Assembly (NCBI GenBank): GCA_027858295.1
Contig: JAQICZ010000014.1
Coordinates: forward strand, 1,293-65,292
Reading direction: 5' to 3'
DNA length: 64,000 nt
DNA from: Nanobdellota archaeon
GTDB lineage: Archaea; Nanobdellota; Nanobdellia; Pacearchaeales; GW2011-AR1
Part shown: positions 1 through 64,000 of the stretch, piece by piece
How positions within the stretch are numbered: the first letter of the stretch is position 1
How the letters are laid out: each line of letters begins with the position of its first letter
Program-made: the position numbers and the translations under genes
Notes under the pieces: model-generated
The model's input: the letters and a program-made list of their open reading frames with translations, nothing else
The model's database searches: none
Told to the model about the DNA's origin: nothing

Positions 1-3000
1 GAAATTATAATTTCACTATTGTAACCTCAAACTCAACAAGCATAGTAAACACTACAAATATTTCTGTAACTGTTAATGATACAACAGCGCCTTATTGGAT
101 TGATTTTGTAGACCCCACTCCAGCAAATAATACAAATTTATCTCAATCATATATCGAAGCAAATATTTCTGTTAATGACAGTTTTAGTAATATAAGTACA
201 ATAAGAATCTACCTTTACAATACAACTGGATTAGTAAACAACACAAATGTTTCTGCAGTTGGTGGATTAAATGCAACAGGCTTTGTTAATTTTTCATCAG
301 TAACCTTACCAGATGGAATTTATTACTTGAATGCAACAGCAAACGATACTGCAGGAAATGAGAACTTAACTGGACCAACAAGAACAATAACACTAGATAC
401 AACAGGACCGGTTATTACTTTGTTTAATTATACAAATGCAACATTAAAATCAAATTATTCAACTTTGGCTCTTAATGTTTCAGTTGTGGATACTATTTCG
501 AATGTAAGCGCGTGTGTTATTAATGTGAATGATAAAACAAATCAAACAGTTGCCTATAATTCCACTGGTTGGTGTAACGCAACAGCAATTTCATTAACAG
601 GTTTGGCTGATGGAAATTATACTATTAATGTTTATGCTAATGATACGTTGGGGAATTTTGCCTTGAATGATTCTTATGTCGTACAAATTAATACTGCAGC
701 TTTCTTTCAATCAGCAGTTGATTTGGGGAATGCATCAAATTTTACAATTCTTTCAAAGAGTGCTATAAGCACAACGGGAGAAACTACAATTACGGGAGAC
801 ATTGGTATAAGTCCACCTGCTGCGACGTATATAACTGGTTTTGATTTGGTGATGGATGCTGGTGGCGCATTCGCGACATCAACTTATGTAAATGGAAGTG
901 TATATGCATCTGACTATGATGTTCCCACTCCTGCCTATATGACTGATTCCATAGGTGATATGGAAACTGCTTATACAGATGCTGCTGGAAGAACAAATCC
1001 AGTTGCTACTGAGCTTGGAGCTGGAGATATTAGTGGAATGACTCTTTACCCTGGAGTATACAAATGGTCAAGTGGGCTCACAATACAAACTGACGTTACT
1101 CTAGATTGCCTTGGAAATTCAAGTGCAGTTTTCATTTTCCAAATAGCACAAACCTTAACAGTTGCTAATGGAAAAGTAATTACTTTAAGTGGCAACTGTC
1201 AAGTAAACAACATATTCTGGGCAGTTGAAGGCACAACGACACTTGGAACAACTTCCCAATTTAAAGGAAATATATTAAGTGTAACGGATATTATTATGCA
1301 AACTGGAGCAACTTTAAGCGGAAGGGCACTAGCACAAACAGCTGTTGCATTGGATGCTAATACTGTTTCTTCAACTGGAGCAGAAATTGTCTCTGTAGCT
1401 CCTGGTATTACTTTGCCACTTTATGTAAATGGAACAGCTTATACAAATTTACAAAATTTAACTTTAAATATTTCTCTTAGTAATGAAGGCACAGGTAGAA
1501 GTGCTTGTGTTGTTAATCTGAATGGAGTAACAAATCAAACAGCAAATCAAACAATTGCTTATGTAAATGGGTCAAATGGTACTGGCTGGTGTAACACAAC
1601 AGCAATTGCATTAACAGGTTTGGTTGATGACAATTATACTATTAATGTTTATGCAAATGATACACTAGGGACATTCGGATTAAATGATTCTTATGTTGTT
1701 CAAGTGGATTCAACATATCCTTTAATTGACTACGGCACTGGAGTAGAAGACAACAATACTAATATATCTCAATCGAATATTTATGTTAATGTTTCAGTAA
1801 CTGAGGCAAATGAAAAAAATATTACCTTCTTATTACATAATTCAACGGGATTCGTTAACTCAACAACCTATACAACTGCCGTAAGAACAATTAATTGGAC
1901 AGGCTTGCCTAATGGTGTGTACACATATAATGTTACAGTTGTTGATTATGCAGAAAATTCAAATACAACATTAACAAGAACAATAACTCTTGATCCAACA
2001 GCACCACTAGTTGATTATGGACTTGGTGTAGAAGTTGATGATGCTAATGTTTCTCAATCAAATATTTATGTTAATATTTCAGTAACTGAAACAAATGAAA
2101 AAAATATTACCTTCTTATTACACAATTCAACAGGATTAGTTAACTCAACAACCTATACAACTGCCGTAAGAACAATTAATTGGACAGGTTTGCCTAATGG
2201 TGTGTACACATATAATGTTACAGTTATCGATGATTCAGAAAATTCAGCTATAACTACAACAAGAACAATAACTTTGGATTCAACAGCGCCTACTGTTACT
2301 TTCAGCTGCGATAGTTCAGTAGATTTGTGGGCAACATTGGTATGTTCTTGTACAGGGGTAGATGCTGGTGGTTCAGGAGTTGAATCAACAACAATCACAA
2401 GGCCATCATCGACACTTGGAGATAATACAGCAACTTGTGCAGTTACAGATTACGCAGGAAATTCAATATCCTCTGACGTTTCATATACAGTTAGTGCTGC
2501 TAGTAGTAGTTCTGGAGGTGGAGGATACCCAACCTATTCATCAAGCCAAAATGAATTGACTACAGGCTCCCAAAAAACTATGCGAGAAAACTGGAAAATA
2601 TCCTTTAAAGTTGGAGGCGAGTCACATACATTCGAAGTTGACGAAATCGGATTAACAACTGTAAAAATAACTATCACCTCAGACCCTCAAGAAGCAACAC
2701 TTTCAATTGGAGAAGAAAAGAAATTTGATGTTACTGGAGATGGTTATTATGATGTTTCAGTAAAATTAGACTCAATAGACAACAGTAACACACAATATCC
2801 AAAAGCAGATTTTACAATAACAACAATACATGAAGAAATTGCACAAGAAATTGTTCCAGCTGCTCAACCAAAGACTGCTCCTGTTCCTGCTCCAACAGTT
2901 CCAGAGACTACTAGCCCGCCAGAACAAACAAGAGGAATGACTGGAAGAGTAATTGATGATTTTAGCCAAAGCCCTTTCCCTTGGATAATATTGGTAGTAC

Positions 3001-3098
3001 TTTTAATCGCCTTAGTTGTCTTTTTCATTATTAGAAAAAGAAACAAGGACTTAAAGAAAAAAGTTAAAATTTCAAACCCATTAAAGAAAAGAAGATAA
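1..3098 (+). CDS. Large surface glycoprotein-like protein, 5'-truncated by the window edge. Contains tandem Ig-like modules, an embedded DUF3494 domain, a Gly/Ser linker, a ~80-aa C-terminal beta module, a Pro-rich stalk, and a C-terminal TM helix with a basic tail.
   Basis: Reading frame 3 is open from nt 3, and my hand translation shows the same NxS/T-rich repeat style upstream. The TTG at 327 used by the ORF track is therefore internal. The C-terminus reads PWIILVVLLIALVVFFII followed by RKRNKDLKKK. The repeats resemble those of the 6119-aa protein (ITLD..P...NITF.L.N..G...S.....R.INWTGL.DG.Y.YNVT..D..N). Confidence 0.85.
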   Translation, partial: NYNFTIVTSNSTSIVNTTNISVTVNDTTAPYWIDFVDPTPANNTNLSQSYIEANISVNDSFSNISTIRIYLYNTTGLVNNTNVSAVGGLNATGFVNFSSVTLPDGIYYLNATANDTAGNENLTGPTRTITLDTTGPVITLFNYTNATLKSNYSTLALNVSVVDTISNVSACVINVNDKTNQTVAYNSTGWCNATAISLTGLADGNYTINVYANDTLGNFALNDSYVVQINTAAFFQSAVDLGNASNFTILSKSAISTTGETTITGDIGISPPAATYITGFDLVMDAGGAFATSTYVNGSVYASDYDVPTPAYMTDSIGDMETAYTDAAGRTNPVATELGAGDISGMTLYPGVYKWSSGLTIQTDVTLDCLGNSSAVFIFQIAQTLTVANGKVITLSGNCQVNNIFWAVEGTTTLGTTSQFKGNILSVTDIIMQTGATLSGRALAQTAVALDANTVSSTGAEIVSVAPGITLPLYVNGTAYTNLQNLTLNISLSNEGTGRSACVVNLNGVTNQTANQTIAYVNGSNGTGWCNTTAIALTGLVDDNYTINVYANDTLGTFGLNDSYVVQVDSTYPLIDYGTGVEDNNTNISQSNIYVNVSVTEANEKNITFLLHNSTGFVNSTTYTTAVRTINWTGLPNGVYTYNVTVVDYAENSNTTLTRTITLDPTAPLVDYGLGVEVDDANVSQSNIYVNISVTETNEKNITFLLHNSTGLVNSTTYTTAVRTINWTGLPNGVYTYNVTVIDDSENSAITTTRTITLDSTAPTVTFSCDSSVDLWATLVCSCTGVDAGGSGVESTTITRPSSTLGDNTATCAVTDYAGNSISSDVSYTVSAASSSSGGGGYPTYSSSQNELTTGSQKTMRENWKISFKVGGESHTFEVDEIGLTTVKITITSDPQEATLSIGEEKKFDVTGDGYYDVSVKLDSIDNSNTQYPKADFTITTIHEEIAQEIVPAAQPKTAPVPAPTVPETTSPPEQTRGMTGRVIDDFSQSPFPWIILVVLLIALVVFFIIRKRNKDLKKKVKISNPLKKRR
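696..1375 (+). other. DUF3494 / type-1 ice-binding-protein-like beta-helix domain embedded in the surface protein.
   Basis: The motif string matches the IBP/DUF3494 family as I remember it: LGNASNFTILSKSAISTTG..ITGDIGISP, DMETAYTDAAGR, ELGAGDISGMTLYPGVYKWSS, VFIFQI, NNIFWAVEG, QFKGNILS, GATLSGRALAQTAVALDANTV. Confidence 0.8.
1716..2285 (+). repeat. Two near-identical tandem 285-bp (95-aa) Ig-like modules.
   Basis: YPLIDYGTGVE...TRTITLDPT is followed by APLVDYGLGVE...TRTITLDST. The core DNA at 1784..1950 and 2069..2235 differs at only a few positions. Confidence 0.9.
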
Positions 3099-3234
3099 TT
3101 CGATTTTCCAGACTATAACTTAAATCCAAATATTCATTATTATCCCTAATACAATTCATCTAATTCTATACGAATATATTCCCTGGTTATATTATCTATA
3201 TAACTATCTTCTATAAATAAGGAGGTAACATATA

Positions 3235-3435
3235 ATGAATAAAATACTATCAAAAACTGCTTTAATTTTGCTTATTATTGGTGGATTAAATTGGGGACTT
3301 GTTGGAATTTTTAATTTCAACTTAGTTTCTGCAATTTTCGGTGAGATGTCTCTTCTCTCAAAAATCATCTATTCACTAGTAGGAATTTCAGGGATTGTTC
3401 AGATAATAGAACTTTTAAGCCCTAGTGAAATGTAA
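3235..3435 (+). CDS. DUF378-family small membrane protein.
   Basis: Carries the IIGGLNWGLVGIFNFNLVSAIFG signature. An AAGGAGGT Shine-Dalgarno box lies about 8 nt upstream of the ATG. Confidence 0.85.
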   Translation: MNKILSKTALILLIIGGLNWGLVGIFNFNLVSAIFGEMSLLSKIIYSLVGISGIVQIIELLSPSEM

Positions 3436-3585
3436 TTTCTATGAAAATTATTTTTTATTTTTAATTAATTTAACCCATTATATTCAGTTCTAAACCTCTT
3501 GGGTTTGGGACTTACAGATATTATTTTTTAAAAAAATTAAGTTCATAATTGATAGCCCAAAAAAGAATTGACAAAACTTACCAAT

Positions 3586-4020
3586 TCATAAAAAGGAAGA
3601 GATTTGCAAAACGGTTAAGACTACAAAACTCCACCAAGACAAGAAGCTAAAAACTAGACTAACAGAAATCATTATTTGTAGCTTATTTGGTAACAACACT
3701 TTCTTCCCAATTAACTTATCTAATCTTGGACTAACAAAAAAAGAAAGAAAAGCTCCATTAATCAACATAACCAACAGAATCAAAGTCTTTATCAAATAAA
3801 TTCCTTCAAAACCATTCTTCAATAAAACAAACATCCAACTAAAAAACACAATCAAAGTTCCAATCCAGATTAATGGTTTTGTTATATGGTGTGCATGAAT
3901 CGTTACTTGAGTCATCTCCCTACTCTTCCTAGAAAAGAAACCAAGAGTATCAATAACAGTAACTGCACCAAGCCCAATAATAAGACCCACAATATGAATA
4001 AACAAAATCCAACTAAACAT
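3586..4020 (-). CDS. Polytopic membrane protein (about 4 TM helices), function unknown.
   Basis: The ORF has four long hydrophobic segments. I recognised no family motif. Confidence 0.55.
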   Translation of the reverse strand: MFSWILFIHIVGLIIGLGAVTVIDTLGFFSRKSREMTQVTIHAHHITKPLIWIGTLIVFFSWMFVLLKNGFEGIYLIKTLILLVMLINGAFLSFFVSPRLDKLIGKKVLLPNKLQIMISVSLVFSFLSWWSFVVLTVLQISSFL

Positions 4021-4165
4021 AAATAAAACAACATTTTAAGATTAACATATTCTGTGGCGAATATGTTCTACAAAAATAATTAAAAAAACACTAATTACAA
4101 TTATATAAATTCTAAAGCCAATAATTGAAGTACCTTCATTCATGGGAAGTAAATTTATATAAGAA

Positions 4166-4636
4166 TCAAGCATTCAACTTCCAAATTGAATAATTCAAAA
4201 GGCTAGCAAAGCCTACCCAAAAGAAATAAGGGATTAGTAAATAGCCAGAAGAACTATTAACAACAAAGAAATAAACTCCAGTAATAGCAATAAGCAACAA
4301 CAAAATTAATATCTCAATAAAAGCCAATATCGGATTGTGCATTCCAAAGAACAAATAACTCCATAAAATATTAAATACAAACTGTACACCAAACAGCACC
4401 AAAGCAATAGTTCTAATATTGGAGGACGGAGAAGTCCAAACTAAATACAATGCAATTCCCATTAAAGTAAATAACAAAGTCCATGCTGGCCCAAAAACCC
4501 AACTCGGAGGATTAAAACTTGGCTTCTTTATCTGATTATACCAAGAACGATCAGAAGACGTCCATATTGCACCCAAAGAGCCAATTAGATTACACAAAAC
4601 AACAAATCCAATCAATAACATCCAATTAATCTTCAT
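4166..4636 (-). CDS. tspO: TspO/MBR family tryptophan-rich sensory protein.
   Basis: Contains WYNQIKKPSFNPPSWVFGPAWTLLFTLMGIALYLVW. It has five TM segments, is Trp-rich, and is about 155 aa long. Confidence 0.85.
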   Translation of the reverse strand: MKINWMLLIGFVVLCNLIGSLGAIWTSSDRSWYNQIKKPSFNPPSWVFGPAWTLLFTLMGIALYLVWTSPSSNIRTIALVLFGVQFVFNILWSYLFFGMHNPILAFIEILILLLLIAITGVYFFVVNSSSGYLLIPYFFWVGFASLLNYSIWKLNA

Positions 4637-4683
4637 TTATAAAAAAGTCAAACAATGTATTTATAATTTTCCCCTAACAAAAA

Positions 4684-5193
4684 TCACATCTTTCTAGAAT
4701 CATAAGCCCAATGTAACAAAGCCTGCCTCTGCCTTGGACGACACAAAAAACTTCCCCTAGGACAATTTTTCTTCAATTGAGCAATATGCCTAACCATCTG
4801 CTTCCATCTCTTAATTTGAATCTTATCATAACCAGGAATCCGACGCCCCATATAATACCTACAATACCATTGAAACCAACCACGAGGATCGTGCTCAAAA
4901 TTAATCCAACCCCGATCAACCCAATACTTCAAAGGCTTACTTGCATTTACTTTGAAAAAATTCAAATCAGCATCTCTCCCATCTTTAGCCAACTTCGCTT
5001 TTACCCACCAACTTCTTGGAAACTCCCTATTACAATCCCTCATATAAACACCACCAAACACACCCAAAGAAAACATCTGGGGAGGTGTCAACTCCGGTTT
5101 AAAGTCCTCCGCAAAATTCTTCCCTACAGGTTCTGTCAAATAATAAACATATCCTCTCTGCATTTTATCCGTAACACTTTTTTTCTTTTTCAC
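4684..5193 (-). CDS. Conserved hypothetical cytoplasmic protein. Possibly DUF4385-like, but that family name is from memory and uncertain.
   Basis: 169-aa ORF with the motifs GVFGGVYMRDC and DPRGWFQWYCRYYMGRR. The overlapping plus-strand ORF 4777..5199 is low-complexity and treated as antisense. Confidence 0.6.
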   Translation of the reverse strand: MKKKKSVTDKMQRGYVYYLTEPVGKNFAEDFKPELTPPQMFSLGVFGGVYMRDCNREFPRSWWVKAKLAKDGRDADLNFFKVNASKPLKYWVDRGWINFEHDPRGWFQWYCRYYMGRRIPGYDKIQIKRWKQMVRHIAQLKKNCPRGSFLCRPRQRQALLHWAYDSRKM

Positions 5194-5278
5194 AGATAAA
5201 CAAACCCTTTAAAATTTATAAAATAATAGACAAATTGAAATAAACCCTTCACCTTAAAGAAATTATTATCAAATATAA

Positions 5279-6001
5279 TTAATCCAATTCCACATATAAA
5301 TAATAAGCAGTAGAACCACTAAACCCACTAGCCCCATTTTCAGGAACAATCATTTGAAAATCATAAGCAGTCCCGTCATAACCAACAGCATCCTCTTCTA
5401 AAATAGCAGCATAAACAATATCTGCACTATCATATAACGCAACTTCTTCAAAAGATGAACTTGATTGCCCTGTGCTATTATAAGTATTAACAGTATGCTG
5501 ACAATTTGTAAATTGAGTCCCCGCAACAAAGAAAGGAGAATGAACATTATCATCAAATGTAGCAGTAATATTGTCTGAAATTCCTGAATGACTCATCGCA
5601 GTATTTTCCGTCTCTAAATCAGTACTATCAGCACAAGCAATTGATCCCCAAACCGGAGTAGTTATTTTTCTCGTAGCATAAACACGCCCACTCACAGAAG
5701 CCAAAGTCCAATCATAAATAGTATTTGCTGAAGAATCCTCCAAAGTAAAAGCCCCCACAACATTTCCGACAAAAGCCTTCCACTTATAATTCTGCATATT
5801 AGCCGTTAAATTAAAAGTTGAAATAATCCCACCAGAAACATTAACCATCTGAGCCCCCACTGCTGTCTTCGTCTCATTAGTCCCAAAAACCAATCCATCA
5901 GGACCACTCGGAGCAACCGCCGAAATAAATGCAGCACATAAAATAAACATTAAGCCTGCTACTAAAAGTAAACCCCCTCTCTTCCCATTTGTTCTCCCCA
6001 T
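5279..6001 (-). CDS. Family A secreted protein (paralog of 17337..18128, 18203..18928 and 62582..63268).
   Basis: The start is placed at the ATG at 6001 (MGRTNGKRGGLLLVAGLMFILCAAFISAVA). That gives a Sec-type signal peptide and a length matching the paralogs. The track's 341-aa ORF reads through upstream repeat DNA. The C-terminus is YYLYVELD. Confidence 0.8.
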   Translation of the reverse strand: MGRTNGKRGGLLLVAGLMFILCAAFISAVAPSGPDGLVFGTNETKTAVGAQMVNVSGGIISTFNLTANMQNYKWKAFVGNVVGAFTLEDSSANTIYDWTLASVSGRVYATRKITTPVWGSIACADSTDLETENTAMSHSGISDNITATFDDNVHSPFFVAGTQFTNCQHTVNTYNSTGQSSSSFEEVALYDSADIVYAAILEEDAVGYDGTAYDFQMIVPENGASGFSGSTAYYLYVELD

Positions 6002-6277
6002 AAACCTTTTTTCCGACAAATCGCTTCCCCAGACTGATTTACATTGAAAACTTTTCCAAGGGTTTTCAATTGTCTGTAAAGTAGTCAACAATCGATTTGA
6101 CCTGTCTGAAAAAAGTTTTCTCATACGCAACAGCGAATGATTCCTTCTTTTATCTCCCATTCTCCCCCTAAACCTTTTTTCCGACAAATCGTTTCCCAAT
6201 CGATTTGACCTGTCTGAAAAAAGTTTTCTCATACGCAACAGCGAATGATTCCTTCTTTTATTTCCCATTCTCCCCCA
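5995..6277 (-). repeat. Tandem upstream modules, each carrying its own GGGGGAG SD and ATGGG. Two 108-bp units plus a 54-bp C-box insert.
   Basis: Units start at 6090 and 6198 (aatcgatttgacctgtctgaaaaaagttttctcatacgcaacagcgaatgattcc...cattctccccc). ATGs lie at 6268, 6160 and 6001. The C-box gaaaacttttccaagggttttc is at about 6046..6067. Confidence 0.85.
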
Positions 6278-6285
6278 TGTTTTTA

Positions 6286-6474
6286 TCATTTTTTTGCCAA
6301 CCAAAGATTTCCTTTTTTACTCAACCAGCCCCGAGTATATAACTTTTGAAGATATTTATCAGCAGTATTCCAACTCATATTCCCAGACTTTGCAATTTCA
6401 GAAGCATTCAACCAATGATTCTTCTTAAGCAAAATTACCAAAATTGTTTTTTCAAAATGACTTAACTCAATCAT
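6286..6474 (-). CDS. Small winged-helix DNA-binding protein (62 aa).
   Basis: Shows the HTH-like pattern LNASEIAKSGNMSWNTADKYLQKLYTRGWL. It resembles 33823..34026 in size and pattern, and overlaps the upstream ORF by 4 nt. Confidence 0.55.
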   Translation of the reverse strand: MIELSHFEKTILVILLKKNHWLNASEIAKSGNMSWNTADKYLQKLYTRGWLSKKGNLWLAKK

Positions 6475-6710
6475 TTTCCAATTCGATAAGTAACCTCTCC
6501 CTTCTCCTCATCTACCACCATCTTCACAACATCCCCTTTCTTAATATCAAAATCATACATCCTCGTAACCTTCCTAGGCAAAGGAAACTTTATCTGATGC
6601 TTCTCAACAATCGGTTTCACATCAAAAACCGCCTGCTTCTCCTCTTTCTTATTCACATCCAGCTCATCCAGTATCAACTGGGGAATCTTCTCTTGCCTCT
6701 TCATATTCAT
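6471..6710 (-). CDS. Small AbrB/SpoVT-like DNA-binding protein (79 aa).
   Basis: KFPLPRKVTRMYDFDIKKGDVVKMVVD resembles the swapped-hairpin motif (IPkevr...GD.v). The 4-nt overlap with 6286..6474 suggests an operon. Confidence 0.45.
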   Translation of the reverse strand: MNMKRQEKIPQLILDELDVNKKEEKQAVFDVKPIVEKHQIKFPLPRKVTRMYDFDIKKGDVVKMVVDEEKGEVTYRIGK

Positions 6711-6754
6711 TAGACTATTTTATCATATATAAATGTTTTTTAAGTCTACATTTT

Positions 6755-6923
6755 TTTAGTCTAAAAATACAGAAAAACACCCTGAAAATAAAGAAAATTA
6801 GTCTAAAAACACATAATAACGGAACCATCAAGAATATTAGTCTAAAAAATCACACAGTCTCCTCTTGACTATAAAATATTGCTCTAAAAATCACATACTC
6901 AATTGTAAAATATTAGTCTAATA
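6755..6923. promoter_or_regulatory. Array of five direct repeats, AATATTAGTCTAAAAATCACA-like, spaced 34-42 bp apart in a divergent intergenic region.
   Basis: TTAGTCTAAAAA occurs at 6755, 6797 and 6836. TTGCTCTAAAAA is at 6878 and TTAGTCTAATAA at 6912. The array lies between the AbrB/wHTH operon (-) and the subtilase (+). Confidence 0.6.
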
Positions 6924-6989
6924 ATCCATAATTAAAAACCCAAACCCATTTTCCCCAATCTATAAAAAACAACATGCTCTATTTATATT

Positions 6990-9890
6990 ATGAAAAAGGT
7001 GCTATTAATAATCATAATCCTAAGTCTATTATTCTTACCAGTTATTGCAGCAAAAAACGTAGAAGTAATAATAGAACATAAAACAACTCAGTCAACAGTT
7101 CACAATCAACAATTTACGGTCAACAATTTACGGTCAGCAGTTCCCCCGCAAAAATATGAAATAAAAACAATTACAGAAGAAAAATTCGCACAACTAAAAC
7201 AAGATACTTCAATACTAGTTCAGGAGAATATTCCAAAACATATTTTCCTTAGCGAATCTGTCCCATTAATCGAAGCAGATAAAGTTTGGAATTTAACAGA
7301 AAGCTCAAGCAATATAACAGGTGAAGGTCAAACAGTTTGTATTTTAGATACTGGAGCACAAACAACACATCCAGTCTTAATAGGAAAAAATGCAACCTGT
7401 AATATAGATTGTATTAACACCGACTGTATAGAAGATTGCTCAAAAACAGATCCCAATGGCCATGGAACACACGTCGCAGGAATAATTGTTTCAACCGACA
7501 CAATCTATCACGGAGTAACACAACAAACAAAATACATTCCAGTAATGGTTTGTGATTCTGGAGGAGTTTGCTCAAGCCTTGATGTATTAGAAGGAATTGA
7601 TTGGTGTATTACAAACAAAGATGCATACAATATCTCGGTAATCTCAATGAGTCTCGGAGTGGGACAAGAGACCTCCTATTGTGATAATAGTTACCCCGAT
7701 GACGCAGCAGCAATAAATAATGCAGTTGCTAATAACATCACCGTCGTGACTGCCACAGGAAATTTAGACGGCGCACATGGAATCACTAATCACTCTGCAG
7801 GAATCTCAGAACCTGCCTGCATTGAAAATGCAACAAGAGTCGGAAACACAGACGATACCGACAACATGGCAGACTCCGGTTTAAGACACAATTTCTTCAC
7901 AGACATAATTGCCGCACCAGGTGTGAATATTCATTCAACATGGTCTTCAGATAGTAATTCTGGAACTGTGTGTGATGGACAATCCTATTGTATTTCAACA
8001 GGAACCTCCATGTCAGCACCTCACGTCTCTGGAGTAATTGCATTGCTAAACCAATACAAAAAATTAGAATCAAATACAATCCTTTCACCATCAACAATAA
8101 AATCATTATTGCTCTCTTCAGGTGTTGAAATCGATGACATGTCAGAAAGTGGAATAAACTATTCAAGAGTAAATGTCTACCAAGCAGTCAACTATGCTAA
8201 CAACTCTATTTTAACAAAAATAAATTCCCCATCAAACAATTTAAACACAAATATTAGCAATATTACTTTCAATTGCTCAGCCGACTCCTTTAATGAAACA
8301 GAAATTACACAAATGCAATTAAACATTTTCAAAAACAATTCTATATATTATAACGAAACAAAAATTACTTCTGCCCTAAAAACCACTCAAACATTTACTT
8401 TCAATTTCACAGAAGAAAACTTTTACACTTGGAATTGTGAATCAATAGATTCAAACAATATAAAAAATTCCACTCAAAATTATTCTATAACTTATGATTC
8501 CTCTAATCCACAAACAACTCTTACAGCACCAAACGACTCTCTATTAACCTCAATAGGCAACCAAACATTTTCTTGTAACGCAACAGACAATTTACAACTT
8601 ACAAACCTAACCTTAAACATTTACAACTCAACAGGACTCTTCTATAACACAACAAACTCCTCTCCAACAAGCAACACCCTAATCATTAACAAATCTATAA
8701 ATCTCTCAACAGCAGACACCTACACTTGGAACTGCCTAGGCTACGATAACCAATCGCTCTACAATCAAACAGTAAACAGAACTCTCTCAACCTCATCAAT
8801 CCAAGCAACTCTAACACCAACAAATAACACATTCACAAACATAAATGAAACAACCTTCAACTGCTCCGCCCAATCTACAAATAATTTATCAAACATAACA
8901 CTAAATATCTATAACGGTACACAGTTAACAGTCTACAGTCAACCAGTAACCGGCCTTTCAAATTACTCAACCTTCAACCACACCTTCCCTTCGGAAGACG
9001 GCCAACCGTCAACCGTCTACCAATATAACTGCCTAGCAACAAATAACCTCTCACAATCCTCCACAACAGAAAATTACACTATCACCTACGACATCATAGC
9101 ACCACAAATAAACTTAACCTCTCCCACAAACGGAGCTTCAGAAGGAACAACATCAACATTAACAAAAGAGTTCAAATACAATGAAACTGAAATAAACAAA
9201 AACTTTTGTAATCTAACATTAAATGGGGTTTCTAAATCTTCTTTTACACAATCACTCTCACCAGCAACATATACTTGGTCTGTGAACTGCACCGACAAAG
9301 CCAATAATACAAATACATCAGATGAGCGAACTTTCATAGTAACACAAACTATTATTAATACTCCCTCAACTAGCAGCAGCGGCGGAGGCGGCTCATCAAC
9401 ACCTAGAACATACACCCCAACAGAGACCCAAATAAAAGAAGGCTACAAACAAACATTAAGAGAAAAAGAAATTATAAGTTTTAAAATAAAATCAAGTTCT
9501 CACAAATTAACATTAAATAAAATAGAGAATGGCCTTGCAGAAATAACTCTAGAATCTGACCCTATAACCCTAACACTTTACCTCAACTCCACAAAAAAAA
9601 TAAACCTAGACAACGACGAAACCTTCGACCTAGAACTAACACTTCTTGAAACAAATTCCAGAGCAGATATTAAAATAAAAGAAATCAACGAGACTATTCC
9701 AGTAAAACACATCCTAACCCCCGAAGCAAATAATATAAATGATACAAAAGAAATTCCAATTTCAACAACGGAAAACAAAACAAAAGAAATAAAACTCTTA
9801 GAAGAAAATAACAACCTCTTGAAGCAAATAATAGTACTACTAGAAAGAATCATCCAATTCTTTAAAAAATTATTCCCATTTTACATGTAA
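6990..9890 (+). CDS. Secreted subtilisin-like serine protease (S8) with a long Ig-like repeat tail and a C-terminal beta module.
   Basis: Signal peptide MKKVLLIIIILSLLFLPVIAA. Catalytic triad motifs are CILDTGAQ (Asp), GHGTHVAGII (His) and GTSMSAPHVSGVIALL (Ser). Repeats of about 95 aa follow, with FNCSA/FSCNA and YTWNC. Confidence 0.9.
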   Translation: MKKVLLIIIILSLLFLPVIAAKNVEVIIEHKTTQSTVHNQQFTVNNLRSAVPPQKYEIKTITEEKFAQLKQDTSILVQENIPKHIFLSESVPLIEADKVWNLTESSSNITGEGQTVCILDTGAQTTHPVLIGKNATCNIDCINTDCIEDCSKTDPNGHGTHVAGIIVSTDTIYHGVTQQTKYIPVMVCDSGGVCSSLDVLEGIDWCITNKDAYNISVISMSLGVGQETSYCDNSYPDDAAAINNAVANNITVVTATGNLDGAHGITNHSAGISEPACIENATRVGNTDDTDNMADSGLRHNFFTDIIAAPGVNIHSTWSSDSNSGTVCDGQSYCISTGTSMSAPHVSGVIALLNQYKKLESNTILSPSTIKSLLLSSGVEIDDMSESGINYSRVNVYQAVNYANNSILTKINSPSNNLNTNISNITFNCSADSFNETEITQMQLNIFKNNSIYYNETKITSALKTTQTFTFNFTEENFYTWNCESIDSNNIKNSTQNYSITYDSSNPQTTLTAPNDSLLTSIGNQTFSCNATDNLQLTNLTLNIYNSTGLFYNTTNSSPTSNTLIINKSINLSTADTYTWNCLGYDNQSLYNQTVNRTLSTSSIQATLTPTNNTFTNINETTFNCSAQSTNNLSNITLNIYNGTQLTVYSQPVTGLSNYSTFNHTFPSEDGQPSTVYQYNCLATNNLSQSSTTENYTITYDIIAPQINLTSPTNGASEGTTSTLTKEFKYNETEINKNFCNLTLNGVSKSSFTQSLSPATYTWSVNCTDKANNTNTSDERTFIVTQTIINTPSTSSSGGGGSSTPRTYTPTETQIKEGYKQTLREKEIISFKIKSSSHKLTLNKIENGLAEITLESDPITLTLYLNSTKKINLDNDETFDLELTLLETNSRADIKIKEINETIPVKHILTPEANNINDTKEIPISTTENKTKEIKLLEENNNLLKQIIVLLERIIQFFKKLFPFYM
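7085..7147 (+). repeat. Degenerate heptanucleotide array (9 units) inside the subtilase CDS, just after the signal peptide.
   Basis: aactcag tcaacag ttcacaa tcaacaa tttacgg tcaacaa tttacgg tcagcag ttccccc. Confidence 0.8.
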
Positions 9891-10034
9891 CCATTAAACA
9901 ATAATTTACCACATCCTTCTCCCAAAAACACCATTTTGAATTATTTTTGCGTTTAGACTAGGCATTTTATTACGTTGTGTAGTTCCTCTACACGAGGAAT
10001 GAAATAACGACGTATAAACCAAAAAAAACCAAAA

Positions 10035-10487
10035 TTAAATGCAAGTACCAGAGGCGTCAGGATAACCCCTCCCCTCATAATCACAAGTCAAACCCTCTTC
10101 ACAAATAAAACCAGCAATACCACCACACATCCCACCTTCAACAACTTTCTCACGAGCACATTTAGGCTGAACTGGACTTTCACAGAACATCTCCGTACAT
10201 CCACCAATCTTTCCATCAGTAATAAAACAGCTATTACAACCATCAAAATAAGAAGAACATTTATTCAAATCAATAACCTCTCCACTCTCCAAAAAAACCA
10301 TATGCCCAAAAGCACACTGCCCCTCGACAAAAACGTCACCGCCACTTTCCACACAACCAGCAAAACTATCCATCGCCAAATCTCTTCCATTAAGAACAAA
10401 AAATAACAAAACCCCAAGTATAACCAACACAACAACAGAACCAACAATCATATACACGCCTTTCCTCTCCATATAAATAACAAACAT
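10035..10487 (-). CDS. Small Cys-rich membrane-anchored or secreted protein. The start may instead be an internal Met at 10472 or 10451.
   Basis: N-terminal hydrophobic segment IVGSVVVLVILGVLLFFVL followed by many Cys residues (..CGGIAGFICEEGLTCDYEG..PDASGTCI). No family recognised. Confidence 0.5.
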   Translation of the reverse strand: MFVIYMERKGVYMIVGSVVVLVILGVLLFFVLNGRDLAMDSFAGCVESGGDVFVEGQCAFGHMVFLESGEVIDLNKCSSYFDGCNSCFITDGKIGGCTEMFCESPVQPKCAREKVVEGGMCGGIAGFICEEGLTCDYEGRGYPDASGTCI

Positions 10488-10527
10488 TCCACTTTTATAA
10501 AGAATAGTGAAACATGTTAGTTAAAAT

Positions 10528-10660
10528 TTCACAGTCAACGGCAAACGGTAAACAGTCAACGGTCAACGGTTCACGGTCAACAGTCAACAGTCTACAGTCA
10601 ACGGTCAACAGTTTACGGTTCACGGTTCACGGTCTACAGTCAACGGCCAACGGTCTACAC
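10528..10660. repeat. Heptanucleotide tandem array, 19 units, consensus TCAACGG / TYWACRG.
   Basis: The array was parsed unit by unit. The 67-aa ORF at 10514..10717 is only its translation. Confidence 0.95.
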
Positions 10661-10774
10661 TTTACTCAACCCAATTTTGAATTATTTTTTATCAAGATGT
10701 GCTTAAATTATTTTTAATAAATCGTCTGATTGTTAAAAATCATTTGAGGGCATATTGGTAAAAAAGAAACAAAA

Positions 10775-11695
10775 TTACTTAGTCGTAAACTCGACAGTGA
10801 CCAAATCCTTAAGCCTATGATTAAGCCCAACAATCTGTCCACCAAACTTAGACCCAGGACCCCAAATCTTAATCTTCTTAACCCTCTTAGAAAAACCCTT
10901 CAAAATCTTTTCAGCCACGTCTTTAACCGTAGAATCAGGTGTCAGAATTACAGGCAAAGGCGACCTTACTTTTCCAGGCTCTTTAGTATGAACTCTTATA
11001 ATATCAAACGACTCAAAAATCTTCTTCTTCAACTCATCAATTCCATTTTCCGGCCAATGAGGAATACAAGAAATCATTTGAAATTTATACTTATTACTCT
11101 GAAAACGAGCCTTCAATTTCCTCTTCTCCTTAGGAGTCAACAAATCAATTTTATTTAAAACAATAATAATTTTACCCGTAACCATGTACAACTTCTCCTC
11201 AAGCTCCTTAATATCCTCAAACTTATCAACCATCATCAAAACAGTATCCGCAGTATGCGCCATAGACTTATCAAAATAATCCCCCTCAACTGCAGGAACC
11301 TCAATTATTTGAACTTGACAATTCATATAATGCATCATCCCAACCTGTGGCTCATTAGTCGTATACTTAATGTTAGAAACCCTAGGCCCTGCATTAGTCA
11401 AAATATTCAAAAGAGAAGATTTCCCAACATTCGTCTTCCCAACCAAAATAGCCTGCATATCATCCTTACGAATCCCAACCTTCGTTCCCCGACCAGACTT
11501 CTTCTTCTTCTCAATCTGTCCCTCAAGCCTCTTCCTCTTCGTAGTCAACTGCTGTCTCAAGTTCTCAGCACCCTTATGCCCAGGCATATGGGAAATCATC
11601 TTACTCAAGAACAACAACTGCTCCTCGACTGTAGAAGCTTCATAAAAAGCCTTCTCAGCCTTCACATATTCCGGGTCATTTACATTAATTGGCAT
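10775..11695 (-). CDS. DRG/Obg-like GTP-binding protein with a C-terminal TGS domain.
   Basis: P-loop GKTNVGKSSLLN, NKID G4 motif, and a C-terminal TGS-like segment. The start is placed at MPINVNDPEY (Met 32 of the track ORF). The upstream part of that ORF is heptamer-repeat DNA. The start coordinate may be off by about 1 nt. Confidence 0.85.
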   Translation of the reverse strand: MPINVNDPEYVKAEKAFYEASTVEEQLLFLSKMISHMPGHKGAENLRQQLTTKRKRLEGQIEKKKKSGRGTKVGIRKDDMQAILVGKTNVGKSSLLNILTNAGPRVSNIKYTTNEPQVGMMHYMNCQVQIIEVPAVEGDYFDKSMAHTADTVLMMVDKFEDIKELEEKLYMVTGKIIIVLNKIDLLTPKEKRKLKARFQSNKYKFQMISCIPHWPENGIDELKKKIFESFDIIRVHTKEPGKVRSPLPVILTPDSTVKDVAEKILKGFSKRVKKIKIWGPGSKFGGQIVGLNHRLKDLVTVEFTTK

Positions 11696-11813
11696 AATTT
11701 CTCGCTTACCGCAAACAGCTAACCGCTTACCGCACAACATTAAATAGATTTCGCCATTTTTAAGATTTCGCAGACTAAAAACTATCAATGCCCCTTAGTT
11801 CAAAGACGAAATG

Positions 11814-11904
11814 GCTCGCGGATTGAACGGATGTTACGGATATATCAAAAACAAAATAGTATCGTCCCCTGCCCTCATCCGTCAAATCCGTTTCATCCGC
11901 GAGC
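11814..11904. repeat. Inverted pair of a 28-nt element containing CGGAT three times at 9-nt spacing.
   Basis: GCTCGCGGATTGAACGGATGTTACGGAT at 11814..11841 on the plus strand. Its imperfect reverse complement is at 11877..11904. A third copy lies at 12360..12387. Confidence 0.8.
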
Positions 11905-11923
11905 AAAAATGCCTTAATAAAAA

Positions 11924-12298
11924 TTAAACTCTAGCTCTATCAAAAATCTTCCGCTTAAACTTAGCTTGCCGACCATAATTTAAAATTAAACCAATTTCCT
12001 TATCAGTAGCTCTTAAATAATTTAATAACTGAGCTTCATCAGAAACAGAAAGCTCCCTACTGGCCTTAATTTCAACAACAACATTTCCCCCAACTACAAA
12101 ATCAGCAATATAATCACCAACCACAACCCCCTCATAATAAACCTTAATCGGAAACTGATTTTCATAAGTTAAACCAGACTTCTCAAATTCAATCATCATA
12201 GCCCTCTCATAAACCTTCTCCAAAAAACCATAACCCAAAGTATTATACACCTTGTAAAATATTCTAATAACCTCCTTAGTTATCTCTTCATGCTTCAT
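11924..12298 (-). CDS. GxxExxY protein (PD-(D/E)XK_3-like small protein).
   Basis: Carries GYGFLEKVYERAM (the GxxExxY motif), VVVEIKA and GLILNYG. Confidence 0.8.
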   Translation of the reverse strand: MKHEEITKEVIRIFYKVYNTLGYGFLEKVYERAMMIEFEKSGLTYENQFPIKVYYEGVVVGDYIADFVVGGNVVVEIKASRELSVSDEAQLLNYLRATDKEIGLILNYGRQAKFKRKIFDRARV

Positions 12299-12359
12299 AG
12301 AATACCCCTCTTCTAAATATTAATAAGTTATATCAAAAACTTTTATCCCTCATATCTCA

Positions 12360-12408
12360 ATCCGTAACATTCGTCCAATCCGCGAGCAAAAATGCCATAA
12401 TAAAATAA
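12360..12408 (-). repeat. Direct-repeat partner of 11877..11925, flanking the GxxExxY gene.
   Basis: Both copies end in ATCCGCGAGCAAAAATGCC(T/A)TAATAAAA. Confidence 0.8.
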
Positions 12409-12411
12409 TTA

Positions 12412-12590
12412 CAAAAAAAAAGGAGGACTCAAAACCGAAATTTCTTGTCCTCCAACCTAAGAACCGAAGCTCAAAGGAATCCAAAACCGAAGTTTTGAAT
12501 CTCTACCTCAACCGAAGTTGGGCAGGAGACCATACCGAAGTAAGGTCCTCAGTCAACCGAAGTTAACTGGAACTAACCGAAGTTAGTAAC
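12412..12590 (-). ncRNA. Candidate ncRNA made of 7 consecutive hairpins, 6 capped by UUCG (CGAA on the plus strand). It ends in a GC-rich stem plus a U-tract.
   Basis: Stems on plus-strand coordinates: 12572..12587, 12550..12569, 12528..12547, 12507..12522, 12479..12500 and 12456..12477. The terminal hairpin GGAGGAC...GTCCTCC is at 12422..12453, followed on the minus strand by T9. Confidence 0.6.
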
Positions 12591-12608
12591 AAACAAAGAA
12601 AATGTCAG

Positions 12609-12617
12609 TTAATAAAG
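12609..12617 (-). promoter_or_regulatory. TATA-like box CTTTATTAA, 21 nt upstream of the first hairpin of the minus-strand hairpin RNA.
   Basis: The same box, (C/G)CTTTATTAA, lies at the same distance from the plus-strand copy at 34661..34668. Confidence 0.5.
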
Positions 12618-12817
12618 CTTTGGATTAGCAAGATTATCCAAAGTTTTCTCTAAAATACCGCCTAGTTAAGTTAATCATTATCTTCATTATCTCTTCATTT
12701 GTCTTTAATACTCCGATACTCCTTATCTCATAGCACAATCTTTTAAATTCGACATCATTTTCAATTCTCATCCACAATATAGTGGAATATGCATATATAA
12801 AACTTTCCACAATATAG

Positions 12818-13072
12818 TTGATGACCAAACGAAGTACAACAGAAATAAAAATATCTATTCTAAGAACGCTCACAAACACAAAAGATTGTTCATATGGAGA
12901 ACTAGAAAGAAGAATTAATACAAATTGGAAAACCATTAGAAGTCAATGCCAAGAACTAGAATTATTTAAAACCATAAATATATCCGAAGACAATAGAATA
13001 AACATAACAAAGAATGGCCAAATAATTATAAAAGAATCAAAAGAAAAATATCCTTCTAAAAATTATAAATAA
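12818..13072 (+). CDS. Small putative winged-helix DNA-binding protein (84 aa).
   Basis: ISILRTLTNTKDCSYGELERRINTNWKTIRSQCQELELFKTI has an HTH-like pattern. It overlaps the antisense ORF 12634..12936, which looks less protein-like. Confidence 0.45.
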   Translation: MMTKRSTTEIKISILRTLTNTKDCSYGELERRINTNWKTIRSQCQELELFKTINISEDNRINITKNGQIIIKESKEKYPSKNYK

Positions 13073-13196
13073 AAAACCAGCAACAACCACCTCAAAACTA
13101 CCCTGCCATGACGAACAATTCCCTCGCTCGAAAAGCAACATTAATTCAACTGTCCTTATATCAATCTACCTTATGCCTTCAATATAAATAAATCCT

Positions 13197-13478
13197 CTAC
13201 CCCCTCAACTTCTTACGCACATAGATTCGCTCATCCCAAACATCAATCAAAGTCCTATGATTAACAAACAACTTCCACAACAAATAACCAAACAAAGCAA
13301 ACAATCCGAAGCCCAAAACAATCTTCAACAAAAACAAACCAACAGCCAATACAAAACTAAAAACCACAAACAAAATAATCAGCATTAAAACAATCCCACT
13401 AAAAATAAAAAGACGCCGCCCTTCGTGCCTCAACTTCTTTTCTAAATCTTTAAATTCCATAGACAAAGAAATATTCAA
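13197..13478 (-). CDS. Small two-TM membrane protein.
   Basis: Two long hydrophobic segments. It lies 17 nt downstream of 13495..14403 on the same strand. Confidence 0.5.
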   Translation of the reverse strand: MNISLSMEFKDLEKKLRHEGRRLFIFSGIVLMLIILFVVFSFVLAVGLFLLKIVLGFGLFALFGYLLWKLFVNHRTLIDVWDERIYVRKKLRG

Positions 13479-13494
13479 ACACTTTTAATCTTTC

Positions 13495-14403
13495 TCAATG
13501 AGAATAAACATAAACATAAACCCAATACCTCTCATAATCTAATCTCTCACTTGCAAGATATGTCTCATGACTAAACTCATCAGGAAACACATACTCCAAA
13601 ATATAGGTCTTGTCTCCAACCTCTACAATTTCATTTAATTTATTCTCCTCCAGAAAGCTCTCATTCAAAGAAAAATCATTAAAAAATGTAATATTATTAC
13701 CAAAATCAAATCCAAACTCCTTGCTCTTATTATTATTAGCCAAATAATAGCCATCTTGATTAATTACAAATATATTCTCTTTCTGCAAATTTCTCACATT
13801 ATCCAAAAAATAATCTGCATAAATATTCATAACAATTATTCCAACTGATTTATTTTTCTCATTAAATACAGGAGTAGAATAACGAACTACAGGAACATAA
13901 ATCGGATTTTCCTCTGTCCCTTTATTCTCTAAAGCATTATTCTCAACATTTAAATCTAAAGTAGATATAAAAACCTCTCCCTTCTGCAAACTCATTGTTT
14001 TAATAAAATAATCTCTATTACTTTTATTTTGTAAATCCTCCCTCAGAATGGCTTTCAAACCATCATCTTCAAAAATAACCTTAACTTTTTCCATTCCAAA
14101 TTCATCAATATATCTTAATTGATAATACGCAGTTTCACCTCTCATAAAATTCAAAAAATTATCCTCCATACCCACATAATCCAACTTGTCAGTACTATCC
14201 ATGTCTGCAAAGAATACAGTCATCTTACTATTATAAAATAAAAAAGATGTCGCATCTAAAGCTAAACCCTCTAAAATAATTTCAGAAAAATGAATCTCTG
14301 TTTCCATTGTACTTTTTTTCTGACAAAATGAACCTAAAATAAAAACACTTGTGATTATTAAAACAATTAAGACATAAAAAAATAAAGAAAATCTCTTTTT
14401 CAT
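13495..14403 (-). CDS. Membrane-anchored extracytoplasmic protein with a Cache/PDC-like sensor domain and no output domain.
   Basis: N-terminal TM LFFYVLIVLIITSVFILG. SNRDYFIKTMSLQKGEVFIS and VPVVRYSTPVF...SVGIIVMNIYADYF resemble the Cache motifs DR.YF and G.l..di. Confidence 0.45.
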   Translation of the reverse strand: MKKRFSLFFYVLIVLIITSVFILGSFCQKKSTMETEIHFSEIILEGLALDATSFLFYNSKMTVFFADMDSTDKLDYVGMEDNFLNFMRGETAYYQLRYIDEFGMEKVKVIFEDDGLKAILREDLQNKSNRDYFIKTMSLQKGEVFISTLDLNVENNALENKGTEENPIYVPVVRYSTPVFNEKNKSVGIIVMNIYADYFLDNVRNLQKENIFVINQDGYYLANNNKSKEFGFDFGNNITFFNDFSLNESFLEENKLNEIVEVGDKTYILEYVFPDEFSHETYLASERLDYERYWVYVYVYSH

Positions 14404-14478
14404 TAGAATTAAAACAGAAACAACTAATTATAGTATACACCGAATATATTCTAACTGGCCTTTATTAAAGACTAACAA

Positions 14479-15507
14479 CTACTTACTCTCTTCCGGATAA
14501 GATCTCTTAGAAATCTCTTCCAACTCTTCCCGATTCTCATCAATCAAAGAAAGCATCTTAATAATTTCAGAAGCACAACCCATTTTAACATCAAGTGGAT
14601 GAACACTCTTTTCAATAACAGCCTTCTTCAAATCTTCAAAAGTAGCAAATTCTAAATTCCCACCAAACTTCTCAGGCCTTTCAACAACTAAACCTTCACC
14701 TCGAGTTTTTTTCAATTCAAAAATAATATTCTCAAAGAAAGCCATAATCCCATTCTCCGGATTACCTTCCTCAAAGTCAGCACCATTAATCTTCTTCTTA
14801 ATTTGCTTAGGAGTATCCAAGAGACCAATCTTCCCACCAGCGACAGAAGAACTCATCTTATCTCCAATCAACCCAGGAATCAACGGATTCAACAATTCAA
14901 TTCTTTTAGCATAACCAATTTGAGGTAATTTTTCTCTAGCCAAAACCATAATCTTTCTCTGATCAGTTCCACCCATCTGCATATCAACACCCAAATATTC
15001 CTCATCAATAGCCTGCATTAAAGGATAAATATAACCAGACAATTTAGGACTTCCACCAAGCTTAACAACTTCACTAGCAGCCTTATGACAATCATGAACA
15101 GAAGTCAAAGAAGACATCTTAAACAAATCCATCAGATATTCTTTACTTAATTCAAAATCACTTCCACGGACAAATTCTAACTTAGAAACATCAGCACCCA
15201 TTGCCTGAATCATCAACGGAATAATTTTAGAATAAAACTCATATCTCTCACTCAAAACTTCCCAAGGAGTATTATCAAGAGCCGCATGTAAATCAGCCAA
15301 AAGAATCTTAACCCTAAACCCAGCCTTCAATAAATCAGCAACCTTTAATCCCCAAATAAAATATCCAATATGCGGAATCCCAGTCGGAGCAGTTCCCAAG
15401 TAACACGACGGCTCTTCCTTATCCTTCAATAACTGCATCAAATCTTCACGACCAATAATCTCCGCCACATTTCTCTCAACAAGCTTAAATCTTTCTTCAA
15501 TATCCAT
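14479..15507 (-). CDS. tyrS: Tyrosyl-tRNA synthetase, archaeal/eukaryal type.
   Basis: It aligns end to end, from memory, with Methanocaldococcus TyrRS. Shared features are a class I HIGH-like PHIGY, ILLADLHA, and KMSSS within GDKMSSS. Confidence 0.92.
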   Translation of the reverse strand: MDIEERFKLVERNVAEIIGREDLMQLLKDKEEPSCYLGTAPTGIPHIGYFIWGLKVADLLKAGFRVKILLADLHAALDNTPWEVLSERYEFYSKIIPLMIQAMGADVSKLEFVRGSDFELSKEYLMDLFKMSSLTSVHDCHKAASEVVKLGGSPKLSGYIYPLMQAIDEEYLGVDMQMGGTDQRKIMVLAREKLPQIGYAKRIELLNPLIPGLIGDKMSSSVAGGKIGLLDTPKQIKKKINGADFEEGNPENGIMAFFENIIFELKKTRGEGLVVERPEKFGGNLEFATFEDLKKAVIEKSVHPLDVKMGCASEIIKMLSLIDENREELEEISKRSYPEESK

Positions 15508-15550
15508 AATAACTAAAAAGAAAAATCATTAATAAGCATTTCCATTAAAG

Positions 15551-15578
15551 TTTTTAGTATTTAGTTATTAGTTGTTAG
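15551..15578. repeat. Heptamer array (4 units) overlapping the stop codon of the four-helix-bundle gene.
   Basis: tttttag tatttag ttattag ttgttag. Confidence 0.7.
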
Positions 15579-15934
15579 AAACTTCTCTCCAACTTTACAA
15601 CAAATCCTCTAATCATCATACCTAATTCATTAAATTCCCTTTCCAGCATGCAACAAACTTCTTTTGACAAATATCCCAATTTTTCAGCAATAATTACTTG
15701 ACACTCCACTTCCTTCAAACTTCCTGTCGCATTATACAAAAAATTACGGAATTCTTTTCCCGTCCTCTTCCCACTACTCTCTGCAATATTAGATGATATA
15801 CTAACAACTGCCCGCCTCATCTGACTAATCAATCCATAAATCTCCTCCTTAGGAAAACTCTTAGTAATAAAATAAATATCTTCTGCTATACCAACAGATT
15901 TCTTCCAAATATATAATTCCTTAAAATCTTGCAT
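15575..15934 (-). CDS. Four-helix-bundle protein (the so-called 23S rRNA intervening-sequence protein family).
   Basis: FKELYIWKKS, SQMRRAVVSISSNIAES, GKEFRNFLYNATGSLKEVECQ. Confidence 0.85.
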   Translation of the reverse strand: MQDFKELYIWKKSVGIAEDIYFITKSFPKEEIYGLISQMRRAVVSISSNIAESSGKRTGKEFRNFLYNATGSLKEVECQVIIAEKLGYLSKEVCCMLEREFNELGMMIRGFVVKLERSF

Positions 15935-16019
15935 GAAAAAATTCGATTAGAAAACTTAATAACATTAACCGAAAACTCGGGATAAAAATTCAACTTACTT
16001 GCCTTCTGCTCCCGGTCTT

Positions 16020-16054
16020 AACTGATAACCGAAAACTGACAACTCAAAACTAAA
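16020..16054. repeat. Heptamer array (5 units, AACNNNN) upstream of the four-helix-bundle gene.
   Basis: aactgat aaccgaa aactgac aactcaa aactaaa. TAACCGAAAACT is also repeated at 15966 and 16025. Confidence 0.7.
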
Positions 16055-16069
16055 AAAATCAAAGATTTT

Positions 16070-16117
16070 TTACGCCACCGGAGCTACACGCCCACCAAAC
16101 TCAATATTACCTTCACT
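16070..16117 (-). pseudogene. Remnant of the last 15 codons plus stop of a family B gene.
   Basis: It encodes SEGNIEFGGRVAPVA*, against CEGNIEFGGRVAPSN* at the 3' end of 16328..17335. The core ccaccaaactcaat(a/g)ttaccttcac is nearly identical. An upstream module directly precedes it. Confidence 0.7.
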
Positions 16118-16119
16118 AA

Positions 16120-16300
16120 ATAAAATTTCGTCAAAACTTTTCCAAGGGTTTTGACTGCATATAAATTTTCATTTTCCTATACACCAAAGCGAATAGAATT
16201 TTTTCTTTAAAACTTTCCCCCGACGAATTTACATTGAAAACTTTTCCAAGGGTTTTCAATTGCCTGTAAATTTGTCCACAAGGGTTTTAAAGTGTCTCTA
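16120..16300 (-). repeat. Two copies of the recurrent upstream module (A/B/C boxes).
   Basis: aaaacttttccaagggttttgac is at 16133..16155 and gcgaata at about 16189. A second C-box, gaaaacttttccaagggttttcaattgcctgtaaa, lies at about 16237..16270. About 55 nt of it nearly match 6035..6085. Confidence 0.8.
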
Positions 16301-16327
16301 AAAAATGTTTTAATTAAACCTAAAGGT

Positions 16328-17335
16328 TTAATTTGAAGGTGCCACTCGTCCACCAAACTCAATGTTACCTTCACAAGTCCCCGCAAGTCCTTTAGGTACA
16401 TAAATTCTCCAATAAGTTGGTTTAACAGCCTCGTTAAAACCATCATTCTGTCTATAATCTAAATTAAACTCCATAACAGCTGGGTTTAAACTTGAAGTCA
16501 AATTCACATGTGCAGCCTCAAATTCACTTAGACTCAGAATCCCAGGATTAGTATCAGTCAAATTAAACTTTTCATATTCAATGTCAATAAACTTATAAGA
16601 TCCCTTAGAACAATTCATAGCATGACCATCATTAGGACCAGCACCCAAATTTGAATAACCATTCAAAGTCAAGTTTAACTGAGTGTTACCCACATTTGAA
16701 ACATTCACTAATTGCTCATCTGAAACTTCAGTCGAATTAACAATCCCATAATCAATAGAATCTTGTAAACCAATCGCAAGTAATGTGTTTATACTTCCTT
16801 CATCAATTTCCATATTGCTACGAGCCGTAGCATCCTCTATATAAACAGAACAATTCCAATTCCCAGGATTAGCATAATATTGAACCTCGAAAGTACAATT
16901 TGCAATTGCATGCCATTCATCTTCAGACTTACCAAATAAGTCAGTAGTATCATTTTGCTTTATACATGAAGCATTAGTATAATGAGTATTATTGTCATCC
17001 GCACTATCCCAAGTAGCTAAAGAGACATCAAACAAAGTTGCATTAATCAAAACAATATCACTATCATTATTCCAATCCTGAATCAAAGCTTGACATAGAA
17101 CAGTCTTAGTCGCATTCGGAGTCAAAACAACAGGAACTCCATCGTTAACAGAAATATTCAAAATCTCAGGAAAAACAGCCCCCACTTCCAATGAAGTAGA
17201 AACCGTAACATTCTGTGCAGCCCCACTCGAAGCCATTGGAACAATAGCCGCAGCCAAAAGTACAACTAAAGCTATTCCAAAAACAAAATAACTTCCAACA
17301 ATTCGTTTATTTTTTTTATTAACATTTTTTTCCAT
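16328..17335 (-). CDS. Family B secreted protein (paralog of 57248..58438).
   Basis: It has a signal anchor. The shared C-terminus is TYWR(I/V)YVP...G.CEGNI.FG. It starts 1 nt after the stop of the family A gene 17337..18128. Confidence 0.75.
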   Translation of the reverse strand: MEKNVNKKNKRIVGSYFVFGIALVVLLAAAIVPMASSGAAQNVTVSTSLEVGAVFPEILNISVNDGVPVVLTPNATKTVLCQALIQDWNNDSDIVLINATLFDVSLATWDSADDNNTHYTNASCIKQNDTTDLFGKSEDEWHAIANCTFEVQYYANPGNWNCSVYIEDATARSNMEIDEGSINTLLAIGLQDSIDYGIVNSTEVSDEQLVNVSNVGNTQLNLTLNGYSNLGAGPNDGHAMNCSKGSYKFIDIEYEKFNLTDTNPGILSLSEFEAAHVNLTSSLNPAVMEFNLDYRQNDGFNEAVKPTYWRIYVPKGLAGTCEGNIEFGGRVAPSN

Positions 17336-17336
17336 T

Positions 17337-18128
17337 TTAATCTAATTCCACATATAAGTAGTAAGCAGTCGACCCACTAAATCCATTTGCCCCATTTTCA
17401 GGAACAATCATTTGAAAATCATAAGCAGTCCCATCATAACCAGTTGCATCTTCTTCTAACAAACCAGCATAAACCGCATTCCCACCATCCCACAAAGCAA
17501 CTTCCTCAAAAGCAGTAGTAGAAACATCTCCAACATAAGGATTAACAGTATGAGTACATTGATTTGCATTTATCTGTATCCCAGCTGCGAAAAATAAACC
17601 GTGAGTAACATCTGAAAAAGTAGCAGTAATATTGTCGTTAGCACCTGAATGACTCATTGCCGTATTTTCTGTTTCTAAATCGGCAGTTGAAGCACAGGCA
17701 ATTGAACCCCAAGTTGGAGTTGTTAATTTTGTTGTCGCATAAATACGGCCTGTAACAGATGCCAAAGTCCAATCATAAATAGTATTTGCTGAAGAATCAT
17801 CCAAAGTAAAAGAACCAATCACATTTCCGACAAAAGCCTTCCATCTCGGATTCTGCATATTTGCAGTTAAATTGAATGTAGAAATAACTCCCCCAGAAAT
17901 ATTAACTTCAGTTCCCGCTGTAACCGACTTTGTCTCATTAACACCATAAACCAATCCATCAGTACCAGTCGGTGTAACCGCCGTAATAAACATAAGTGAA
18001 GTCACAACCATTAAAGTTGCAACTAATAATAAAATTCCTCTCTTCTCAATCTTGTTTTCTTTATTGTTTTTCATCTCTTCGCTTAGGATTTTATTAAAGC
18101 CTTCCTGTGGCTTTTGGGATTTTTTCAA
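17337..18128 (-). CDS. Family A secreted protein. An alternative start lies at 18074.
   Basis: It is very similar to 5279..6001 along the mature protein and ends in YYLYVELD. Confidence 0.8.
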   Translation of the reverse strand: MKKSQKPQEGFNKILSEEMKNNKENKIEKRGILLLVATLMVVTSLMFITAVTPTGTDGLVYGVNETKSVTAGTEVNISGGVISTFNLTANMQNPRWKAFVGNVIGSFTLDDSSANTIYDWTLASVTGRIYATTKLTTPTWGSIACASTADLETENTAMSHSGANDNITATFSDVTHGLFFAAGIQINANQCTHTVNPYVGDVSTTAFEEVALWDGGNAVYAGLLEEDATGYDGTAYDFQMIVPENGANGFSGSTAYYLYVELD

Positions 18129-18202
18129 GGCCCCACACCTCCAGGTTTACGCCCCACGGCGAAAAAAAGAAAAAAGGTAAAAATAAAAATAAAACTGTAA
18201 CC

Positions 18203-18928
18203 TTATTCTAACTCTACATAAAAGTAGTATTGTCTTGTAGCTGTATCTATGTCATGTCCATCTTCTGGAACTAACATCTGAAAGTCATGATCCTTTTGAT
18301 CAAAACCTATAATACTAGCTTCTTCAATAATTGCTGTCCAAATAACTTCTCCACTTCCACCTTCAAGAATAACTTCTTCATAATCTGCTGCTTCACCTTT
18401 ACCATTGCTGTTAAAGATTCTTGTACTATTACAAGAATTAGCATCAATCTGAATATTATTCACAAAGAACTCACTATGAGTTGTCCAATTAAATGTTTCA
18501 TCCACACCATCAACATCATTACTTACAATGTCATATGACGCTTCTAAAGCCGCATTATCAGTGGCCATATCCCAACACTTAATACCTGTCCAATTGATAG
18601 TATCACCAGTTTCCGAAGCATACACTTCACCTTCTGGGTCAGCCAAACTCCAATTATACATTACGTTATCTGCACCATCTACTAATTGAATAGTACCTGA
18701 AACATTACCGAAGTAACCTTGCCAAGCCTGAGTAGTAGAAAAACCAGTAATTGTTAATTCCGTAACATTCCCTGCAATCGCAGTAGTAGAATCCGCCAAA
18801 TCAATTCCGGCTCTTGTTGAAGAACCTTCAACAATTGTTTCAACACCAAAAGGTTGAACAGAACTAACTGTAGATAAAGCTAACACACAAACTACAAGCA
18901 TTCCTATAAATAACTTATTATATCGCAT
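18203..18928 (-). CDS. Family A secreted protein, divergent paralog.
   Basis: Signal peptide MLVVCVLALSTVSSVQ. It carries AWQGYFGNVSG and HDFQMLVPEDG and ends in YYFYVELE. A GGAGG box lies upstream. Confidence 0.8.
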   Translation of the reverse strand: MRYNKLFIGMLVVCVLALSTVSSVQPFGVETIVEGSSTRAGIDLADSTTAIAGNVTELTITGFSTTQAWQGYFGNVSGTIQLVDGADNVMYNWSLADPEGEVYASETGDTINWTGIKCWDMATDNAALEASYDIVSNDVDGVDETFNWTTHSEFFVNNIQIDANSCNSTRIFNSNGKGEAADYEEVILEGGSGEVIWTAIIEEASIIGFDQKDHDFQMLVPEDGHDIDTATRQYYFYVELE

Positions 18929-19162
18929 CTTTCCTCTTTTTTCATCCTCCTTTCAATACCTTGTATCTTAAGGTTTATTCTCCCCTTGAGAGATATCACA
19001 CTAATCTATACGTACATATCTTTATAAACATTTCCCAGCTTTTGCCCCCCCGAAAAAGTGAAAAAATAGATTTGCCGAAGACAAATTTGTCCCTAAAAAA
19101 GAATTAACAAATATTATACAGCACCATCAACACTATCAGCATACAATATATGGTATGAAACA

Positions 19163-19239
19163 CTAACGGTCAACGGTTTACAGTTTACAGTCTTCAGTAA
19201 TCAGCACTCAAAACTGACAACTGACAACTGACAACTGTA
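19163..19239. repeat. Heptamer array (11 units) between the giant gene's stop and the family A gene.
   Basis: ctaacgg tcaacgg tttacag tttacag tcttcag taatcag cactcaa aactgac aactgac aactgac aactgta. Confidence 0.85.
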
Positions 19240-19259
19240 AAATTGCAAAGCAATTTTAC
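19237..19259 (-). terminator. Perfect 10-bp hairpin overlapping the stop codon of the 4849-aa gene.
   Basis: GTAAAATTGC aaa GCAATTTTAC. The downstream minus strand includes AGTTTTG within the heptamers. Confidence 0.4.
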
Positions 19260-22200
19260 TGCAGCTCAACATAAAACACCGCTTCACTTCCAGCCCCACT
19301 ATATTCTCTTAACTTTGCCGGCACACGAAGTTCATAATCATAAGTACCATAATTACCAACAGCACCTTTGTTAATTTTAGAAACAAAAATCAAATCCTCT
19401 GCCTCTGCTATATCAAATTCACCATTAGTGTCATCAGATGAATCCCACAAAATACCAGTCTTAAAATTATTATTAGACGTAGACTGAGTCACAGGAACCG
19501 CCGGAAGGGTTCTACCAAAAACAGAAAAGCTATCCACCTCATTTGGAACAAAAGCTGTCAAATACAAGGCAGAGATAGAATCAGGAAAATCCACCATAGA
19601 AAGCAAACTATCAACTTCTAAAAAATCATCAACAGAATAAGCACTTACATTATTATAACCAAATGCCAAAACACTATCCCAGGAAACAGAACTATCCTTA
19701 TCACTCATAAACACGCTTGCACTAGCAAACCAATTAATCACAGAATTATTTTCTAAATCAGCCAACTCAAGTTCACTTGCCGACTCAATGTTACCATAAA
19801 AGAACTGCCAGGCCCCCACAGAAACATTCTCATTACCTAAATTATTATTTTCATCTCCCTCGGTAAAAGAATCTGCCCCGTCAACAACAACCCACAGCTC
19901 ATTCAAACCAATCACAGTATCATAACTATAATTAACATACAATACATCCGACACATTCAAATCAATAATCCGCTCCCCAATTTTAAAACCCGTAGCAGGA
20001 TATCCAGAATAGAATTCAACCAAAACCCCACTCGCATCAGCTATCCCAATATTGGAGACAGTCGCGTTAATCAAAATAGATTTTCCTTCCACCGGAGTTG
20101 AATCATTTAATGTAACAGCAGAAACAAAAAAGTCCGGATAACCATAACTAAAATTATAAATTTCACTAGTATTTACATTCCCAGTCAAATCAACACACTC
20201 AACTGACCAATTATGATTTCCTACAGAAATTCCATTTACATTTGATTGCCCAATACTATCATTACCTGCCCAAATATTATTTCTAACTTTTATATCATCA
20301 ACCAAGAGATCACACTGTATTGCAGTTGCCAAATTATCCGTTGGTCTCCACTGAAACTGCAATGGATCAATATTAGCATCTACCTTTGCATCAGCAACAG
20401 GGGCAACTAAACTTGCAAAAGGCGGAGTCACATCACGAGTAAAAATTGAATTTTCTACCCAAGCAACATTCGAATCCACATCTGAACAGGAAATGTTCCA
20501 ATAATGATTCCCCTCACTTATTCCGTTAACCTCGAACATATTTTCAACATTATTTTCAATCACCACATCTGCCCCCAAAGAACTACCGTCAAAAAACATT
20601 TCACACTGAGTTAATCCAGAACCATCTTTCGGGATATATGTGAAATTTACAGATGAATTTGTATCAAATGTATTATTCGTGGGTGAAACTATATCGATCA
20701 CAGGAGGAGCAGTCATTGTAAAACTCTTTTCTAAGGTCTCAAAAGAATTACCAGCCTCATCACCACATCTAATACTCCAACTATAATCTCCATCATGCAC
20801 ATCAACAAAACTCTCTGAAACCGTATTATTACTTGCCAAAACTCCAGATTCATTAAATCCATTAATTAAAATTTCACAATTTCCAACAGAATCTAAATTA
20901 TCAATATAAGTAAAATTAAATTTAAGATTATTCCAATCAAAAGTTTCACCACCAGTTGGATGATGGGTGATAATGTTAGGAACATGAGAATCAATACTCA
21001 GAAAAGAAGTTTCAGAATACCCAACCAAATTTAAATTATTATAACATTCAATACTCCAATTATGATTATTCTCGGTCAAAGTTTCTGTAAAAGAATTAGA
21101 TACCCAATTCTCAATATTTGTATCTACCGAAACAAAAACAGAATCCACATAAAGCGAACAATTAGCAAGACCACTGTTGTCTCCAACAGTGTAAGAAAAT
21201 GTCACATCTGTATCATTCGTCCAAACATTATTTTCAGGAGAATCAATTGCAACTTGAGGCGCTGCAAAATTTTCAAATTCATATTCTAAACTCGAAACAT
21301 AATTTTCTCCCAAGTCAACACAACTAGCACCCCAAGTATGATTATTAGAATTTAATGAATGAACAAAAGAAACGTTAACTCCTTCACTTGCCAAAATACT
21401 TTCATTAACAATTACATCATCAATAGTTAAATTACAATATGCTTCAGATGAATATAAATCATCAAACCAAAAAGTAAAATTAACTTCACCGCTATAAACT
21501 TCACTATTATTTAATGGATATGCTAAAGTTAAATTAGGCGCAGTTAAATCTTTATAAAAAAATCTATCTTCACTAATTGATTCCAATAAATAAACATCTG
21601 TACAATTTACAGCATAATCAAAATATCCTTGTGAAAGTGAAGTAATGTCAAAAATATTTTGTGAATCAGTCACAATTGAACTGATCGTATCAAAAACTAC
21701 GCCTCCAATTATAAGCGAACAAGAGGTAATATTGCTATTATCATTTGGTGTATATTCAAGAGAATTAGTCAAATAAGAATTATTTGCATCATTCAAATTA
21801 ATAGTTGGTGACTCAGCAATAGTGATTACTTGCTGTTCACTAAATTCAACATTATTATCCATATCAATACATGAAACATTCCAATATTTTGGACCATCAC
21901 CTAAAGAATTAACAAGATAATTAATTAATGTATTATTTGGAGCAGTAATTCCAGAATACGAAACATCCCCAACATAAAGAGTACAATCCATAGAATCATC
22001 TGTATTATCTATAACAGTAAAATTAAAATTAACTGAAGAACTAGATGAAGTAAAAGAATCAATTGGTAAATTTAAAGTAATAACGGGACCAACGGTATCC
22101 ATATCACGAATAGTAATACTCCTGTCTCCAGTTGTACCAATTAAATCAGAAGAATCTCTCGCCAAAACAGAATAATCATAATCCCCATAAGTCAAATTAT

Positions 22201-25200
22201 TAAATTCGATATTAAAATAATATTTATCCAAATCTTTTTTATAAAAATTTGTTCTATTCTTAATTATTAATTCAGATGAATTCAAAATCTTATCATAAAT
22301 TTTAACCTCATCTATATAACCATCAAAAAAGTAAGAAGGAGTTATTCCATTATATCCCATTCCTAAATTAAATTTCAAATCACTTGGTAAAGTCACCGTA
22401 GTTGAAAAAGTTCGGACAACCTCACCATCATAGATAATTGATATATTTTTACCTTCATAAAAAGCAAAACCAATTTGATGCCAATCCCCATCAACCAAAA
22501 CTGAATTTGAAATAGTTCTTCCATAAGAATCTGCCACACTCAAAAAATTAGAACCAGCAGCATGACCAATAGATAAAAGGGTATTTCCCGCGGAGTCATC
22601 AATAGACAAAATGCTTTCCTCATTGACAATAGAGCTTGTTTTAACCCAAGAAAGAATTGTTATATTCTTTGAAACAAAATTATAGGGCGCTCCAATTTCT
22701 ATATAATCCGAATCTCCTCTAAAAAATCTATAAGCACCAAGACCATCATGTCCTTCTCCACTAATCCAACTAGCACCGTTATTGTCACCAAGCGCCCCAC
22801 TTACATAATCATAAATATTATTACTATTCTCCGAAAAAGTCGCCAAATTATCAAGACCAATAAGTCCAATCAAAGAACCATCATAAATAAAATTATTAGT
22901 TCCATTAAAATCTAAAACTACTTCTTCTAAATTTGCTTCAGTTAAATCAACATCAATAATTAATCCATCTGGCAAATGATCCGAAGAATCTGCTGGAGTT
23001 AAACTTCCAAAAACAAGAGATGGGTTAATCGTATCAATTGCAAAATTGTAAATTGTCAAATTTTCATTATTAGAAGAATCACGACAAGAAAATGCAATTA
23101 TGTGATTTCCCTCAGAAACAGAATTTAATGTCATATCAAAATGAGTATCATTAACACGATTCATAGAAACAGAAGATGCAGAATCTAAAACATATGAACA
23201 ACTATTTCCATATTCGTCTAAGTAAACATCAATATTAAAATTTCCTGTTGTGTAAGCACCTTCATTTTCAATTCCAGTGATTACTAATTGGGGTGCAACA
23301 ACATCTCCAAATTTAGTAGAAACCGTTCTAGTTATTTGACGAACACCCCCATAATAATTTTCAGCATAAGTAGTGAACATATAATCATCATTAATGAGAG
23401 AAGTTTCATTTACAAAAAAAGTTCTCTGACCAGTATACAATTCTTTAGCTTCCTCATCGCTAATTACTCTATCATAAACTACAAACTTATCAAATGACCC
23501 ATTAAAATATTCAGGTGTTCCACCTGTATCTTCAATACGACCAAAGGAATAAAAATTATTAGTAACGTTTCCAATATAAGAAATAGCTTGTTGATTTAAT
23601 TCCCCATTAATATAAATCTTTGAGGAACCATTATTTGCATAACGACTAATTACAATATGCTTCCAAGTCCCATCATTAATTGGGACTGTTGATTTTACTG
23701 CCGCAGAATTCGCAACAGTATATCCAATATGCCCAGTTGCATCAAGCCAACCAATAAAAATATCATTTCCTCCTCCTGCTTCTTCAATACCAGTCACTCC
23801 AGGAGCCATCCACATAGTGTCATCCCCTACTTGTGTTGTCTTTACCCAAAAAGATAATGAAGAAGTTGAACCCAATACAGGGGTTAAAGAAACGTCAGTT
23901 TGAATGTAGTCATTAACTCCATCAAAACTTAACGCAAGCCCCTCATATCCAGTTGTATAATTAGCACCATAAATTGTTCCATCAATTCCCCCAACAAAAG
24001 AAGAAACATGAGTATCATTCTCTCCCCTAAATTCTTCACGATCTAAATTATATCCAAGCATGATTAATGAATTGAATAAAGTCTGATTTACACCATTAAA
24101 ATCTAAAATAACTGTGTTCAAATCGGTTTCATTAACACTAATATTAATTGGAATAAAATCTTGTGGAACTTCAATGCCATTAACAGGTGTAGGATTAATA
24201 TAAGATGCTCGCGGAACTTTAATGACATCTACCGTAGGCATTAAAAAACCAAAAGCATTTCCATAATCATATCTAGCATAACATCTAAGAATTGCATTTC
24301 CAGGTGAAATAGCCATTACAGGTATATCTTCAGACACAGAACCATAATTAATTGTTCCCAAATCCCGCCACTCATATCCGTCACCAAAAATCAAATGCTC
24401 ATTATTATTATGAACATTGACCCACACAGAATCATTCAAATATTGCAAAGTCAAATCCACATTTACACATTCCCCAATAGAACAATTAACTTGACAAGTA
24501 AAATTATCTTCTTCCGCTTCCGTCATAACTTTGTCATTAACAGGATAAAGAAAATCAGTATATAATTGCCCAATCAATGAAAAATCCGAAAACTCAACGA
24601 AAGAAGCTTTTAATCCATCCCAACGATGAATTAATGTTACATTTCCAACATTATCATTATATCCAGAAATCACAAGTTTTATTTTATCAGAATTTTTTAA
24701 AATGAATTCATTAGGAACAATACAATTTGAAGTCCATACTCCAGAAGTCGCACTAACACGCAATCCTCCAGTATAATCATTTCCAGATTGACAAATTAAA
24801 TTATCACCACTTGAATTTTCAAAATATAATTTCCATGTTAAATAAACTGCATTCACAGTATCAACCTCTGTATATGAACTGAAACTTACAGTAGCTCCAG
24901 TTGGAATTCTCATACCATTATTTCCTAAATATGTTGTCATCGGAATAACAAAATCAGTAACAGAAGAACCAGATAAATTAATGGATAAATAATTTTCAAT
25001 TAAATCTCGCTTATTCTTTAAATTTATTTGGGCAACATTTCCAACAAAATTTGAAGTCGAAGATTCATACAGCCGATTATTCCAATCAATACTATACTCT
25101 CCAGTAACATTAATTTGCCTTGATGAACTAATCACTTCACGATTAGAATAATCAAGACAACTAACAAACCAATCATGAATACCATTAGAAACAAAAGTTT

Positions 25201-28200
25201 GAATATTTTCAACTGTATCATTTAAAATATTATAATTTGCTCCAGAGATTTCTGAATCCAAGAATAAAGAACATTCTTTAATTCCATAATTATCATCTGC
25301 TATAAAACCAAAATCAATTGTATTTGAAGTTGTATTATAATGATCTATTGGAGCATCCAAAATAATTCCTGGATTTGTTAAATCAATATTAAACTCAACT
25401 AAATCACTTACATACTCGACTGAAGAAGGATCAACACAATAAAATACTGCAGTATGATTTCCTTCTGCTAAACCATAAACACTATTAACAAATGACGTCG
25501 GTGTGACTAATGTCATTGAAACATTTGCGGCAAAATCTAATGAATATTTACAACTAACGGAAGCAAGTTTTGTATTTACTTTGAAATCCACATCACTAGA
25601 ATTATAAGATTCATTTTGTGGAGTATCTAAAATCACAAACGAGTTTATCGGGACTCCCATTTCAATAACTTGCCAGAAAGCATCATTGGTTTGATCACCA
25701 GTTCCCTTATAAAATTCTAAATTAGTGTCACTAGTTAAATAATTTGTTAATGCAGAATTTGCAAAAGTTGTTCCACCACCAGTTGAATCATGTGATTCCA
25801 GACTGAAAGCTTTAGACGAATTCACAGAAGAAATTGGTTGATTGATTGCACTAGATCCAGAAATACTCCTAGTTCCATTTTGAACACCGATTTCTAAAGA
25901 CTCAACAACAAACCAAGACACAGTAGAGTCACCAGTAGTTCCAGTCCGATTAAAATCAATTTTATTTGAAAATAAAGTAGAACGAACATTGAGCTCATCA
26001 AGTCCAGTAGCACCAGAATCAAAACTATTTGAAGTGATTAAAAATGCAGTTGAAGTGTCAACGCTCTTACTCAAAGAAACAGTTCCAGAACTTCCGGAAA
26101 AAGTAGTTGCACCTACCTGAACTTTAGAACCACTCCATTCTATTGCCTGCCAAGCAATTTCACCAAAAGCCCCAACCTGACTTCTCTCGAAATTTAAATA
26201 AGAGGTATTACTAAATTTAGAATTAAAAAATCCATAAACATTTTCAGCAGTATCTGTTGAGGATAATTTGTTTGATGAAATAATAAAACTTTTACTCAAA
26301 TTAAAATTCTCTGTAAATGCAGTCACCGCAGAATCACTTGCTAAAAATGGAGAAATTCCACGACGCACAAAAATATTTGAAGATTCTATAACCTGCCAAT
26401 CAATATTAACAACTCCTGAAGTAGAATAGCGACTAAAAGTAATATTGTTTTTATTCAAAACTCCTTCAATTTGAATCTGTGCAGGAGTACTAGTTGACGA
26501 ACGAATTGAAAATAATAAAAAAGCATTTGCTAAATAATCAGTAGTTAAAGGAATGACTGTTTCACTCTCCCCGTTGGCAATTATTGTTCTTCCTTTTACT
26601 ACTTCTGGAGAAAAAGTAGTAACAATATTAAAATTACTAGAATTAATTCCTGCACGACCATTCTCTCCTAAACAAGAAAAATTAACATAATTAGCTCCAT
26701 TACGAACATAATCATCTGATGCAGAATAAAAAGTTGTATTTATTTGAGTCATCAAAACAGGCGGACCAGAATTTAAAGAATAAGTACAATTTTCAATTGT
26801 CACGTTGCTCTGTACTGCAAAAACAACTGGACTAGAATTTATTTGCCCAAAAGGAGAAACAACTTCTATTACTGGAGCAGATAATTTTTTCACCGTCACA
26901 AATCGATTATTTCTTGCATAAGACATTTCCCCTATAATATTTTCACATCGAATATTCCAATCAAAACTAACATTAGACAAATTTGTTAAAGTGAATTGTA
27001 CAGTAGCACTTTTTCCACTTACAGATTTAGTTTCACCTAATTGTAAAGAACCACTAGCACTATGAACCAAATTACATTCTTTCAAATTCGCTTTTGCTTC
27101 AACATTTGCAACAAAAGTTAAATTTGCTGGATCCAAATCATATTCTGCATAATTATTCTCTGGACTAACAAGACTTATTTGAATTGCATCTTTTCTCGTT
27201 GGCCAAGTAACAACTTCACAATTAATGTTATGAGACGGATCAGTATTTCCCGTTCTTCCTCTTTCAAATTGAATAGTAGTATTATCATAATAAAATGCAG
27301 GGTATTCTCCTCTAGACGAAGCTGTCCCTTCCCCATTAAGGAAAGAATAAGAACAAAATAAACTACTTGCATTCAAATCAATTTGCGATGGCAAAGTTGA
27401 ATTAAATATTGTATTATCTCCAATTTCTAAATCTGTTGGTGTATGATGTATAGCAGAAGAATAAACTCCTTCTTCAAATTCCACAACATAAATTTCACAT
27501 TCTTGAGGAGCAGTTCCGCCTGTACCCAGTTCTGAAGTTAAACAAGTAACTGTTGATGAATCTTTAAATTTACATTGTATATTTACATCTTCAATTCCAT
27601 ACTCTTCAGAACGACAAGAATGAATTAAAAATGAATTATTCAAGTTAACAGATTTTCCAATATCAAAATCAACCCCTGTATCCAAATGCACTTCTCCAGT
27701 ACTAATATTAGTAACTCTCGAGTTATCATTAAAACACACAACATCCGCCCGCACTTCCCGATTTCCACAAGCCCTTGTATTCGCCTGCACAGATAAAATA
27801 TTTTGAGATTCAAATTTACCCATAAAAAGTCCTTCTCCTCGACAAGAAGCATCTGAACTTGAAGACATCACATTATTTCTAACTGAAACAAAGCATTTAT
27901 CTTTGTAATTGCTTGGCATAAAAGCACAAGCAGAAGCCAAACTAATATTTAATTTATCAATTCCATTACCAACAATTCCCTCGACGTGACATGTATCAAT
28001 ATATTCCGTTTCCAAAAGACTATAAGACCCCACCATCGAATCAGTAGTCCCAATACGTTCAATAGTTAATTGATTTGAATAACCTCCAGTAATATTTGAA
28101 AAATAAAACATTCCATCTGCATTATTTGGAGCAGTGTTTGTTGATGCAGATATCTGACTATCCACAATCATAAATGCATGATTAACATAATAATTATTCT

Positions 28201-31200
28201 CTAAAGTTATATTTGTTTGAGTTCCAGAAACATATCCGAAACCAGATTCAGCTTGAACTTGCGCCCTCAAAGAAAAATCAGAAATAATAAAATCAGCAAT
28301 AGCAATATTAATTTTATTTGTTTCATCCAAAACAACATCTAATGCATAATTTACAGGATTATAAATAACAAAAAATTCCCAAATAGAATATAATGGACCA
28401 GTTGCATTAACAGCCCACTTAGAATTACAATAATCCCCTCCTTTCATACCAGATAAACAAGGCAAATTTAATGGGCTCAAAGGATTCTGCATTATTGTAT
28501 AAAATGGAACTCCAGAATTCATTGGTACTATTCCCTTGCTATTAACATCTGCCCACCTTTCAAAATTTCCAATTGAAATTAAATTTGCTTGATTTTCAAT
28601 TAATTGATATGTCTGATTAATCCAGTCTGCACTTCGTGAAATTCCAGAGATTGTTACTTCATCAATTGTCCCCACATATCCTTGTCCCCCATCAGTCATA
28701 TCTCCAATTGCTAACCCATCAATTCCATCATAATCTGCAATCCCGCCAGTATGTGCAACAGTACTAAACAAAACCCCATCCACATAATACATCGCATGAG
28801 TCCCATTATAAGTACCAGTCAATAAATACCATGTTCCATCCGCCATAGTATATGTTGCAGAACTTGTTGCCGTTGTTGTACTTGCAACATGCCACATTAA
28901 ATCAGTATCGCTTCCAGCATTTAATTCAAATCCATAAGCTCCCCACGGAGAATTATCGTTAGGACCATACCATAATGGTTTTGCATAATCTACTTGAGCC
29001 CCATTTCTTTTAAGCCAAAGTGAAACCGTTATTGCACTAGTAGGTTCCAAATCTATTGTTCGAGGTACTTCAATTACATCTGCTCCATCAAACTCTTGTG
29101 CTAGTCCAATCTTTCCAGTCGTTTCAACTGCTCCACTATTTACTGCATCATTTGCATTAATAGTTGAATCATATTTTGTTCCAGTTGTTCCATTCAAATG
29201 CCAAACTCCCAAATGATTTGAATCCCAAACTCTCGAAACATCCTCGCCAGAAACAGCCAAAGAATTATTGTAATACATACAAATTGAATTAACTCCTGCT
29301 GAAAACAAAGGCGCCCTAACCCAAACATCGGCATAAAGCGTATCATAATTTTCAATTTCAAAATCCATTTCTACTCCACCTTCAGAAGAACAACTTCCAT
29401 TAACAAACCTCAAATCCGCCAAATCTGTTTGCATTTCAGATTCTACTGGAAGTTTCAAATGAACTGGAAAATCAATTAGTGATGATACTCCACCATTAGT
29501 AATATTAATTTCTTTTCTTAAAACCCAAGAAGAATTCCACCAAATAAGTTCAGGGTCCAGCGTTGCATTGATGTCACCACATTCACCTCCGGAACAAGTT
29601 ACTCTTGATGTTATATTAAAAAAATCATTTTGTAAAACACTCGCACTCGTTGACGGAGAAACAAAATATGAACTTAATGTTCCCCAAGGAATAAACCAAT
29701 TAGAAGATCCATAATCAACATGAGAACCATTATCATAACATTCAATATTCAATGCAAAATCTCCAGAATCCTCAACTACCCAATTAAGATTATCACGAAT
29801 CCAATAATCACTCACATTTGACGTAGAATTCACATTAAAAATTGTGCTACTATCTGGAATATTTAATAATTCAAAATTTACTCCTACAACACTTCCCTTA
29901 TTACTTGTGCAATTTGCTCTAACTCTAGTAATAACCTCACCATAATTAATATCAGAACAATTTTTCCAAATACTATTCTCTTCACAGTCTATTGAATTTA
30001 TCACAGAATTTCCAAAACTTGTTGTTGTTGAAATAGTCAAATTTATCGAAGGAGTTTGAGTTGTATTAACATAAGAACTATAATTTATTGAATCATAAAT
30101 TGTAAAAAATTCCCAAGAAGAATCCAATCCACCAGTTGCATTAACAATCCAACTATTCACACAAGAATCACCATCTTTCATATCTGCCAAACAAGCAGTA
30201 TCTATGTAATTCACAGGATTTTGACTTGTAGTATAAAATGGAACACCTGTATTCATTGGGATTATTCCTTTGAAATTTTCACTAGCTTCTCCATATAATA
30301 CCAAATTATTTTGATTTTGAATTAATTGATATGATTCATTAATCCAGTCTGCGCTTCGAGGCGTATCTGAAAATCTCAATTCATCAACTTGCCCATCCAA
30401 ATGAGTTTCTTCTACAGCAGTTGATCTATAACCAAATCCTGACCGCAAAGGTTCTCCCGAAATAACATTCAATGCCTGTCCAGAACAAGTTGTACTTGTA
30501 GCAACACTTTGACCATCAATATATGCCGTAGCTGTAGTCCCATCAAAAGTCAAAGCATAATGATACCACTCACCCAAATTCACAGCACCACCTGCAAAAT
30601 ATCCTTCTGTTCCACCACAAGTTACCCCAAAAGTTGGAGCTCCAGCACTTACAGCAATTCTAAAAAGATAGTTTGCCCCCCAACCCAATTGTGACCCTTT
30701 CCATAAAATCGGATTATGGTCTGGCGTCGTCCATGTGTCAGCCTTTGCCCAACCCTCTGCTGTAAAAACTTGTTTTTGTAAATCAGTAGAATCAGGTACT
30801 TCAATTCTTTGTTGATTATTTCCTCCAAGGTCATAACCAGAAGCAACTTTCGCAGATGCTAAATAAGTAGGAGTAGTTCCTAGTGGTGCTCCATTATTAC
30901 CATTTCCCGTTGAATCTAATAAAAAATCTCCAGTCCCGCTAGCTTCTTCTAAATGCTGAACTGTCATATAATTGGAGTTCCAAACTCCAGCTGCATTCCC
31001 CCGATTAACTGCATTCGAGTTATCATAATACATACAAATTGAATTTATACCAGAATAAAAATTTGGTACTCTTAACCAAACATTTGCAAAAGTAGAATTA
31101 TAACTTTCAATCTCAAAATCCACCTCAGAACCACCACCCGTTTGACACGCGCCATCCACAAATCTTAAATCATCCAAATTTGAACCCATTTGTGATTCAA

Positions 31201-33805
31201 TTGGAAGTTCTAAATAAATGGGAAAATTCGTTAATATTGACGCCCCCACATTTGTAACATTAATTTCTTTTCTAAAACCCCAAGAAGAATTCCACCAATT
31301 CTCCAATGGATCAAGTGTCGCATTTACATAACCACACTCCCCCCCCATACAAATAACATTTGACGTGAAAGTAAATAAATTATTTTGAGCAACTGTTTCA
31401 TTTTGGTTGGGTACAACCAATTCTGATGTCAAAACTCCCCAATCAACAAACCAAGTTGATTCACCAGGACTAGGCAAGGGAACATCATCAAAACAAGTAA
31501 TATTCAAAACAAAATCTCCTGAATCATCAATTAAAACATCTGAATTATCATACGTCCAAAAATCTCCTGCATTTGAAGTTGAATTAGAATTAAAAAAGAC
31601 ATTAGAATCAGGGGTATTTAATAATTCAAAATTTGCTTCGCTAATTGCCCCCCCAATACTTGTACAATTTACCCTAACTTGAGTTATAGTTTCTCCAAAA
31701 TCTATTTCATTACAATTTTTCCACGAACCAGACTCTTCACATTGAATTTCATTTACTTGTGCAGAACTACTTTGTTCATCTACCCTAAATACCACATCAT
31801 CGGTATCACTCCACGTTTGAACATCTCCACATGTATTTGTGACATCCCCATTATATTGAATAATTCCTCTAACTACATGATCTCCAGAAGAACCAGTCAA
31901 AACAAAATCAGAACTAAATAAATAGAAACCCCCATTTACAGGACAAGTGCCAACCGAATCAATAATCGTCCAAGAAATACTAGACGCATCATTAGCATAG
32001 ATTAAATTTAAATTATCATTCGCATTATTATAACAATATGCCCAAACATCTACCCTCACAGTGTCCCCATCCTCTATAGAACTACCATTCAAGCTAGTTA
32101 TAGTAATGTTTTCTATATTCTCATCCGTTAGATATGTCCCATCAGAAGTACCATCAATACAGGAATCTACTGTATTTGGATTGTTTGGCTCAGAAGTCCC
32201 CCCCATGCCCTCTTCTGCAATCAGCAAAGTTGTTGGTGCAACACAAGGAGAATCTGAAATAGAACAATACGGCGCCCCAAACCCAGGATTATATGCTGCA
32301 GTAGGATCTACAACATAATCAAAATAAACACTCCCTTCTTTAACCAACAAATCAAATGTATTTTGATCTCCAACCAACTCTTTCAAAAATATTTGGTATT
32401 TTTTATCCTCTTTAATTATTCCAAAGTCTGCAATTAAAACATCTGAATCTTTTTCATAAACTTCTACGCTTGCACCTTCGTCTGATTTCGCATAAATTGT
32501 TATATCTTTTGAGCTATCCAAAAGTTTTTCAAAAACAACACGTATGTATTCTCCTGCAGGAATTGCTACAAAAATATTATCTCTTTCCCTCACCTCTTCA
32601 TAAATATTTTTAATAAAATTTCTTTCACTGTCTAAATGTTCAGCTGCATTAATTATAATTATTTCAAACGTCTGCGTAGACAAATGGGGAACGACAAAAT
32701 AAATCTCATCAATAAAACCATTTCCATCAGTATCATTAACTTCAAAATCTAAACTTTGATTTTCTTCAACCCAATTAAGCTTAATCTCTTTCTTATCTTT
32801 AGCATATTCATTAATTTTCGTAGAAGTATAAACGTTTTTGTAACCCAAATAATCAGGAGCACTAACAACCACTTCTTTTGCTTTCTCACCTAATTCTTTC
32901 TCACTTATTTCTGGAGCAGGAGTTTCATATTCGATTCTGACTTTTCCTAAAGACTCATTTAAAACGACTTCTCTCTTAGCTACCTCCTTAGAAAAAACAG
33001 AAACAACCTTGTTGTAAATATTCACATCAGCCCCAGCCCCAACCAAGCTCCCATTTTGAACAAAACTCACATTACTAGCAGCATATGGAATTAAAACATT
33101 CCCCGAACTGGTATTTACCCACTCACTCCAACGCACATTCTCCCCAACCCTAATTACACCAATAACAACCAAAGCCCCCTCCTCTCCAATCTCATCAATT
33201 TCTTTCAATGATTGGACATTCAACTGTGACACTATAGAATTACTCGTATTCTCATTCTTTTTAGTCACACCTCTAGTTGTAATATTTGTATTTTCCTCCA
33301 ATAACCCATTAACCTCCTCGTCCTCACTAATATTTTCCACAGGATCTATTGGATAAGTTAGTGTGACATCCTGCTCTAAACTCTTAACCCTTGCTGTTTC
33401 TACCTCCTCTTCTGTTTCAAAAACTTCAAAATAATTAATTTCCTTACGTCCCTCAGACTGAATCGTGAATTTATACTCTCCAATCTCAATCAACTCAAAC
33501 AAAAAAGTATCTTCAGTCCCCTCTTTCAAAAACACATTAGAGGGGGTATCAATCCTAAGTTCATAATCGACATAATCCGACAAATCAACTCTCAAATTTT
33601 CCCCAACAACATAGCCCTCTTTCTGAATAAAATTAGCCCCAGCAAAAGACAAAGTTAAAATTAACAATAAAGCTAACAGAAAACCGCTAACAGAAAACCG
33701 CTGCCTACCTAACTCTTTGCCCCTCAAGCTTCTAGCCTCCAGCTTACAGCTTACAGCTACCTGCCCCATTCCTTCTTTCTTATCCCCCATATTATTATCT
33801 CTCAA
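19256..33805 (-). CDS. Giant surface protein, 4849 aa. An alternative start is Met13 at 33769.
   Basis: Single uninterrupted ORF. It has an N-terminal signal anchor FLLALLLILTLSFAGA and a head of about 450 aa paralogous to that of the 6119-aa protein. Also present are two DUF2341+LamG modules, further LamG-like domains, Ig-like repeats, a CARDB-like domain and a C-terminal family A domain. Confidence 0.9.
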   Translation of the reverse strand: MRDNNMGDKKEGMGQVAVSCKLEARSLRGKELGRQRFSVSGFLLALLLILTLSFAGANFIQKEGYVVGENLRVDLSDYVDYELRIDTPSNVFLKEGTEDTFLFELIEIGEYKFTIQSEGRKEINYFEVFETEEEVETARVKSLEQDVTLTYPIDPVENISEDEEVNGLLEENTNITTRGVTKKNENTSNSIVSQLNVQSLKEIDEIGEEGALVVIGVIRVGENVRWSEWVNTSSGNVLIPYAASNVSFVQNGSLVGAGADVNIYNKVVSVFSKEVAKREVVLNESLGKVRIEYETPAPEISEKELGEKAKEVVVSAPDYLGYKNVYTSTKINEYAKDKKEIKLNWVEENQSLDFEVNDTDGNGFIDEIYFVVPHLSTQTFEIIIINAAEHLDSERNFIKNIYEEVRERDNIFVAIPAGEYIRVVFEKLLDSSKDITIYAKSDEGASVEVYEKDSDVLIADFGIIKEDKKYQIFLKELVGDQNTFDLLVKEGSVYFDYVVDPTAAYNPGFGAPYCSISDSPCVAPTTLLIAEEGMGGTSEPNNPNTVDSCIDGTSDGTYLTDENIENITITSLNGSSIEDGDTVRVDVWAYCYNNANDNLNLIYANDASSISWTIIDSVGTCPVNGGFYLFSSDFVLTGSSGDHVVRGIIQYNGDVTNTCGDVQTWSDTDDVVFRVDEQSSSAQVNEIQCEESGSWKNCNEIDFGETITQVRVNCTSIGGAISEANFELLNTPDSNVFFNSNSTSNAGDFWTYDNSDVLIDDSGDFVLNITCFDDVPLPSPGESTWFVDWGVLTSELVVPNQNETVAQNNLFTFTSNVICMGGECGYVNATLDPLENWWNSSWGFRKEINVTNVGASILTNFPIYLELPIESQMGSNLDDLRFVDGACQTGGGSEVDFEIESYNSTFANVWLRVPNFYSGINSICMYYDNSNAVNRGNAAGVWNSNYMTVQHLEEASGTGDFLLDSTGNGNNGAPLGTTPTYLASAKVASGYDLGGNNQQRIEVPDSTDLQKQVFTAEGWAKADTWTTPDHNPILWKGSQLGWGANYLFRIAVSAGAPTFGVTCGGTEGYFAGGAVNLGEWYHYALTFDGTTATAYIDGQSVATSTTCSGQALNVISGEPLRSGFGYRSTAVEETHLDGQVDELRFSDTPRSADWINESYQLIQNQNNLVLYGEASENFKGIIPMNTGVPFYTTSQNPVNYIDTACLADMKDGDSCVNSWIVNATGGLDSSWEFFTIYDSINYSSYVNTTQTPSINLTISTTTSFGNSVINSIDCEENSIWKNCSDINYGEVITRVRANCTSNKGSVVGVNFELLNIPDSSTIFNVNSTSNVSDYWIRDNLNWVVEDSGDFALNIECYDNGSHVDYGSSNWFIPWGTLSSYFVSPSTSASVLQNDFFNITSRVTCSGGECGDINATLDPELIWWNSSWVLRKEINITNGGVSSLIDFPVHLKLPVESEMQTDLADLRFVNGSCSSEGGVEMDFEIENYDTLYADVWVRAPLFSAGVNSICMYYNNSLAVSGEDVSRVWDSNHLGVWHLNGTTGTKYDSTINANDAVNSGAVETTGKIGLAQEFDGADVIEVPRTIDLEPTSAITVSLWLKRNGAQVDYAKPLWYGPNDNSPWGAYGFELNAGSDTDLMWHVASTTTATSSATYTMADGTWYLLTGTYNGTHAMYYVDGVLFSTVAHTGGIADYDGIDGLAIGDMTDGGQGYVGTIDEVTISGISRSADWINQTYQLIENQANLISIGNFERWADVNSKGIVPMNSGVPFYTIMQNPLSPLNLPCLSGMKGGDYCNSKWAVNATGPLYSIWEFFVIYNPVNYALDVVLDETNKINIAIADFIISDFSLRAQVQAESGFGYVSGTQTNITLENNYYVNHAFMIVDSQISASTNTAPNNADGMFYFSNITGGYSNQLTIERIGTTDSMVGSYSLLETEYIDTCHVEGIVGNGIDKLNISLASACAFMPSNYKDKCFVSVRNNVMSSSSDASCRGEGLFMGKFESQNILSVQANTRACGNREVRADVVCFNDNSRVTNISTGEVHLDTGVDFDIGKSVNLNNSFLIHSCRSEEYGIEDVNIQCKFKDSSTVTCLTSELGTGGTAPQECEIYVVEFEEGVYSSAIHHTPTDLEIGDNTIFNSTLPSQIDLNASSLFCSYSFLNGEGTASSRGEYPAFYYDNTTIQFERGRTGNTDPSHNINCEVVTWPTRKDAIQISLVSPENNYAEYDLDPANLTFVANVEAKANLKECNLVHSASGSLQLGETKSVSGKSATVQFTLTNLSNVSFDWNIRCENIIGEMSYARNNRFVTVKKLSAPVIEVVSPFGQINSSPVVFAVQSNVTIENCTYSLNSGPPVLMTQINTTFYSASDDYVRNGANYVNFSCLGENGRAGINSSNFNIVTTFSPEVVKGRTIIANGESETVIPLTTDYLANAFLLFSIRSSTSTPAQIQIEGVLNKNNITFSRYSTSGVVNIDWQVIESSNIFVRRGISPFLASDSAVTAFTENFNLSKSFIISSNKLSSTDTAENVYGFFNSKFSNTSYLNFERSQVGAFGEIAWQAIEWSGSKVQVGATTFSGSSGTVSLSKSVDTSTAFLITSNSFDSGATGLDELNVRSTLFSNKIDFNRTGTTGDSTVSWFVVESLEIGVQNGTRSISGSSAINQPISSVNSSKAFSLESHDSTGGGTTFANSALTNYLTSDTNLEFYKGTGDQTNDAFWQVIEMGVPINSFVILDTPQNESYNSSDVDFKVNTKLASVSCKYSLDFAANVSMTLVTPTSFVNSVYGLAEGNHTAVFYCVDPSSVEYVSDLVEFNIDLTNPGIILDAPIDHYNTTSNTIDFGFIADDNYGIKECSLFLDSEISGANYNILNDTVENIQTFVSNGIHDWFVSCLDYSNREVISSSRQINVTGEYSIDWNNRLYESSTSNFVGNVAQINLKNKRDLIENYLSINLSGSSVTDFVIPMTTYLGNNGMRIPTGATVSFSSYTEVDTVNAVYLTWKLYFENSSGDNLICQSGNDYTGGLRVSATSGVWTSNCIVPNEFILKNSDKIKLVISGYNDNVGNVTLIHRWDGLKASFVEFSDFSLIGQLYTDFLYPVNDKVMTEAEEDNFTCQVNCSIGECVNVDLTLQYLNDSVWVNVHNNNEHLIFGDGYEWRDLGTINYGSVSEDIPVMAISPGNAILRCYARYDYGNAFGFLMPTVDVIKVPRASYINPTPVNGIEVPQDFIPINISVNETDLNTVILDFNGVNQTLFNSLIMLGYNLDREEFRGENDTHVSSFVGGIDGTIYGANYTTGYEGLALSFDGVNDYIQTDVSLTPVLGSTSSLSFWVKTTQVGDDTMWMAPGVTGIEEAGGGNDIFIGWLDATGHIGYTVANSAAVKSTVPINDGTWKHIVISRYANNGSSKIYINGELNQQAISYIGNVTNNFYSFGRIEDTGGTPEYFNGSFDKFVVYDRVISDEEAKELYTGQRTFFVNETSLINDDYMFTTYAENYYGGVRQITRTVSTKFGDVVAPQLVITGIENEGAYTTGNFNIDVYLDEYGNSCSYVLDSASSVSMNRVNDTHFDMTLNSVSEGNHIIAFSCRDSSNNENLTIYNFAIDTINPSLVFGSLTPADSSDHLPDGLIIDVDLTEANLEEVVLDFNGTNNFIYDGSLIGLIGLDNLATFSENSNNIYDYVSGALGDNNGASWISGEGHDGLGAYRFFRGDSDYIEIGAPYNFVSKNITILSWVKTSSIVNEESILSIDDSAGNTLLSIGHAAGSNFLSVADSYGRTISNSVLVDGDWHQIGFAFYEGKNISIIYDGEVVRTFSTTVTLPSDLKFNLGMGYNGITPSYFFDGYIDEVKIYDKILNSSELIIKNRTNFYKKDLDKYYFNIEFNNLTYGDYDYSVLARDSSDLIGTTGDRSITIRDMDTVGPVITLNLPIDSFTSSSSSVNFNFTVIDNTDDSMDCTLYVGDVSYSGITAPNNTLINYLVNSLGDGPKYWNVSCIDMDNNVEFSEQQVITIAESPTINLNDANNSYLTNSLEYTPNDNSNITSCSLIIGGVVFDTISSIVTDSQNIFDITSLSQGYFDYAVNCTDVYLLESISEDRFFYKDLTAPNLTLAYPLNNSEVYSGEVNFTFWFDDLYSSEAYCNLTIDDVIVNESILASEGVNVSFVHSLNSNNHTWGASCVDLGENYVSSLEYEFENFAAPQVAIDSPENNVWTNDTDVTFSYTVGDNSGLANCSLYVDSVFVSVDTNIENWVSNSFTETLTENNHNWSIECYNNLNLVGYSETSFLSIDSHVPNIITHHPTGGETFDWNNLKFNFTYIDNLDSVGNCEILINGFNESGVLASNNTVSESFVDVHDGDYSWSIRCGDEAGNSFETLEKSFTMTAPPVIDIVSPTNNTFDTNSSVNFTYIPKDGSGLTQCEMFFDGSSLGADVVIENNVENMFEVNGISEGNHYWNISCSDVDSNVAWVENSIFTRDVTPPFASLVAPVADAKVDANIDPLQFQWRPTDNLATAIQCDLLVDDIKVRNNIWAGNDSIGQSNVNGISVGNHNWSVECVDLTGNVNTSEIYNFSYGYPDFFVSAVTLNDSTPVEGKSILINATVSNIGIADASGVLVEFYSGYPATGFKIGERIIDLNVSDVLYVNYSYDTVIGLNELWVVVDGADSFTEGDENNNLGNENVSVGAWQFFYGNIESASELELADLENNSVINWFASASVFMSDKDSSVSWDSVLAFGYNNVSAYSVDDFLEVDSLLSMVDFPDSISALYLTAFVPNEVDSFSVFGRTLPAVPVTQSTSNNNFKTGILWDSSDDTNGEFDIAEAEDLIFVSKINKGAVGNYGTYDYELRVPAKLREYSGAGSEAVFYVELQ
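19259..19816 (-). other. Family A domain forming the C-terminus of the giant protein.
   Basis: GAWQFFYGNI, FKTGILWDSS and AVGNYGTYDYELRVP, ending in AVFYVELQ-COOH. These align with family A's W.(G/A)(Y/F)(F/V)GNV, FEEVALWDGG and ATGYDGTAYDFQMIVP, ending in YYLYVELD-COOH. Confidence 0.75.
19817..20131 (-). other. CARDB-like domain (approximate bounds).
   Basis: VEGKSILINATVSNIGIADASGVLVEFY...NELWVVVD...EGDENNN is the typical CARDB pattern. Confidence 0.6.
28590..29550 (-). other. DUF2341 plus LamG/ConA-like module number 2 of the 4849-aa protein (approximate bounds).
   Basis: WWNSSWVLRKEINITNGG..FPVHLKL..DLRFVNG..MDFEIENYD..VWVRAP..ICMYYNN..VWDSNHLGVWHL, then LamG-like sequence ending in SRSADWINQTYQLIENQ. 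Confidence 0.7.
30310..31300 (-). other. DUF2341 plus LamG/ConA-like module number 1 of the 4849-aa protein (approximate bounds).
   Basis: WWNSSWGFRKEINVTNVG..FPIYLEL..DLRFVDG..VDFEIESYN..VWLRVP..ICMYYDN..VWNSNYMTVQHL, ending in PRSADWINESYQLIQNQ. Confidence 0.7.
33672..33769 (-). repeat. Fourteen in-phase heptamer units inside the 5' coding end of the giant gene. They include two perfect 14-mers and two perfect 7-mers.
   Basis: gctaacagaaaacc occurs twice (33672..33699) and gcttaca twice (33742..33755). All units from 33672 to 33769 keep one 7-nt phase. The stretch encodes MGQVAVSCKLEARSLRGKELGRQRFSVSGF. Confidence 0.85.
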
Positions 33806-33822
33806 TTTTCCCTTTTAACGAT

Positions 33823-34026
33823 TTATTTAATAAATGACCACAAGTTCATTCGCCCGACTCTAAACCCATTCACCTTTCCAGCAATCTGAAGCATCAAACA
33901 ACGAGTCTGCACAGAATGCCACGGCTTATTTAATTTAATAGAAATATCTTGAGTAGAAACAAGCTGCTCGCTAGAACTTAATAATTTTACAATTTTCCCC
34001 TGTAATTCATCCCCTTTAACAGTCAC
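33823..34026 (-). CDS. Small winged-helix DNA-binding protein (67 aa, GTG start) directly upstream of the giant gene.
   Basis: KIVKLLSSSEQLVSTQDISIKLNKPWHSVQTRCLMLQIAGKVNGFRVGR has a wHTH-like pattern. An AGGGGAAG SD lies 8 nt upstream. Confidence 0.55.
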   Translation of the reverse strand: MTVKGDELQGKIVKLLSSSEQLVSTQDISIKLNKPWHSVQTRCLMLQIAGKVNGFRVGRMNLWSFIK

Positions 34027-34034
34027 TTGATTCT

Positions 34035-34131
34035 TCCCCTAAATTTTTTCATTTAAATCGTTTTCCAATCGATTTAAACTTGCATGAAAAAGTTTTCTCA
34101 TACGGCAAAGCGAATGAGATCCCCAAATCAT
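34035..34131 (-). repeat. Copy of the recurrent upstream module ahead of the wHTH gene.
   Basis: cccctaaatttttt...aatcgatttaaact..tgaaaaagttttctcatacggcaaagcgaatga. The box order matches that at 6090..6190. Confidence 0.8.
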
Positions 34132-34552
34132 ATAATAAACAGCCTAAAAATCTTTTTAAACATTGCGAAGTTTCGCACGAATAACCGTACGATGTATTGC
34201 AAAAAAAGAAATGAAGAAACTCACTTTCATAAAAAAAAGCCGCCTACACATCTTACCTTCTTAACCACAAAGTCAGGCAAATCTGCCCTTGCTATTCTCC
34301 AACAGTTCAATCTTTTTTACAATAACTAGTTCCATATAATTCTAGAAACCAATTTAATATTTAGATCGATAACTCCCCCAGATTATGGGGCAATACTTAA
34401 TTCCAATAAGGCTCCATTGAGTGGTTACAGTCGAACAATTCATGCACGCACCACGAGGGATAATTCAAAATGTTTTGGCAACAATTAGGGCGGGTGTGAC
34501 GTGTTTCCAAAATTCGGGACGCGAATAATAATTGCCAAAACTGCTTTCTATT

Positions 34553-34637
34553 TTCTGCCTTCTGCCCTCCTTAATTCACAGTCTACCGTCAACCGTCTAC
34601 GGTTCACAGCCAACGATCTGCCATCAACCCTTCCCTT
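34553..34637. repeat. Heptamer array (about 12 units).
   Basis: ttctgcc ttctgcc ... ttcacag tctaccg tcaaccg tctacgg ttcacag ccaacga tctgcca tcaaccc. Confidence 0.8.
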
Positions 34638-34660
34638 TCACTTCCAAGTTACCCTAAACC

Positions 34661-34668
34661 TTTATTAA
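34661..34668 (+). promoter_or_regulatory. TATA-like box TTTATTAA, 22 nt upstream of the first hairpin of the plus-strand hairpin RNA.
   Basis: The sequence context is CCTTTATTAATC. The paralogous box lies at 12609..12617 on the minus strand. Confidence 0.5.
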
Positions 34669-34689
34669 TCAAAAACTCATAAATTCCTT

Positions 34690-34975
34690 ACTGCCTTCGG
34701 GTAGTTTTTGTCAACTTCGGTTGTCAAAACGAACCAGTCTTCGGACAGGTTCAGAGTTCGACTCACGTCAAACTCAGAGTAACCTTCGGGATACTCAGAA
34801 TTAACTTCGGTTAATTCATTAAGTACCAAAATTTATTTTGGTCACCACAGATCTTCGGATCCAACGGTCAGACCGATCCTTCGGGATCAGTCGAGTTGAA
34901 TTTATTCAACTCAGAATAACTTCGGTTATTCTCGGGGGCAAGATTTTCGGATTTAGCCCCCTAAATTTTTATTTT
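34690..34975 (+). ncRNA. Candidate ncRNA of about 11-12 back-to-back hairpins: 9 capped by UUCG (including the terminal stem) and 2 by UUUA. It ends in the stem GGGGGC...GCCCCC plus a T-rich tract.
   Basis: Stems: 34690..34705, 34706..34729, 34731..34752, 34777..34796, 34798..34817, 34825..34842, 34850..34861, 34871..34892, 34893..34912, 34913..34932 and 34934..34961. Three 8-bp stems are perfect, and the others have at most one mismatch. Confidence 0.65.
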
Positions 34976-35409
34976 ATATAAATATTAATGTTTTATTTTT
35001 ATTATAGGATTTTTAATTCTATTATATATATGCGAACGCCCACGCCGAGCATTAAACCACTACAATATTATCTATCAATAAATCATCAATAAATCAAAAC
35101 TACTCTGCTAATCAGAAACAATCTGTGCACGCACTACGAGGGATAATGAAATTAGTCGTTCTGGGTGGGTGAGCATCTTCTAAAATTTTTTAATAAATAG
35201 AAAGTCCCATTGATTTAAAGAAAGATTTCACGGAGTGCGAATTATCAAAAATTATTAAAGAATTTTTTGCAATAATTACAAAATGACGAAAAGCCATCGG
35301 ATATATTGCGGAGGCCGGGGGAACGAACAGTGTGGGTGAGAATCTTCTGGCGCCCTCAATTAAAACCTTCTTGGCAACACGAAGTTTGAATAGGGAGGGG
35401 CGGCCTTAA

Positions 35410-37374
35410 TTATATTAATTTACCTACCCAACTCAAAACCCTAACCCTAAACAAATTCCACTCGATAAACCTATCCCAAATATTCAATTTAATCTTCTCA
35501 CCATAAATCACAATATTTCTATAAACCTCTTCAGAATTAAAACTATATTTTAAGTCATCACCCTCAATACTAATAGCCATACCAGTCAATAGACTACGCT
35601 TCCCATTTGTATCAGTTCCATAAAATTTCAAATCCTTAACCCCACTATTCTCTAGCTCCTTTTTATTAGCCTTATACTCAAAAGCAAACCTCCCAGAATT
35701 AGAACCCAAATTATTTTCAAATGAATATCCATCAACGAATGTCATCTTCCTATCATACCAATTATTCTTCACATCAAACCCAAAAATATCAAAAGCTCCA
35801 CGACTAGAAAAATTCTTAGAATAAAGAGCACCAGTAAAATTATTCATTTTGCTAATCAAAGGATGCTTATCTGTAACTTTAGATTTATTCTTTGGCAAAT
35901 AATAATATCCGCCTCCGCTACCGCCACTACTCTTTCCAATAGGCTTAACATAATCATATACCGAGATATTCTCTTCATCAATTTTCTCACCTCCAAGTGA
36001 ACTCATAAAAGAAAAATCACCCGCGACAGATGGAACTAAAGAATAACTAAACTCAAGATTATCACCAACAACATCCCAAACAATCACATTATAAGACGAA
36101 CTAGAAATTTCAACTACCCCTCCATCACTCACAGAGTTTATCTCAAATTCGACAGGGATATATTCCCTAAATTCAACAGAAACATTCCTTGAGATATTCC
36201 CCCTTAGTGATATAAAAATCCCTTCTTTATTTTTAATCTTCTTTCCCATATCCCTTGAAAAATTAACCGATTCAACTAAATACATGGATATATCAGTGCT
36301 AAAATTACAAACAGACCAAAAATCATTCACCTTCAAATCAATGCTAGCAACTGATAACTGAGTACTTAGAACTGTATCTCCAGCTCCCAACTCCCAGCTC
36401 CCAGCTCCGAAGGAACAACTGTTTAGTTTAGTCTTTGGCTTAATCAAATAACTATAATTAAAATCTGTTGAACCATTTTCTTTCCACTCAATTGAATAAT
36501 AACCGTCTTCTTCATAAACTCGTCCGCCATTACTAACATTAAACACCTCATATTCATTTGCAACAAAATCAACAACAGGGACATTTTTGTCAGACCTATT
36601 ACCATAAAAATCTACAGTCAACTGTTCACCATCAACTGTTAACTGTTTTTCATAATCTACCCACTCTCCATTCGCAAAATAATCCTGTGGAATACTACCC
36701 TTCTTCTCCCTAATTCCAGTATGACAATCTGTAACAATCTCCAATTCATTCAAGCCAAAACTTCCGTTAAGAAAATCATCATAATCACATCCATCCCAAC
36801 AGAACTGTTTACTCGTACTATTTTGAACAATAAAAGAATCACACCCATCATAAACATTTAACTGCAAATTAACCTTTGACAACTTTGAGACATACAATTC
36901 CTGGTTTGGTTTACCCACCTGAACAACTTCACGAAATTCCATTTTATAAAAAATATCACAATCAGAACAACTGTAATCTTTATTATTTACAGCAGCCAAA
37001 TTCATATCCACAGGCCCACCCGCAAAACCATTCTCAAAATCCAAAATCTCTGCACGAACAATCGCATCGTCTTTAAATTTTGGCCTATCATTCAATGGAA
37101 CATTTACAAAAGAATATTTATTCTCATCAGGACTAACTAAAACTTCTCGATAACTTCCCACATCATTCATATCATAAACAAAAACATTCTGCCAAGCAGG
37201 ACTAACTGTTTCTCTGCTCGAAGACACAACAACCCCACCAATAACTTGAGCAGAGACTAACCCAATTAACATTACAAACAATACACTGTAAACCGTAAAT
37301 CTTAAACCATAAACAGACTTTCTTTTTCTCCCCATTAATCTTTCTCTCATCTTCGCTTTATTTTCTTTTCTCAT
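35410..37374 (-). CDS. Secreted or membrane-anchored beta-rich protein, 654 aa, function unknown.
   Basis: N-terminal anchor FTVYSVLFVMLIGLVSAQV and an SSGGSGGGYYY linker. It lies immediately downstream of the 6119-aa gene on the same strand. Confidence 0.7.
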   Translation of the reverse strand: MRKENKAKMRERLMGRKRKSVYGLRFTVYSVLFVMLIGLVSAQVIGGVVVSSSRETVSPAWQNVFVYDMNDVGSYREVLVSPDENKYSFVNVPLNDRPKFKDDAIVRAEILDFENGFAGGPVDMNLAAVNNKDYSCSDCDIFYKMEFREVVQVGKPNQELYVSKLSKVNLQLNVYDGCDSFIVQNSTSKQFCWDGCDYDDFLNGSFGLNELEIVTDCHTGIREKKGSIPQDYFANGEWVDYEKQLTVDGEQLTVDFYGNRSDKNVPVVDFVANEYEVFNVSNGGRVYEEDGYYSIEWKENGSTDFNYSYLIKPKTKLNSCSFGAGSWELGAGDTVLSTQLSVASIDLKVNDFWSVCNFSTDISMYLVESVNFSRDMGKKIKNKEGIFISLRGNISRNVSVEFREYIPVEFEINSVSDGGVVEISSSSYNVIVWDVVGDNLEFSYSLVPSVAGDFSFMSSLGGEKIDEENISVYDYVKPIGKSSGGSGGGYYYLPKNKSKVTDKHPLISKMNNFTGALYSKNFSSRGAFDIFGFDVKNNWYDRKMTFVDGYSFENNLGSNSGRFAFEYKANKKELENSGVKDLKFYGTDTNGKRSLLTGMAISIEGDDLKYSFNSEEVYRNIVIYGEKIKLNIWDRFIEWNLFRVRVLSWVGKLI

Positions 37375-37526
37375 TTTTTATTCTCTGCCTTTGCCATCTC
37401 TGCGCCACCCCTGCCACGTTTTGTTTTTATTTTTAGGCTAGTTTGGATTTTAAAAATTTCAATAAATCGTCTGATTATCGAAATTTTTAACAATTCAAAA
37501 TAGTCAAAAAGAAAGACAAAACCAAA

Positions 37527-40500
37527 TCATTGCTGTAGCCATGCATAATCCTCAGTCATGCTAACCTCAAACCCTTCCTCCATATTTACTTCAAAATTCC
37601 GACCTATACACGGTCCAAAAGGGTAACAAATCTGCCCTAGACTATCCTGAGACGCACTATCCCATCCACTAATTGCATCTTCAAAATCAATAGACGCTCT
37701 CAATTCACTTGCGCTAGTAATTACTGTAGAAGCAGTCATCCCAATCCAATTTTTATTAAATCTTGTTCCACTTTCATCATAAACCAAATCAACCCATACC
37801 GGACTATTGACAATCCCAACACCAGACCAGTTAATACTCACAGGACCAGAAGTATTCATAATAACCTCATACCCTTCACCAGCTTTCAAATCAAAATTAC
37901 AAGCTGTATCAGTACAACTAAAACTCTCCGGACAACTAAACTCGTTACAGCTAACTTGCTTCTGAGTTGCTGTGTCTAGTCTAGAAATAGAAGTAATCCC
38001 AGTAATCTTACCCAAACTTTCATTAGCATTAGAGATACTAGTAAAATTTGTAGGGAACGATATCCAATTCCGATTCGTAATGCTCCCTACCGGGCTAACT
38101 ACATTATGGTTCAGTGTATAAACATGTGCTCCATATGTTTCAGTACTAATATTAGCACTTGAAGGGTTCCAAGCTTCAACCTTATAGAATCTTCTTCTCT
38201 GGCCTACAAATGTTGTATCTGTATAATTTGTATTCGCAGTCTCAGCAATCATGCTCAAAGCCCCCATATCGCTTCCAGCATAAATACGATAAGTCAATGC
38301 GTCAACACTAGCATTCCAATCAATAAAAATATCTCCAGTCCCGTTATTTGCACTTTGGGTTATATTCGTAAATGCTGGCCTTGTCGGAGGTAAGAATGCT
38401 CCAAATGTATTATTTGCCGTCATACCCAAATTTCCATAAATATCATAACATTCAACAGTCCAATTATAAAATCCGCCAACTCCAACATTTACACTAGCAA
38501 AATCAACTTCATAATAAACAGTTTGATTCAAATGCCAACCGCCATTCCACGAACCATAAAGCGAGCAATTACTCATAGAACTTTCATCTGCAAAACTATA
38601 ACCAAATGACGGGATAAAATAAGTTGAAAAATTATAACTATTCGTAGGACTCGTTAGCTCAACAGCAGGAGCATTCAAATCACGCATCTCAACTGCAAAC
38701 CACGTACTCATTCCAGCCCCCGCATTTGCCCCTTTCTGCAAAGCCAAAGTATTATTATTCTTTATCTTCTGTGTCAAAGATGAAGTCGAATAATCCGTAG
38801 CAGAACCATCATTATAATGAGAATTTAAATTAAATGCACGCGAACTATTAATCAGATCACTACCCAACGAAACATCTTGCTCTGCAGTAGAAACTAAATG
38901 CGCATAATCTCCACTCTGAACATCAAATAAATCAGATTCCAAAACAAAATAATTAATACTAACATTTCCTGCCGTCCCAACCCTCTCAAAGCTAATATTG
39001 TTATTAGTTTCAAATCCTCCACGAATCATAGAACTATCAACAACATTTGAGCCATTAATGTTATTTGAAAATACCAAGAAGGACTTCGTTAAATCAACAC
39101 CATTAATAATTGCATTATTCACACTATTTCCAACACCAAGTTCCAGACTTCCAGATTGCACGGAGATGTCTGCCCAATCAACAACTTGGAAAGAAAGTTC
39201 TCCCGAGGACCCATTAACCCCTCTACTGAACCGAATAGTAGTATCATCCAAAAATTCTGCAGAAAACATTCCATCAATGTTCTGGGCAGATCGCGGAGAA
39301 TTAACTCGAGAATTTACAATAATAAAACTACTTGATAAATTCACAGCATTAATTGAGGTATCGATATAACTCTCCGAACCGAAATCCAATTCTCCACGCT
39401 GCACACTAATATTAGGACCGACTACTAAATTCCACTCAACAAAAACAGGCTCTCCACTAATATAATTTTCAAAAGCAATTGTATTCACATCCAAAAATTT
39501 AGAAAGAACATTCAATGTATCAGCTCCCTTATCTCCTCCACGAGCCGTATGTAAAATAAACGACTTGCTCATATCAATCTGATCAACTGCTTCTTCCTGA
39601 TAACCGTCAACATATGATGTTCCACTAATTACTCTATATGTTGGAGTAAAAATCAAACTTGAATTAACAAAAAAAGTTGCACTTGTATTATTCAGATATC
39701 CCATAGTATCGTTAGCATATAATTCAAGCGTATGAGATGAAAAATCATCCACATTAATCGAAGTATCGAAACAATTTGGAAGAGTAATATTCACTTCGCC
39801 ATCAAGATTATACCAACACTTATCTAAATGAACATCAATGGCATCATAACTAATTCTAATCCCATTTGCGTAACTATAATTTGTACTTTGTGGGCTCTCC
39901 AGAATAAGCCTCGGGTTCGTAACATCAATCAAACTAATATTCCTAGTTACAACAGAACGAACATTCCCCGCAAAATCATAAGCACTCACATTATATTGAT
40001 AAGTCTTATTTTCACTTGATGCTGTAAAATTTATAGAAGTCACAGGAGTATTATAAACAGTTTCATTTACTAAACCGTTTCCATCATAAAGCCCATACCT
40101 TATTTCTTTAAAATTATTTTCTAAGATTGCAGTCTCTACAAAAATCCAATCACGCTCAACCACATATCCATCAGCTTCAGTATTAACAGTATAACTCAGA
40201 ACTGGCAAAGTAGTATCTAAATTAATTCTTCTCGTATTCAAGCTCACACCATGACCCGCCTTATCATAAACAGTTACATTATAATAATAACTTCCATCAA
40301 CCAGCCCAGTCCAATTAATCTCTCGTGTTCCATTTGAGAATGTCTGACTAGTAATAATTGATGTATCATTACTTAAAATAAAAGTCATATTCGCGAAATT
40401 CGTATCCACAACTGTTGTGTTAACATAAACCCAACTCTCACTTTTATTCGCAGAATCAACTTCTACCCCACCAGCATAATTAACAACCGGCAACAATGTA

Positions 40501-43500
40501 TCAAGCGTAATATTTCTCGTCTCACTCGAATTAACATTTCCTGCCTTATCCCAAACAGTAACATTATATAAATATTCGTCATTAGGCAAAAGCGTCCAAT
40601 TAATATCTCTTTTAGAATTTGAGAATGAATTGATTGATACTGAATTCGCTGAACTATCAAATAAATTAAATGTAATATTATTATAATTTATTTCATTAAC
40701 AGTTGTATTCAAATAAATGAAATCCTGAGACATGTACACTCCACTATTTTCCGTAGGATTCACAAATGTAACCACTGGTAAAGTTGTATCAATTGTTATT
40801 GAATTATTAGTCGTATTATATAAATTAGCAACAGAATCTTCTGCCTGATAAAACCAGTCGTAAATCCCATCAACCAAGAAATCATAAACAACTCCAACAG
40901 TCGCACTCAAAGTTCCACCTAACGAAATAGGAGAACTGTAAACAAAGCCTGTCGAGTTGAAAATATATAACATCACTCCCGCAAGGCCATTCTCATCAGC
41001 AAAATTACCTGTCAAATTCTGATTTGCATTATTCGTAATTACCCCACTATCTGGAGAACTCAAACTACCTGTAGGAGCCTTTGTGTCAAGCATAATTTTT
41101 CTAGTAGGAGAATAATCACTCCTGTCCGCCTTATCATAAACCGTCATATTATAATAATAAGTTCCATCCGCTAAATTTGTAAAAGTATAATCTCGAGTCG
41201 AATCATTAAAAAACTTACTCGTAACCTCGATCCTAGACTCATCGAACAATCTAAAAGTTATATTCTTATAATTATTTTCAACAATAGAAGAATTTACATA
41301 AATAAAATTCTGACTAATATTTATATTATCAACTAGTGTATTCAAACCAAAATCAACAACAGGATTAGTAACATCAAAAGTAATTGAATAATTACTAACT
41401 GCCCAAGTATAATATCCTTTTGTATCATTACATTCGACATTCCAATAGTGAGTTCCCTCCTCACTCAAATTCAAATAAAATAGAGGTGAAACAAATGTCT
41501 CTTCACTCCCTGCCAAATAAGTTGGCTCGACTAAAAGAAGTTGACGAACTTTAATAAAATCCCAATAAGCAGTAATAAAATCAGTCGTCGTATGTGATGT
41601 CGATGAAAAGCCTATTTCAACTGGATCCGTGACCCCTATATCTTGATTTACTCCCAACTGATTCCAAGTATCACCACCATCAACTGAATAATAACTGGAT
41701 ATTATTGAACCCGATTTTATTAATCTAAATAATGTTGGGCCAGAAGTTGCAGCACCTATAACATTTCCTGCATAATTCCACTGAAATCCCATTCCATTTC
41801 CCATTGTGTCACCAACCATGGCATAATTAGTGCCTTGGGTTGCTGCATCTTTAACAATTAGTGATGCTTTTCCCCATGCGTTTGTAGCCCAAGTGGTCGA
41901 AGACAATTCTGCTTCCGCAATAAAATCTCCATTTAAAGGTTGAGAAACAAGTCTCTGGTCATCCTCTGCTCCCCAAATATCTGCACCTTGACCTGAAACT
42001 GCTAAAAGCCCACCTGCCTCAGTAGTACTACCTACACCAGTTTGAATATTATAACTAGTCCATTCATTTGAAATTGTTCCATCATTAAAATCATCATAAA
42101 CAGAAAATACATTACTTTCATTCTGTGGTGGGTTTGTAGCAGTAGGATTATTATAATAAACATAATAATTACCATCACTTCCAAACCCAGCAATACTTGC
42201 TTGTATACTAAACCAAATTTCCGTATTTACATTATTAAATGCCGTTTCATTATGTCTATCCAATTCTAGAGAAGTGCTCCCTTCCACATAAACAATTCTC
42301 ACATCCTCACCATTTGTTTTAAAATCACTTCCAGTTGTATCCATTGTTAGCATCATACTATAACCTTTATTAATAACGACAGAGTCTAAATTGGTAATAT
42401 TTATCATTTTTCTTTTAGAATATCCAGAATTCCACCAACCAACATCGGTTGTTTGATTCAAATGCCACCCGCCATTCCAATCACCATATAATGAGCAGGC
42501 GACTGCTCCATCTGGATCTTCAGCCGTATAGTTAAAAACGACAGATTGCGCTGAAGAATAAAAAACATTATCCGCTGGCTTCAACAATTGAATTGCAGGT
42601 CCCGTTGTCGAAATCAAAAATGTAACATTTTCATAATTCATATTTCCAAGTGTATCATTTGCATAAAAATGTAAAGTATGCTGCCCATCACTTGTGTTGA
42701 AATTTGACGGACCGGAACAACTCACAGTTGTATTCACACCATTATCTAAATTATACCAACAAACATCATTGCCAACAATTGCATCCGTAACAACATAGTC
42801 AAGTGGCAAGCTCAAGTTATATCCATATGCTTTTGCCTTTGGATTAATCAAACTAATTACCGGACCAACATAATCAAGCCCACTCTTTCTCAAAGTTGTA
42901 TTTCCAACCACTCCTGCCTTGTCAGAGACACTAATATTATAATAATAAACAGCGGACGCAAGTCCTGTAAAATTAAAATCTCTAGTTGTATTTGTGAATG
43001 TCTTGCTGGAAACTTCACTCATCAATCTATCAAACAATCTAAATGTAATATTATTAAAATTACCCTCAACAACACTAGCATTCACATAAATCCAGTTGTC
43101 AGTATTATTAATTCCATCCGCCAAAGTTCCAACCCCAAAATCAACTATAGGCGCGACATTATCCAAAACCAGAACCCGAGTCAAAGTACTAGCTTTGTTT
43201 CCTGCCTTATCATAGGTAGTTGCATTATAATAATAAGTTCCATCAGATAGACTAGTCCAATTATATTCACGAGTCGTGTCAGAAAAGCTCTGACTACTAA
43301 CAATTGAAGACTCATTACTCAGCGTAAGAGTAACATTTTTAAAATTACTTTCAACAAGATTCACATTAAAATACACCCAATCGCGAGCAAAACTAGTATC
43401 ATTATTCTCTGTTCCAAAAGCATATGTAATCACAGGCAAAGTATTATCCAAAATAATTGAACGAGTTGAGGTAGAAGTTTTATGACTCACTTTATCAACA

Positions 43501-46500
43501 ACAGTTACATTATAATAATAAGTCCCCTCTGAGAGTAAATTCCAAGAAATACTCCTTCGCCCATCACTAAAAGTATTTTTCTTCACATTAAATCCAGTTG
43601 CATTATACAAATTAAAAGTTATATTCGCTTCATTTGCTTCAGTCACCACTGTGTCAACATACACAGTATCTCCCGCCCCATATGCCCCATCAACTTTAGT
43701 TCCCGCACCAAAATCAACAACAGGGTTCAAATTATCAAATGTAATATTTCTAGTCTCCGTTGTGTTAGAATTCCCAGCCAAATCATAAGCCGTAACATTA
43801 TATTCATAAAATCCATCTGGAAGAAGTGCCCAATCAATTTCTTTTGTGCCATCATTGAAAGAGTTTTCAAATAACAATCCTAAACTATCATACAGCCTAA
43901 AAGTTAAATTATCAAAATATATTTCATTATATGTTACATTAACGTAAACATTTTCTCTTCCAAATACAAGACCCGAATTTTCAACACCCAAAGAATAATC
44001 AATTAATGGCTTCGTTGTGTCCACAGTTAAAGTATTATTAGCTGTATTGTAAACATTCCCCACATTATCCTCAACCTTATAAAACCAAGAATAAATTCCT
44101 TCTTTCAAAAAAGTAAAAACAAGCCCTACAGTAGCACTGGTTGCCCCCAGAAGATTTTGATATGAAGTATAAATTAAACTCCCTGTTTCGTTAAACACAT
44201 ACAACGTTGCATTCAAAAGGCCTGTTGAATCTGCGAATGCCCCTGTCAAATTCTGTAAAAGATTATTCACATAACCTCCATTAACAGGAGAAGCCAAAAT
44301 TCCCGTTGGCGGAGACAGATCTAAATTAATATATCTAGTTTGTGAATATCCAAAATGCTCAGCTCTATCATATACAGTAATATTATATCGATAATCCCCA
44401 CTCGAAAGTCCCGTAAAGTTAACTACCCTAGTATTGTCCGTAAACTGTCTACTGTCAACTGTCAACCCATTTTCGTCGTACAACGAAAATGTAATGTTCT
44501 TAAAATTATTCTCGATAACATTCGCATCAAAAGAAACCCAATCTTTCCCGACAATTGAATTATTTACTTTAGTGCCCGCTCCAAATAAAACAACTGGACT
44601 GGTAACATCCATAATAAAAATATAATTGTCAAGCCCAAAAGAAGAATAACCAATTGTGTCATTACATTTTACATTCCAGCTATAAGCGCCTTCGCTACTA
44701 ATACCAACAGAAAATGCTATAAATGTTTCTTCAGATAAAAAGGTTGTAGTATCTGCAGAATTTGCAACCTGCTGATAACTCTGATTAATCCAGTCTCCAC
44801 TTCTATCAATTGAAGAAACTTTAATCTCATCTAAAGAACCAATCAATCCATGGGCCGTATTATCATTAAAGACTGGGTTTGCCGAATTTGCCGAACCAAT
44901 TCTCGCGTCATCAGTTCCAGACAAACCATCTCCCTGAGTTGCAGAATTAGAAAGTTCACCATCAACATATAAAAATTGAACAGATCCAGTATGCCCACCA
45001 CAAACATAATGCCAACTATTATCTGAATATGAAGTTCCACTATCCAAGAAATTCGCCACACCATTATACATCTCTGCATATCTAAATTCACCAGTCGAAG
45101 TCACTCCCATTCCAGTACCATCTGTCAAACCCCCATCTTCAAGAATGGTCCCAAAATGTCCCACAGAAAATTTTGCCCAAGTACAATATGTGTGCGCCCC
45201 ATCAACATTCCACTCCGGATTCGTACCCAGATAATCAGACCCATCAAAATAATCAGCTCCACCAACAACCCCTGCAATATTCATATTAGAATCTGGAGTA
45301 ATCCCATCTTCGGCGTCCCAATTACCAAGAGAATCATAAGCCACTCCACTTGTCTGGTCTAAGTGATAAACACTTGTATAGGCCGAGGACCAAACACTCA
45401 AAGCATCTTCATCACTCTCAGCATCAGAATTCCCATAATACATACAAATTGTATTTTCTCCTACTCCAAAACTTGAAATCTTTACCCAAATATTTCCATT
45501 GCTCTCACTATAATCTTCAATCTCATAACTCAAAGCAGCTCCTGCAGAGTCACAAGTTCCACTAAAAAATCTCAAATCATTATAATCACCAGAAGTTGTA
45601 TGATCTGAGCTAATATTCAAATAAGCTGGAAAATCTGTAAGAGTTGAAGCCCCTATATTTGTAAGAACAACTTCTTGACGATGAGAGTACCCGACATCAA
45701 ACCAATCTCCAGAATAAACTTGCTTCTCATTCCAAGCTCCAGCCCAATCACCATAAAGAGAACATGTGTCCACCGAGTCTGGGTCATTGGCTACAAAACT
45801 AAAATTAATATCTTGCGCGCTTCCATAAAAAGTATCATTTGCTGGTGCTAAAAGTTCTACTGCAGGCCCCGTAACTGAGATGAAGAAAGATACTGAATCA
45901 AAACCTAAATTACCAAAAGTATCATTTGCATAAAAATTAATTGTATGGGGAGCCACACTTGCATCAAAAATTGTTGCTGTATTACAAACGATTGTCTGAT
46001 TCGTTCCACCATCAAGATTCCACCAACAGGCATCCACACTACTAACAGTATCACTAACCGTATGCTCTAAAGGAAGACTTGTATTGTATCCATAAGTCTT
46101 TGACTTCGGCTTAATCAAATTCACGATTGGCCCAGAGCCATCAAGACCAATACTTCTAGTACTTGTATTCGCAACATTCCCCGCCCAATCCGAAACTGTT
46201 ACATTATATTTGTAGTTCCCATCTGATACACTTGTAAAATTATATCCTCTTGTTGAGTCAGTAAAAACAGCCTCATCATTAAAACCATCAGAATCATAAA
46301 GGCTAAATTTAATTTCCTTAAATGAAGCTTCAACAACACTTGTATTTACATAAATCCAATCTCTGTTTCTAACCACTAAATCACTTTCAGTTGGAGAAAC
46401 AAAATTAACAACAGGCTTAACCGTATCTAAACTTATCTTTCTCGTTGTTGTATCCCCCTTCTGGCCCGCCAAATCATAAACTGTTACATTATAATAATAA

Positions 46501-49500
46501 ACTCCATTCGCAACGCCTGTAAAATTGTAGGCCCTAGTAGAATCCGTGAATATCATACTCGAAACCTCACTCATCGAATTATCGAACAATCGAAGCGTAA
46601 TATTCTTAAAATTATTTTCCACAACACTTGTATTCACATAAATCCAATTTTGACTTTTATTCCCGCTATCGTTCTCAGTTCCAGCAGAGAAACTAACAAC
46701 AGGTGCAGTATTATCCAATGTTATTTTTCTTGTAATAGTTGATCCCTTCAAATTGACATCATCAACAACTGTTACATTATAGTAATATATTCCTTCTGGT
46801 ATAAGTGTCCAATTAACATTTCTTCTTCCATTAAGAGAAGTAGTCAACGGCTTTGCAAGAGTTCCAAAAGAATCATATAGCGCAAAAGTAATATTAGCCT
46901 CATTAACTTCAACAACAGAAACCTCAACTGTAATACTCGTTCCAGAAATTACAGAATCATTAACTTTTGTCGCTCCAGTAAAAGAAACCATAGGTGCAAT
47001 ATTATCAAGTATTATTGAACGAGTTGGTGAATAACCAACGTTCCCAGCCAAATCATACGAGCTTACATTATAATAATAAACATCATCTGCGAGGTTAGTC
47101 CAATTAATTTGCCTAGTCCCATCTGAAAAAGTATTCGGACTTGGAGAAACAATCCCCTCATCATTAAACAATCCAAAAGTCATGTTCTTGTAATTCTTTT
47201 CATACATGCTCGTATTTACAAAAATATTATCTTGTAATTTCACAACCCCATCATTTTCTGTTGCTGCAATAAATGTAATAACTGGTGCCGTATTATCAAT
47301 TTCAATACTATTAGCAGTCGTATTATATTCATTATCAACCGAATCTCTCACCCTATAAAACCAACTAAATACATCATCATACAAAAAAGTATACACAACT
47401 CCAATTGTTGCAGAACTCATGCCAATCAAAGACACAAGAGAAGTAAAGACAACATTCCCCGTAGAATTATAAATATATAACATTGCATCTTTCAATTCCA
47501 CACTATCAACAATAGTAGCTGTCAAATTCTGAGTAGGATTCTTAGTGAAATATCCATCTCCTGGAGTATTGGAAACCCCTGTCGGTTTTGTCGTATCAAA
47601 CTCAACAGACCGAGTGCTACTATTACCAATTCTTCCAGCCTTGTCATAGACCGTAATATTATATTTATAAATTCCATCAGAGAGTCCAGTAAAGGTATAA
47701 TTTCTTGTTGAGTCTGAATATGTCTGACTCCCAACATTCACTCCAGCCTTATACAAGTCAAACGTAATATTTTTCAAATTTGTCTCGACTACCAAAGCGT
47801 CAACATACAAACTACCTTGACTTACTCTAATGCCATCATTCAAAGTCCCAACTCCAAAGTCTACAATAGGATTTGTCAAATCAAGTGAAACTGAATAATT
47901 AGCAATAGCTGTACCAATAAAACTCAAACTATCATTACATTTTACATTCCATTTATAATTTCCTTCACTATCGAGATTTAATGAAAATTTAACTACCTCA
48001 AATATTTCTTCACTACTAACAGTATAAAATGATTCTGGACTTTCTTGATTTTGATATGATGTTGCAATCCAGTCGGCGCTCCTAGGTGTAGACGATATTT
48101 GTACTTCATCCAACACTCCTGTCCAATAAGAATCCGTATTTGCACTTTTACCCAATGTAAGTGGATAATCATTTGTTGTTATTGTGCTTCCTGCTCCTGC
48201 AGAATAAGTGTTTATCAATATTCCGTCACTATACACTCTAGCAACCCCCCCCTCAACTACAGATGTTATTAAATGCCAAGACCCATCATTAACTGTTCCA
48301 AAACTCGCAGCAGGATCCCCCCCCCATCCAGATACCCAATACCCAACAAATCCATAAGCATTAACTTTACTTCCTATACCATAACCTGTAGTCCATCTAC
48401 CTAATTTATCAATAATCTTTGCCCAATCTCCACTCGCATCAGTCGTTTGCATCCAGGTTGAAATTGTAAAATCATCAACAAAATCAACTGGTGTATCAGC
48501 AGTTGTAATATAATCAGTAGAACTTCCAACGAAATTTATACCCGAACCAATTCTTGCGCCGATTACATTAGTTGAATCCATGCTTGTTGCCGTCCCATCA
48601 TTCGCATTTGCAGTTGAATCTTGAATATTTATTTCTGTCATATGCCACACTGCAGAATAATTTGAATTCCAAACTCCAGCTGAATCCTCTTGATTTATTG
48701 CATTAGAATTATTATAATACATAAACAATTTCATATCTGAAACTGACGATAAATTAACTTTCACCCAAGCGACCAAATGAGCATGAGTTGAATTATATGT
48801 CTGATTAAAAGATTCCATTTCATAAGAAAGCTTTGTGGTGCCGTCAGAAAAAGTAAATAAAATATCTGCACCATCACTCCTTGTAAAATCATGTAAACCC
48901 TCATCATACAACTCTACCAAAAAAGGAAAATCTGTTAAACTCGATTGCACGCTTCCAGAATCAATAGTAATCGTCTTTCTTTTTTCCCAACTAGAATTAT
49001 ACCACGGAGCGACAATCTTTAATGTTTGATTCAAATGCCATCCCCCTCTCCAGTCACCATACAATGAACAATAATCTAGCCCATCAGGATCAACGGCTGA
49101 ATAATTAAAATCAAATAATGTTTGCACTGAATAAACAGTATCATTAGCTGGTTCGTTTAATGTCACCGCAGGTCCTGCTGTTGAAACCAAAAAAGTAACC
49201 TGCTTCGTTCCTAAATTTCCAAAAGTATCATTTGCATAAAAATAAACAGTATGCTGCCCATCCTCAACAGTTATGGCAGAAGATCCCAAACAGTCTGTAG
49301 TTGCATTCGCTCCACCATTAACATTATACCAACAAGTATTCACACCAGCAATTAGATCAGTCACACTATAGTTTAAAAGTAAGTTTGTTCCATTTCCATA
49401 AGCCTTAGCTTGTGGACTAATTATATTAATTGATGGGCCACTAACATCCACCCCAATTCTTCTAGTCACACTATTACCTAAATTACCCGCCTTATCATAA

Positions 49501-52500
49501 GAAGATATATTATATTCATAAAATCCCGTAGACAAACCACTAAAATTAAATGACCTCGTACTATCACTAAAGGTCTGACTCACAACTTCATTTCCAAAAT
49601 TATCGAATAATCCAAACGTAACATTTGAGAAATAAGGCTCCGTTACCACCCCATCAACAAAAACCCAATTATGACTAACATTGTTATTATCAGCTTCGGT
49701 TAAAACACCAAAATCAACAACAGGGGCTGAATTATCAAGTGTTATCTTACGAGTTGCAGGGTTCCCAAGATTTCCTGCTTTATCATAAACAGTTACATTA
49801 TAATAATATTCTAAATCATCAAGTCCAGTAAAATTAAAACTTTTCGTCCCGTCAACAAAAGTTTGACTACTAATAACCGACGACTGATTACTCAAAATAA
49901 AAGTAATATTTTCAAAATTGTCTTCAACATAGCTAACATTTACATAAATATAATTTCTTGCAAAATATGAATCATCTGCTTCAACACCTTCACCATAGCT
50001 AACAATTGGCAAACCATTATCCAAAGTAACCGTTCTAGTTTCTGTCGAATTAGAATGCCCATAAATATCATAAACAGTCACATTATAATAATAAAGACCA
50101 TCAGCTAACAACACCCAAGGAAGAACTCTTCTCTTATCAGTATAGGCAACAGGTGTACTTGCTAAATTAAAAGACGAGTCATATAAATAAAAAGTAATAT
50201 TCGCTTCATTTGGTTCCACAACATTGACTTCTGCCGTAATTGTGTCTCCAGAAACAATCAATCCATCCGCCAAAGTAACCCCACTAAAAGAAATCAAAGG
50301 ATTTTCAGAATCTACATTAATTTTTCTTGTTTCTGAAACTCCAAGCTGACCAGACAAGTCATAAGCAGAAACATTATAATAATAATCCCCAGAAGAAAGT
50401 CCAGTAAAAACATATCCTCTAGTTGTATCTGTAAACCGTCCATTGTCTACCATCAACCCCATTTCGTCGTACAACGAAAATGTAACATTCTTAAAATTAG
50501 CATCAACAACACTCACGTTTACAGAGAAATAACTCTCACCAATCTGTGTATCATTCAAAGGCGTGTCTGGAGAAATAAAAGTAATCACCGGACCTGCCGC
50601 GTCACAAGCCGTTGCTACCCCCCCAATTAAAGTCAAATTATATCTCAAAGGATAACCATCATCAATTGCATCCGCAATAGTAAGGTCAACATTCGCATCA
50701 TCAGTTAAACAAGTAAAATCATAATACCACTCATTACCAGCACCCGAAACAAATCCATTGCTCCCGCCATTAACAGTTCCATTAACTGATGCAATTGAAT
50801 CCGTCCCATCAGCGACATCAATGCTAAACCTAGCTATATCATTCAATCCAACAAAACTGCTATTTACCCTAGGATTAGAAAAGACAGGTGCATCTAGATT
50901 CTCATCATAAGGTAATTCTAAAACTTGCCAAGCGTATTCTCTATTCTGCCCTCCATAAGTTCTCTCAATATGAATTCCCGTGACAGGGTCTCCACCATTA
51001 AAACCACTCCACTCTGTATGACGAGGCTTCGCCGTACCATCTCCGTTTGAAGTTCCAGAAACAAAGAACAAACTTCTGTTCCTTGAAAAGCTGCTTAAAA
51101 AAACAACATCATCTACATAATCTGCACTAGCCCAATCCGTATGGATTCCTTCTTCTCTCTGCGTCGCTCCTGATAAATCAATTACATACCACTTAACACC
51201 CGCATCATTAATACCATCAAAATCATAAAAGCAAACAAAATTATCATCCTGTATATAACCAGCCCTTGTAGAAGAATCAAGACCACCAGTATTTAGATGC
51301 AAAGAATTACTTTGGTGAAATAAAATAGATGTACTCTTATTTATTGTCTTACCAATGCTAAAACAATCTGGAGCCGTATCAGGACCACTAATCGCTCCGG
51401 TATAACCCTTTGCAAAATTATTTATTTTATCAATATCCCAGCTAACAACAACCCACCTGAAATCAACATTAAGAGCAGTCCCCGAATTTCCCCTTGTAAA
51501 AGTAATAGTATTTGCATCTGTAATATCAGAATAAAATTGGATTAAATCCCCATTATTTCCAGTGTAAGTCGTACTAATATAAAACCAAGACATTGAATTT
51601 GCAACATTTACTGGTGTTGGAATTGTCGCAGTTGTTGTAGCTGCTGTCCCTGAATAACTATGAACTTCTCTTTGCACAGAAAATTCCCCATTCATTGCTT
51701 CCAAGACTTGCCATGAAACAACAACTGGACCATCTGCAGCATTCCCCCTCTGTGCCCGAATGTGGGTAGAATTATATAAATACAAAGAAACAAAAGAAGT
51801 GTCTGATGTTGTTGCCGGGTCTCCACTTGTTCCCGCCGTTGTATTCTCCTGATTCCCTTTATTCTGAGAAAGAACAAAAGATGAATTAATATCCACTACA
51901 AAATCAAGCGGAATAAATTCATCTGTCCCTACAAAATTATAAAGCCCACTTTGAGTTTGGTACCCCAATTTATCTGAACCACCTAAATCTTCAAAATTAA
52001 CAACTATTGTATTTAGAGTTTTCAAATCTTCATAACCAAAAGCTGAACCCAAACAAGATACATTATAATTATAAGCCCCATATGTCGAAAAGTTTCTATT
52101 ATATTCAAACAAATAAGATGATGCATTGTAAACCATTTCTACTTTTTCATCTTCAAAGCTAATGTTACAACTTGCAGTGTCAATTGCTTGTCCTGTCGTT
52201 AAATTGCTATAATTTGCATAAAATGAAACATTGTCCAAAGGGTAAACTGTTTTAAATTCCGTTGTATCAGAGACTTGCAGCTTACTATTAGCACCTAATG
52301 TATAAGTACTAAAAGAACTAACATTGAAAATTAGAACTCCACCAGCATATGAATTGATTTGACAATCCTGACAAATAACACCATCCTTCAAAACCTTTGG
52401 CACAAACTGATAATTCAAATTATACATCTCAATCGTCGCGGACCGATTCATTCTCTCCTCTACTAAAGAGTTCACACCCACCTGTTCTTCTCCTATTACA

Positions 52501-55500
52501 ACCAAGGAATCAAAATCCACTCCACCTGTCAAATTCAAATTTTGATTATAACTAATTTTACCATAACTTGGATTTTCCAAAACAAACTTTGAGACGTCAT
52601 TCAAGTCAACAGTTGAAAAATCAGTTGTATTTCCAGAAAAAGAATTCACACCAACTACATCGAAAAATCTAATTTCTGATTGCGCAAAATTCTCCGCTTC
52701 ATCATAACAAACAACACTAAAATTATAATGCCCAATAGGCAAACCACTGTAATCCAAAGACTCGGCAACTCCCTTTGAGACAATCGTATCATTTAGAACA
52801 TAATTATTATTTATTATCAAACTACAATTCTTTATGCTTGATAAAACATCTGAAACATTATACTTAAAGCTCATAACTCCATCAACATCTCCTGAATTGT
52901 TCAAAATTGATTTCAAAACAATTGTTGAGGGTATCGTATCAATTGTAATTGTATTATTTGTTGTATCGTACACATTATCTGCCAGATCAGAAACTCTATA
53001 GAACCAAGAATAAACCCCATCAGAAACAAAATTATAAACAATTCCTACCGTCGCAACAACTCCAGAAACCAAGACTGTTGTCGTATTTATCAAACTTCCA
53101 CTTGAATTAAAAATTGACAAAGCTGCCCTTTTTAAGCCAAGAGCATCAGAGACATCAGCGGTTAAATTTTGATTTCTTTTACTTGAATGTTTATTGCTAG
53201 TCGGTGTACTTAATGTCGCAGAAGGATTTACAGTGTCAATCGTTATATTTCTTGTCGTTGTTACGTTTAAGTGTCCCGCCTTATCATAAACAGTCACATT
53301 GTAAAAATAAAGTTTACTCAAAAGACCATTCCAAGTAACACTCCTTGTCGAATCAGTAAAAGTATCACTATTCAAAACTCCTGTTCCATCATACAACTCA
53401 AAAGTTATATTCTCAAAATTATCTTCAATAATACTTATGTTTACGAAAATAGAATTTGCGTTTACAACACTCCCATCATTTAATGTTCCAGAAGCAAAAT
53501 CAGCCATTGGATTAGTGTGATCTATTGTCAACCCACTCTGGAGAGTATAATTTCCAAGAGAGCTATCACTCCCCCAAAAATCAATCGCTTCACAAGTAAA
53601 ATTAACCCCCGTTGTTTCTGGAGCCAAAGAAGTGTCCCAAACAAAACTACTACCCCCTGTGTGGCTCCCGATATTACCATTTGTATCATTTACCATATAC
53701 GTTACGACATCTCCTTCCGGATCAACAGAACCAGAACAATTCAATTGAACATTCCCATCAATAACAACATCACAACTGCCTCCATTACACGTTAAACCCG
53801 TTGGTACCGAGGGCGCCGCGTTTGGAAGAACTTGAAATGCTAAATCATCTGTATCGCTCCATGTTTGTGTATTTCCACACGTATCTGCCGCATTCCCATT
53901 ATATTGCATTACTCCTCTAACAACATGATCTCCAACTCTTGAGGAGAGCACAATATTTCTTGTTACAAGTTCATATCCTGCCCCTGCACAAGTAAACGCC
54001 GGACCTACTATTGTCCAAATTGGACTTTGAGCATTGTCAGAATAAACCACATTCACGTTATCTGTAGCTCCATAACAATAAACCCATATATCTGCTTGAA
54101 TTGTATCCCCAACTTCAAACGTAGCACGCCCCAAATTTGTCACAGTTATATTTTCAACACTCTCATCACTTGCATATGTCCCGGCACTAGTACCATCAGT
54201 ACAGGCATCTACAGTATTTGGAGAATTAGGTTCTGCTGTTCCACCCATATTTGCTTTAGCAATTAAAAGAGAAGTCGGTGCAACACATGGAGAATCTCCA
54301 ACAGAACAATAAGGCGCACCAAATGTAGAATTATATGTTGCTGTAGGATCCACAATATAATCAAACTGAACAGAGCCATTTACAACTTTTAAGTCATACG
54401 TATCCTGCACCCCTAACAAGCCAGAAAGATATATTTTGTTCCCAACATCATCTTTCAATAAATCAAATTTAGTAATCATCACCTCGCCATCTTTTTCATA
54501 CACTTCAACCCAAGGCGTACCATTAATCACTTTTGGATAAATAGTAATATCTTTTGTCTTATCTAATTCTCTCTCAAAAGTAATTCTAACAAATTCTCCA
54601 TCGTTAATAGTTGGCGAATAAACCCCATCTAAATCTTCAACTTGAGAATAAATATCTTCTATGTAATTTCTATTGACGTCTAAATGCTCTGCAAGGTTAA
54701 TAACAATAATCTGGAATGTCTGATTTGATAAATGAGGTACATCCCAACTAACATAATCATAAATTCCATTCTCATCCCTATCTTCCAATTTCTCACTCTG
54801 AATTTTTACACCCTCTTCAACCCAATTAATAACAACTTCTCTTTTATCTCTAACATTCAATGCTTCATCAATCTCAGTAGAAACAATTACATTAGTATAA
54901 TGTTCTTCTGAATAAACTAAAACTTCTTTCCCATTCTTCAAAATCTTTTCTTCTTTATTTGGTGCAGCTGTTTCATATACCACTTCAATATGACCTTGTT
55001 CCACCTCCTCTACTTCCGGAATATCCCTTACTTCTTCTACACTTAGACTCCTTAAACTAAGACTCTTCTTACTAGTAGCAATATAGGTTCCTGTATCTGA
55101 TTCCTTATAACTAATTTCCTTCCCTTCCTTTGGGATTTTAACATTAACCTTCTTACCTTCATTGTAAACTTTCTTAGTCCATCTAACCGGTTGCCCCACT
55201 TCTGCCGCCCCTTGGACTATTTCAACTGTAAAATCCTCTTCCTCAAAAATTTCTTCTAAAGAATTATTAACAGTCTCATTTTCAAAAACATTTCCAACTT
55301 GTTCACCCGCAGAAAAATCAAAAGAAACATTGGCAGAACTATTTTCTTTTTTAGTCAAATTATCTAGCGCTATAGTGCTCTCATTAATTACAGAACTAAA
55401 AGAATTATTTTCGGCACCAACGCTCTCATTCCCAACCTGTTCACTTGAATCATTGCTTTCCGTGATACTCTCATTAACTTTATCCAAAACATCAGAATCA

Positions 55501-55886
55501 TTTTCAACCGTTATACTTTCTCCCCCTACCGCCGAACTATTCATCAAACTTCCAACTTCAACAATATCCTCCTCTCCGTCTTCCAACCCCTTATCACTTC
55601 CATTAAAATCCCCTGCAGAATCTAACGGGTGGATGGGTGGGGCACTGGGATTACTACCCTCAACTTCCAAAATAGAATTATCTGTTACTGGCCCATCTAC
55701 TATCAATCCATCACTAGCACCAACAACTTGTAACTCAATAATTGAATTATCAAAAATCTCCCCTCCCGCCCCAGCAAAAGCTAAGTTCGACATAAACAAT
55801 ACATATATCAAAACACATCCAATTATTGAATGCCAATTTTCCCTTTTCATTTTCCCCATATTTAATCTGATTTTCGAAAAAAACAA
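37527..55886 (-). CDS. Giant surface protein, 6119 aa. The track uses a TTG start at 55886, but the ATG at 55859 or 55850 is more likely.
   Basis: Single uninterrupted ORF with signal anchor IIGCVLIYVLFMSNLAFA. The N-terminal head is paralogous to that of the 4849-aa protein. Four super-repeats are each marked by CSLYG(D/S)W.G.W. There are three DUF2341 modules and a C-terminal FN3-like domain. Confidence 0.9.
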   Translation of the reverse strand: MFFSKIRLNMGKMKRENWHSIIGCVLIYVLFMSNLAFAGAGGEIFDNSIIELQVVGASDGLIVDGPVTDNSILEVEGSNPSAPPIHPLDSAGDFNGSDKGLEDGEEDIVEVGSLMNSSAVGGESITVENDSDVLDKVNESITESNDSSEQVGNESVGAENNSFSSVINESTIALDNLTKKENSSANVSFDFSAGEQVGNVFENETVNNSLEEIFEEEDFTVEIVQGAAEVGQPVRWTKKVYNEGKKVNVKIPKEGKEISYKESDTGTYIATSKKSLSLRSLSVEEVRDIPEVEEVEQGHIEVVYETAAPNKEEKILKNGKEVLVYSEEHYTNVIVSTEIDEALNVRDKREVVINWVEEGVKIQSEKLEDRDENGIYDYVSWDVPHLSNQTFQIIVINLAEHLDVNRNYIEDIYSQVEDLDGVYSPTINDGEFVRITFERELDKTKDITIYPKVINGTPWVEVYEKDGEVMITKFDLLKDDVGNKIYLSGLLGVQDTYDLKVVNGSVQFDYIVDPTATYNSTFGAPYCSVGDSPCVAPTSLLIAKANMGGTAEPNSPNTVDACTDGTSAGTYASDESVENITVTNLGRATFEVGDTIQADIWVYCYGATDNVNVVYSDNAQSPIWTIVGPAFTCAGAGYELVTRNIVLSSRVGDHVVRGVMQYNGNAADTCGNTQTWSDTDDLAFQVLPNAAPSVPTGLTCNGGSCDVVIDGNVQLNCSGSVDPEGDVVTYMVNDTNGNIGSHTGGSSFVWDTSLAPETTGVNFTCEAIDFWGSDSSLGNYTLQSGLTIDHTNPMADFASGTLNDGSVVNANSIFVNISIIEDNFENITFELYDGTGVLNSDTFTDSTRSVTWNGLLSKLYFYNVTVYDKAGHLNVTTTRNITIDTVNPSATLSTPTSNKHSSKRNQNLTADVSDALGLKRAALSIFNSSGSLINTTTVLVSGVVATVGIVYNFVSDGVYSWFYRVSDLADNVYDTTNNTITIDTIPSTIVLKSILNNSGDVDGVMSFKYNVSDVLSSIKNCSLIINNNYVLNDTIVSKGVAESLDYSGLPIGHYNFSVVCYDEAENFAQSEIRFFDVVGVNSFSGNTTDFSTVDLNDVSKFVLENPSYGKISYNQNLNLTGGVDFDSLVVIGEEQVGVNSLVEERMNRSATIEMYNLNYQFVPKVLKDGVICQDCQINSYAGGVLIFNVSSFSTYTLGANSKLQVSDTTEFKTVYPLDNVSFYANYSNLTTGQAIDTASCNISFEDEKVEMVYNASSYLFEYNRNFSTYGAYNYNVSCLGSAFGYEDLKTLNTIVVNFEDLGGSDKLGYQTQSGLYNFVGTDEFIPLDFVVDINSSFVLSQNKGNQENTTAGTSGDPATTSDTSFVSLYLYNSTHIRAQRGNAADGPVVVSWQVLEAMNGEFSVQREVHSYSGTAATTTATIPTPVNVANSMSWFYISTTYTGNNGDLIQFYSDITDANTITFTRGNSGTALNVDFRWVVVSWDIDKINNFAKGYTGAISGPDTAPDCFSIGKTINKSTSILFHQSNSLHLNTGGLDSSTRAGYIQDDNFVCFYDFDGINDAGVKWYVIDLSGATQREEGIHTDWASADYVDDVVFLSSFSRNRSLFFVSGTSNGDGTAKPRHTEWSGFNGGDPVTGIHIERTYGGQNREYAWQVLELPYDENLDAPVFSNPRVNSSFVGLNDIARFSIDVADGTDSIASVNGTVNGGSNGFVSGAGNEWYYDFTCLTDDANVDLTIADAIDDGYPLRYNLTLIGGVATACDAAGPVITFISPDTPLNDTQIGESYFSVNVSVVDANFKNVTFSLYDEMGLMVDNGRFTDTTRGYVFTGLSSGDYYYNVSAYDLSGQLGVSETRKINVDSENPLISFSGVTLADGLIVSGDTITAEVNVVEPNEANITFYLYDSSFNLASTPVAYTDKRRVLPWVLLADGLYYYNVTVYDIYGHSNSTETRTVTLDNGLPIVSYGEGVEADDSYFARNYIYVNVSYVEDNFENITFILSNQSSVISSQTFVDGTKSFNFTGLDDLEYYYNVTVYDKAGNLGNPATRKITLDNSAPVVDFGVLTEADNNNVSHNWVFVDGVVTEPYFSNVTFGLFDNFGNEVVSQTFSDSTRSFNFSGLSTGFYEYNISSYDKAGNLGNSVTRRIGVDVSGPSINIISPQAKAYGNGTNLLLNYSVTDLIAGVNTCWYNVNGGANATTDCLGSSAITVEDGQHTVYFYANDTFGNLGTKQVTFLVSTAGPAVTLNEPANDTVYSVQTLFDFNYSAVDPDGLDYCSLYGDWRGGWHLNQTLKIVAPWYNSSWEKRKTITIDSGSVQSSLTDFPFLVELYDEGLHDFTRSDGADILFTFSDGTTKLSYEMESFNQTYNSTHAHLVAWVKVNLSSVSDMKLFMYYNNSNAINQEDSAGVWNSNYSAVWHMTEINIQDSTANANDGTATSMDSTNVIGARIGSGINFVGSSTDYITTADTPVDFVDDFTISTWMQTTDASGDWAKIIDKLGRWTTGYGIGSKVNAYGFVGYWVSGWGGDPAASFGTVNDGSWHLITSVVEGGVARVYSDGILINTYSAGAGSTITTNDYPLTLGKSANTDSYWTGVLDEVQISSTPRSADWIATSYQNQESPESFYTVSSEEIFEVVKFSLNLDSEGNYKWNVKCNDSLSFIGTAIANYSVSLDLTNPIVDFGVGTLNDGIRVSQGSLYVDALVVETNLKNITFDLYKAGVNVGSQTYSDSTRNYTFTGLSDGIYKYNITVYDKAGRIGNSSTRSVEFDTTKPTGVSNTPGDGYFTKNPTQNLTATIVDSVELKDAMLYIYNSTGNVVFTSLVSLIGMSSATIGVVYTFLYDDVFSWFYRVRDSVDNEYNTTANSIEIDNTAPVITFIAATENDGVVKLQDNIFVNTSMYEKNYKNMTFGLFNDEGIVSPSPNTFSDGTRQINWTNLADDVYYYNVSSYDLAGNVGYSPTRSIILDNIAPMVSFTGATKVNDSVISGTSITVEVSVVEVNEANITFALYDSFGTLAKPLTTSLNGRRNVNWTLIPEGIYYYNVTVVDDVNLKGSTITRKITLDNTAPVVSFSAGTENDSGNKSQNWIYVNTSVVENNFKNITLRLFDNSMSEVSSMIFTDSTRAYNFTGVANGVYYYNVTVYDLAGQKGDTTTRKISLDTVKPVVNFVSPTESDLVVRNRDWIYVNTSVVEASFKEIKFSLYDSDGFNDEAVFTDSTRGYNFTSVSDGNYKYNVTVSDWAGNVANTSTRSIGLDGSGPIVNLIKPKSKTYGYNTSLPLEHTVSDTVSSVDACWWNLDGGTNQTIVCNTATIFDASVAPHTINFYANDTFGNLGFDSVSFFISVTGPAVELLAPANDTFYGSAQDINFSFVANDPDSVDTCSLYGDWAGAWNEKQVYSGDWFDVGYSHRQEVVLTNIGASTLTDFPAYLNISSDHTTSGDYNDLRFFSGTCDSAGAALSYEIEDYSESNGNIWVKISSFGVGENTICMYYGNSDAESDEDALSVWSSAYTSVYHLDQTSGVAYDSLGNWDAEDGITPDSNMNIAGVVGGADYFDGSDYLGTNPEWNVDGAHTYCTWAKFSVGHFGTILEDGGLTDGTGMGVTSTGEFRYAEMYNGVANFLDSGTSYSDNSWHYVCGGHTGSVQFLYVDGELSNSATQGDGLSGTDDARIGSANSANPVFNDNTAHGLIGSLDEIKVSSIDRSGDWINQSYQQVANSADTTTFLSEETFIAFSVGISSEGAYSWNVKCNDTIGYSSFGLDNYIFIMDVTSPVVLFGAGTKVNNSIVGKDWVSFDANVIENNFKNITFSLYDENGLTVDSRQFTDNTRVVNFTGLSSGDYRYNITVYDRAEHFGYSQTRYINLDLSPPTGILASPVNGGYVNNLLQNLTGAFADSTGLLNATLYVFNETGSLIYTSYQNLLGATSATVGLVFTFLKEGIYSWFYKVEDNVGNVYNTANNTLTVDTTKPLIDYSLGVENSGLVFGRENVYVNVTYNEIYFDNLTFRLYDSLGLLFENSFNDGTKEIDWALLPDGFYEYNVTAYDLAGNSNTTETRNITFDNLNPVVDFGAGTKVDGAYGAGDTVYVDTVVTEANEANITFNLYNATGFNVKKNTFSDGRRSISWNLLSEGTYYYNVTVVDKVSHKTSTSTRSIILDNTLPVITYAFGTENNDTSFARDWVYFNVNLVESNFKNVTLTLSNESSIVSSQSFSDTTREYNWTSLSDGTYYYNATTYDKAGNKASTLTRVLVLDNVAPIVDFGVGTLADGINNTDNWIYVNASVVEGNFNNITFRLFDRLMSEVSSKTFTNTTRDFNFTGLASAVYYYNISVSDKAGVVGNTTLRKSGLDYVGPVISLINPKAKAYGYNLSLPLDYVVTDAIVGNDVCWYNLDNGVNTTVSCSGPSNFNTSDGQHTLHFYANDTLGNMNYENVTFLISTTGPAIQLLKPADNVFYSSAQSVVFNYTAEDPDGAVACSLYGDWNGGWHLNQTTDVGWWNSGYSKRKMINITNLDSVVINKGYSMMLTMDTTGSDFKTNGEDVRIVYVEGSTSLELDRHNETAFNNVNTEIWFSIQASIAGFGSDGNYYVYYNNPTATNPPQNESNVFSVYDDFNDGTISNEWTSYNIQTGVGSTTEAGGLLAVSGQGADIWGAEDDQRLVSQPLNGDFIAEAELSSTTWATNAWGKASLIVKDAATQGTNYAMVGDTMGNGMGFQWNYAGNVIGAATSGPTLFRLIKSGSIISSYYSVDGGDTWNQLGVNQDIGVTDPVEIGFSSTSHTTTDFITAYWDFIKVRQLLLVEPTYLAGSEETFVSPLFYLNLSEEGTHYWNVECNDTKGYYTWAVSNYSITFDVTNPVVDFGLNTLVDNINISQNFIYVNSSIVENNYKNITFRLFDESRIEVTSKFFNDSTRDYTFTNLADGTYYYNMTVYDKADRSDYSPTRKIMLDTKAPTGSLSSPDSGVITNNANQNLTGNFADENGLAGVMLYIFNSTGFVYSSPISLGGTLSATVGVVYDFLVDGIYDWFYQAEDSVANLYNTTNNSITIDTTLPVVTFVNPTENSGVYMSQDFIYLNTTVNEINYNNITFNLFDSSANSVSINSFSNSKRDINWTLLPNDEYLYNVTVWDKAGNVNSSETRNITLDTLLPVVNYAGGVEVDSANKSESWVYVNTTVVDTNFANMTFILSNDTSIITSQTFSNGTREINWTGLVDGSYYYNVTVYDKAGHGVSLNTRRINLDTTLPVLSYTVNTEADGYVVERDWIFVETAILENNFKEIRYGLYDGNGLVNETVYNTPVTSINFTASSENKTYQYNVSAYDFAGNVRSVVTRNISLIDVTNPRLILESPQSTNYSYANGIRISYDAIDVHLDKCWYNLDGEVNITLPNCFDTSINVDDFSSHTLELYANDTMGYLNNTSATFFVNSSLIFTPTYRVISGTSYVDGYQEEAVDQIDMSKSFILHTARGGDKGADTLNVLSKFLDVNTIAFENYISGEPVFVEWNLVVGPNISVQRGELDFGSESYIDTSINAVNLSSSFIIVNSRVNSPRSAQNIDGMFSAEFLDDTTIRFSRGVNGSSGELSFQVVDWADISVQSGSLELGVGNSVNNAIINGVDLTKSFLVFSNNINGSNVVDSSMIRGGFETNNNISFERVGTAGNVSINYFVLESDLFDVQSGDYAHLVSTAEQDVSLGSDLINSSRAFNLNSHYNDGSATDYSTSSLTQKIKNNNTLALQKGANAGAGMSTWFAVEMRDLNAPAVELTSPTNSYNFSTYFIPSFGYSFADESSMSNCSLYGSWNGGWHLNQTVYYEVDFASVNVGVGGFYNWTVECYDIYGNLGMTANNTFGAFLPPTRPAFTNITQSANNGTGDIFIDWNASVDALTYRIYAGSDMGALSMIAETANTNYTDTTFVGQRRRFYKVEAWNPSSANISTETYGAHVYTLNHNVVSPVGSITNRNWISFPTNFTSISNANESLGKITGITSISRLDTATQKQVSCNEFSCPESFSCTDTACNFDLKAGEGYEVIMNTSGPVSINWSGVGIVNSPVWVDLVYDESGTRFNKNWIGMTASTVITSASELRASIDFEDAISGWDSASQDSLGQICYPFGPCIGRNFEVNMEEGFEVSMTEDYAWLQQ
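41540..42440 (-). other. DUF2341 plus a different ConA-like (DUF1349-like) jelly-roll, module number 3 of the 6119-aa protein (approximate bounds).
   Basis: WWNSGYSKRKMINITN...YYVYYNN, then DDFNDGTISNEWTSYN..GGLLAVSGQGADIWG..DFIAEAEL..WGKASLIVKD..FRLIKSG..YYSVDGGDTW. Confidence 0.55.
44770..45700 (-). other. DUF2341 plus LamG module number 2 of the 6119-aa protein (approximate bounds).
   Basis: GYSHRQEVVLTNIGAS..FPAYLNIS..DLRFFSG..LSYEIEDYS..IWVKIS..ICMYYGN..VWSSAYTSVYHL, ending in DRSGDWINQSYQQ. Confidence 0.7.
48040..49006 (-). other. DUF2341 plus LamG module number 1 of the 6119-aa protein (approximate bounds).
   Basis: WYNSSWEKRKTITID..FPFLVEL..ILFTFSDG..LSYEMESFN..VAWVKV..LFMYYNN..VWNSNYSAVWHM, ending in PRSADWIATSYQNQ. 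Confidence 0.7.
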
Positions 55887-55977
55887 CAGATTTTGCTGCC
55901 AACTTTCCCATCACCTCTGAAAACTAGAATAAGATAAATCAGAGTGCCTTATCTTAATATTTCAGCGCTTTTTCCGT

Positions 55978-57171
55978 TTATATAGATTTATATCCTCCAT
56001 CTTTATCGTCGTTAAAACCCTTATTACTACTCTGATTCAATGACACATTTTTGTTGTACTCTTTTATTGATTTTATATCAAAAGCACTATCCATTGAGTC
56101 CGAAAAGAACTCCTCTTCCGTCTTTGATTTTGCAAGCAACATCATACCCCAAATTACAAAAACAGCACCAAAGATTATAGTACTTATCACCAGATTGTCT
56201 GAAAGCCCCAAAGCTCCCAAATCTCTTGATATCGCAGATAAATTAAACCCAATCATCAAAAGACCAATCTCCTTCAAGAACTTTCCACCCAAAAACAGTA
56301 ATACTACCGCAAGTAAAAGTGGTAGCAAAATTCCCCCTAGTGTTACCATCGGAGTAACCTTCCCATCGGCACATAAAATCTCTGTATGAAATAATCCCCC
56401 CTCATACACAATCTTCTGATAATCACAATCATAAAACTTAGAGGTTGAAAGATGTCCTAATTCATGAATAGCGACGGTTCCAATAAAAACAAAATTTGCA
56501 AGAATTATAATAAAAGCCAAATGACTAAACAATTTAACCATATATGATTTTCCTACACTCATTTTAACATCTACTGGTATAGAATAAACTTTCAAATCAC
56601 AAATAAGCAAATATAAAAAAAAGAAAAAAAGAATCACTGACGCAATTGTAAGCATATAAAAGTTCCCGAAACCCGCCATAAAAAGAACTACGAGCAACAA
56701 TGAAACAGCAGAATAAACAATCCCAAATAATCCAACTCTACGATAAACATCTGCTCTAATTGAAAATTCTGTAAACAAAATAATACTAAACAAAAAAGAA
56801 TCAACAATAAACAACAGTACAGAAGTATGCGCTACTAAAAAAAGCAAAGGAATTGAAATTAAATACAATGCCAACAAATAATACAACTTCTTATTTTTTG
56901 AGAACATGTAAGACACCTTAAATAAAACACCATTCTGTATCAATAAAAGGATTGCAAACATCACTGAATAATCTGCAAAGGAATATTTCAAATAATCAAA
57001 AAACCAAAAAAAAGAAAGCACCGAGACAACCAAATAACAAAAAGCCGCAACCGCCAGATATCTAACTGCCCTCAAGGCAGAATTTTCATTATAATGAACA
57101 AATAATTTTACCAGCAAGAAAATAAAAATAGCTAAGCTAATAATCCCACCAATCAAAAACATAAAATTCAT
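55978..57171 (-). CDS. Polytopic membrane protein with HExxH in a hydrophobic segment. Possible S2P/M50-like intramembrane metalloprotease.
   Basis: It has about 10 hydrophobic segments. It carries GTVAIHELGHL and a later FNLSAISRDLG, which loosely resembles the M50 motif FNLLP..PLDGG. Confidence 0.45.
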   Translation of the reverse strand: MNFMFLIGGIISLAIFIFLLVKLFVHYNENSALRAVRYLAVAAFCYLVVSVLSFFWFFDYLKYSFADYSVMFAILLLIQNGVLFKVSYMFSKNKKLYYLLALYLISIPLLFLVAHTSVLLFIVDSFLFSIILFTEFSIRADVYRRVGLFGIVYSAVSLLLVVLFMAGFGNFYMLTIASVILFFFFLYLLICDLKVYSIPVDVKMSVGKSYMVKLFSHLAFIIILANFVFIGTVAIHELGHLSTSKFYDCDYQKIVYEGGLFHTEILCADGKVTPMVTLGGILLPLLLAVVLLFLGGKFLKEIGLLMIGFNLSAISRDLGALGLSDNLVISTIIFGAVFVIWGMMLLAKSKTEEEFFSDSMDSAFDIKSIKEYNKNVSLNQSSNKGFNDDKDGGYKSI

Positions 57172-57247
57172 GTTAATGCCACCTTTACTTTGTATTTCTG
57201 TCTATTTGCCTTATCTAAAGACCAATAACTAATAACTAATAATTTAT

Positions 57248-58438
57248 TCATACACTCATCACCGCCCCAAAAACAATATTTCCCTCACATACCCCCCCCA
57301 CCTTTTCAGGGACATAAACTCTCCAATATGTTGATTTATATGCATCCTCGAATAAATCGTTCTGTCTATATTGCAAATTAAAATTATTCGTAAAAATATT
57401 ACTAGTCAAATTGTTGTAGTTGATCTCGAACTCCCCAAGTGTTAAATCCCCAAAAATTGAAGAAGCTAAATTATACTTTTCATAATAAACTGGCAAATTA
57501 TTACCAGTAGAACAATTCATAGCAAGGTTATCTCCGGGTGTTGATCCATACCCATACAAATTCAAATCAACCTCGACATTCCCTCGATTAAGGATAACGA
57601 CTTCAGACTCATTAGAGACTTCCTGGCTAGACAAGTTTCCAAATGAAATAGCCTCTTGAATTTCCAAAGATAGTAAAGGATTAACATTTACATCATCAAT
57701 TCCAGAGCCTGTACTGGATGGATCGTCAACTCTCATCTGACAATTCCAATTTCCAACATTAGCATAATACCAGACATCAAAAGAACAGGTAATCTTAGAC
57801 TGATTTTCATCTCCATAACTATTATTGATTTCACAACTTGAATTTGAATAATGTTTATTATTGTCATTTGTATCTCCAATAAAGGAATTTGAAGTATCAT
57901 AAAATTCAGCAACAGCATTGCTTAAGACTTGTCCTTCATACTCACGAGCAACTCCCTCACAAACAACTTCCCTCGTGAAATTCGTAGCTAAATCTATTTC
58001 ATTTACAGTTAAATTGAAAGAATCATCGACCAAAACAAATTCAAATTCCGGAGCAACATTCAAAGTTAAATTGGGAGCAATATTATATCCGGCTCCAGTA
58101 ACTAATACATTTACAGCACTAGACAACATCTCTCCAGTCGCTTCAAACACACCCACACTTAAAACATCGCCTACTATACAAGGTGTTGCAAGCATTTCAC
58201 AATCAATCAAATAAAAATCATCGGTATAAGAATTACCATTCGGACCAACAACATCACTTGCATTATCGAGCCCATCACTTGTAAAATTCCATAAAGTAAC
58301 AACCTTATTATTTGCACTCCCAGTCCCACTTCCCCCATCAACATACCCAGTAATCCAATGCGCAGAACTCACCATCGGTAAAATAAACAAGAAACTAATA
58401 ACTAATAACCAACAACCAATAACTAGCTTACTTCCCAT
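57248..58438 (-). CDS. Family B secreted protein.
   Basis: The start is placed at MGSKLVIGCWLLVISFLFILPMVSSA (ATG at 58438), preceded by GGGGGATTTTAAGA. The C-terminus is TYWRVYVPEKVGGVCEGNIVFG. Confidence 0.75.
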   Translation of the reverse strand: MGSKLVIGCWLLVISFLFILPMVSSAHWITGYVDGGSGTGSANNKVVTLWNFTSDGLDNASDVVGPNGNSYTDDFYLIDCEMLATPCIVGDVLSVGVFEATGEMLSSAVNVLVTGAGYNIAPNLTLNVAPEFEFVLVDDSFNLTVNEIDLATNFTREVVCEGVAREYEGQVLSNAVAEFYDTSNSFIGDTNDNNKHYSNSSCEINNSYGDENQSKITCSFDVWYYANVGNWNCQMRVDDPSSTGSGIDDVNVNPLLSLEIQEAISFGNLSSQEVSNESEVVILNRGNVEVDLNLYGYGSTPGDNLAMNCSTGNNLPVYYEKYNLASSIFGDLTLGEFEINYNNLTSNIFTNNFNLQYRQNDLFEDAYKSTYWRVYVPEKVGGVCEGNIVFGAVMSV

Positions 58439-58676
58439 TCTTAAAATCCCCCATACAAAATTTCGTAAAAACTTTCCCAAGGGTTTTTACCTGGCTGAAA
58501 TTTTGGCACGCCATATTACCAAAACGAATGGCCGGGATTTTACTTCCCATCCTTAAAATCCCCCATACAAAATTTCGTCAAAAACTTTTCAAAGGGTTTT
58601 TGACCTGCCTGAAATTTTGGCACCCATATACCCAAGCGAATGGTCGGGATTTTACTTCCCATTCTTAAAATCCCCC
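58425..58676 (-). repeat. Tandem 112-bp upstream modules: two full units plus flanking partial copies. Each ends in GGGGGATTTTAAG(A/G)ATGGGAAGTAA.
   Basis: ATG triplets lie at 58438, 58550 and 58662, an exact 112-nt spacing. I estimate about 88% identity between the units. Confidence 0.9.
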
Positions 58677-60829
58677 TTAACCTGCTCAAACAAAGGTAAA
58701 ATCCTTTCTTTAACAGAAGGCGACAACAAATTAAATTGTTTCTCTAACTTTCCAAACAAGACAGCATCCTTTGTTTTCCTGAATTTCTCAAGACCAGCTT
58801 CAATCTCTGAAATCAATATTCCATTATACAAATGCTCGGTCTTCGAATATAACTGATTCCTTTCTTTCCCAGCCAACCTAGCATAACTCATCTTAACCTT
58901 AGAATACATTTCTTTTGCTTTCTTAATTTCACCCGAATCCAACAAATCTTGCGCCTCAGTAATTCTATTTGTTGCCCTAAAATAATCATCAGATAAGCTT
59001 CCATTTCTAAAATAGACAAAATAAATAATCAGCACAACTAAAAGAATGGCCCCAAAGATTCCGAGATAGCCTTGACTCGAAGAGTTAAAGACAGAGAACC
59101 CAGTGATGCTACCACTATCAGAATCTTCTTTTACAACTTTAATAAAACTAAATTCAATCTCTTCCAAATCCGCAAAATTAGTAACCTTAGACAAAACATA
59201 AGAAATTGCCTTAGTATCAGTAGCAAATGAAATAACATTATCACTAACTAAATTGTAATTCCTATTATTCACCTCTATTCCTTCTGCAATTGATGAATCC
59301 AAAACTTCCATAAAATAAGCATCTTCTATACCTTCCAGCTTTGAGTTCAAACTACGCTTCACAATTGAGAACTTTTTACTAGAACTGTCCAGATTTAGAA
59401 CCTCAACATTATAAAATTCACTCTCAACAACCAAAGGTGTCTCTTTCAAAATAGCAGCCGTTTCCTTCATGCTTTTTTCCAGATCTTTTTCGCTAATAAC
59501 TTCATCAATTTCCAGAATTGATTTTCTTTGCTTTTCTTCACTTAATTCCTCTCTTCTTTTTTTCTCGTCTAAAATTGTTAAATACTCAGGAACCCCTTTT
59601 TCAATAACTCCAAGTCTAACTCTAGAAGATTCAATTTTTTTCTCCAAATCTTCTCGTGTTAAATCTTGATCCTTCAGATTCAAAGAACTAATTCTAATAC
59701 TTTCAATTTCCTTTTTTGCATTTTCAATTTCCTTATCAAGTCCCAACAACTTAAACAACATATCCTCAGACTCACTAAAACCCCCAACTGCATCAACCCT
59801 TTCAACCAGATTATCAATTTCAGATAAGAAAGAATCAACTTTCCCCCTAAGCTGCGGATTCAATCCACTATTCAAATCAGCATCATCAAACAAACTAATC
59901 CCTTCGACCTCTCTAGACATGCTTCCTTCATTCCCGGCATCATCCACTGCAGAAACTCTATAATAATAAGTTGTCCCATCTTCTACAGAAGTATCAACAA
60001 AATCCGTATCATCTGTTTCCTCATAATAATCCATATAATCTTCATTTGAAAGTTCAGATCGATAAATTCTATAATCACTAGCATCTTCTACCGGCTCCCA
60101 ATCTAATTCAATCCTACCTTCCTTACTAATTGCTTTGATTTCCGCAACCAATCTCGGCTCAACAAAATCATATGAGAAATAAGCACCCTCAACAACATCA
60201 GTCCCCAATCTTCCCTCTAAATCATTCGCTCTAAACTTAAATGACAAAACACCTTCTTCTAAATTATCAGGCATAACAATCTTTCCTATCCAACTCATTC
60301 CAGCGCCTGTTACAACCAGGTCATTATAACTAACACCATTAAAAGAATATTGAACTATCGGAATACTCGAAACATATTTAGAAGTCTCCACCCCCACTTC
60401 AAGTTCATTATCATTTATGGGCTCTGACTTATCCAAATGAATTTTAGCTGAAATTAAAGAATTAACTCTCAAAGCTACCTCAAATTCTTCAGGATCAGGG
60501 TCATTATCATCAACTTTACATTTTATATAATAATAATATGTTCCATCCTCCAAATCATAGAAACTCTTTTCGTGGCTCGTTCCACCATTCACATCAAATA
60601 AATTAGACATAATACTATAACTATCTCCTGAATCCATCGAGTATCTACAGATTGTTCTATTGTCTGTTGTAATTTTCATCATTGCAGAATTATAGTCAAC
60701 AGTTCTCTCAAAATATCCACCTTCATCAAAATTATAATGTATTGTAAATGACTGATCCTTAGCACTCCCAAAAGCCAAAGTCGCAACTAACAAAAATACC
60801 AAGATCATTATTGATCCTATCCTTCTCAT
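58652..60829 (-). CDS. Type I membrane protein, 725 aa: signal peptide, beta domains, FN3-like domain, coiled coil, TM helix and helical cytoplasmic tail.
   Basis: Signal peptide MILVFLLVATLAFGSA. The FN3-like segment is IELDWEPVEDASDYRIYRS...TYYYRVSAVDDAGNEG. The TM helix is LGIFGAILLVVLIIYFVYF. Confidence 0.75.
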   Translation of the reverse strand: MRRIGSIMILVFLLVATLAFGSAKDQSFTIHYNFDEGGYFERTVDYNSAMMKITTDNRTICRYSMDSGDSYSIMSNLFDVNGGTSHEKSFYDLEDGTYYYYIKCKVDDNDPDPEEFEVALRVNSLISAKIHLDKSEPINDNELEVGVETSKYVSSIPIVQYSFNGVSYNDLVVTGAGMSWIGKIVMPDNLEEGVLSFKFRANDLEGRLGTDVVEGAYFSYDFVEPRLVAEIKAISKEGRIELDWEPVEDASDYRIYRSELSNEDYMDYYEETDDTDFVDTSVEDGTTYYYRVSAVDDAGNEGSMSREVEGISLFDDADLNSGLNPQLRGKVDSFLSEIDNLVERVDAVGGFSESEDMLFKLLGLDKEIENAKKEIESIRISSLNLKDQDLTREDLEKKIESSRVRLGVIEKGVPEYLTILDEKKRREELSEEKQRKSILEIDEVISEKDLEKSMKETAAILKETPLVVESEFYNVEVLNLDSSSKKFSIVKRSLNSKLEGIEDAYFMEVLDSSIAEGIEVNNRNYNLVSDNVISFATDTKAISYVLSKVTNFADLEEIEFSFIKVVKEDSDSGSITGFSVFNSSSQGYLGIFGAILLVVLIIYFVYFRNGSLSDDYFRATNRITEAQDLLDSGEIKKAKEMYSKVKMSYARLAGKERNQLYSKTEHLYNGILISEIEAGLEKFRKTKDAVLFGKLEKQFNLLSPSVKERILPLFEQVKGDFKNGK

Positions 60830-60925
60830 TTTAGTCTTTATCCCCTTTACAATCGAGCCCTACTTGCCCAAATAATCTGGGGGAGTTATCGACTTTTTCA
60901 CCTAATTGTCTGCCCATACTTAATT

Positions 60926-62122
60926 TCATTTTAACCTCCTCAATTTCTCCCTATAAACTCTCTTTTCTCTTCTAACTTTGAAAAACATCATTGCAACAAA
61001 TACAATAAGAACAAAATACAAGAGCGGTAAGAAAGAAAAACTTCTTCCTGTAACATCTATCGCAGAGCTCGCTTCAAATGTTCTCTTCCCATCATAATAA
61101 ACTCTACCACTAATCACATACCTTCCTTCTTTCTGTGGAGTAAAATACATTAAAAATTTCTCAACACTCCCCTGATCCACAATTAATTCTTCACTCTCAA
61201 ACACTTGAACAATCTGACCATTATATGTAGCCTTCCCCTTAAACCTGGCTTTAACGTCTTTTTCTCCCGTATTCTTAAAACTAGCTTCAAACGGAACCGT
61301 CTCTTTTGTCTTAACATCTCTTTTAGATAAAATACTCTGCAAAATTCCCTGAGACTTCAATGCACCCTCGGCTAAAATATCAAATGTCAAAAGACTACTC
61401 TGCAAACAATCCGGCAAAGACAAATCTCCCCAATACTGACCCAATTCAAAATCAGTAGAATCAATTCTAAATTCTATGTCCCGGTCAATAGTTGGTAGAA
61501 TACTCTCCCCAATAAAATTTTCCTTACTAACAAGGTCAATCTGTTCAGAGTCCCAGATATCAAACAAAACTTCTGGACTAAGTCTTACATTCCCCTTATT
61601 CAAAACATTCATTCTTAAAACAACATCATCACCAACTTCCGCAGAAGAAACTTCAAAGTTCTTTGCAAAACAAGCTTTCGACTCAACATCTGTAACACTT
61701 ATAGTTATTGCCAAATCCAAAGTAGATTTAATCTTTCCAACAGCGTGGTCTTCAACACTCTCAGCAATAGACTCCGTAAACACCTTCATGAAACCAGTAT
61801 AATTTCCATTAGGCGTATCTGATGGTGGAATAATTGAAATTTTCAAATACTTTAACTCATTCTTAGAAACCGCAAAAGTTTCCTCCGGATAAGTCAACCA
61901 CTCCGCAATATTCCCACGAGCTTCCAGCCTCACATCAACTGGCTGCTCACTATCCGCAGAAATGGCAATATAGTCCTCTGCATAACCAGAACGCATTACA
62001 TCCTCAAAATTCAACACCGCAGGACTAACCCCAATGTTAACCGCACTCACAAAAGAAAAAGTATGAATTAAAATTACCATTAAGACTAAAGTACGAACTA
62101 AATTATTATTTCTTTTTTTCAT
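60926..62122 (-). CDS. Secreted two-domain beta-sandwich protein with a C-terminal TM anchor (398 aa from the ATG at 62122).
   Basis: MKKRNNNLVRTLVLMVILIHTFSFVSA, then VNIGVSPAVLNFEDV...PNGNYTGFMKV, an Ig-like adhesin or chaperone-like pattern. The C-terminus is LPLLYFVLIVFVAMMFF followed by KVRREKR. The track's upstream 39 codons are module DNA. Confidence 0.7.
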   Translation of the reverse strand: MKKRNNNLVRTLVLMVILIHTFSFVSAVNIGVSPAVLNFEDVMRSGYAEDYIAISADSEQPVDVRLEARGNIAEWLTYPEETFAVSKNELKYLKISIIPPSDTPNGNYTGFMKVFTESIAESVEDHAVGKIKSTLDLAITISVTDVESKACFAKNFEVSSAEVGDDVVLRMNVLNKGNVRLSPEVLFDIWDSEQIDLVSKENFIGESILPTIDRDIEFRIDSTDFELGQYWGDLSLPDCLQSSLLTFDILAEGALKSQGILQSILSKRDVKTKETVPFEASFKNTGEKDVKARFKGKATYNGQIVQVFESEELIVDQGSVEKFLMYFTPQKEGRYVISGRVYYDGKRTFEASSAIDVTGRSFSFLPLLYFVLIVFVAMMFFKVRREKRVYREKLRRLK

Positions 62123-62139
62123 TATTATTTCCATCCAGA

Positions 62140-62235
62140 CCCTAAACCTTTTTCCCCGTTGAAAGTTTTCCAAGGCTTTCACCCTGTCTGAAAAAAGTTT
62201 TCCCATACACCGAAGCGAATGGTTAATTTTAGCCC
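62140..62235 (-). repeat. Copy of the recurrent upstream module.
   Basis: ccctaaaccttttt..gaaagttttccaaggctttc..ctgtctgaaaaaagttttcccatac..gcgaatgg. Confidence 0.8.
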
Positions 62236-62242
62236 CCAAGCT

Positions 62243-62534
62243 ATTTTGTTTTTTATGAGTTCTTCGATATCAGACTTTCGTCATTGACATCAATGATGTT
62301 TTTTGTGAGTACAGCAATAAGTTTTTCAAGTCGCCCCTTATTTTAGAGCGACTCTTTTCCCCTATAGCCGTTATTTGTTTTCGTGAGTATAAAGGGCATC
62401 CGAAGATGCCCAAGGTATCAAAAGTGTGCGAGACACTTCAGTTATTTATAGACTCTGTAATCCGTCACCTCTAACTTTTTACCCAGTCTGCGATTTGTGT
62501 TTGTTTGCGAATATGAATGGGCTCCTTAGAGCCC
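62243..62534 (-). other. ORF-free structured spacer: five hairpins interleaved with four copies of ACTCAYRAAAACAAAT (minus-strand reading).
   Basis: Motif copies lie at 62243..62260, 62297..62311, 62373..62389 and 62493..62513. Hairpins lie at 62281..62296, 62329..62353, 62394..62411 (GGGCATC-CGAA-GATGCCC, which is UUCG on the minus strand), 62422..62438 and 62519..62534. Confidence 0.6.
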
Positions 62535-62581
62535 GTAATCATAAAAAAAAGAAAAAAGTTAAACTAAAAATAAAAATAACC

Positions 62582-63268
62582 TTAATCTAATTCCACGAAA
62601 AAGTAATAGTCTTTTGTATCACTATTACCATGCCCATCTTCTAATACAAGCATCTCAAAATCATGTGACTTATTGTCATACCCTGTTGCGTCGTTTTCTA
62701 AAATAGAAGCAAACACAGCAGCTTCACCATCCCACAATAAAAGCTCTTCGAAACTTGAACCACTTGTCCCTGTACTATCATAAACATTTGTACTTGAACA
62801 ACTATCCAATGTAGACCCCGCAATGATATGTGATCCCGCAGTCCCTACAAAAGTTTCATCAACACCGTCTGTTCCTGTCGCTTGATATGCTGTCTCCAAT
62901 GCTGTTATGTTCGCAGCACTCGCACAAGCAATATTTGACCAATCAACAGTTTGATTTACCGATGCCAAAACCTTCCCTGATGGATTTGCAGCAGACCAAT
63001 TATACATAACTTTTCCAGCCGCATCAGATAGCTCAATTGCACCTGAAACATTACCGAAAAAACCAGTCCAAGTTTGAGTAGTCGTTGACCCTGAGATTAC
63101 TAATTCTGTAACGTTCCCCGCCAAAGCAGGAGTTGAAGTCGCAGCAGTAATAGCAGCAGTTGTTGAATTTTCAACATCAACAGTTGAAGCACCATTAACA
63201 GCTAAAGCAAAGCTCGCACTAAGCAGAACACTCATAATCATTACAGCAAATAAATATATTTTTTTCAT
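62582..63268 (-). CDS. Family A secreted protein, divergent paralog.
   Basis: Signal peptide MIMSVLLSASFALA. It carries TWTGFFGNVSG and HDFEMLVLEDG and ends in YYFFVELD. A GGGGGAAA SD lies directly upstream of the ATG. Confidence 0.8.
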   Translation of the reverse strand: MKKIYLFAVMIMSVLLSASFALAVNGASTVDVENSTTAAITAATSTPALAGNVTELVISGSTTTQTWTGFFGNVSGAIELSDAAGKVMYNWSAANPSGKVLASVNQTVDWSNIACASAANITALETAYQATGTDGVDETFVGTAGSHIIAGSTLDSCSSTNVYDSTGTSGSSFEELLLWDGEAAVFASILENDATGYDNKSHDFEMLVLEDGHGNSDTKDYYFFVELD

Positions 63269-63302
63269 TTTCCCCCAGATTCCCCCTTTTTAACTCTATG
63301 TT

Positions 63303-63920
63303 TTAACTTTGTTCCCCTTTAGCTCTAACAATCTCTCCCAAGATATTCTCAGGGTCATACAATGGCAAAATAGAATCTAACGAAAGCGTAGATAGATTGC
63401 CCTTCGTAATGAAGGAGCAATCTATCTGCTTGTCAAGTGTCTTGATAAATGAGTTTACTTTCTGTTTCACCTCTTTTGACCCAGAAAGAACCAGAACCCG
63501 CGTTAACGAATTCTCCTCTAAATAAACACCCTCTATTTTACCCAAGTATTCATCCAACTTCCAAAACAACTTTTCTATTGGATAATGTAATGTTGAATCC
63601 GCAACCATCCAGATATTCAATATCGCTTTGTGATGTGCGGTTAAGTATAATAGTTTCTTCTCAGCAACGTCTTTCGTTAAAATACTCAGTTGCGCCATCT
63701 CCTGAGTAAGACTATAAACATTTCTGGGCTTGCCTTTTTCAGCAGCCCCAGTTCTCGTTTTATATATAATCCCAGAAACTTCCAAAAGTTTCAACTGCTG
63801 GCTCACGTATGAGACCGTTGTTGATAATTGTTCAGATAATTCGATTGGAGACGAAGGTTTCTTCGCCAAAATCGTTAATATCTCCCACCTCTTTTCGCCC
63901 AGGAACAAATCTATGTTCAT
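63303..63920 (-). CDS. ArsR-like winged-helix transcriptional regulator with a C-terminal domain of unknown function.
   Basis: RWEILTILAKKPSSPIELSEQLSTTVSYVSQQLKLLEVSGIIY is a typical ArsR/wHTH pattern. Confidence 0.65.
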   Translation of the reverse strand: MNIDLFLGEKRWEILTILAKKPSSPIELSEQLSTTVSYVSQQLKLLEVSGIIYKTRTGAAEKGKPRNVYSLTQEMAQLSILTKDVAEKKLLYLTAHHKAILNIWMVADSTLHYPIEKLFWKLDEYLGKIEGVYLEENSLTRVLVLSGSKEVKQKVNSFIKTLDKQIDCSFITKGNLSTLSLDSILPLYDPENILGEIVRAKGEQS

Positions 63921-64000
63921 TATAACCTCTATATCAAGTACAGACCGAAATACTATTTAAACGTTTTGTTTATTTTGTTAAAAAGAACACTTAATTAAAC

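Follow-up and report, generated by a model that had tools for sequence, protein, structure and literature searches.

A self-nesting, structure-conserving hairpin repeat forms a tandem array ahead of a secreted-protein gene in a DPANN archaeon

In Streptococcus pneumoniae, BOX elements are modular, composed of boxes whose internal modules are repeated in tandem a variable number of times, and the ERIC/IRU repeats of enterobacteria have longer forms that arise from insertions at fixed internal sites. Both are intergenic and often co-transcribed with their neighbours, and neither is known to have a transposase. The REP, BIME and REPIN repeats of Proteobacteria are palindromes tagged by GTAG or CGTC (PMC3733652, PMC12306157); Correia/NEMIS elements and other prokaryotic MITEs are small non-autonomous hairpin repeats that lie beside genes and can alter their expression (PMC10969869). 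Elements of the IS91 family use CTTG or GTTC targets, make no target-site duplication, carry subterminal palindromes and have single-stranded circular intermediates (PMC13181058).

Here we describe a repeat array at positions 6001-6276 of a 64,000-nucleotide stretch of DNA (the window) from the 1.35-Mb genome of a DPANN archaeon. We judge it likely, with a probability of roughly 0.7, that this array consists of a lineage-specific, structure-conserving interspersed repeat (the "TTGG-loop hairpin"), present as two tandem units with a third one nested, REP/BIME/BOX-like in kind and spreading through insertion into a loop and duplication in tandem. Repeats of this kind are known; on our best reading this one is undescribed in the literature searched. 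Like bacterial REP, BIME, BOX and ERIC repeats it is non-coding, almost always intergenic and found in both orientations, it forms tandem and nested arrays, and it is hugely expanded in one genome. It further resembles REP, BIME and REPIN elements in that its copies are short extragenic imperfect palindromes, numbering at least 100, with compensatory stem changes, form mosaics of direct and inverted units, are restricted to a lineage and break assemblies. Unlike them, it has a longer unit (~65 nt) with three stacked stems, a fixed 6-nt bulge and an invariant loop of 9-10 nt, its copies nest within their own loop, and its host is a DPANN archaeon; the GTAG or CGTC tag of REP and REPIN is missing from the repeat ends, and the genome has no RAYT (Y1) gene. 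With BOX and ERIC it shares a modular intergenic organization but no sequence similarity, and, unlike in those repeats, the insert is a full family copy that always lies in the hairpin loop. It is as small, hairpin-forming and gene-adjacent as a MITE, but its terminal inverted repeats do not extend past GAC/GTC, target-site duplications are absent and no parent IS has ends that match.

The two tandem units of the array (Table 1) are identical at 106 of 108 positions once the insert at 6088-6029 is taken out of the proximal one, so that they differ by exactly 60 nt of nested sequence and at two further positions. A preliminary description, in which two 108-bp units were accompanied by a 54-bp box, was accurate as to the units but not as to the size of the insert. 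Direct repeats link 6089-6168 to 6197-6276 (80 nt, 99% identity, spacing 108) and 5992-6029 to 6160-6197 (38 nt, 95%). The junction box GGGGGAGAATGGGA is found at 6276-6263 and 6168-6155, and a diverged copy of it, TGGGGAGAACAAATGGGA, at 6000-5983. The boxes previously pointed out are real, with 0 expected by chance and 3 and 5 found in the window, and the class of the small CATTCGC hairpin, which we term the A-module (CATTCRC...TATGR), has ~205 members across the genome. The nested unit sits between ATTG and GGAAG of the proximal host loop, the empty form of which is seen in the distal unit at 6192-6200.

Table 1. Features of the array, its flanking genes and further copies of the repeat in the window
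Feature	Position	Strand	Remarks
Family A secreted-protein gene	5279-6001	-	First ATG at 6001; second in-frame ATG at 5989 with better-spaced GGGGAG
Small winged-helix gene, upstream of family A gene	6286-6474	-	Stop codon 10 nt before first junction box
Distal tandem unit, 108 nt	6169-6276	-	GGGGGAGAATGGGA, small CATTCGC hairpin, complete simple hairpin with loop ATTGGGAAA
Proximal tandem unit, 168 nt	6001-6168	-	108 nt of distal unit plus 60-nt nested insert
Nested 60-nt hairpin unit	6029-6088	-	TTGAC...GTCTGG, loop CCTTGGAAAA; covariance model 68.4 bits
Distal hairpin	6166-6230	-	Covariance-model match, 63.4 bits
Distal hairpin, parts	Stem a 6216-6223/6174-6181; bulge AGACAG 6210-6215; stem b 6201-6209/6183-6191; loop 6192-6200	-	
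Proximal outer hairpin	6006-6115	-	Split by insert; stem a 6108-6115/6006-6013; bulge 6102-6107; stem b 6093-6101/6015-6023
A-module hairpin, distal copy	6229-6248	-	TCATTCGC-TGTT-GCGTATGA
A-module hairpin, proximal copy	6121-6140	-	
Two further copies	16113-16176; 16216-16280	-	Latter of nested type; covariance model
Further copy	34035-34099	-	Ahead of second small winged-helix gene (about 33828-34026); covariance model
Two tandem copies, period ~113 nt	58448-58511; 58560-58625	-	Unit also ends in ATGGGA; covariance model
Further copy	62140-62204	-	ORF finder reads through (437-aa ORF to 62239); covariance model

The winged-helix stop codon lies so close to the first junction box that the 284 nt separating this gene from the family A gene are taken up by the repeats. 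The 3' end of the proximal unit (GGTTTA-TG) merges into the first ATG of the family A gene. As had been suspected, in-frame ATGs within the array are fused by the ORF finder into one ORF (5279-6304, 341 aa); the 341-aa form, extending to 6304, is an artefact of a frame that stays open through the repeats. The family A orthologues of five genus-mates and a paralogue within the window have spacers of ~100 nt without the module, and the orthologous proteins begin at the signal peptide.

Several lines of evidence indicate that what is conserved in this repeat is a fold. Its core is a hairpin of ~65 nt comprising an outer stem, an 8-bp stem a, a 5' bulge AGRCAG and a stem b of 8-11 bp, capped by the invariant loop nTTGGnAAA. 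This loop is closed by stems of at least 8 bp at ~130 places, whereas stems around a control motif never exceeded 7 bp. Double-sided stem changes numbered 231 in a MAFFT alignment against 101±7 in shuffles (0/500), with a covariation score of 0.431 as compared to at most 0.19 when stem partners were slid, and 186 against 78±7 in the alignment produced by the model. RNAalifold returned no pairs on the MAFFT alignment and stem a only on the model alignment; the structure rests on pair counts for the named structure together with single-sequence folds. Copies are 64-66 nt long, the differences of 1-2 nt falling in stem b and the loop, and G·U and A·C pairs are about equally common in stems a and b (17 and 24, outside an internal loop). 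Rfam gave no match at gathering scores in the window, and at E<=10 only noise in 5900-6400. Neither by eye nor through Rfam did we find a resemblance to a K-turn, a C/D-box, an attC site or a ribozyme. With regard to integron attC sites, GTT/AAC occurs in one sub-type only and in an order (GTTAAAT...ATTTAAC) opposite to that of the outer attC boxes, R''(RYYYAAC)...R'(GTTRRRY) at cassette 3' ends, and the copies are tandem and nested rather than one per gene.

A covariance model of the repeat (R1) identified 142 copies in the genome, ~90% of them outside ORF calls, and eight in the window. Among these eight are the copies listed earlier at 16, 34, 58 and 62 kb; a supposed degenerate copy at 60830-60925 gave no match. 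Of 40 relatives, four genus-mates carry 10, 4, 2 and 1 copies and the other 36 carry none, and the genes that bear the repeat in relatives are without it in the present genome. Further afield, the exact loop-and-stem word occurred at chance level in 185,579 species genomes, a metagenome collection and viral contigs, a 20-nt core gave chance singles in public collections with the exception of one 3.8-kb contig binned as Bacteroidales, and phage and plasmid records held no match to the repeat. Since more than 140 copies are found here and relatives nearly lack it, the repeat looks like a selfish, self-inserting element rather than a control element built for the family A gene. That the module is dispersed was correctly anticipated, yet the copies have no significant preference for secreted-protein genes (31% versus 23%, p=0.16). 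Dedication to family A or other secreted-protein genes is likewise unsupported in view of the module-free orthologues and in-window paralogue and of the occurrence of copies in both orientations relative to genes. In crude ORF calls, from which we took the gene context of the copies, 42 of 103 copies are oriented away from the next gene and convergent spacers contain 12, and for most copies the distance to a start codon exceeds 100 nt.

One indication that copies move comes from their nesting. Each of the 34 nested 60-nt units across the genome interrupts a host loop after TTG and before G(G/C/A)AA, and their hosts fall into at least eight classes. Identity among the nested units is 88.6% as compared to 63.7% for the host stems, and that they are so much more alike than their hosts argues for site-specific insertion. 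Insertion follows (C/A)TTG: units of the TGGAC/TTGAC type come directly after CTTG (17) or ATTG (7) in 24 of 30 cases. A filled loop is exactly 60 nt longer than an empty one, without duplicated bases beyond a 1-nt G ambiguity. Units begin with TGGAC or GTGCC and terminate in GTCGGG or GTATGGG, and nested units end in C(T/G)GG after the hairpin. In addition, at both RT loci of the diversity-generating retroelement (DGR) type (C51 and C20) a copy adjoins the template repeat (TR). In 27 related RT loci only ~15-35 nt separate the TR from the start of the RT, and no R1 hairpin is present there, so the copy in this spacer is an insertion. On the evidence of the same loci we rejected a DGR origin of the repeat, in which the hairpin would be the cognate spacer RNA of the RT and be retro-mobilised. 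A link to tRNA introns was also rejected, as the two intron-containing tRNA predictions are without a copy and no bulge-helix-bulge can be drawn at the nesting junction.

Nested copies, the insertion in the DGR spacer and an expansion specific to the lineage lead us to infer that the units still move, or moved until recently, as folded single strands. An enzyme that recognises the hairpin could act on the exposed loop, cutting and joining at TTG^G with no duplication of the target; unequal recombination or slippage between units might afterwards lengthen arrays such as 6001-6276 and would carry along the ATGGGA start region of the gene. This bears on an earlier proposal that the modules are recombination scars between paralogous 5' regions: its spirit survives, in that the repeats recombine and duplicate, but they are members of an interspersed family and not remnants of such regions. 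More tentatively, the repeat may represent a new kind of non-autonomous mobile element in archaea, one whose target is the loop of its own family members (TTG^G) and which so gives rise to self-similar nested hairpins, mobilised by a single-strand-specific nuclease-ligase that could be an IS91-like Y2 HUH enzyme acting in trans or one as yet unrecognised; we regard this as possible but well short of probable.

The gene complement of the genome bears on which enzyme that might be. In this 88%-complete genome there were no matches to the Y1 HUH transposase (RAYT/IS200; PF01797 Y1_Tnp) although controls responded, TnpB families were absent and there was no multi-copy autonomous IS, the sole long duplicate being a surface-protein gene. 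A specific version of the mechanism proposed above would be a miniature rolling-circle element, that is, non-autonomous units cut after a CTTG-type tetranucleotide and mobilised in trans by an IS91-family Y2 HUH transposase. Insertion of the nested units directly 3' of CTTG or ATTG without duplication, hairpins near the ends with C(T/G)GG following, and the single-stranded intermediate that characterizes IS91 fit the target, palindrome and intermediate traits of that family (PMC13181058), and the present genome, but none of the 40 relatives, contains a Y2_Tnp gene of the IS91 family (28 + 75 bits), a family represented by intact copies in 8 out of 400 further genomes from the phylum. Yet the local gene, the sole HUH candidate, is degraded, missing its N-terminal third and frameshifted, and the remnant's own end, a GC-rich GCCCGAAGGGC hairpin followed by GTTC, is unlike the AT-rich TTGG-loop hairpin, which does not resemble the ends of the archaeal IS91-like copies either. 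The R1 repeat had no match next to the eight intact archaeal copies, the four relatives with few repeats have no Y2_Tnp, the correlation comes from a single genome, and our units are non-coding and only 60-65 nt long, with no miniature IS91 derivatives found in the literature searched. The hypothetical IS91 link to the repeat is, on balance, quite improbable.

Readings in which the hairpin serves the neighbouring gene have to be weighed against a selfish repeat. The one with most in its favor, though in our view still unlikely, is a cis-acting RNA leader: a 5'-UTR or intercistronic hairpin that is bound by a global RNA-binding protein via the UUGGNAAA loop and AGRCAG bulge and tunes the stability or translation of many mRNAs, its spread having been selected. 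The conserved loop and bulge and the covarying stems speak for such an element, as does the bias toward copies sense to genes in co-directional spacers (29:12, p=0.012). In two relatives a start codon follows a copy at a distance of 11 nt, with a GGAGG-type Shine-Dalgarno immediately after the copy, the 3' arm of the proximal hairpin stops 3 nt before the ATG at 6001, and in an organism with otherwise mostly leaderless mRNAs a structured leader would stand out. Against this stand the many copies that face away from genes, lie in convergent spacers or are distant from start codons, positions that are not kept at orthologous genes, the 142 copies here versus 0-10 in relatives, and, on the sense strand, the lack of a G·U excess over A·C; the DGR-spacer insertion and the piling up of copies in nested and tandem form are more in keeping with a selfish repeat. 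The sense bias and the copies close to starts in relatives nonetheless leave room for some role at the RNA level. The repeats at 6001-6276 are most likely passive passengers of the spacer that separates the winged-helix gene from the family A gene, where they may be transcribed within the mRNA leader, any effects on stability or translation being a side effect.

Stacked promoters or operators, as initially proposed, would make each unit a promoter or the site of a winged-helix regulator, so that duplication multiplies the transcription input to family A. Small winged-helix genes do adjoin two copies (6286-6474 and about 33828-34026), and local stem a (AGAAAACTTTTTTCAG) weakly resembles the BRE/TATA consensus AAAnCTTTTAAAA. 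However, a BRE/TATA matrix built from the genome's own tRNA promoters, which peaks sharply ~30 nt before protein starts, scored no higher than 4.0 bits anywhere in 5950-6320 on the gene strand as compared to a genome-wide cut-off of 10 bits, so the array has no canonical promoter, and around the 95 copies tested there was no promoter-like match at a fixed position near the repeat. Moreover, covarying arms and a conserved loop are properties of a folded single strand and not of a double-stranded operator, and most copies have no winged-helix neighbour while many face away from genes, all of which makes this reading very unlikely. Least probable of all are an assembly artefact of a dispersed repeat and translated MG(N/D)KRRNHSLLRMRKLFSDRSNRL peptides. 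Repeats do break this assembly, with 26 of 128 contig ends (20%) carrying a copy against 3.5% expected, but the 2/108 differences and the unique 60-nt insert give unambiguous junctions, and on other contigs there are further tandem arrays, with periods of 83, 113 and 60 nt. As for peptides, the units are open in one frame, but length differences of 1-2 nt together with compensatory pairs mean that no reading frame is conserved, a structural and not a coding signature that also leaves the suggested leader peptides unsupported, and the orthologous family A proteins start at the signal peptide.

DPANN archaea are thought to be streamlined; this genome is instead ~0.4-0.8 Mb bigger than those of its genus-mates and rich in short repeats, which make up roughly 4-6% of it (~3.9% for those with at least 10 copies). 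A self-nesting hairpin repeat with no recognisable transposase would be an archaeal counterpart to the long-unsolved problem posed by REP, BOX and ERIC, and its invariant loop with a defined insertion point provides a simple biochemical handle. In addition to fragmenting assemblies, such repeats create false long ORFs and false "promoter modules", and masking them is needed when genomes of this sort are annotated. They have also disrupted a diversity-generating retroelement, and they supply ATGGG start contexts to adjoining genes.

The intergenic region upstream of the family A gene (a secreted-protein gene, 5279-6001 on the minus strand) consists of locally piled-up copies of the TTGG-loop hairpin, a repeat that is lineage-specific and nests within itself. 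The preliminary description had rightly recorded two tandem units whose in-frame ATGs an ORF finder fuses into a 341-aa protein (5279-6304); once a 60-nt block in the proximal unit is taken out (an insert it had noticed but sized at 54 nt), the units are identical at 106 of 108 positions. Both open with GGGGGAGAATGGGA, and it is because this box recurs at the two units and at the gene start that three ATGs lie in frame and the 341-aa ORF is called. Family A orthologues from five genus-mates and a paralogue within the window begin at the signal peptide, so the N-terminal extension of the 341-aa ORF is an artefact. Two in-frame ATGs, 6001 and 5989, lie 12 nt from each other in the family A gene; GGGGAG precedes 5989 at the usual spacing, better placed than for 6001, and 5989 lines up with ATGGGA in the repeat units. 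The true start may thus be 5989 instead of 6001. The array also shows an insertion event directly: the empty distal loop reads ATTG/GGAAACG and the filled proximal loop ATTG-(60 nt)-GGAAGCG, with zero duplicated bases. On either strand, 5985-6285 gives a better fold than shuffled sequences do (z = -3.4 and -4.5).

Features of the array (window coordinates), related loci outside the window in this archaeon's own assembly (contig coordinates; L-numbers are handles for fetched loci), and parts of the hairpin from its outside inwards
Feature	Location	Strand	Remarks
Spacer from winged-helix gene stop to first family A ATG (6001)		-	284 nt; two tandem units
Winged-helix gene	6286-6474	-	62 aa; weak HTH_45/TrmB matches
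Distal unit	6276-6169	-	108 nt
Proximal unit	6168-6001	-	168 nt
60-nt block within proximal unit	6088-6029	-	
Third, diverged copy of the GGGGGAGAATGGGA box	6000-5983		TGGGGAGAACAAATGGGA; at beginning of family A gene
Complete diversity-generating retroelement (DGR)	contig 51: 14009-15700 (L089/L093)		
Second, degenerate DGR	contig 20: 48116-49100 (L090)		
IS91-family Y2 HUH transposase (Y2_Tnp) remnant	contig 6: 11356-11846 (L091 1295-1971)		Pfam 28.1 and 75.2 bits
Composite repeats at contig ends (examples)	C29:12-174; C12:2773-2836; C33:23287-23482		
Outer stem			short; GTGCC/GTATG, GGAC/GTC, AAAAC/GTTT and others (single-sequence folds)
Bulge between outer stem and stem a			one base (single-sequence folds)
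Stem a			8 bp (single-sequence folds)
5'-side bulge			AGRCAG (single-sequence folds)
Stem b			8-11 bp (single-sequence folds)
Loop			invariant, nTTGGnAAA (single-sequence folds)

The "C-box" word of the units was counted about 86-100 times across the 64 contigs (1.35 Mb) of the genome, and the bases at its two ends vary in complementary fashion (G..C, C..G, A..T, T..A). With the loop as an anchor, ~130 sites had a closing stem of at least 8 bp, while a control word never had more than 7 bp, and single-sequence folds gave one architecture throughout. We aligned 58 distinct copies (alignment A1) as the basis of a covariance model, R1, with 65 positions and 22 pairs. For the named structure, a structure-blind MAFFT alignment contained 231 cells changed on both sides, compared to 101±7 in shuffles (0/500), and a covariation score of 0.431, compared to at most 0.19 with partners slid by 1-3 columns; a model-based alignment of 52 hits gave 186 double-sided changes (78±7 in shuffles) and a score of 0.433 (at most 0.17). 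RNAalifold alone recovered only stem a from the model-based alignment and nothing from the MAFFT alignment; the A/U-rich stems are weak, and sub-families are shifted by one or two columns in the alignments. A search of Rfam returned zero family matches.

The tandem units had been proposed to act as stacked promoters or to encode leader peptides, and neither reading is supported. With regard to peptides, the copies are 64-66 nt long and vary by compensatory pairs, so a conserved translated peptide is excluded at the family level. With regard to promoters, we built a weight matrix from the BRE/TATA consensus (AAAnCTTTTAAAA) upstream of 14 tRNA genes of this genome. Matrix hits of at least 10 bits cluster 21-40 nt upstream of protein start codons (70 of 139 in those two bins), and therefore the matrix captures real promoters; as the peak lies ~30 nt before protein starts, this archaeon probably has many leaderless mRNAs. 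Genes that follow hairpin repeats carry GGAGG-type Shine-Dalgarno sequences instead. On the gene strand of 5950-6320 the top score was 5.4 bits, outside the units, and the best inside them was 4.0 bits; in the surroundings of 95 copies no promoter-like match kept a constant position on the same strand. Within 40 nt of its start the family A gene lacks a promoter-like site; transcription probably runs into the gene from upstream, and the repeats would then be part of its leader.

Genome-wide, R1 identified 142 copies at E<=0.01, a lower bound, since scoring covered only 150 candidates and the model misses outer hairpins that an insert has split. Eight of these lie in the window, every one on the gene strand; a "degenerate copy" reported at 60830-60925 was not recognisable in the R1 search of the window. 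The CATTCGC box noted earlier corresponds to a second small module, CATTCRC-N-TATGR, present ~205 times genome-wide and upstream of many hairpins (a TTGG loop follows within 120 nt in 96 cases). Short repeats with at least 10 copies make up about 3.9% of the genome. A hairpin lies within 400 nt of 26 of 128 contig ends (expectation 3.5%), and therefore the repeats break the assembly and their true number is higher. Copies are nearly always intergenic; of 103 copies, 42 are directed away from the gene that follows and 12 occupy convergent spacers. Where both flanking genes run the same way, sense copies outnumber antisense ones 29:12 (p=0.012). As to a link with secreted-protein genes, N-terminal hydrophobic segments in genes downstream of copies were not significantly enriched (31% vs 23%, p=0.16).

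In a second tandem array (58425-58676, period ~113 nt), an extra hairpin (GGGGATTTT/AAAATCCC) carries in its loop the ATGGGAAGTAA of every upstream unit, and the last unit has real coding sequence (MGSKLVIG...) in place of its 3' arm; the start codon of this gene appears to derive from the repeat's TATGGG/ATGGGA end box. A composite that recurs in ~12 copies joins a GTTGACAATTCTC-type hairpin head-to-head with a long-form copy through a common ~50-nt linker (…TGGTGGATGATTTTGCGTTAA…), resembling the inverted REP pairs of BIMEs.

The nested block of the local array is one of 34 units, each exactly 60 nt (T[G/T]GAC...GTC[G/T]GG), that interrupt the loop of another hairpin. Their position there is invariably between TTG and G(G/C/A)AA, and their hosts fall into at least 8 classes with different stem b sequences. 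Nested units share 88.6% identity (87% across host classes) and host stems 63.7% (55%), which argues for the entry of similar units into hairpins that already existed and had diverged. The flanking bases on the 5' side are CTTG (17 cases), ATTG (7) and CGGG (three, each with two nested units in tandem). This nesting points to site-specific insertion. A hybrid copy on contig JAQIBR010000093.1 consists of an outer 5' half and an inner 3' half joined at the loop, so recombination between loops occurs as well.

What might mobilise the repeat? The genome lacks Y1 (RAYT/IS200) and TnpB enzymes and any multi-copy IS, and its reverse transcriptases (RTs) belong to DGRs. One minority hypothesis is that an IS91-family Y2 transposase moves the TTGG-loop hairpin: these elements insert after CTTG or GTTC without target duplication, have palindromes in subterminal position and transpose in single-stranded form (PMC13181058), habits that match the nested junctions. 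However, the ends of archaeal IS91-like copies (GCCCGAAGGGC...GTTC, or ...GAACTTTCTTG) are unlike the hairpin, and none of these copies is flanked by one. The contig 6 Y2_Tnp gene is missing its N-terminal third, and a frameshift divides it; a GC hairpin and GTTC lie immediately 3' of its stop. Y2_Tnp was found in 0 of 40 close relatives and is rare in the phylum: 8 of 400 other genomes have it, in intact form (9/401 with this genome).

The TTGG-loop hairpin works like REP/BIME, BOX and ERIC repeats. Unlike REPs it has no GTAG or CGTC tag or genomic RAYT, and unlike MITEs it has no TIR, TSD or parent IS. The self-nesting repeat is a new archaeal form of the REP/BIME/BOX kind, and our literature search found no description of it.

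Among 40 relatives, R1 found 10, 4, 2 and 1 copies in four genus-mates and zero in the other 18 genus-mates and 18 genomes of other genera. A 20-nt core word was no more frequent than expected by chance in 185,579 species genomes, a metagenome collection and viral contigs, and phage and plasmid records held no match to the hairpin. The one real exception, the 3849-nt JAQIBR010000093.1 (L057), is binned as a Bacteroidales MAG and has two copies, together with other modules of the same repeat set at 96-100% identity. Sequon-rich surface-protein and tRNA genes are also present, and close homologues of the contig's genes are missing from this archaeon's assembly; it is probably a mis-binned DPANN contig. 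The five family A orthologues and the in-window paralogue lie ~100 nt after the preceding gene with no hairpin. Two relatives have a hairpin 11 nt before the start of RRM-protein and SIMPL-like genes, and those genes have none in this genome. On this comparison the hairpin does not appear to be a conserved regulatory element. In genus-mate G010 (contig 11, about 12100-12500, L033), a copy abuts a duplicated tRNA-gene 3' end (…CCCTGTCCCTCACA twice), which resembles the scar left at an attachment site by an integrated element.

Copies also occur at two DGRs. On contig 51 the target gene ends in a variable repeat (VR), with a template repeat (TR) ~200 nt downstream and a 349-aa RT (motif GNLTSQ) after it; the VR/TR pair is directly readable and differs solely at TR adenines. 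A hairpin copy has inserted into the TR-RT spacer; at 27 related RT loci this distance is 15-35 nt, with no R1 match. The contig 20 DGR retains recognisable VR and TR, its RT is missing the 5' half, and directly at the RT break lies a composite hairpin repeat of the long form. Within the order, 59 of 151 genomes have DGR RT homologues.

Follow-up and report, generated by a model that had tools for sequence, protein, structure and literature searches.

Degenerate heptanucleotide tandem arrays of STRR-like type in the genome of a DPANN archaeon

The stretch of DNA analysed here, a 64-kb window, comes from the genome of a small, uncultured DPANN (Pacearchaeota/Nanoarchaeota-like) archaeon. Archaeal gene content is evident within it, including an HTH_45 protein and a GTPase with MMR_HSR1 and TGS domains, whose named homologues are from Pacearchaeota and Nanoarchaeota. 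Only two of the genes are found on the plus strand, and 9.5% of the window is non-coding. The survey of tandem heptamer arrays described below covered this window of one genome and overlapping contigs of the same organism. An Rfam search of the window and of its relatives gave no match.

The main array is located at 10528..10660 on the plus strand and comprises 19 units, as the preliminary description of this DNA had claimed. It lies in the intergenic region between the stop codon of the GTPase gene (10775) and a gene for a small Cys-rich protein (start at 10451-10487), both of which are encoded on the minus strand. TRF reports it at 10534..10655 with period 7, 17.4 copies and 77% matches. The most frequent units are TCAACGG (five), TCAACAG (three), TTCACGG (three) and TCTACAG (two), accompanied by others. 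The consensus TYWACRG that had been proposed is strictly matched by 11 of the 19 units, and since four units have C at position 3 the correct form is T-Y-H-A-C-R-G. On the minus strand the unit reads CYGTDRA, with stops in all frames. A super-period of 21 nt (three units) hinted at by the TRF scores was not significant. A 16-nt promoter-like motif is found 50 nt upstream of the array, and an exact copy of it is present upstream of another surface-protein gene; judged from these sequence features, the array may be transcribed as a leader and have a role. The array sequence is identical in the overlapping assemblies L003 and L005. Contig L004 terminates just short of it, one example of arrays breaking short-read assemblies. 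Gene callers are misled by the arrays as well, as seen in a spurious 67-aa ORF at 10514..10717 and in a false 15-residue N-terminal extension in the JGI call of the GTPase.

Further arrays are found within or at the edge of genes, all given on the plus strand unless stated otherwise. At 7085..7147 an A-type array (TCAACAG/TTCACAA/TTTACGG) of 63 nt, corresponding to 21 codons, is placed in frame in a plus-strand subtilase gene, directly after the signal peptide (QSTVHNQQFTVNNLRSAV) and ahead of the region that can be aligned with a homologue. The same coding sequence carries a weak A-type array of ACAGTNN units in a variable loop (8913..8954), the length of which is unchanged relative to the homologue, and a short repeat of CAACCGT (2.7 copies, 9003..9021). 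The arrays in this gene fall in unalignable or variable parts, and the lengths of 63 nt and 42 nt are both multiples of 21. In the gene for a 4849-aa protein, a perfect 14-nt duplication (GCTAACAGAAAACC, 2.2 copies, 33672..33702) encodes part of the signal-peptide n-region and is identical in L217 and L218; it is followed at 33727..33769 by AGCTTCT, AGCCTCC, AGCTTAC and AGCTTAC (CAGCTTA perfect over 2.7 copies), which belongs to the giant gene's 5' end or leader and in which GGAGG precedes a possible TTG start by 8 nt. The gene of a 654-aa protein contains CCAGCTC in 4.1 copies (36380..36408, encoding GAGSWELGAG), an A-type array of TCTACAG, TCAACTG, TTCACCA, TCAACTG and TTAACTG in antisense orientation (36606..36652, in frame QLTVDGE QLTVDFY), and, in its signal peptide, a minus-strand array with A-type TTTACGG and TTTACAG on the sense strand (37284..37318, encoding SVYGLRFTVYS). 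ACTGTCA (minus strand GTTGACA) occurs in 3.3 copies at 44444..44466 within a 6119-aa gene. At 58393..58428 two AACTAAT units are joined with AACCAAC, AACCAAT and AACTAGC; the minus strand here encodes the hydrophobic core of a signal peptide (MGSKLVIGCWLLVISF) of a 410-aa surface protein, and the array, identical in L219 and L220, adjoins a polymorphic 112-nt repeat.

Between genes, a weak array of GCTTACC/GCTAACC (minus strand GGTAAGC/GGTTAGC) is found at 11704..11738, between the conserved promoter-like box of the GTPase gene and its ATG at 11695; with about 68% unit identity it is detectable only by eye. AGTTTTT/AGTTATT units (minus strand CTAAYAA) at 15549..15578 precede the TyrRS start by 42-71 nt and the TyrRS TATA-like box by a short distance, and a B-type array (AACTGAT, AACCGAA, AACTGAC, AACTCAA, AACTAAA) at 16019..16056 lies 85 nt upstream of the start (15934) of a 119-aa gene; both are identical in L001. 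The array at 19163..19239 is composite, with A-type CTAACGG, TCAACGG and TTTACAG (twice) followed by perfect AACTGAC in 3.7 copies; it is located directly 3' of the stop of a giant gene and a small hairpin, with the next start 235 nt downstream, and is present without gaps in L005. In a 1.4-kb intergenic region, 34553..34637 combines two TTCTGCC units with A-type TCTACCG, TCAACCG, TCTACGG, TTCACAG and CCAACGA, shortly before the promoter-like box of a UUCG-hairpin RNA encoded on the plus strand. AATAACT at 57224..57244 (2.7 copies, identical in L219 and L220) is found 53 nt upstream of the start of a 397-aa gene.

Of 13 arrays listed in the preliminary description, ten were recovered by TRF or a lag-match scan (7085, 10528, 15551, 16020, 19163, 33672-33769, 36381, 37284, 57224 and 58394), two only as repeat families D5/D6 (34553 and 36611), while 11704 is weak; three arrays (8913..8954, 9003..9021 and 44444..44466) were absent from that list. 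Besides the main array, TRF yielded about 12 rows of period 7 or 14. At threshold 12 the lag-match scan found seven period-7 arrays versus 0.05 expected per third-order Markov shuffle, and five more with period 14; the corresponding period-7 counts were nine versus 0.3 at threshold 10 and 14 versus 3 at threshold 8. The same scan of the window against shuffles showed no excess for periods 4, 5, 8 and 10-13, and period 7 (with 14) is the sole repeat period in excess within the window. Perfect two-copy duplications of 7 nt already numbered 26 at the seed level versus 8.2 expected (3.2-fold), the largest excess among periods with counts sufficient for comparison. The head-to-tail 7-nt arrays are thus genuine and show the tandem unit, the period excess and the non-coding bias of heptanucleotide long SSRs and STRR-like repeats.

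Regarding the location, 8 of 17 arrays are non-coding (binomial p = 7e-5; about 5-fold enrichment), and 4 of the 9 coding arrays are found in the first 60 codons versus 9% expected (p = 0.006). The proposed location, in putative 5' UTRs and in N-terminal regions, is supported by these two enrichments, but at least the arrays at 19163 and 34553 are better described as 3'-flanking or inter-promoter. A common strand polarity, which had been proposed because 11 of the 13 arrays read AAC on the plus strand, was not upheld as a special feature: outside the arrays the AAC:GTT ratio on the plus strand is 72:28, and 11/13 does not go beyond this background (binomial p ~0.26). Background skew together with stop avoidance inside coding sequences leaves nothing special in the polarity, since CYGTDRA carries TGA, TAG or TAA in every unit, which forces in-CDS arrays to be stop-free; the orientation of arrays within genes follows this avoidance.

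Heptameric STRR repeats (e.g. CAACAGT) occur in heterocystous cyanobacteria, and heptamer arrays have been described mainly from cyanobacteria and a few bacterial groups. The label STRR-like fits the arrays of the window well, as in both cases degenerate 7-nt units of several families per genome are arranged in tandem, mostly in intergenic regions. A pattern scan over 185,579 species genomes revealed TCAACAG, which we take to be a rotation of CAACAGT, as the commonest unit (303 tallied) in the arrays found, many of them from Microcoleus, Tychonema, Nostoc, Calothrix and Anabaena. This unit is common to the cyanobacterial arrays and those of the window, where TCAACAG/TCAACGG, the dominant unit, occurs in arrays 7085, 10528 and 19163. 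In contrast to the STRR repeats of filamentous and heterocystous cyanobacteria, the host is a DPANN archaeon, the genome of which is small and compact; its arrays are more degenerate, mixing TCAACGG, TCAACAG, TTCACGG and TCTACAG where one unit dominates the cyanobacterial arrays, and some of them are located inside signal-peptide coding regions. In the literature we found heptamer arrays described neither for DPANN nor for other archaea, in line with what had been stated before, and the archaeon adds a further host to a class of repeats that is already known.

Three tandem heptanucleotides have been reported for Calothrix PCC 7601 (Rehm 2015, PMC4692102). According to the accounts given in PMC4679880 and PMC4692102, Mrazek et al. 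(2007) found that, among long SSRs, heptanucleotides form the most abundant class in the majority of prokaryotic genomes, and explained this by a footprint of polymerase slippage that spans about 7 nt; as far as these accounts go, the arrays of the window share with such repeats the over-representation of period 7, the non-coding bias and the proposed origin by slippage of about 7 nt. A 2025 survey found the lowest short-tandem-repeat density of any domain in archaea, with no enrichment over simulation (PMC12699852), and the organism of the window is therefore an outlier among archaea. The GGGAATC and GGGGAYT repeats of Xanthomonas and Nostoc (Rehm 2015, PMC4692102) resemble the present arrays in the lineage-specific intergenic excess of one heptamer family, but are G-rich and form G-quadruplexes, whereas the units of the window lack G-runs. 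Borg elements of Methanoperedens (PMC9879509) offer an archaeal parallel: tandem repeats pervade both their intergenic regions and their extracellular or membrane proteins, are likewise ascribed to slippage and are specific to the Borg genome, being rare in that of the host. Borg repeats are perfect, A-rich and population-variable, come in many unit lengths (e.g. 18-21 nt) and within ORFs are always divisible by three; the arrays of the window, in contrast, keep to a 7-nt unit and are both degenerate and stable.

Several features are shared with the TAACTGA direct repeats of marine Beggiatoaceae, cyanobacteria and Bacteroidetes (MacGregor 2015, PMC4679880): heptamer arrays are located near start codons, one orientation stops all three frames while the other is translatable, and copies within ORFs are in the translatable orientation at protein peripheries. 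Units of the window (TAACTGA, contained in 16019-16056, as well as CAACTGA and TAACTAA) match that sequence or differ from it by one mismatch. The sets in the Beggiatoa genome are mostly forward, placed a few nt from the start and made up of 2-6 perfect copies (PMC4679880). In the window, four of the five arrays of this type are reverse to the downstream gene (16019, 19212, 57224 and 58393) and distances are varied; only 15549 is forward and ends 42 nt upstream. None of these YAACTRA-like arrays of the window thus showed the forward placement ending a few nt before the start.

Could the arrays be functional cis-elements? The longer intergenic ones would then be transcribed 5' leaders or 3' trailers, with G.U-rich quasi-palindromic units (GUUGAC) that fold into long interrupted hairpins, or else phased GTNNAC platforms for a DNA- or RNA-binding protein. 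In both cases the arrays would adjust how strongly secreted and surface protein genes are expressed or how stable their mRNAs are, a reading we regard as doubtful. The minus-strand RNA of the main array, which is the gene-sense strand, folds with -44.1 kcal/mol and z = -5.8 against dinucleotide shuffles, while the plus strand reaches -23.5 with z = -2.0; array 19163 gives z = -5.7. However, shuffles of the unit order fold nearly as well (-38.5 +/- 2.1 versus -41.5, p = 0.09), arrays of random natural heptamers often fold equally well, with none of the units in the top 5%, and the self-complementarity of the units exceeds that of random heptamers only mildly. By the unit-order and random-heptamer nulls, hairpin formation is a general property of tandem repeats on G/U-rich strands, and it was discarded as a sign of function. 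In the main array positions A4 and C5 do not vary and T1 and G7 hardly do (chi2 p = 0.0008 assuming independent units), but such uneven conservation is attainable under neutral turnover, where chi2 >= 23 was reached in 6-19% of simulations, and selection on the GTNNAC core was rejected as a conclusion and left as suggestive. Five separate A-type arrays use the same variant set {TCA, TTC, TCT, TTT}-AC-R-G, with invariant A4 and C5 in the main array, and because the exact pattern arose in only 1-6% of neutral simulations, some constraint or a common descent of array pieces is possible. A reading of GTNNAC as a restriction site of the MjaIV type was set aside; outside the arrays the motif is only mildly rarer than expected (111 versus 146 under a null model that included the arrays).

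The promoter-like 16-mer upstream of the main array, shared with another gene, is in favor of such cis-elements, as is the translational regulation proposed for TAACTGA arrays before start codons (MacGregor 2015, PMC4679880). Against them stand the mostly reverse orientation of the TAACTGA-like arrays, the mixed contexts (5' flank, 3' flank, inter-promoter and CDS) and the finding that no array is conserved in relatives. Regarding the hallmarks of a structured cis-regulatory RNA, we found no structure beyond repeat composition, no orthologous arrays for covariation and no Rfam match. A combined scenario, in which the arrays are the footprint of a lineage-specific 7-nt slippage step (PolD/PolB or primase) and the longer GTNNAC-N arrays were co-opted in the control of secreted and surface protein genes, acting either in transcribed leaders or trailers or as phased platforms to which a protein binds, appears unlikely.

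It had also been suggested that a change in unit number would switch genes on or off. As contingency loci, the arrays would by slippage shift the frame of signal peptides or the spacing of promoters and thereby toggle surface-protein genes in the population. Several arrays are indeed located in or beside the 5' end of a gene for a surface or secreted protein, with 33672/33727, 37284, 58393 and possibly 10528 in promoter or 5' coding positions of surface or variable genes, and neither a 7-nt nor a 14-nt unit is divisible by three. Heptanucleotide tracts upstream of the hmw1A/hmw2A adhesin genes drive phase variation in Haemophilus influenzae (PMC2651432), a system with which the window shares a 7-nt unit placed upstream of or inside giant surface adhesin genes, and a few tracts of the window are perfect over 2-4 units (19212-19237, 33672-33702 and 36391-36408). 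The Haemophilus tracts, however, are long, perfect and strain-variable, (TGAAAGA)13-38 (PMC2651432), whereas the long array here is 77% matched and perfect stretches do not exceed about four units, the longest being 3.7 units (19212-19237) and 2 x 14 nt (33672-33702). A check for unit-number polymorphism on independent assemblies covered 12 of the 17 arrays, each in 1-3 assemblies from four samples, and array lengths were identical wherever these overlap the window; no array indel was found in L001, L003, L005, L217, L218, L219 and L220, which are consensus assemblies of a near-clonal population with samples about 99.9% identical. None of the 12 covered arrays carries an indel although the 112-nt repeat beside array 58393 occurs in 1, 2 or 4 copies across those same assemblies. 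Most arrays are outside coding sequences, several are far from any start, and the neighbors of others (TyrRS, the GTPase and a 23S_rRNA_IVP-like gene) are not surface or variable genes. Phase variation is not supported, and we consider contingency loci quite improbable.

The period-7 excess was absent from 717 kb of same-order relatives. The spacer between the conserved promoter-like box and the ATG of the GTPase gene carries independent heptamer arrays with different units in the window (11704..11738) and, at the same place, in the relative L207 (ACTAYNN, six units), while L215, L216 and L210 have a short spacer of 25 nt. No array of the window is itself conserved in relatives. The L207 array ends at -1, directly at the ATG, as in the commonest class in Beggiatoa (PMC4679880). 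L210 and L211/L212 differ in length downstream of the GTPase gene; this was considered as a candidate array polymorphism but turned out to be a 125-nt tandem duplication unrelated to heptamers. A protein search with the open frame of the main array, used to trace arrays in other archaea, gave three candidates and no matches, and was uninformative.

Horizontal acquisition of the A-type arrays, e.g. from cyanobacteria or Bacteroidota, or their spread in the genome by a copying mechanism instead of formation in place, would be in accordance with their absence from same-order relatives, with the shared variant set of the five arrays and with the presence of the unit family T-Y-H-A-C-R-G in many cyanobacteria, some Bacteroidota and other bacteria; horizontal spread has been argued for TAACTGA repeats (MacGregor 2015, PMC4679880). 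Yet no shared flanks, terminal repeats or associated genes were found around the arrays, and a mobile-element origin was rejected as the arrays lack shared flanks. A 7-nt unit is, moreover, too short for establishing homology, and the coexistence of other unit families with a general excess of 7-nt duplications indicates an endogenous process. We hold import or mobility to be very improbable. That the arrays are a product of chance or of the composition of an AT-rich, strand-skewed genome might apply to short weak members of the list (11704, 37284 and 57224), about three of 14 arrays being expected by chance at the loosest threshold, but is refuted for the array set as a whole by the stringent-threshold excess over shuffles retaining third-order composition and by the lack of excess at other periods.

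We therefore favor, with a probability of roughly 60%, the reading that the arrays are slippage-generated heptanucleotide repeats of the STRR or long-SSR kind, which have decayed and are tolerated at sites of low constraint. The period-7 excess, the location bias, the degeneracy, the stability in the population samples, the restriction to this lineage and the unit shared with the commonest cyanobacterial one are observed; both slippage as the generating process and neutrality are what we infer from the pattern. Replication slippage in this lineage would favor 7-nt steps, and the absence of the period-7 excess from the same-order relatives fits such a lineage-specific mutational bias. Short heptamers would be duplicated and occasionally expand to arrays, which would then decay by point mutation and unit turnover. 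Survival would be limited to places of low constraint such as intergenic spacers, the stretch from promoter to start, signal peptides, N-terminal regions and the variable loops of surface proteins, and within genes arrays would persist only in the stop-free orientation and with the frame unbroken. Most arrays are probably neutral passengers with incidental side effects, which may include a leader between promoter box and ATG and the addition of hydrophobic or polar residues to signal peptides. The present arrays would be old, and stable within near-clonal population samples (about 99.9% identity), not active switches.

A DPANN archaeon that has a local period-7 excess and a unit shared with cyanobacteria, and whose same-order relatives lack the excess, provides an independent case for the question why 7 nt is the favored slippage step in prokaryotes. 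The arrays further permit a test of whether quasi-palindromic units (GTTGAC) are preferentially amplified. Without a demonstrated function, the biological payoff is modest. If the longer arrays had been co-opted in the control of secreted and surface genes, they would constitute the first functional STRR-type system in Archaea, one that reached the heptamer of cyanobacteria independently.

We scanned the window for self-similarity at lags 4–15, with third-order Markov shuffles as the null. At a stringent threshold, period 7 yielded 7 arrays (0.05 expected) and period 14 yielded 5 (0.00 expected), the remaining periods being essentially without arrays; at looser thresholds the period-7 counts were 9 vs 0.3 and 14 vs 3 expected. 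Perfect two-copy 7-nt duplications (26 vs 8.2 expected) showed the top excess among periods with counts high enough to compare. The heptamer arrays of the preliminary description are therefore real, although the strand polarity ascribed to them did not hold up. Ten of its 13 arrays were found again by Tandem Repeats Finder or the self-similarity scan and two more (34553 and 36611) by a repeat-family search (families D5/D6), while 11704 is weak; further arrays lie at 8913..8954, 9003..9021 and 44444..44466. Two loose groups of units can be told apart on the plus strand: family A is of the YCAACRG type, and family B is of the YAACTRA type and includes an exact TAACTGA; a few further units contain AGCT.

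The main array (10528..10660) comprises 19 heptamers head to tail, as originally counted; Tandem Repeats Finder reports 10534..10655, period 7, 17.4 copies and 77% matches. Its column counts (T17/C2, C12/T5/A2, A11/C4/T4, A19, C19, G11/A8, G18/C1) correct the proposed TYWACRG to a T-Y-H-A-C-R-G consensus, equivalent to a repeated GTNNAC core with one spacer base. Each minus-strand unit (CYGTDRA) contains TGA, TAG or TAA, so that this strand is closed in all three frames and the plus strand is open, giving a spurious 67-aa ORF at 10514..10717 (+). Heptamer arrays mislead gene calling in two cases in the window: in the second case an array caused JGI to call the minus-strand GTPase gene (ATG at 11695) with a false N-terminal extension of 15 residues (MLCGKRLAVCGKREI; 11696..11740), contradicted by its homologues, which start at MPIN in 35/35 aligned.

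Using corrected gene starts, we found 8 of 17 arrays in non-coding DNA, which makes up 9.5% of the window (p = 7e-5), whereas of the 9 in coding sequence, 4 fall inside the first 60 codons (9% expected, p = 0.006). Placement at gene 5' ends is thus broadly correct, but the 5' UTR is not the shared feature, and the sites are better described by low sequence constraint. Read in gene sense, 58393..58428 encodes the hydrophobic core of a signal peptide (MGSKLVIGCWLLVISF), 37284..37318 encodes SVYGLRFTVYS of a second one, and 33672..33769 covers the leader and n-region of the giant 4849-aa protein. After the subtilase signal peptide comes the array at 7085..7147 (63 nt, 21 codons), in a region that is unalignable with a homologue; 19163..19239 begins right behind a small hairpin and the stop codon of the giant gene, and 34553..34637 lies between promoter-like boxes of divergent orientation.

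G+C makes up about 35% of the window. Its plus strand is strongly C-rich and carries only two genes, almost all genes lying on the minus strand. Outside arrays AAC:GTT is 72:28 on the plus strand, so that 11 of 13 arrays reading AAC-N4 there do not exceed background (binomial p ~0.26). Orientation within genes is forced, as the stop-free direction is required; array 37284 carries an A-type unit on the minus (sense) strand, and only three intergenic A-type arrays are free in orientation, too few for a polarity test. The sense strand of the plus-strand subtilase gene (6990..9890) is itself C-rich (GC skew -0.25 to -0.44), resembling the antisense strand of adjoining minus-strand genes, and strand skew here is therefore not simply tracking transcription direction; the subtilase has a very high content of Asn, Thr, Ser and Gln. 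Other products include two giant surface proteins (4849 and 6119 aa), TyrRS, a ribosome-interacting GTPase with MMR_HSR1 and TGS domains, and numerous small proteins without a Pfam match. Five proteins (ORFs 5279..6304, 17337..18128, 18203..18928, 19256..33805 and 62582..63268) share a C-terminal YY(L/F)(Y/F)VEL(D/E) motif (VFYVELQ in the 4849-aa giant), over which Pfam gave no match in any of the five; it may be a lineage-specific sorting or anchoring signal.

We favor, at a probability of roughly 0.6, the reading that the arrays are heptanucleotide repeats of the STRR or long-SSR kind, which slippage would generate and which would then decay, tolerated at sites of low constraint and stable in the sampled population. 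A cis-regulatory role of the long arrays is doubtful by comparison. Minus-strand RNA of the main array is predicted to form a single long interrupted hairpin (-44.1 kcal/mol, z = -5.8) because GUUGAC is self-complementary via G.U pairs, with no such hairpin in plus-strand RNA (-23.5, z = -2.0). The hairpin is nevertheless no evidence of selected RNA structure: shuffling the order of the 19 units gave -38.5 +/- 2.1 vs -41.5 observed (p = 0.09), and tandem arrays of random natural heptamers from the window frequently fold equally well (observed units at median percentile 0.29, 0 in the top 5%). An Rfam search returned no match, and the main array has no 21-nt super-period. Conservation is uneven among unit positions (chi2 = 23, p = 0.0008 assuming independence); neutral simulations with unit turnover at least as frequent as point mutation reproduced such unevenness in 6–19% and the exact pattern, two invariant and two near-invariant positions, in 1–6%, and as a sign of constraint it is suggestive only. 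The 16-nt promoter-like motif AATCAGACGATTTATT, probably a shared BRE/TATA promoter, occurs exactly twice (10716..10731 and 37461..37476, minus strand), 50 nt 5' of the main array and 5' of the gene for a 654-aa surface protein, each copy preceded by a T-rich terminator-like stretch; the main array may therefore be a transcribed leader.

The GTPase has its named homologues in Pacearchaeota/Nanoarchaeota, and the closest relatives are only 70–77% identical; the source is therefore an uncultured DPANN archaeon. JGI metagenomes 3300051639 and 3300051640 contain its sequence, as do Logan assemblies of SRR22875240 and SRR22875241. Against independently assembled contigs of this population, the preliminary suggestion of on/off switching by unit number found no support: none of the 12 arrays (of 17) covered by at least one such contig differs in length, in a comparison of consensus assemblies from a nearly clonal population that rare variants may escape. 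A 20.4-kb contig (L005) matches window 35..20487 with 5 mismatches and 0 gaps, the 19-unit main array is identical in L003, arrays 15549 and 16019 in L001, 33672..33769 is 100% identical in L217 and L218, and 57224 and 58393 are identical in L219 and L220 (one SNP). The short-read contig L004 ends just ahead of the main array, an assembly effect. Phase variation is accordingly improbable, and the arrays are unlike the perfect, 13–38-unit, strain-variable contingency tracts upstream of Haemophilus hmw adhesin genes (PMC2651432). For comparison, Borg tandem repeats (PMC9879509) are perfect and vary within populations; their units come in many lengths, which inside ORFs are divisible by three.

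That the assemblies can show repeat variation is evident next to array 58393, where a 112-nt tandem (58428..58676) has about one copy in L219 (JGI 3300051640), two in the window and four in L220 (JGI 3300051639). It belongs to a dispersed module of ~100–112 nt lying 5' of at least five minus-strand genes, mostly for surface proteins (also at 6046-6250, 16132-16278, 34026-34119 and 62131-62224). Each copy at 58428..58676 holds GGGGGATTTTAAGAATGGGAAGTAA, an SD-like sequence with ATG and first codons of the 410-aa surface-protein gene, which results in overlapping 40-aa upstream ORFs. This module is the sole element here behaving like a variable expression module.

In 717 kb from relatives, made up of 80 loci that surround orthologous GTPase genes (50–69% identical), we found only 4 period-7 arrays, none type A, and periods 9 and 12 outnumber period 7; the period-7 excess is therefore limited to the source lineage. 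A promoter-like box (AAATCTTAAAAAT) 5' of the GTPase gene is common to all closer relatives. Its distance from the ATG is 25 nt in L215, L216 and L210, a spacing that would mean a leaderless transcript, 43 nt in L207–L209, with six ACTAYNN units between, and 60 nt in the window, with a 17-nt box duplication and a GGTAAGC-type array between. At this one position the window and L207–L209 carry different heptamers, which indicates independent expansion in the same permissive spacer. Import or mobility of the arrays is about as improbable as phase variation. The tandem box (11740..11775, minus strand; GCGAAATCTTAAAAATG / GCGAAATCTATTTAATG) places two TATA-like boxes before the heptamer leader. A further tandem-duplication polymorphism at a gene end occurs in a relative of 70% identity. 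Its 125-nt unit joins the final 28 nt of the GTPase gene to a spacer containing the hairpin GAGGAAACGCCGTTTCCTC; one sample has two copies (L210:5080-5380), and two others have one each (L211:4983-5160 and L212:4440-4620).

Also upstream of the GTPase gene, at 12400..12640 (minus strand), is a structured RNA gene of ~190 nt, built from 6–7 short hairpins with C(UUCG)G tetraloops; a promoter-like box (TTTATTAA) stands before it and a T-run after it. It is kept there in relatives (L210:3935-4140, L213:2835-3050, L215:440-655, L216:35-265), and RNAalifold on 5 sequences predicted 55 pairs, 19 with compensatory changes; Rfam gave no match even at E <= 1. A second RNA-like element (34655..34960, plus strand, ~300 nt), likewise without an Rfam match, has 8 CUUCGG-capped hairpins, is preceded by CCTAAACCTTTATTAATC and ends in a GGGGGC...GCCCCC hairpin and T-run; a highly divergent SRP or RNase P RNA is one possibility, a novel RNA another. 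CTTCGG occurs 28 times in the window (8.8 expected), mostly within these two clusters.

In 185,579 species genomes, a pattern scan for runs of four T-Y-H-A-C-R-G units returned at least 120 stretches. Among the matches listed, filamentous cyanobacteria (Microcoleus, Tychonema, Nostoc, Calothrix, Anabaena, Rivularia) stand out, others are scattered across Bacteroidota, Acidobacteriota, Saccharibacteria and more, and none of 80 record titles names an archaeon. TCAACAG, also a main window unit, is by far the most frequent unit among these matches and a rotation of CAACAGT, which we take to be an STRR unit. Cyanobacterial arrays usually have one dominant unit, whereas those of the window mix four or five variants. 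The TAACTGA repeats of MacGregor (PMC4679880) are similar in stop-codon asymmetry, peripheral position in proteins and a nearly identical unit, but are mostly 'forward', ending a few nt from the start codon, while 4/5 in the window are reverse. Mrazek et al. 2007, as summarized by MacGregor 2015 (PMC4679880) and Rehm et al. 2015 (PMC4692102), found heptanucleotide repeats to outnumber every other class of long SSR in most prokaryotic genomes, and suggested that polymerase slippage has a footprint of ~7 nt. Archaea have the lowest short-tandem-repeat density of all domains in a 2025 survey (PMC12699852), and in our literature searches we met no account of heptamer arrays from DPANN or any other archaea. 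The arrays are a known kind of repeat in a new host lineage. Possibly more deserving of attention than the heptamers are the copy-number polymorphic 112-nt module, which duplicates the start of a surface-protein gene, and the two unclassified RNAs with UUCG hairpins, of which one is conserved across relatives and shows compensatory base changes there.

Follow-up and report, generated by a model that had tools for sequence, protein, structure and literature searches.

Two paralogous genes for a small RNA built of UUCG-capped hairpins in a DPANN archaeon

Bacterial CsrB/CsrC and RsmX/Y/Z are stand-alone sRNA genes that end in a hairpin and a U-run. They carry many hairpins with the same short motif, the number of sites differs between paralogues, and no antisense seed is present. 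We describe here a family of archaeal RNAs with the same properties, for which CsrB/RsmZ would be the closest functional analogue, although the GGA loops that define it are absent. CsrB/RsmZ also bind protein multivalently, which is only proposed for the new RNAs. The Csr/Rsm motif is GGA, held in larger loops and in single-stranded linkers and bound by bacterial CsrA/RsmA (CsrA is a bacterial family), whereas the new RNAs repeat a closed AAC-UUCG-GUU stem-loop and have an archaeal host. Tandem hairpins with AUCG tetraloops also form the Xist A-repeat, where they bind SPEN. That element resembles our RNAs as a multivalent array of short hairpins with UNCG-like tetraloop caps and, if our reading is right, as a protein platform. 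However, it belongs to a eukaryotic lncRNA, consists of sequence repeats with U-rich linkers and has no evolutionary relation to the UUCG-hairpin family. Archaeal H/ACA sRNAs are likewise small RNAs of one to three consecutive hairpins, but each of these hairpins is ~60–70 nt long, with a pseudouridylation pocket, a K-turn or K-loop and a 3′ ACA box, all of which are absent here.

Among recently described tandem hairpin arrays of parasitic prokaryotes, the nearest are those of TIGR-Tas. They share with our RNAs the tandem hairpins, the variable palindromic stems, a terminator after the array and hosts that are parasitic prokaryotes with small genomes. TIGR hairpin loops are long, with a box C, a box D and two spacers of 8–12 nt, and a gene for a Nop-domain Tas protein lies next to the array (Faure et al. 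2025, PMC12045711). In contrast, our hairpins have 4-nt loops and lack box C, and no Nop domain was found in the neighbouring ORFs scanned. Repeated structural units with frequent UUCG/UNCG tetraloops are also found in the STAXI and psaA motifs, for which it was argued that UUCG implies a function as RNA rather than as DNA (Weinberg et al. 2010, PMC2864571); the argument applies equally to our RNAs. Unlike them, STAXI consists of pseudoknots repeated 2–3 times near bacterial DNA-handling genes. The psaA motif is a three-hairpin 5′ UTR of cyanobacteria, and the Rfam models of both motifs gave no hit here.

We analysed a stretch of 64,000 nt, called the window throughout. It is well supported that RNA A is one of two paralogous genes in the window for a small non-coding RNA of a DPANN archaeon (Nanoarchaeota). 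The original prediction placed seven consecutive hairpins on the minus strand at 12412–12617, and seven were indeed found, back to back from 12587 to 12422. The features of the two loci are as follows.

12609–12621, minus strand: putative BRE/TATA-type promoter of RNA A, AAAG-CTTTATTAA, −34 to −22 from the inferred start
12413–12587, minus strand: RNA A, ~175 nt, with inferred start A12587, seven hairpins and a U9 tail
12572–12587, minus strand: hairpin 1, ACUAAC-UUCG-GUUAGU, at the inferred 5′ end; the most conserved element of the family
12550–12569, minus strand: hairpin 2, CAGUUAAC-UUCG-GUUGACUG; covariation in the 5′-module and A-type alignments
12527–12548, minus strand: hairpin 3, GGACC.UAC-UUCG-GUA.GGUCU; five of eight pairs with compensatory double changes among orthologues
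12503–12525, minus strand: hairpin 4, CUGCCCAAC-UUCG-GUUGAGGUAG; from the predicted fold and the A-type alignment
12478–12501, minus strand: hairpin 5, GAGAUUCAAAAC-UUCG-GUUUUGGAUUC; four of ten pairs compensatory
12456–12477, minus strand: hairpin 6, CUUUGAGC-UUCG-GUUCUUAGG; from the predicted fold and the A-type alignment
12413–12453, minus strand: 3′ module, GC-clamped GGAGGAC..AAU-UUCG-GUU..GUCCUCC (12453–12422) followed by U9 (12421–12413); read as an archaeal oligo-U terminator
34656–34668, plus strand: putative BRE/TATA-type promoter of RNA B, AAAC-CTTTATTAA, from the sequence and the family alignment
34690–34970, plus strand: RNA B, ~281 nt, with 12 hairpins, eight capped by cUUCGg and the others by UUUA, UUUA, UCAC and U-UUCG-G
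34934–34961, plus strand: terminator hairpin of RNA B, with U5 after it

Several details of RNA A had been predicted correctly. The spacing of 21 nt between the box CTTTATTAA (12617–12609) and hairpin 1 (from 12587) is exact, ACCGAAG occurs six times on the plus strand, and the unit closes with GGAGGAC-AAGAAAUUUCGGUUUUGA-GUCCUCC and U9 at the coordinates given above. Six AAC-UUCG-GUU apices had also been expected. Six caps are cUUCGg, but the full AAC-UUCG-GUU apex is present in only four of the seven hairpins, the remaining apices being UAC..GUA, AGC..GUU and AAU-UUCG-GUU. The window contains 28 copies of CTTCGG where 8.8 ± 2.8 would be expected, and none of 100 shuffles reached 28. Half of these copies fall into two clusters, six at 12464–12582 (minus strand) and eight at 34695–34925 (plus strand), and this clustering is far beyond chance. 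Since the RNA A locus is identical across the RNA in four independent assemblies, an assembly artefact is ruled out. We consider the RNA A gene and its structure very likely to be real.

We compared the RNAs with known classes. Exposed GGA motifs of the CsrB/RsmZ type are lacking: there are 0–6 GGA per RNA and the loops are UUCG, and in RNA A every GGA lies, by inspection, in a stem arm (for example in GAGGACC and GGAGGAC). A TIGR stem-loop array was rejected on loop content, as 58 of the 67 predicted hairpin loops in ten RNAs are 4-nt UUCG and RUGAUGA boxes are absent. Moreover, no Nop-domain match was found among the ORFs scanned in the window or beside relatives, a scan that left out the 6119-aa ORF and included several ORFs devoid of any Pfam hit. 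C/D box sRNAs were rejected on a count of zero for box C (RUGAUGA) in all ten RNAs, box D being CUGA. H/ACA sRNAs were rejected because the hairpins measure 16–32 nt, have at most small internal loops and come with 0–2 ACA per RNA; the single ACA of RNA A is not 3′ of a hairpin. CRISPR and type III antitoxin (ToxI-like) arrays were rejected as well: all stems differ, tandem repeats finder (TRF) detected no tandem repeat within either RNA gene, and the neighbours are the GTPase, TrpRS, a PDDEXK_3 cassette and surface proteins, with no cas or toxin gene. The only TRF entry was an 18-bp repeat at 12675–12692, upstream of the RNA A promoter.

Searches with Rfam 15 gave no match at the gathering threshold across the whole window, and in E-value mode the two loci with their flanks scored at best 8–19 bits against thresholds of 33–112. 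Complementarity to the rest of the window did not exceed 13 nt and was not beyond chance, so antisense targets in the window were rejected. Coding potential was rejected too: only a 44-aa ORF with a TTG start overlaps RNA A, and no ORF is conserved. By eye, the sole ATG frame of RNA A spans ~20 aa, with an ATG whose position differs in orthologues, and RNA B has no ATG at all. A literature search, whose incomplete coverage makes absence no proof, returned no description of such an RNA. The family comprises real archaeal small RNAs of an unusual all-UUCG-hairpin architecture that is apparently undescribed.

The host was identified from the neighbouring genes. The GTPase next to RNA A shares 100% identity with an NCBI protein assigned to a Nanoarchaeota MAG, its more distant relatives are named Pacearchaeota or Nanoarchaeota, and one family member lies between the aIF2-beta and DUF424 genes. 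This makes the host a DPANN archaeon. The DNA of the window is cellular, has 31–38% G+C across 2-kb windows and a strong strand bias, and encodes a TrpRS/TyrRS-type synthetase, a DRG-type GTPase with a TGS domain, an S8 peptidase and an ice-binding-like protein. The ice-binding-like domain (PF11999, E = 1e-71), found in a 923-aa protein at 327–3098 (plus strand), suggests a cold habitat of the source organism. Two giant ORFs on the minus strand, one of 4849 aa with Laminin_G_3 and CARDB (19256–33805) and one of 6119 aa (37527–55886), probably encode surface or adhesion proteins. A PDDEXK_3 nuclease-family gene (11924–12298, minus strand) is flanked by 46-nt direct repeats (11877–11922 and 12360–12405, 85% identical), an inverted copy of which lies at 11814–11841. 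The whole region, 11814–12405, resembles an inserted cassette that separates the GTPase gene from the RNA A terminator, and relatives lack it.

That the two copies belong to a structure-constrained RNA family was supported by nine further distinct loci on other metagenome contigs (handles beginning with L), giving eleven with the two in the window. A metagenome scan with a pattern for hairpins 1 and 2 returned eleven loci. Five are true and represent four distinct sequences, namely L127, L134, L133 and L131, which is identical to L135 in the RNA region. The other six (L125, L126, L128, L129, L130 and L132) are false positives, either coding sequence of high GC content or repeats with a constant stem. 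L138, L150, L189 and two adjacent genes in L139 were added by walking from homologues of the GTPase and from the small neighbouring gene. A hairpin array is also present in L126, on the minus strand (offsets ~2670–2930 of the reverse-complemented locus, plus strand ~1020–1280) of a contig with 32% G+C. Its constant stem, ACUAAC...GUUwGu, and variable 4-nt loops are the inverse of the UUCG-family pattern.

From nine family members, both window copies among them, we built a covariance model that spans the promoter and hairpins 1 and 2; as its construction leads one to expect, it scores these members at 70–96 bits. The 87–88 bits of each window copy (87.8 bits for RNA B) are not independent evidence, because both are among the nine. 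Independently of its nine members, the model also recovered L189 (59 bits) and L133 (41 bits), and a search of the window with it found no third copy. A homologous 5′ module is common to RNA A and RNA B. Their stems differ, as predicted, and they change by compensatory substitution.

The family falls into two syntenic orthologous groups. A-type members (window A, L135, L138 and L150) have seven hairpins in ~167–175 nt and adjoin a DRG-type GTPase gene. In L135, L138 and L150 the RNA lies directly upstream of this gene in the same orientation; in the window the PDDEXK_3 cassette is inserted between the two, and the arrangement is otherwise the same. B-type members (window B and its syntenic orthologues L127 and L189) have ~10–13 hairpins in ~280–300 nt and are transcribed divergently from a conserved winged-helix-like ORF of 67–73 aa, itself followed by a giant surface-protein gene. 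L139 short, L134 and L133 are short forms of two or three hairpins; the L139 and L134 copies lie beside other genes. The A-type keeps its number of hairpins, and whole hairpins are gained or lost in the B-type.

In the window, the winged-helix-like ORF (67 aa, 33823–34026, minus strand) lies between the giant gene and RNA B and has no Pfam hit. It is conserved in 15 metagenome proteins at 54–69% identity and always stands ahead of the giant surface-protein gene (L127, L189, L190 and L191). We rejected this small protein as a partner of the RNA, since L190 and L191 keep it beside the giant gene and no RNA was found there. RNA B is flanked by 31-nt direct repeats (34434–34464 and 35117–35147), 87% identical and 683 bp apart, which may be a trace of mobility or recombination.

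Linkage to the GTPase is not a rule. No RNA is present upstream of the GTPase gene in L136, L137, L139–L146, L147, L148 and L149, and the RNA is therefore dispensable, being missing from several close relatives. L149 has no RNA upstream of its GTPase gene. At 1400–1490 it retains ATTATTAAC and CTCTTTTTC, apparently what is left of the promoter and the terminator after the RNA body between them was cleanly deleted. L139 matches L140, L141 and L144 without a difference as far as 6331 and diverges exactly where two tandem hairpin-RNA genes begin (6331/6332), which marks either a strain-variable island or a chimeric assembly junction. In L136, a G+C-rich segment (ggggtggcggccggggttgtggatgg, 9760–9800) occupies the position of the relatives' A-type RNA within an A+T-rich intergenic region of 320 nt; it may be a different small RNA. 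A scan of genome contigs for three occurrences of ACTTCGGT gave, among the matches listed, no locus with more than three distinct UUCG hairpins, and unrelated tandem repeats. We found no family member in viral contigs, hence the family is not viral, and a phage collection showed no similarity.

Archaeal promoters have a TATA box centred near −26 and a BRE just upstream. Because the host is an archaeon, and going by this geometry, the box in front of RNA A reads as a BRE/TATA promoter and the U-run as an archaeal terminator. In the window copies the box lies at −30 to −22 and AAA at −34 to −32, and the spacing is near-identical in the aligned members. AAA, TTTA and a T/A step at the inferred start are invariant in nine of nine aligned members. 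The start falls at a pyrimidine-purine step, and the conserved TT/ACU places it on the first base of hairpin 1. Ordinary genes (TrpRS, PDDEXK_3 and IVP) have similar CTTATTAA/TTATTAAG boxes 22–24 nt before the ATG, and the same kind of box stands ahead of leaderless genes in this genome. Furthermore, the box is not enriched in the window (39 matches with at most one mismatch versus 57 expected). Thus, it is a generic promoter and carries no family-specific signature. A box shared by both loci had been put forward as a mark of the relationship. It is present at both, at 34660–34668 in RNA B rather than from 34661, but as a generic archaeal promoter it is not a hallmark of the family.

The terminator architecture, on the other hand, is common to both loci, as had been claimed. 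Family members share a G/C-rich 3′ clamp (for example GGGRG...CYCCC), in most cases followed by an oligo-U run. The T runs after the last hairpin are T5–T9 in most members and only T3 in L134, and the orientation of promoter and U-run is consistent in all loci. With a BRE/TATA element ~22–34 nt upstream and an oligo-T run at the end, the boundaries of RNA A are consistent with an autonomous archaeal transcription unit. A scan for sigma-70 promoters and intrinsic terminators is uninformative for an archaeon, and it missed the interrupted terminator stem. Internal U5–U6 runs occur in the 3′ arm of a hairpin in L135 (~1712–1718), L138 (~4093–4099) and L139 (~6766–6771). In archaea, such runs could cause partial premature termination and give shorter isoforms.

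The predicted folds are far more stable than those of shuffled sequences. RNA A has a minimum free energy of −74.6 kcal/mol on the minus strand (z = −6.3, none of 200 shuffles as good), RNA B reaches −108.7 kcal/mol (z = −10), and the fold z-scores range from −6.3 to −10. The plus strand of RNA A folds with only −53.3 kcal/mol. This asymmetry of 21 kcal/mol, together with conserved G-U pairs in the A-type alignment, fixes the transcribed strand. About 61–69% of all bases are paired and the linkers are mostly 0–3 nt. The G+C fraction of the RNAs is 0.39–0.46, above that of their genomes, with the exception of the 56-nt L133 at 0.30.

We scored compensatory changes in alignments of four to nine sequences, a small sample for such statistics. 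The four A-type orthologues come from genomes whose GTPases are 70–78% identical to that of the window. Among them, 97.6% of the pair cells hold standard pairs, and both partners have changed in 15 of 53 pairs; shuffles gave 6.4 ± 1.8 such pairs (0 of 500 reached 15) and shifted registers 1–2. In the 5′ module (hairpins 1 and 2, nine sequences) 7 of 14 pairs covary, a number that again none of 500 shuffles reached. Hairpin 1 is paired in 100% of the cells of these nine sequences and has double changes in three of its six pairs. Slid controls of both alignments yielded 0–4 double changes. The loop of hairpin 5 is predicted to be CUUG in L135 and L138. Mean column identity in the A-type alignment is 81% overall, and by inspection of the four orthologues the RNA body is much better conserved than the promoter-to-start spacer. 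The RNA structure is conserved and covarying, with the compensatory substitutions that mark a structured RNA.

The hairpin apices carry a further signal. The two pairs beneath the C-G closing pair favour A-U over U-A, by 48:9 and 44:8 (21:5 and 20:5 in a non-redundant subset), whereas pairs 4 and 5 are unbiased (15:20 and 16:17). We know of no stacking-energy difference that would explain this bias, which is therefore not obviously a mere effect of stability, and the 10-nt AAC-UUCG-GUU looks like a sequence-specific consensus. Alternatively, the AAC..GUU bias could stem from the birth of hairpins by local duplication.

We propose a trans-acting RNA that serves as a multivalent platform to bind, titrate or scaffold an RNA-binding protein, and we give this reading a probability of about 0.3–0.4. 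Transcription would start from the BRE/TATA promoter on the first base of hairpin 1. RNA polymerase would then make a chain of 2–13 short helices of 5–12 bp with joins mostly of 0–3 nt, nearly all capped by cUUCGg and usually by AAC-UUCG-GUU, and would stop at the oligo-U run just past the GC-clamped hairpin. Because both ends lie in helices and almost no RNA is single-stranded, the chain should resist 5′ and 3′ exonucleases as well as endonucleases and accumulate; the RNA is probably abundant. It would offer no antisense seed and no junction or pocket for a ligand. Instead, it would display many copies of one sequence-specific stem-loop to a protein, with a binding capacity set by hairpin number, and would be an archaeal functional analogue of the CsrB/RsmZ sponges. 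A sponge or scaffold is favoured because the capped helix is the only repeated information in the RNA. Counting against it, the neighbourhoods examined show no co-occurring partner protein, cUUCGg loops classically serve as inert structural caps and not as sites that proteins recognise, and the RNA is dispensable. We hold more tentatively the general proposal that DPANN archaea carry lineage-specific multivalent hairpin RNAs whose AAC-UUCG-GUU repeats titrate or scaffold a dedicated RNA-binding protein.

The RNA might also have no specific partner. It could be an inert, hyper-stable molecule selected for a bulk property, such as occupying nucleases and helicases or storing nucleotides, or it could be a hairpin array, nearly neutral or selfish, whose persistence reflects its resistance to degradation. 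In favour of this, UUCG caps are established to make tertiary or protein contacts less readily than any other loops, close relatives do without the RNA, L139 departs from otherwise identical contigs exactly at the RNA genes, and RNA B has its flanking direct repeats. We nevertheless regard this explanation as doubtful: compensatory change maintains each hairpin across species whose GTPases have diverged to 70–78% identity, both paralogue lineages keep their own synteny, and the orientation-specific apical consensus argues for selection at the level of sequence.

A polycistronic precursor, cut in the 0–3 nt linkers to release single active hairpins of ~16–24 nt (guides, primers or cofactors), is unlikely. 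Its stems of 5–12 bp are fully self-paired and so leave no accessible guide, the window holds no detectable targets, and no linked nuclease, Argonaute, Nop-domain or Cas gene was found in the neighbourhoods examined. In addition, a conserved hairpin at the 5′ start and a clamp at the 3′ end point to the whole molecule as the stable unit. What speaks for such a precursor is the beads-on-a-string layout of distinct stems under constant caps, an array-like variation of hairpin number between paralogues and orthologues, and stem sequences conserved beyond the needs of bare structure.

We consider it quite improbable that the RNA is a cis-acting leader, attenuator or insulator of its neighbour, which would be the GTPase for the A-type and the small winged-helix ORF with the giant gene for the B-type. 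The A-type RNA does lie directly upstream of the GTPase gene and co-oriented with it in L135, L138 and L150, as it would in the window but for the cassette that now separates them. However, the RNA ends with a hairpin and oligo-U, and the GTPase has its own TATA box ~20 nt before the ATG; a leader is disfavoured because this box is retained in L149, where the RNA has been deleted. Moreover, the B-type is divergent from its neighbours, and the L139 and L134 copies have different ones. Least probable is a cluster of DNA palindromes serving as cruciforms or as protein-binding or recombination sites: each unit is an inverted repeat in DNA and the loci lie at rearrangement-prone spots, but the conserved G-U pairs are C-A mismatches on the opposite strand, the two strands differ by 21 kcal/mol, promoter and U-run are consistently oriented, and UUCG stabilises RNA whereas TTCG does not particularly stabilise DNA (PMC2864571).

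Two paralogues of a conserved RNA kept in so small a genome imply a real cellular role, and a design of nothing but UUCG-capped helices is unusual. DPANN archaea are uncultured and host-dependent and have minimal genomes, and to our knowledge almost nothing is known about their non-coding RNA. The clear boundaries of the family and its 10-nt consensus site make direct experiments feasible. Should the sponge reading fail, the family remains a clean example of hairpin-array evolution by gain, loss and compensatory change. If the RNA is indeed a multivalent sponge or scaffold, a bacterial regulatory principle would be extended to Archaea and the cUUCGg tetraloop would gain a recognition role. Archaea would then have their first described sponge system of the CsrB kind, and this supposedly inert tetraloop would for the first time be seen as a recognition element in nature; hairpin copy number would be an evolvable control of dosage.

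Follow-up and report, generated by a model that had tools for sequence, protein, structure and literature searches.

Among the closest described systems, chaperone-usher pili (FimH with FimG/FimF/FimA; PapG) have a subunit domain that occurs both free and at the end of a large adhesin, and their paralogous subunits, encoded in one locus and exported by Sec, carry an N-terminal extension and a conserved C-terminal strand. Donor-strand exchange is the assembly logic of these pili as well as of Sulfolobus threads, bundling pili and cannulae. The archaeal filaments, i.e. the threads of S. acidocaldarius (Saci_0406 with Saci_0405; PMC9715654), bundling pili/TasA and cannulae (PMC12518558), are built from Sec/SPI-exported, N-glycosylated subunits in which a globular C-terminal head follows an N-terminal tail, and two paralogous subunit genes are co-transcribed in a locus without type IV machinery. 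FtsK/HerA ATPases of secretion and transfer systems (VirD4-type coupling proteins, EssC/EccC of type VII secretion, CedB) have an N-terminal transmembrane (TM) hairpin followed by a cytoplasmic P-loop domain, and genes for small exported proteins adjoin them. SLH, LysM and cohesin-dockerin modules represent another principle, in which one module is common to unrelated surface proteins that share a common site. Finally, the relevant passages of Castelle et al. 2021 describe module 98 as a group of protein families specific to Woesearchaeota and Pacearchaeota, most of them membrane or extracellular and with no function assigned (PMC8204110).

The window analysed in this study is a 64,000-nucleotide stretch of a Nanobdellota contig, in which two families of exported proteins, A and B, are encoded together with giant genes. 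Our results point to A, B, the giants and a membrane ATPase being a conserved gene set of the tiny, symbiotic DPANN archaea for an undescribed cell-surface attachment machine. The more specific reading, to which we give roughly an even chance, is that A and B are exported, N-glycosylated structural modules that co-assemble and mount giant adhesin-like proteins on an ATPase-based platform specific to Nanobdellota. The A/B system differs from chaperone-usher pili in having neither an usher nor a PapD-like chaperone, in belonging to archaea, which have no outer membrane, and in the membrane FtsK/HerA ATPase that carries the subunit module. Threads lack both a giant adhesin and an ATPase that contains the subunit domain, whereas the A/B loci have both, in addition to two free A types and an Ig-like B in fixed order. 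A is also unrelated in sequence and fold to the SLH, LysM and cohesin-dockerin modules and differs from them in that its free paralogs stand in a fixed gene order.

Family A has four copies in the window, as the original prediction held, all of them open reading frames on the minus strand. Subtype A-I (18203..18928, 241 aa) is the first free A gene of the giant1-A-A-B unit (triad position T1), and subtype A-II follows it at 17337..18128. Orthologues align with the latter frame (263 aa) from the ATG at 18074 (residue 19) onwards, so this ATG is probably the start and the protein has 245 aa. A further copy (62582..63268, 228 aa) lies directly downstream of an HTH regulator in a second locus, and an extra A-II copy, 70% identical to 17337..18128, stands alone at 5279..6001. 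The four sequences align over their full length with 30-70% identity and 45 invariant columns, among which are a W.G(Y/F)(F/V)GNV.G block, a single Cys pair, DF(Q/E)M and, at the end, YY.(Y/F)VEL(D/E). A fifth copy is found on the same contig just beyond the window (G000:C29:71194-71901), and the remainder of the 1.35-Mb assembly has none outside these five. The homologue search yielded 893 database relatives for A and 112 for B, so that both families are more than a chance resemblance; for A, 1281 clusters at 50% identity were also counted.

In the tree, the A genes in second position, 33 in number, all group in a single clade with a support of 1.0. A-II is an ancient and separate clade, and it always precedes B. 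Four orthologous positional classes of free A were expected. However, A-II alone emerged as a clean clade, and genes from the three positions of A-I (after the giant, after the ATPase and after the HTH gene) intermix without separate clades; therefore, fixed and non-interchangeable positions seem less likely.

As modelled by AlphaFold (AF2; A-I, pLDDT 84), module A is a domain of about 190 residues with no recognizable fold relative, within a mature protein of about 210 aa. A Foldseek comparison of this model with the PDB gave a best E of 0.25 and TM-scores of at most 0.22, with pilin, TasA, thread and cannula chains all non-significant, and a comparison with BFVD returned no significant match. 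In fold, A thus differs from the subunits of chaperone-usher pili and from the PDB structures of threads, bundling pili/TasA and cannulae. Past the signal helix comes an N-terminal extension of about 30 residues that contains conserved residues (P.G) and has no structure in the model of the monomer, which would fit a segment that folds only against a partner.

Family B was predicted to have two copies and a remnant, and this is what the window contains: a short form of 335 aa (16328..17335, minus strand), a long form of 410 aa (57248..58480, minus strand; long-form orthologues 383-414 aa) and a 12-codon stump described at the end. The two full copies are 41% identical to each other and share the proposed ending TYWR.YVP...G.CEGNI.FG. 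The AF2 model of the short form (pLDDT 91.6) consists of a signal helix and two Ig-like β-sandwich domains. Foldseek gave 26 PDB matches at E ≤1e-3 with probabilities up to 1.0, including AgI/II C123, RbmA, CfaE, FimH and CsuE; since the TM-scores are only 0.2-0.36, these matches define a fold class and not a family. The best of them, at E of about 1e-4 to 1e-5, are tandem-Ig adhesins and pilins and not chaperones, a likeness that we count in favour of the structural-module reading. The model allows B to be classed as a generic tandem of two Ig-like β-sandwiches. The proposed structural check has therefore answered for B and returned no fold match for A.

Both families were described as small secreted paralogs. 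The stand-alone genes agree with this description, but the restriction to small stand-alone proteins does not hold, as A and B are also C-terminal modules of larger proteins. For B, such proteins of relatives have 594, 632, 918 and 2214 aa; no likeness to B was found in the 318-aa gene behind B in one related locus (L009). These large proteins with B at their C-terminus ruled out B as a PapD-like periplasmic chaperone, which is a stand-alone two-domain protein of about 220 aa and does not occur as a module of structural proteins, and the A/B set is taken to have no such chaperone. The A module likewise terminates long proteins (443-1724 aa) with Beta_helix or Laminin_G_3 domains, and the motif YYF[YWF]VEL, also given as YYF[YWF]VEL[EQ], is placed at the very C-terminus in 270 family members.

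In the window, the protein encoded upstream of the free A genes, giant1 (19256..33805, minus strand, 4849 aa), contains a signal anchor, Laminin_G_3 repeats and CARDB, and ends with a diverged A-like domain (19259..19816, minus strand; residues 4664-4849, ending ...AVFYVELQ). The domain is matched by hhalign (93%, E 3.4e-7) and hmmsearch (domain E 6e-6), and profile-profile comparison with 30 orthologues added raises the match to 96.2% (E 2.6e-9). This C-terminal domain is conserved across 27 loci with E values of 1e-57 to 1e-85. Profile searches detected no A or B domain in giant2, p437, p725 or p654.

The third setting of A is a membrane protein, encoded in this genome on contig C50 without an adjacent A gene. 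Its topology comprises TM1 (57-75), an ectodomain, TM2 (711-729) and then a HerA/FtsK P-loop. Pfam matches above the cut-off (DUF87/HerA_C/FtsK_SpoIIIE) with, at residues 763-859, 44 bits for DUF87 (cut-off 23.2) and 27.9 bits for HerA_C (cut-off 22), together with the Walker A motif GATGMGKS, identify the protein by sequence as an ATPase of the FtsK/HerA superfamily. The A-like domain lies directly after TM1 (profile-profile 96.6%, E 6e-10), and the A profile also matches single orthologues. The protein differs from VirD4, EssC/EccC and CedB in its outer loop of about 630 residues between the TM segments, which opens with the A-like domain. No other components of T4SS, T7SS or Ced were seen, and the small neighbouring proteins carry Sec-type signals, so the ATPase is not obviously needed for their export. 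Judged from these profile matches, the free, giant-terminal and ATPase-ectodomain A domains are homologous. A shared A module could equally bind a common ligand instead of itself.

The gene orders of 80 related loci show two recurrent arrangements. In the first, represented by giant1, a giant with an A-like end is followed by A-I, A-II and B; the triad is found in 31 loci, with the giant directly upstream in 27 of them. The clustering of A and B with giant genes, first noticed in one window, is therefore a much stronger linkage than one window could show. The second order, present in about 30 loci, is ATPase, A, HTH, A, then p437, p725 and the long B, an M50-like membrane protease and a giant, with the ATPase directly upstream of A in 21. 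Each of the two loci thus combines one fused A, two free A and one B.

Within the second locus, the wHTH regulator between the two A genes (63303..63920, minus strand, 205 aa) has an orthologue at the same position in 32 of the 80 loci, and the orthologue in L014 gives weak MarR_2/HTH_5 matches. Next come p437 and p725. p437 (60926..62239, minus strand) has a signal peptide, a β-rich ectodomain with a weak CARDB match and a C-terminal TM anchor, and synteny of its orthologues was seen in L013, in L014 and in 10 further loci; p725 (58652..60829, minus strand), also syntenic, has a signal peptide, an ectodomain with a weak fn3 match, a TM segment at 589-607 and a helical cytoplasmic tail. The 8-TM protein p397 (55978..57171, minus strand), syntenic in 22 of the 80 loci, contains an HExxH motif and a downstream Asp (motif GFNL..S..D), with H236, E237, H240 and D317 invariant in 20 homologues. 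Weak Peptidase_M50/M50B matches were obtained for 3 of the 20 homologues (E 0.0015-0.003), none for the window protein itself, and no PDB sequence matched; p397 is probably an M50-like intramembrane metalloprotease. giant2 (37527..55886, minus strand, 6119 aa) completes the locus; L014 and many other loci likewise have an orthologue of it after the p397-like gene.

The stop codon of A-II and the start codon of B are separated by a single nucleotide (17335/17337), reading GAATTAGAT TAA A ATG GAA. Such a TAA-N-ATG junction recurs in 17 of 39 A-B pairs of the related loci, and the spacing is 18 nt or less in 28 of the 39. From this recurrence, A-II and B would lie on one transcript with probable translational coupling. 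The gap itself is as originally reported, but "co-translation" should be read as one transcript, probably with termination-reinitiation coupling.

The original prediction could assign neither family to a named domain, and our searches lead to the same result. When scanned against Pfam and NCBIfam with E up to 1, none of the six A/B proteins came near any cut-off, precomputed Pfam assignments are empty for all A and B homologues among the matches listed, and sequence and profile searches of the PDB (profiles of 4, 51 and 53 sequences) did not match A or B. The same scans of the neighbours of A and B yielded nothing useful, and the literature searched contains no description of either family or of an ATPase with such an ectodomain. 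A clear assignment to an unrelated enzyme family, named beforehand as the outcome that would speak against the prediction, did not emerge.

Each A and B protein has one N-terminal hydrophobic helix and otherwise no TM segment. The sequon density in A has a median of 3.1 per 100 aa, two sequons are kept in 91-96% of the members, Cys pairs are conserved, and an STT3/AglB-like gene is present in the genome; we infer that A and B are exported and N-glycosylated. The conserved motif V.A-V.P.G of A is placed after the hydrophobic stretch, as in SPI substrates. A type IV pilin reading was considered and rejected on the leader motif and the lack of linked machinery: class III signal peptides are short charged leaders that end in [KR][GA] and are removed ahead of the hydrophobic helix, which then forms the filament core, whereas the A-I leaders (MRYNK-LFIG, MKKIY-LFAV) have no G/A at -1, and no link to a PilB/ArlI-type ATPase and PilC/ArlJ platform was seen. 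The T2SSE-type ATPases of this genome are on contigs C48 and C55, neither of which is C29 or C50, and none is annotated in the related loci. For A-II alone, in which KRG precedes the helix, the class III signal reading is ambiguous. The A domain is also found far from any N-terminus, in fusions.

Family A is present in 83 of 301 Nanobdellota genomes and absent from the 13 other genomes of the same GTDB family. The proposed check of co-occurrence gave a strong association of A, B and the ATPase across these 301 genomes: A accompanies strong B in 34 of 41 genomes against 11.3 expected, and the ATPase in 40 of 43 against 11.9, in a statistic that ignores phylogeny. Both families are distributed over Woesearchaeota and Pacearchaeota, which is exactly the distribution given for module 98; its families are reported in aggregate, and the passages on it present no architecture, locus or mechanism, unlike the A/B set (PMC8204110). 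Some genomes have 6-9 A copies in tandem; such arrays would be expected of a polymer or of antigenic variation no less than of a fixed 1+2 complex.

In the structural-module reading, the A domains, whether free, giant-terminal or in the ATPase ectodomain, would bind one another, and each unit would combine a single fused A with two free copies, A-I and A-II, and a single B. B, which would be translated from the same message as A-II, would be its stoichiometric partner or connector, and the giant adhesin-like proteins would in this way be attached to, or linked with, a platform in the membrane that has the ATPase at its base. Domain sharing and gene order are what suggest the A-A binding and the stoichiometry, and a role of the apparatus in host attachment is likewise an extrapolation.

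Alternatively, A could be a lectin- or CBM-like domain for one glycan of the cell's own envelope or of the host wall, tethering all A proteins to the same surface without A-A contacts, by the logic of SLH, LysM and cell-wall-binding modules. A does terminate very different passengers (Beta_helix/NosD polysaccharide-lyase-like, Laminin_G_3 and giant proteins), its copy number varies, and the aromatics W69, Y91, W93 and W113 are invariant; such residues are common in sugar-binding sites. However, the A model has no Foldseek likeness to any lectin or CBM, and a common ligand would leave unexplained the fixed order of one fused A, two distinct free A and B in two loci, the ancient A-II clade with its 1-nt coupling to B, and the strict need for a free C-terminus of A. 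We consider this explanation unlikely.

We regard a pilus assembled by donor-strand exchange as rather improbable. Here, free A would be the major subunit, its N-terminal extension inserted in the next subunit, with the giant as tip adhesin, the ATPase ectodomain as base and B as a minor subunit or cap. The Sec-type signal, the unstructured extension (about 30 residues, one stretch of which is conserved and strand-like), the globular β-rich domain and the FimH-like union of an adhesin with a subunit domain are consistent with such a pilus, as are the tandem A arrays and the invariant C-terminal strand of A, which has a conserved counterpart in chaperone-usher pilins. Sulfolobus threads likewise use Sec, SPI and N-glycans (PMC9715654). 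On the other hand, Foldseek matched the A model to none of the subunits of pili, TasA, threads or cannulae (TM ≤0.22), and in the conserved loci there are exactly two free A genes, which differ in type, instead of one dominant major subunit.

It is very doubtful that A and B form an S-layer or sheath lattice into which A-tagged large proteins are inserted. Both are predicted to be secreted and glycosylated, have no anchor and are widespread in the lineage, and a few weak Foldseek matches of B are S-layer chains (ranks 40-43); nevertheless, presence in 83 of the 301 genomes and absence from the 13 genomes of the same family would be odd for a main envelope protein, and A is small and encoded in accessory-looking loci with a regulator. 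Hardly credible is the idea that free A are secreted host-acting effectors and the C-terminal A of the giant is delivered in the style of a polymorphic toxin, which a giant with a C-terminal module followed by stand-alone copies would suit, in organisms predicted to be symbionts (PMC8204110), since the module is conserved over 27 loci and not polymorphic and no immunity-like small gene follows the free copies, the grounds on which the polymorphic-toxin candidate was rejected, while each stand-alone copy comes with a signal peptide and a start of its own and the module also occurs on the outer loop of a membrane ATPase.

Returning to the structural-module reading, we also considered an extended form, to which we assign a low probability: A, B, the A-bearing ATPase, the M50-like protease and the giants might constitute a previously unknown archaeal cell-to-cell contact machine, in which a ring of ATPase ectodomains nucleates an extracellular A/B structure tipped by giant adhesins and the motor moves macromolecules (DNA, nucleotides or proteins) between DPANN cell and host. 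Woesearchaeota and Pacearchaeota rank with the most abundant of the uncultured archaea and are thought to be host-attached, and we know of no attachment or exchange structure for them. If true, the contact machine would explain at the molecular level the episymbiosis of DPANN archaea in these lineages, a basis that has long been sought. In any case, two families of "hypothetical proteins" become a defined, testable gene set, with two conserved loci, a shared domain, a motor ATPase and giants. It offers structural biologists concrete complexes to model, to express and to seek by cryo-ET, and annotators two new domain families (A with more than 1200 clusters) and a marker of a lineage-specific surface system.

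The B stump (16079..16114, minus strand; EGNIEFGGRVAP) was located by tblastn as a 3' end of the gene, with 12 of 12 residues identical to the C-terminus of B. It adjoins a dispersed repeat element, and dispersed-repeat modules also precede the lone A-II copy at 5279..6001. We rejected the "upstream module" beside the stump as an element specific to A and B, as its 18-mer core occurs 68 times across the genome, often at contig ends.

The last eight residues of family A, whose members are small predicted secreted proteins of about 230 aa or C-terminal modules, read Y-Y-F-[YWF]-V-E-L-[EQSG] in all 270 collected members, which implies that the A domain always terminates at a free C-terminus. Proteins of 443-1724 aa with upstream Beta_helix/NosD or Laminin_G_3 domains likewise carry the A end at their C-terminus. 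The giant1 protein (19256..33805, minus strand; 4849 aa) contains Laminin_G_3 repeats and CARDB, and its end, residues 4664-4849, is a diverged A domain (hhalign 93%; hmmsearch 6e-6); when a profile of this end with 30 orthologues is compared with that of A, the profile-profile match reaches 96.2% with an E of 2.6e-9. The module is also found in a two-TM FtsK/HerA-type membrane protein of 1162 aa on another contig, C50. This ATPase starts with a basic N-tail, TM1 (57-75) and TM2 (711-729) enclose an ectodomain of ~630 residues, and a HerA/FtsK P-loop domain follows. The ectodomain opens with 190 A-like residues (13-orthologue profile versus A profile, 96.6%, E 6e-10), and single orthologues also match A.

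As the original prediction held, all of the named ORFs are present on the minus strand, and the four A copies align end to end with 30-70% identity and 45 invariant columns, including W.G(Y/F)(F/V)GNV.G, one Cys pair, DF(Q/E)M.V.E.G and the terminal YY.(Y/F)VEL(D/E). Searching the whole 1.35-Mb assembly revealed a fifth copy on the same contig, 6 kb outside the window, and none beyond these five. For the gene 17337..18128, orthologues place the probable true start at the ATG at 18074. The family is large, with 893 relatives among the 90% clusters; at 50% identity there are 1281 clusters.

To describe gene order, 80 loci around A genes were annotated with the A, B and p397 profiles and the other proteins of the window; the named relatives are Woesearchaeota, Pacearchaeota and Nanoarchaeota MAGs. 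Two canonical arrangements emerge. Locus 1 (31 loci; 33805..16328 in the window) runs giant, A-I, A-II, B(short), where A-I and A-II are the first and second free A genes. In 27 of the 31, the ORF upstream carries the giant1-type A-like domain at its end (E 1e-57 to 1e-85), and two of the four exceptions have no upstream sequence. Locus 2 (~30 loci) runs ATPase (1040-1270 aa), A, wHTH (63303..63920), A, optionally B, optionally p437 (60926..62239), p725 (58652..60829) and B(long), then p397 (55978..57171) and giant (giant2, 37527..55886). In 21 of these, the gene immediately upstream of A encodes the ATPase; in the window, locus 2 spans 63920..37527 and its ATPase is on the other contig. In one relative (L014) both loci are fused in one operon.

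A stoichiometric extracellular assembly is suggested by the sharing of the module, by the fixed order of the genes and by the combination of one fused A, two free A and one B that recurs in both loci; we would give it roughly even chances. In this assembly, the ATPase, free subunits and giant would touch one another through their A domains, and B, produced with A-II, would serve as the connector. If A were instead a lectin-like anchor binding a common ligand, the variety of passenger proteins would be accounted for, but the gene order would not, and we regard this explanation as unlikely.

The AF2 model of A (pLDDT 84, pTM 0.70) consists of a signal helix, ~30 low-confidence residues and a beta-rich domain with two helices; Foldseek with this single model found no significant fold relative in PDB (best E 0.25, TM <=0.22) or BFVD. 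A long pilus built by donor-strand exchange, with the giant as its tip adhesin, would suit the N-terminal extension and conserved C-terminal strand of A and has a parallel in the threads (PMC9715654); however, no fold similarity was found and the loci contain no single major subunit, and this architecture seems rather improbable. The only hydrophobic segment of each A and B protein is N-terminal, Cys is conserved in A, two A sequons occur in 96% (AGN-V-T) and 91% (GN-V-S) of the 270 members, and the genome encodes an STT3/AglB-like enzyme; together, these traits fit predicted exported glycoproteins.

The two B copies (short, 16328..17335; long, 57248..58480) are 41% identical and, as had been claimed, share the end TYWR.YVP...G.CEGNI.FG, and the supposed remnant proves to be a 12-codon stump at 16079..16114 encoding EGNIEFGGRVAP. 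In relatives, B is also the C-terminal module of larger proteins. Its model (pLDDT 91.6) shows a signal helix and two beta-sandwich domains, matching the tandem-Ig adhesins and pilins AgI/II C123, RbmA, CfaE, FimH and CsuE (E 1e-5 to 1e-3) with low TM-scores that indicate fold class, not family. Neither family could earlier be assigned to a named domain; likewise, neither matches Pfam or NCBIfam, or PDB sequences even with 51- and 53-sequence profiles, but B can now be assigned to the tandem-Ig fold class. A third B-like stretch, at G000:C53:8322-8630 on another contig, matches profile positions 121-219 weakly (E 7.5e-4); the 311-aa open frame that contains it may encode a distant single-domain relative of B.

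Returning to the proposed assembly, its logic is similar to that of FimH-type tip adhesins, and the ATPase topology to that of VirD4/EssC-type motors, although the P-loop domain is the sole defining feature of the FimH-, VirD4- and EssC-type families that was found. That the proteins form an envelope lattice is very improbable, and that the loci are effector or toxin cassettes still less probable. Type IV pilin membership was rejected: the leader motif does not fit, A-II alone being ambiguous in this respect, and the T2SSE ATPases are encoded elsewhere. Our literature search found no published description of the A or B families, the two loci or the A-bearing ATPase. Castelle et al. (2021; PMC8204110) noted a 51-family module, mostly unannotated and often extracellular, common to Woese- and Pacearchaeota.

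The A stop and B start in the window read TAA-A-ATG. Among 39 adjacent A-B pairs, an in-frame ATG lies exactly 1 nt past the A stop in 17 and the gap is <=18 nt in 28, so the 1-nt gap is a conserved feature. It had been taken to imply co-translation; what it means is co-transcription, with termination-reinitiation coupling probable. Phylogenetic analysis of 120 free A proteins places every second-position (A-II) gene in a single clade with support 1.0, 17337..18128 and its 70% duplicate 5279..6001 among them, and the three A-I positions are intermixed.

Across the phylum, A occurs in 83 of 301 genomes (58 of 225 genera; 1-9 copies each), strong B matches in 41 and the ATPase ectodomain, single-copy, in 61. 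By statistics that ignore phylogeny, A accompanies B in 34 of 41 cases versus 11.3 expected, and the ATPase in 40 of 43 versus 11.9. The GTDB family of this genome includes 13 others, of 0.5-0.9 Mb each, and none has A; the system is thus accessory and patchy.

In 22 of the 80 loci, the p397 protein is flanked by B-long (or A) on one side and by the giant on the other. With its 8 TM, an invariant HExxH and an invariant Asp downstream, and with weak Peptidase_M50 matches in 3 of 20 homologues, it is probably an intramembrane metalloprotease of a divergent M50 type; the window copy itself is recognised by no Pfam model.

Among mid-size A-ended relatives, 11 of 23 (P0243, P0252, P0254, P0263, P0279, P0292, P0295, P0340, P0354, P0364 and others) carry (V/F).V.HFS.YS.SEN ~100-130 residues before the A domain, a motif found in no window protein. 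These eleven recurrently yield sub-threshold matches (up to 27.5 bits versus a cut-off of 28.4) to the Nup98 S59 autopeptidase domain, which is cleaved at HFS. Self-cleavage upstream of the A module may occur in these surface proteins.

A 654-aa predicted secreted protein (37527..35410, minus strand) follows giant2, and in L013 its orthologue follows that of giant2 with a 16-nt overlap; the two constitute a second conserved giant-partner pair, unrelated to A or B. On contig C50 (L021, 1277..17477), the A-bearing ATPase belongs to a second surface-type cluster, together with a 266-aa SpoIIM-like membrane protein, a CARDB protein of 615 aa, another HerA-like ATPase of 829 aa and a 669-aa Ig-like protein. 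The SpoIIM and ATPase genes adjoin the B-long/p437/p725 genes in L013. At L015 (C29:63000-75518), bacterial-type DnaK-GrpE, a DnaJ-domain protein and an iron-type alcohol dehydrogenase (2727..7777) separate the fifth A from the HTH-A pair, unlike in relatives, where A-HTH-A is contiguous.

Just past the giant1 stop (19190-19250, minus strand), the heptamer CAGTTGT is repeated three times in tandem, followed by related CTGTAAA/CCGTTGA units. A dispersed repeat lies at 16160-16300, beside the B stump, at 6010-6300, upstream of the A copy 5279..6001, and genome-wide; with <=1 mismatch allowed, its core, AACCCTTGGAAAAGTTTT, has 68 copies across the 1.35-Mb genome and the reversed control has 0. 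The repeat resembles a MITE-like element or a common regulatory box, and since many copies lie <300 bp from contig ends, it probably breaks the assembly.
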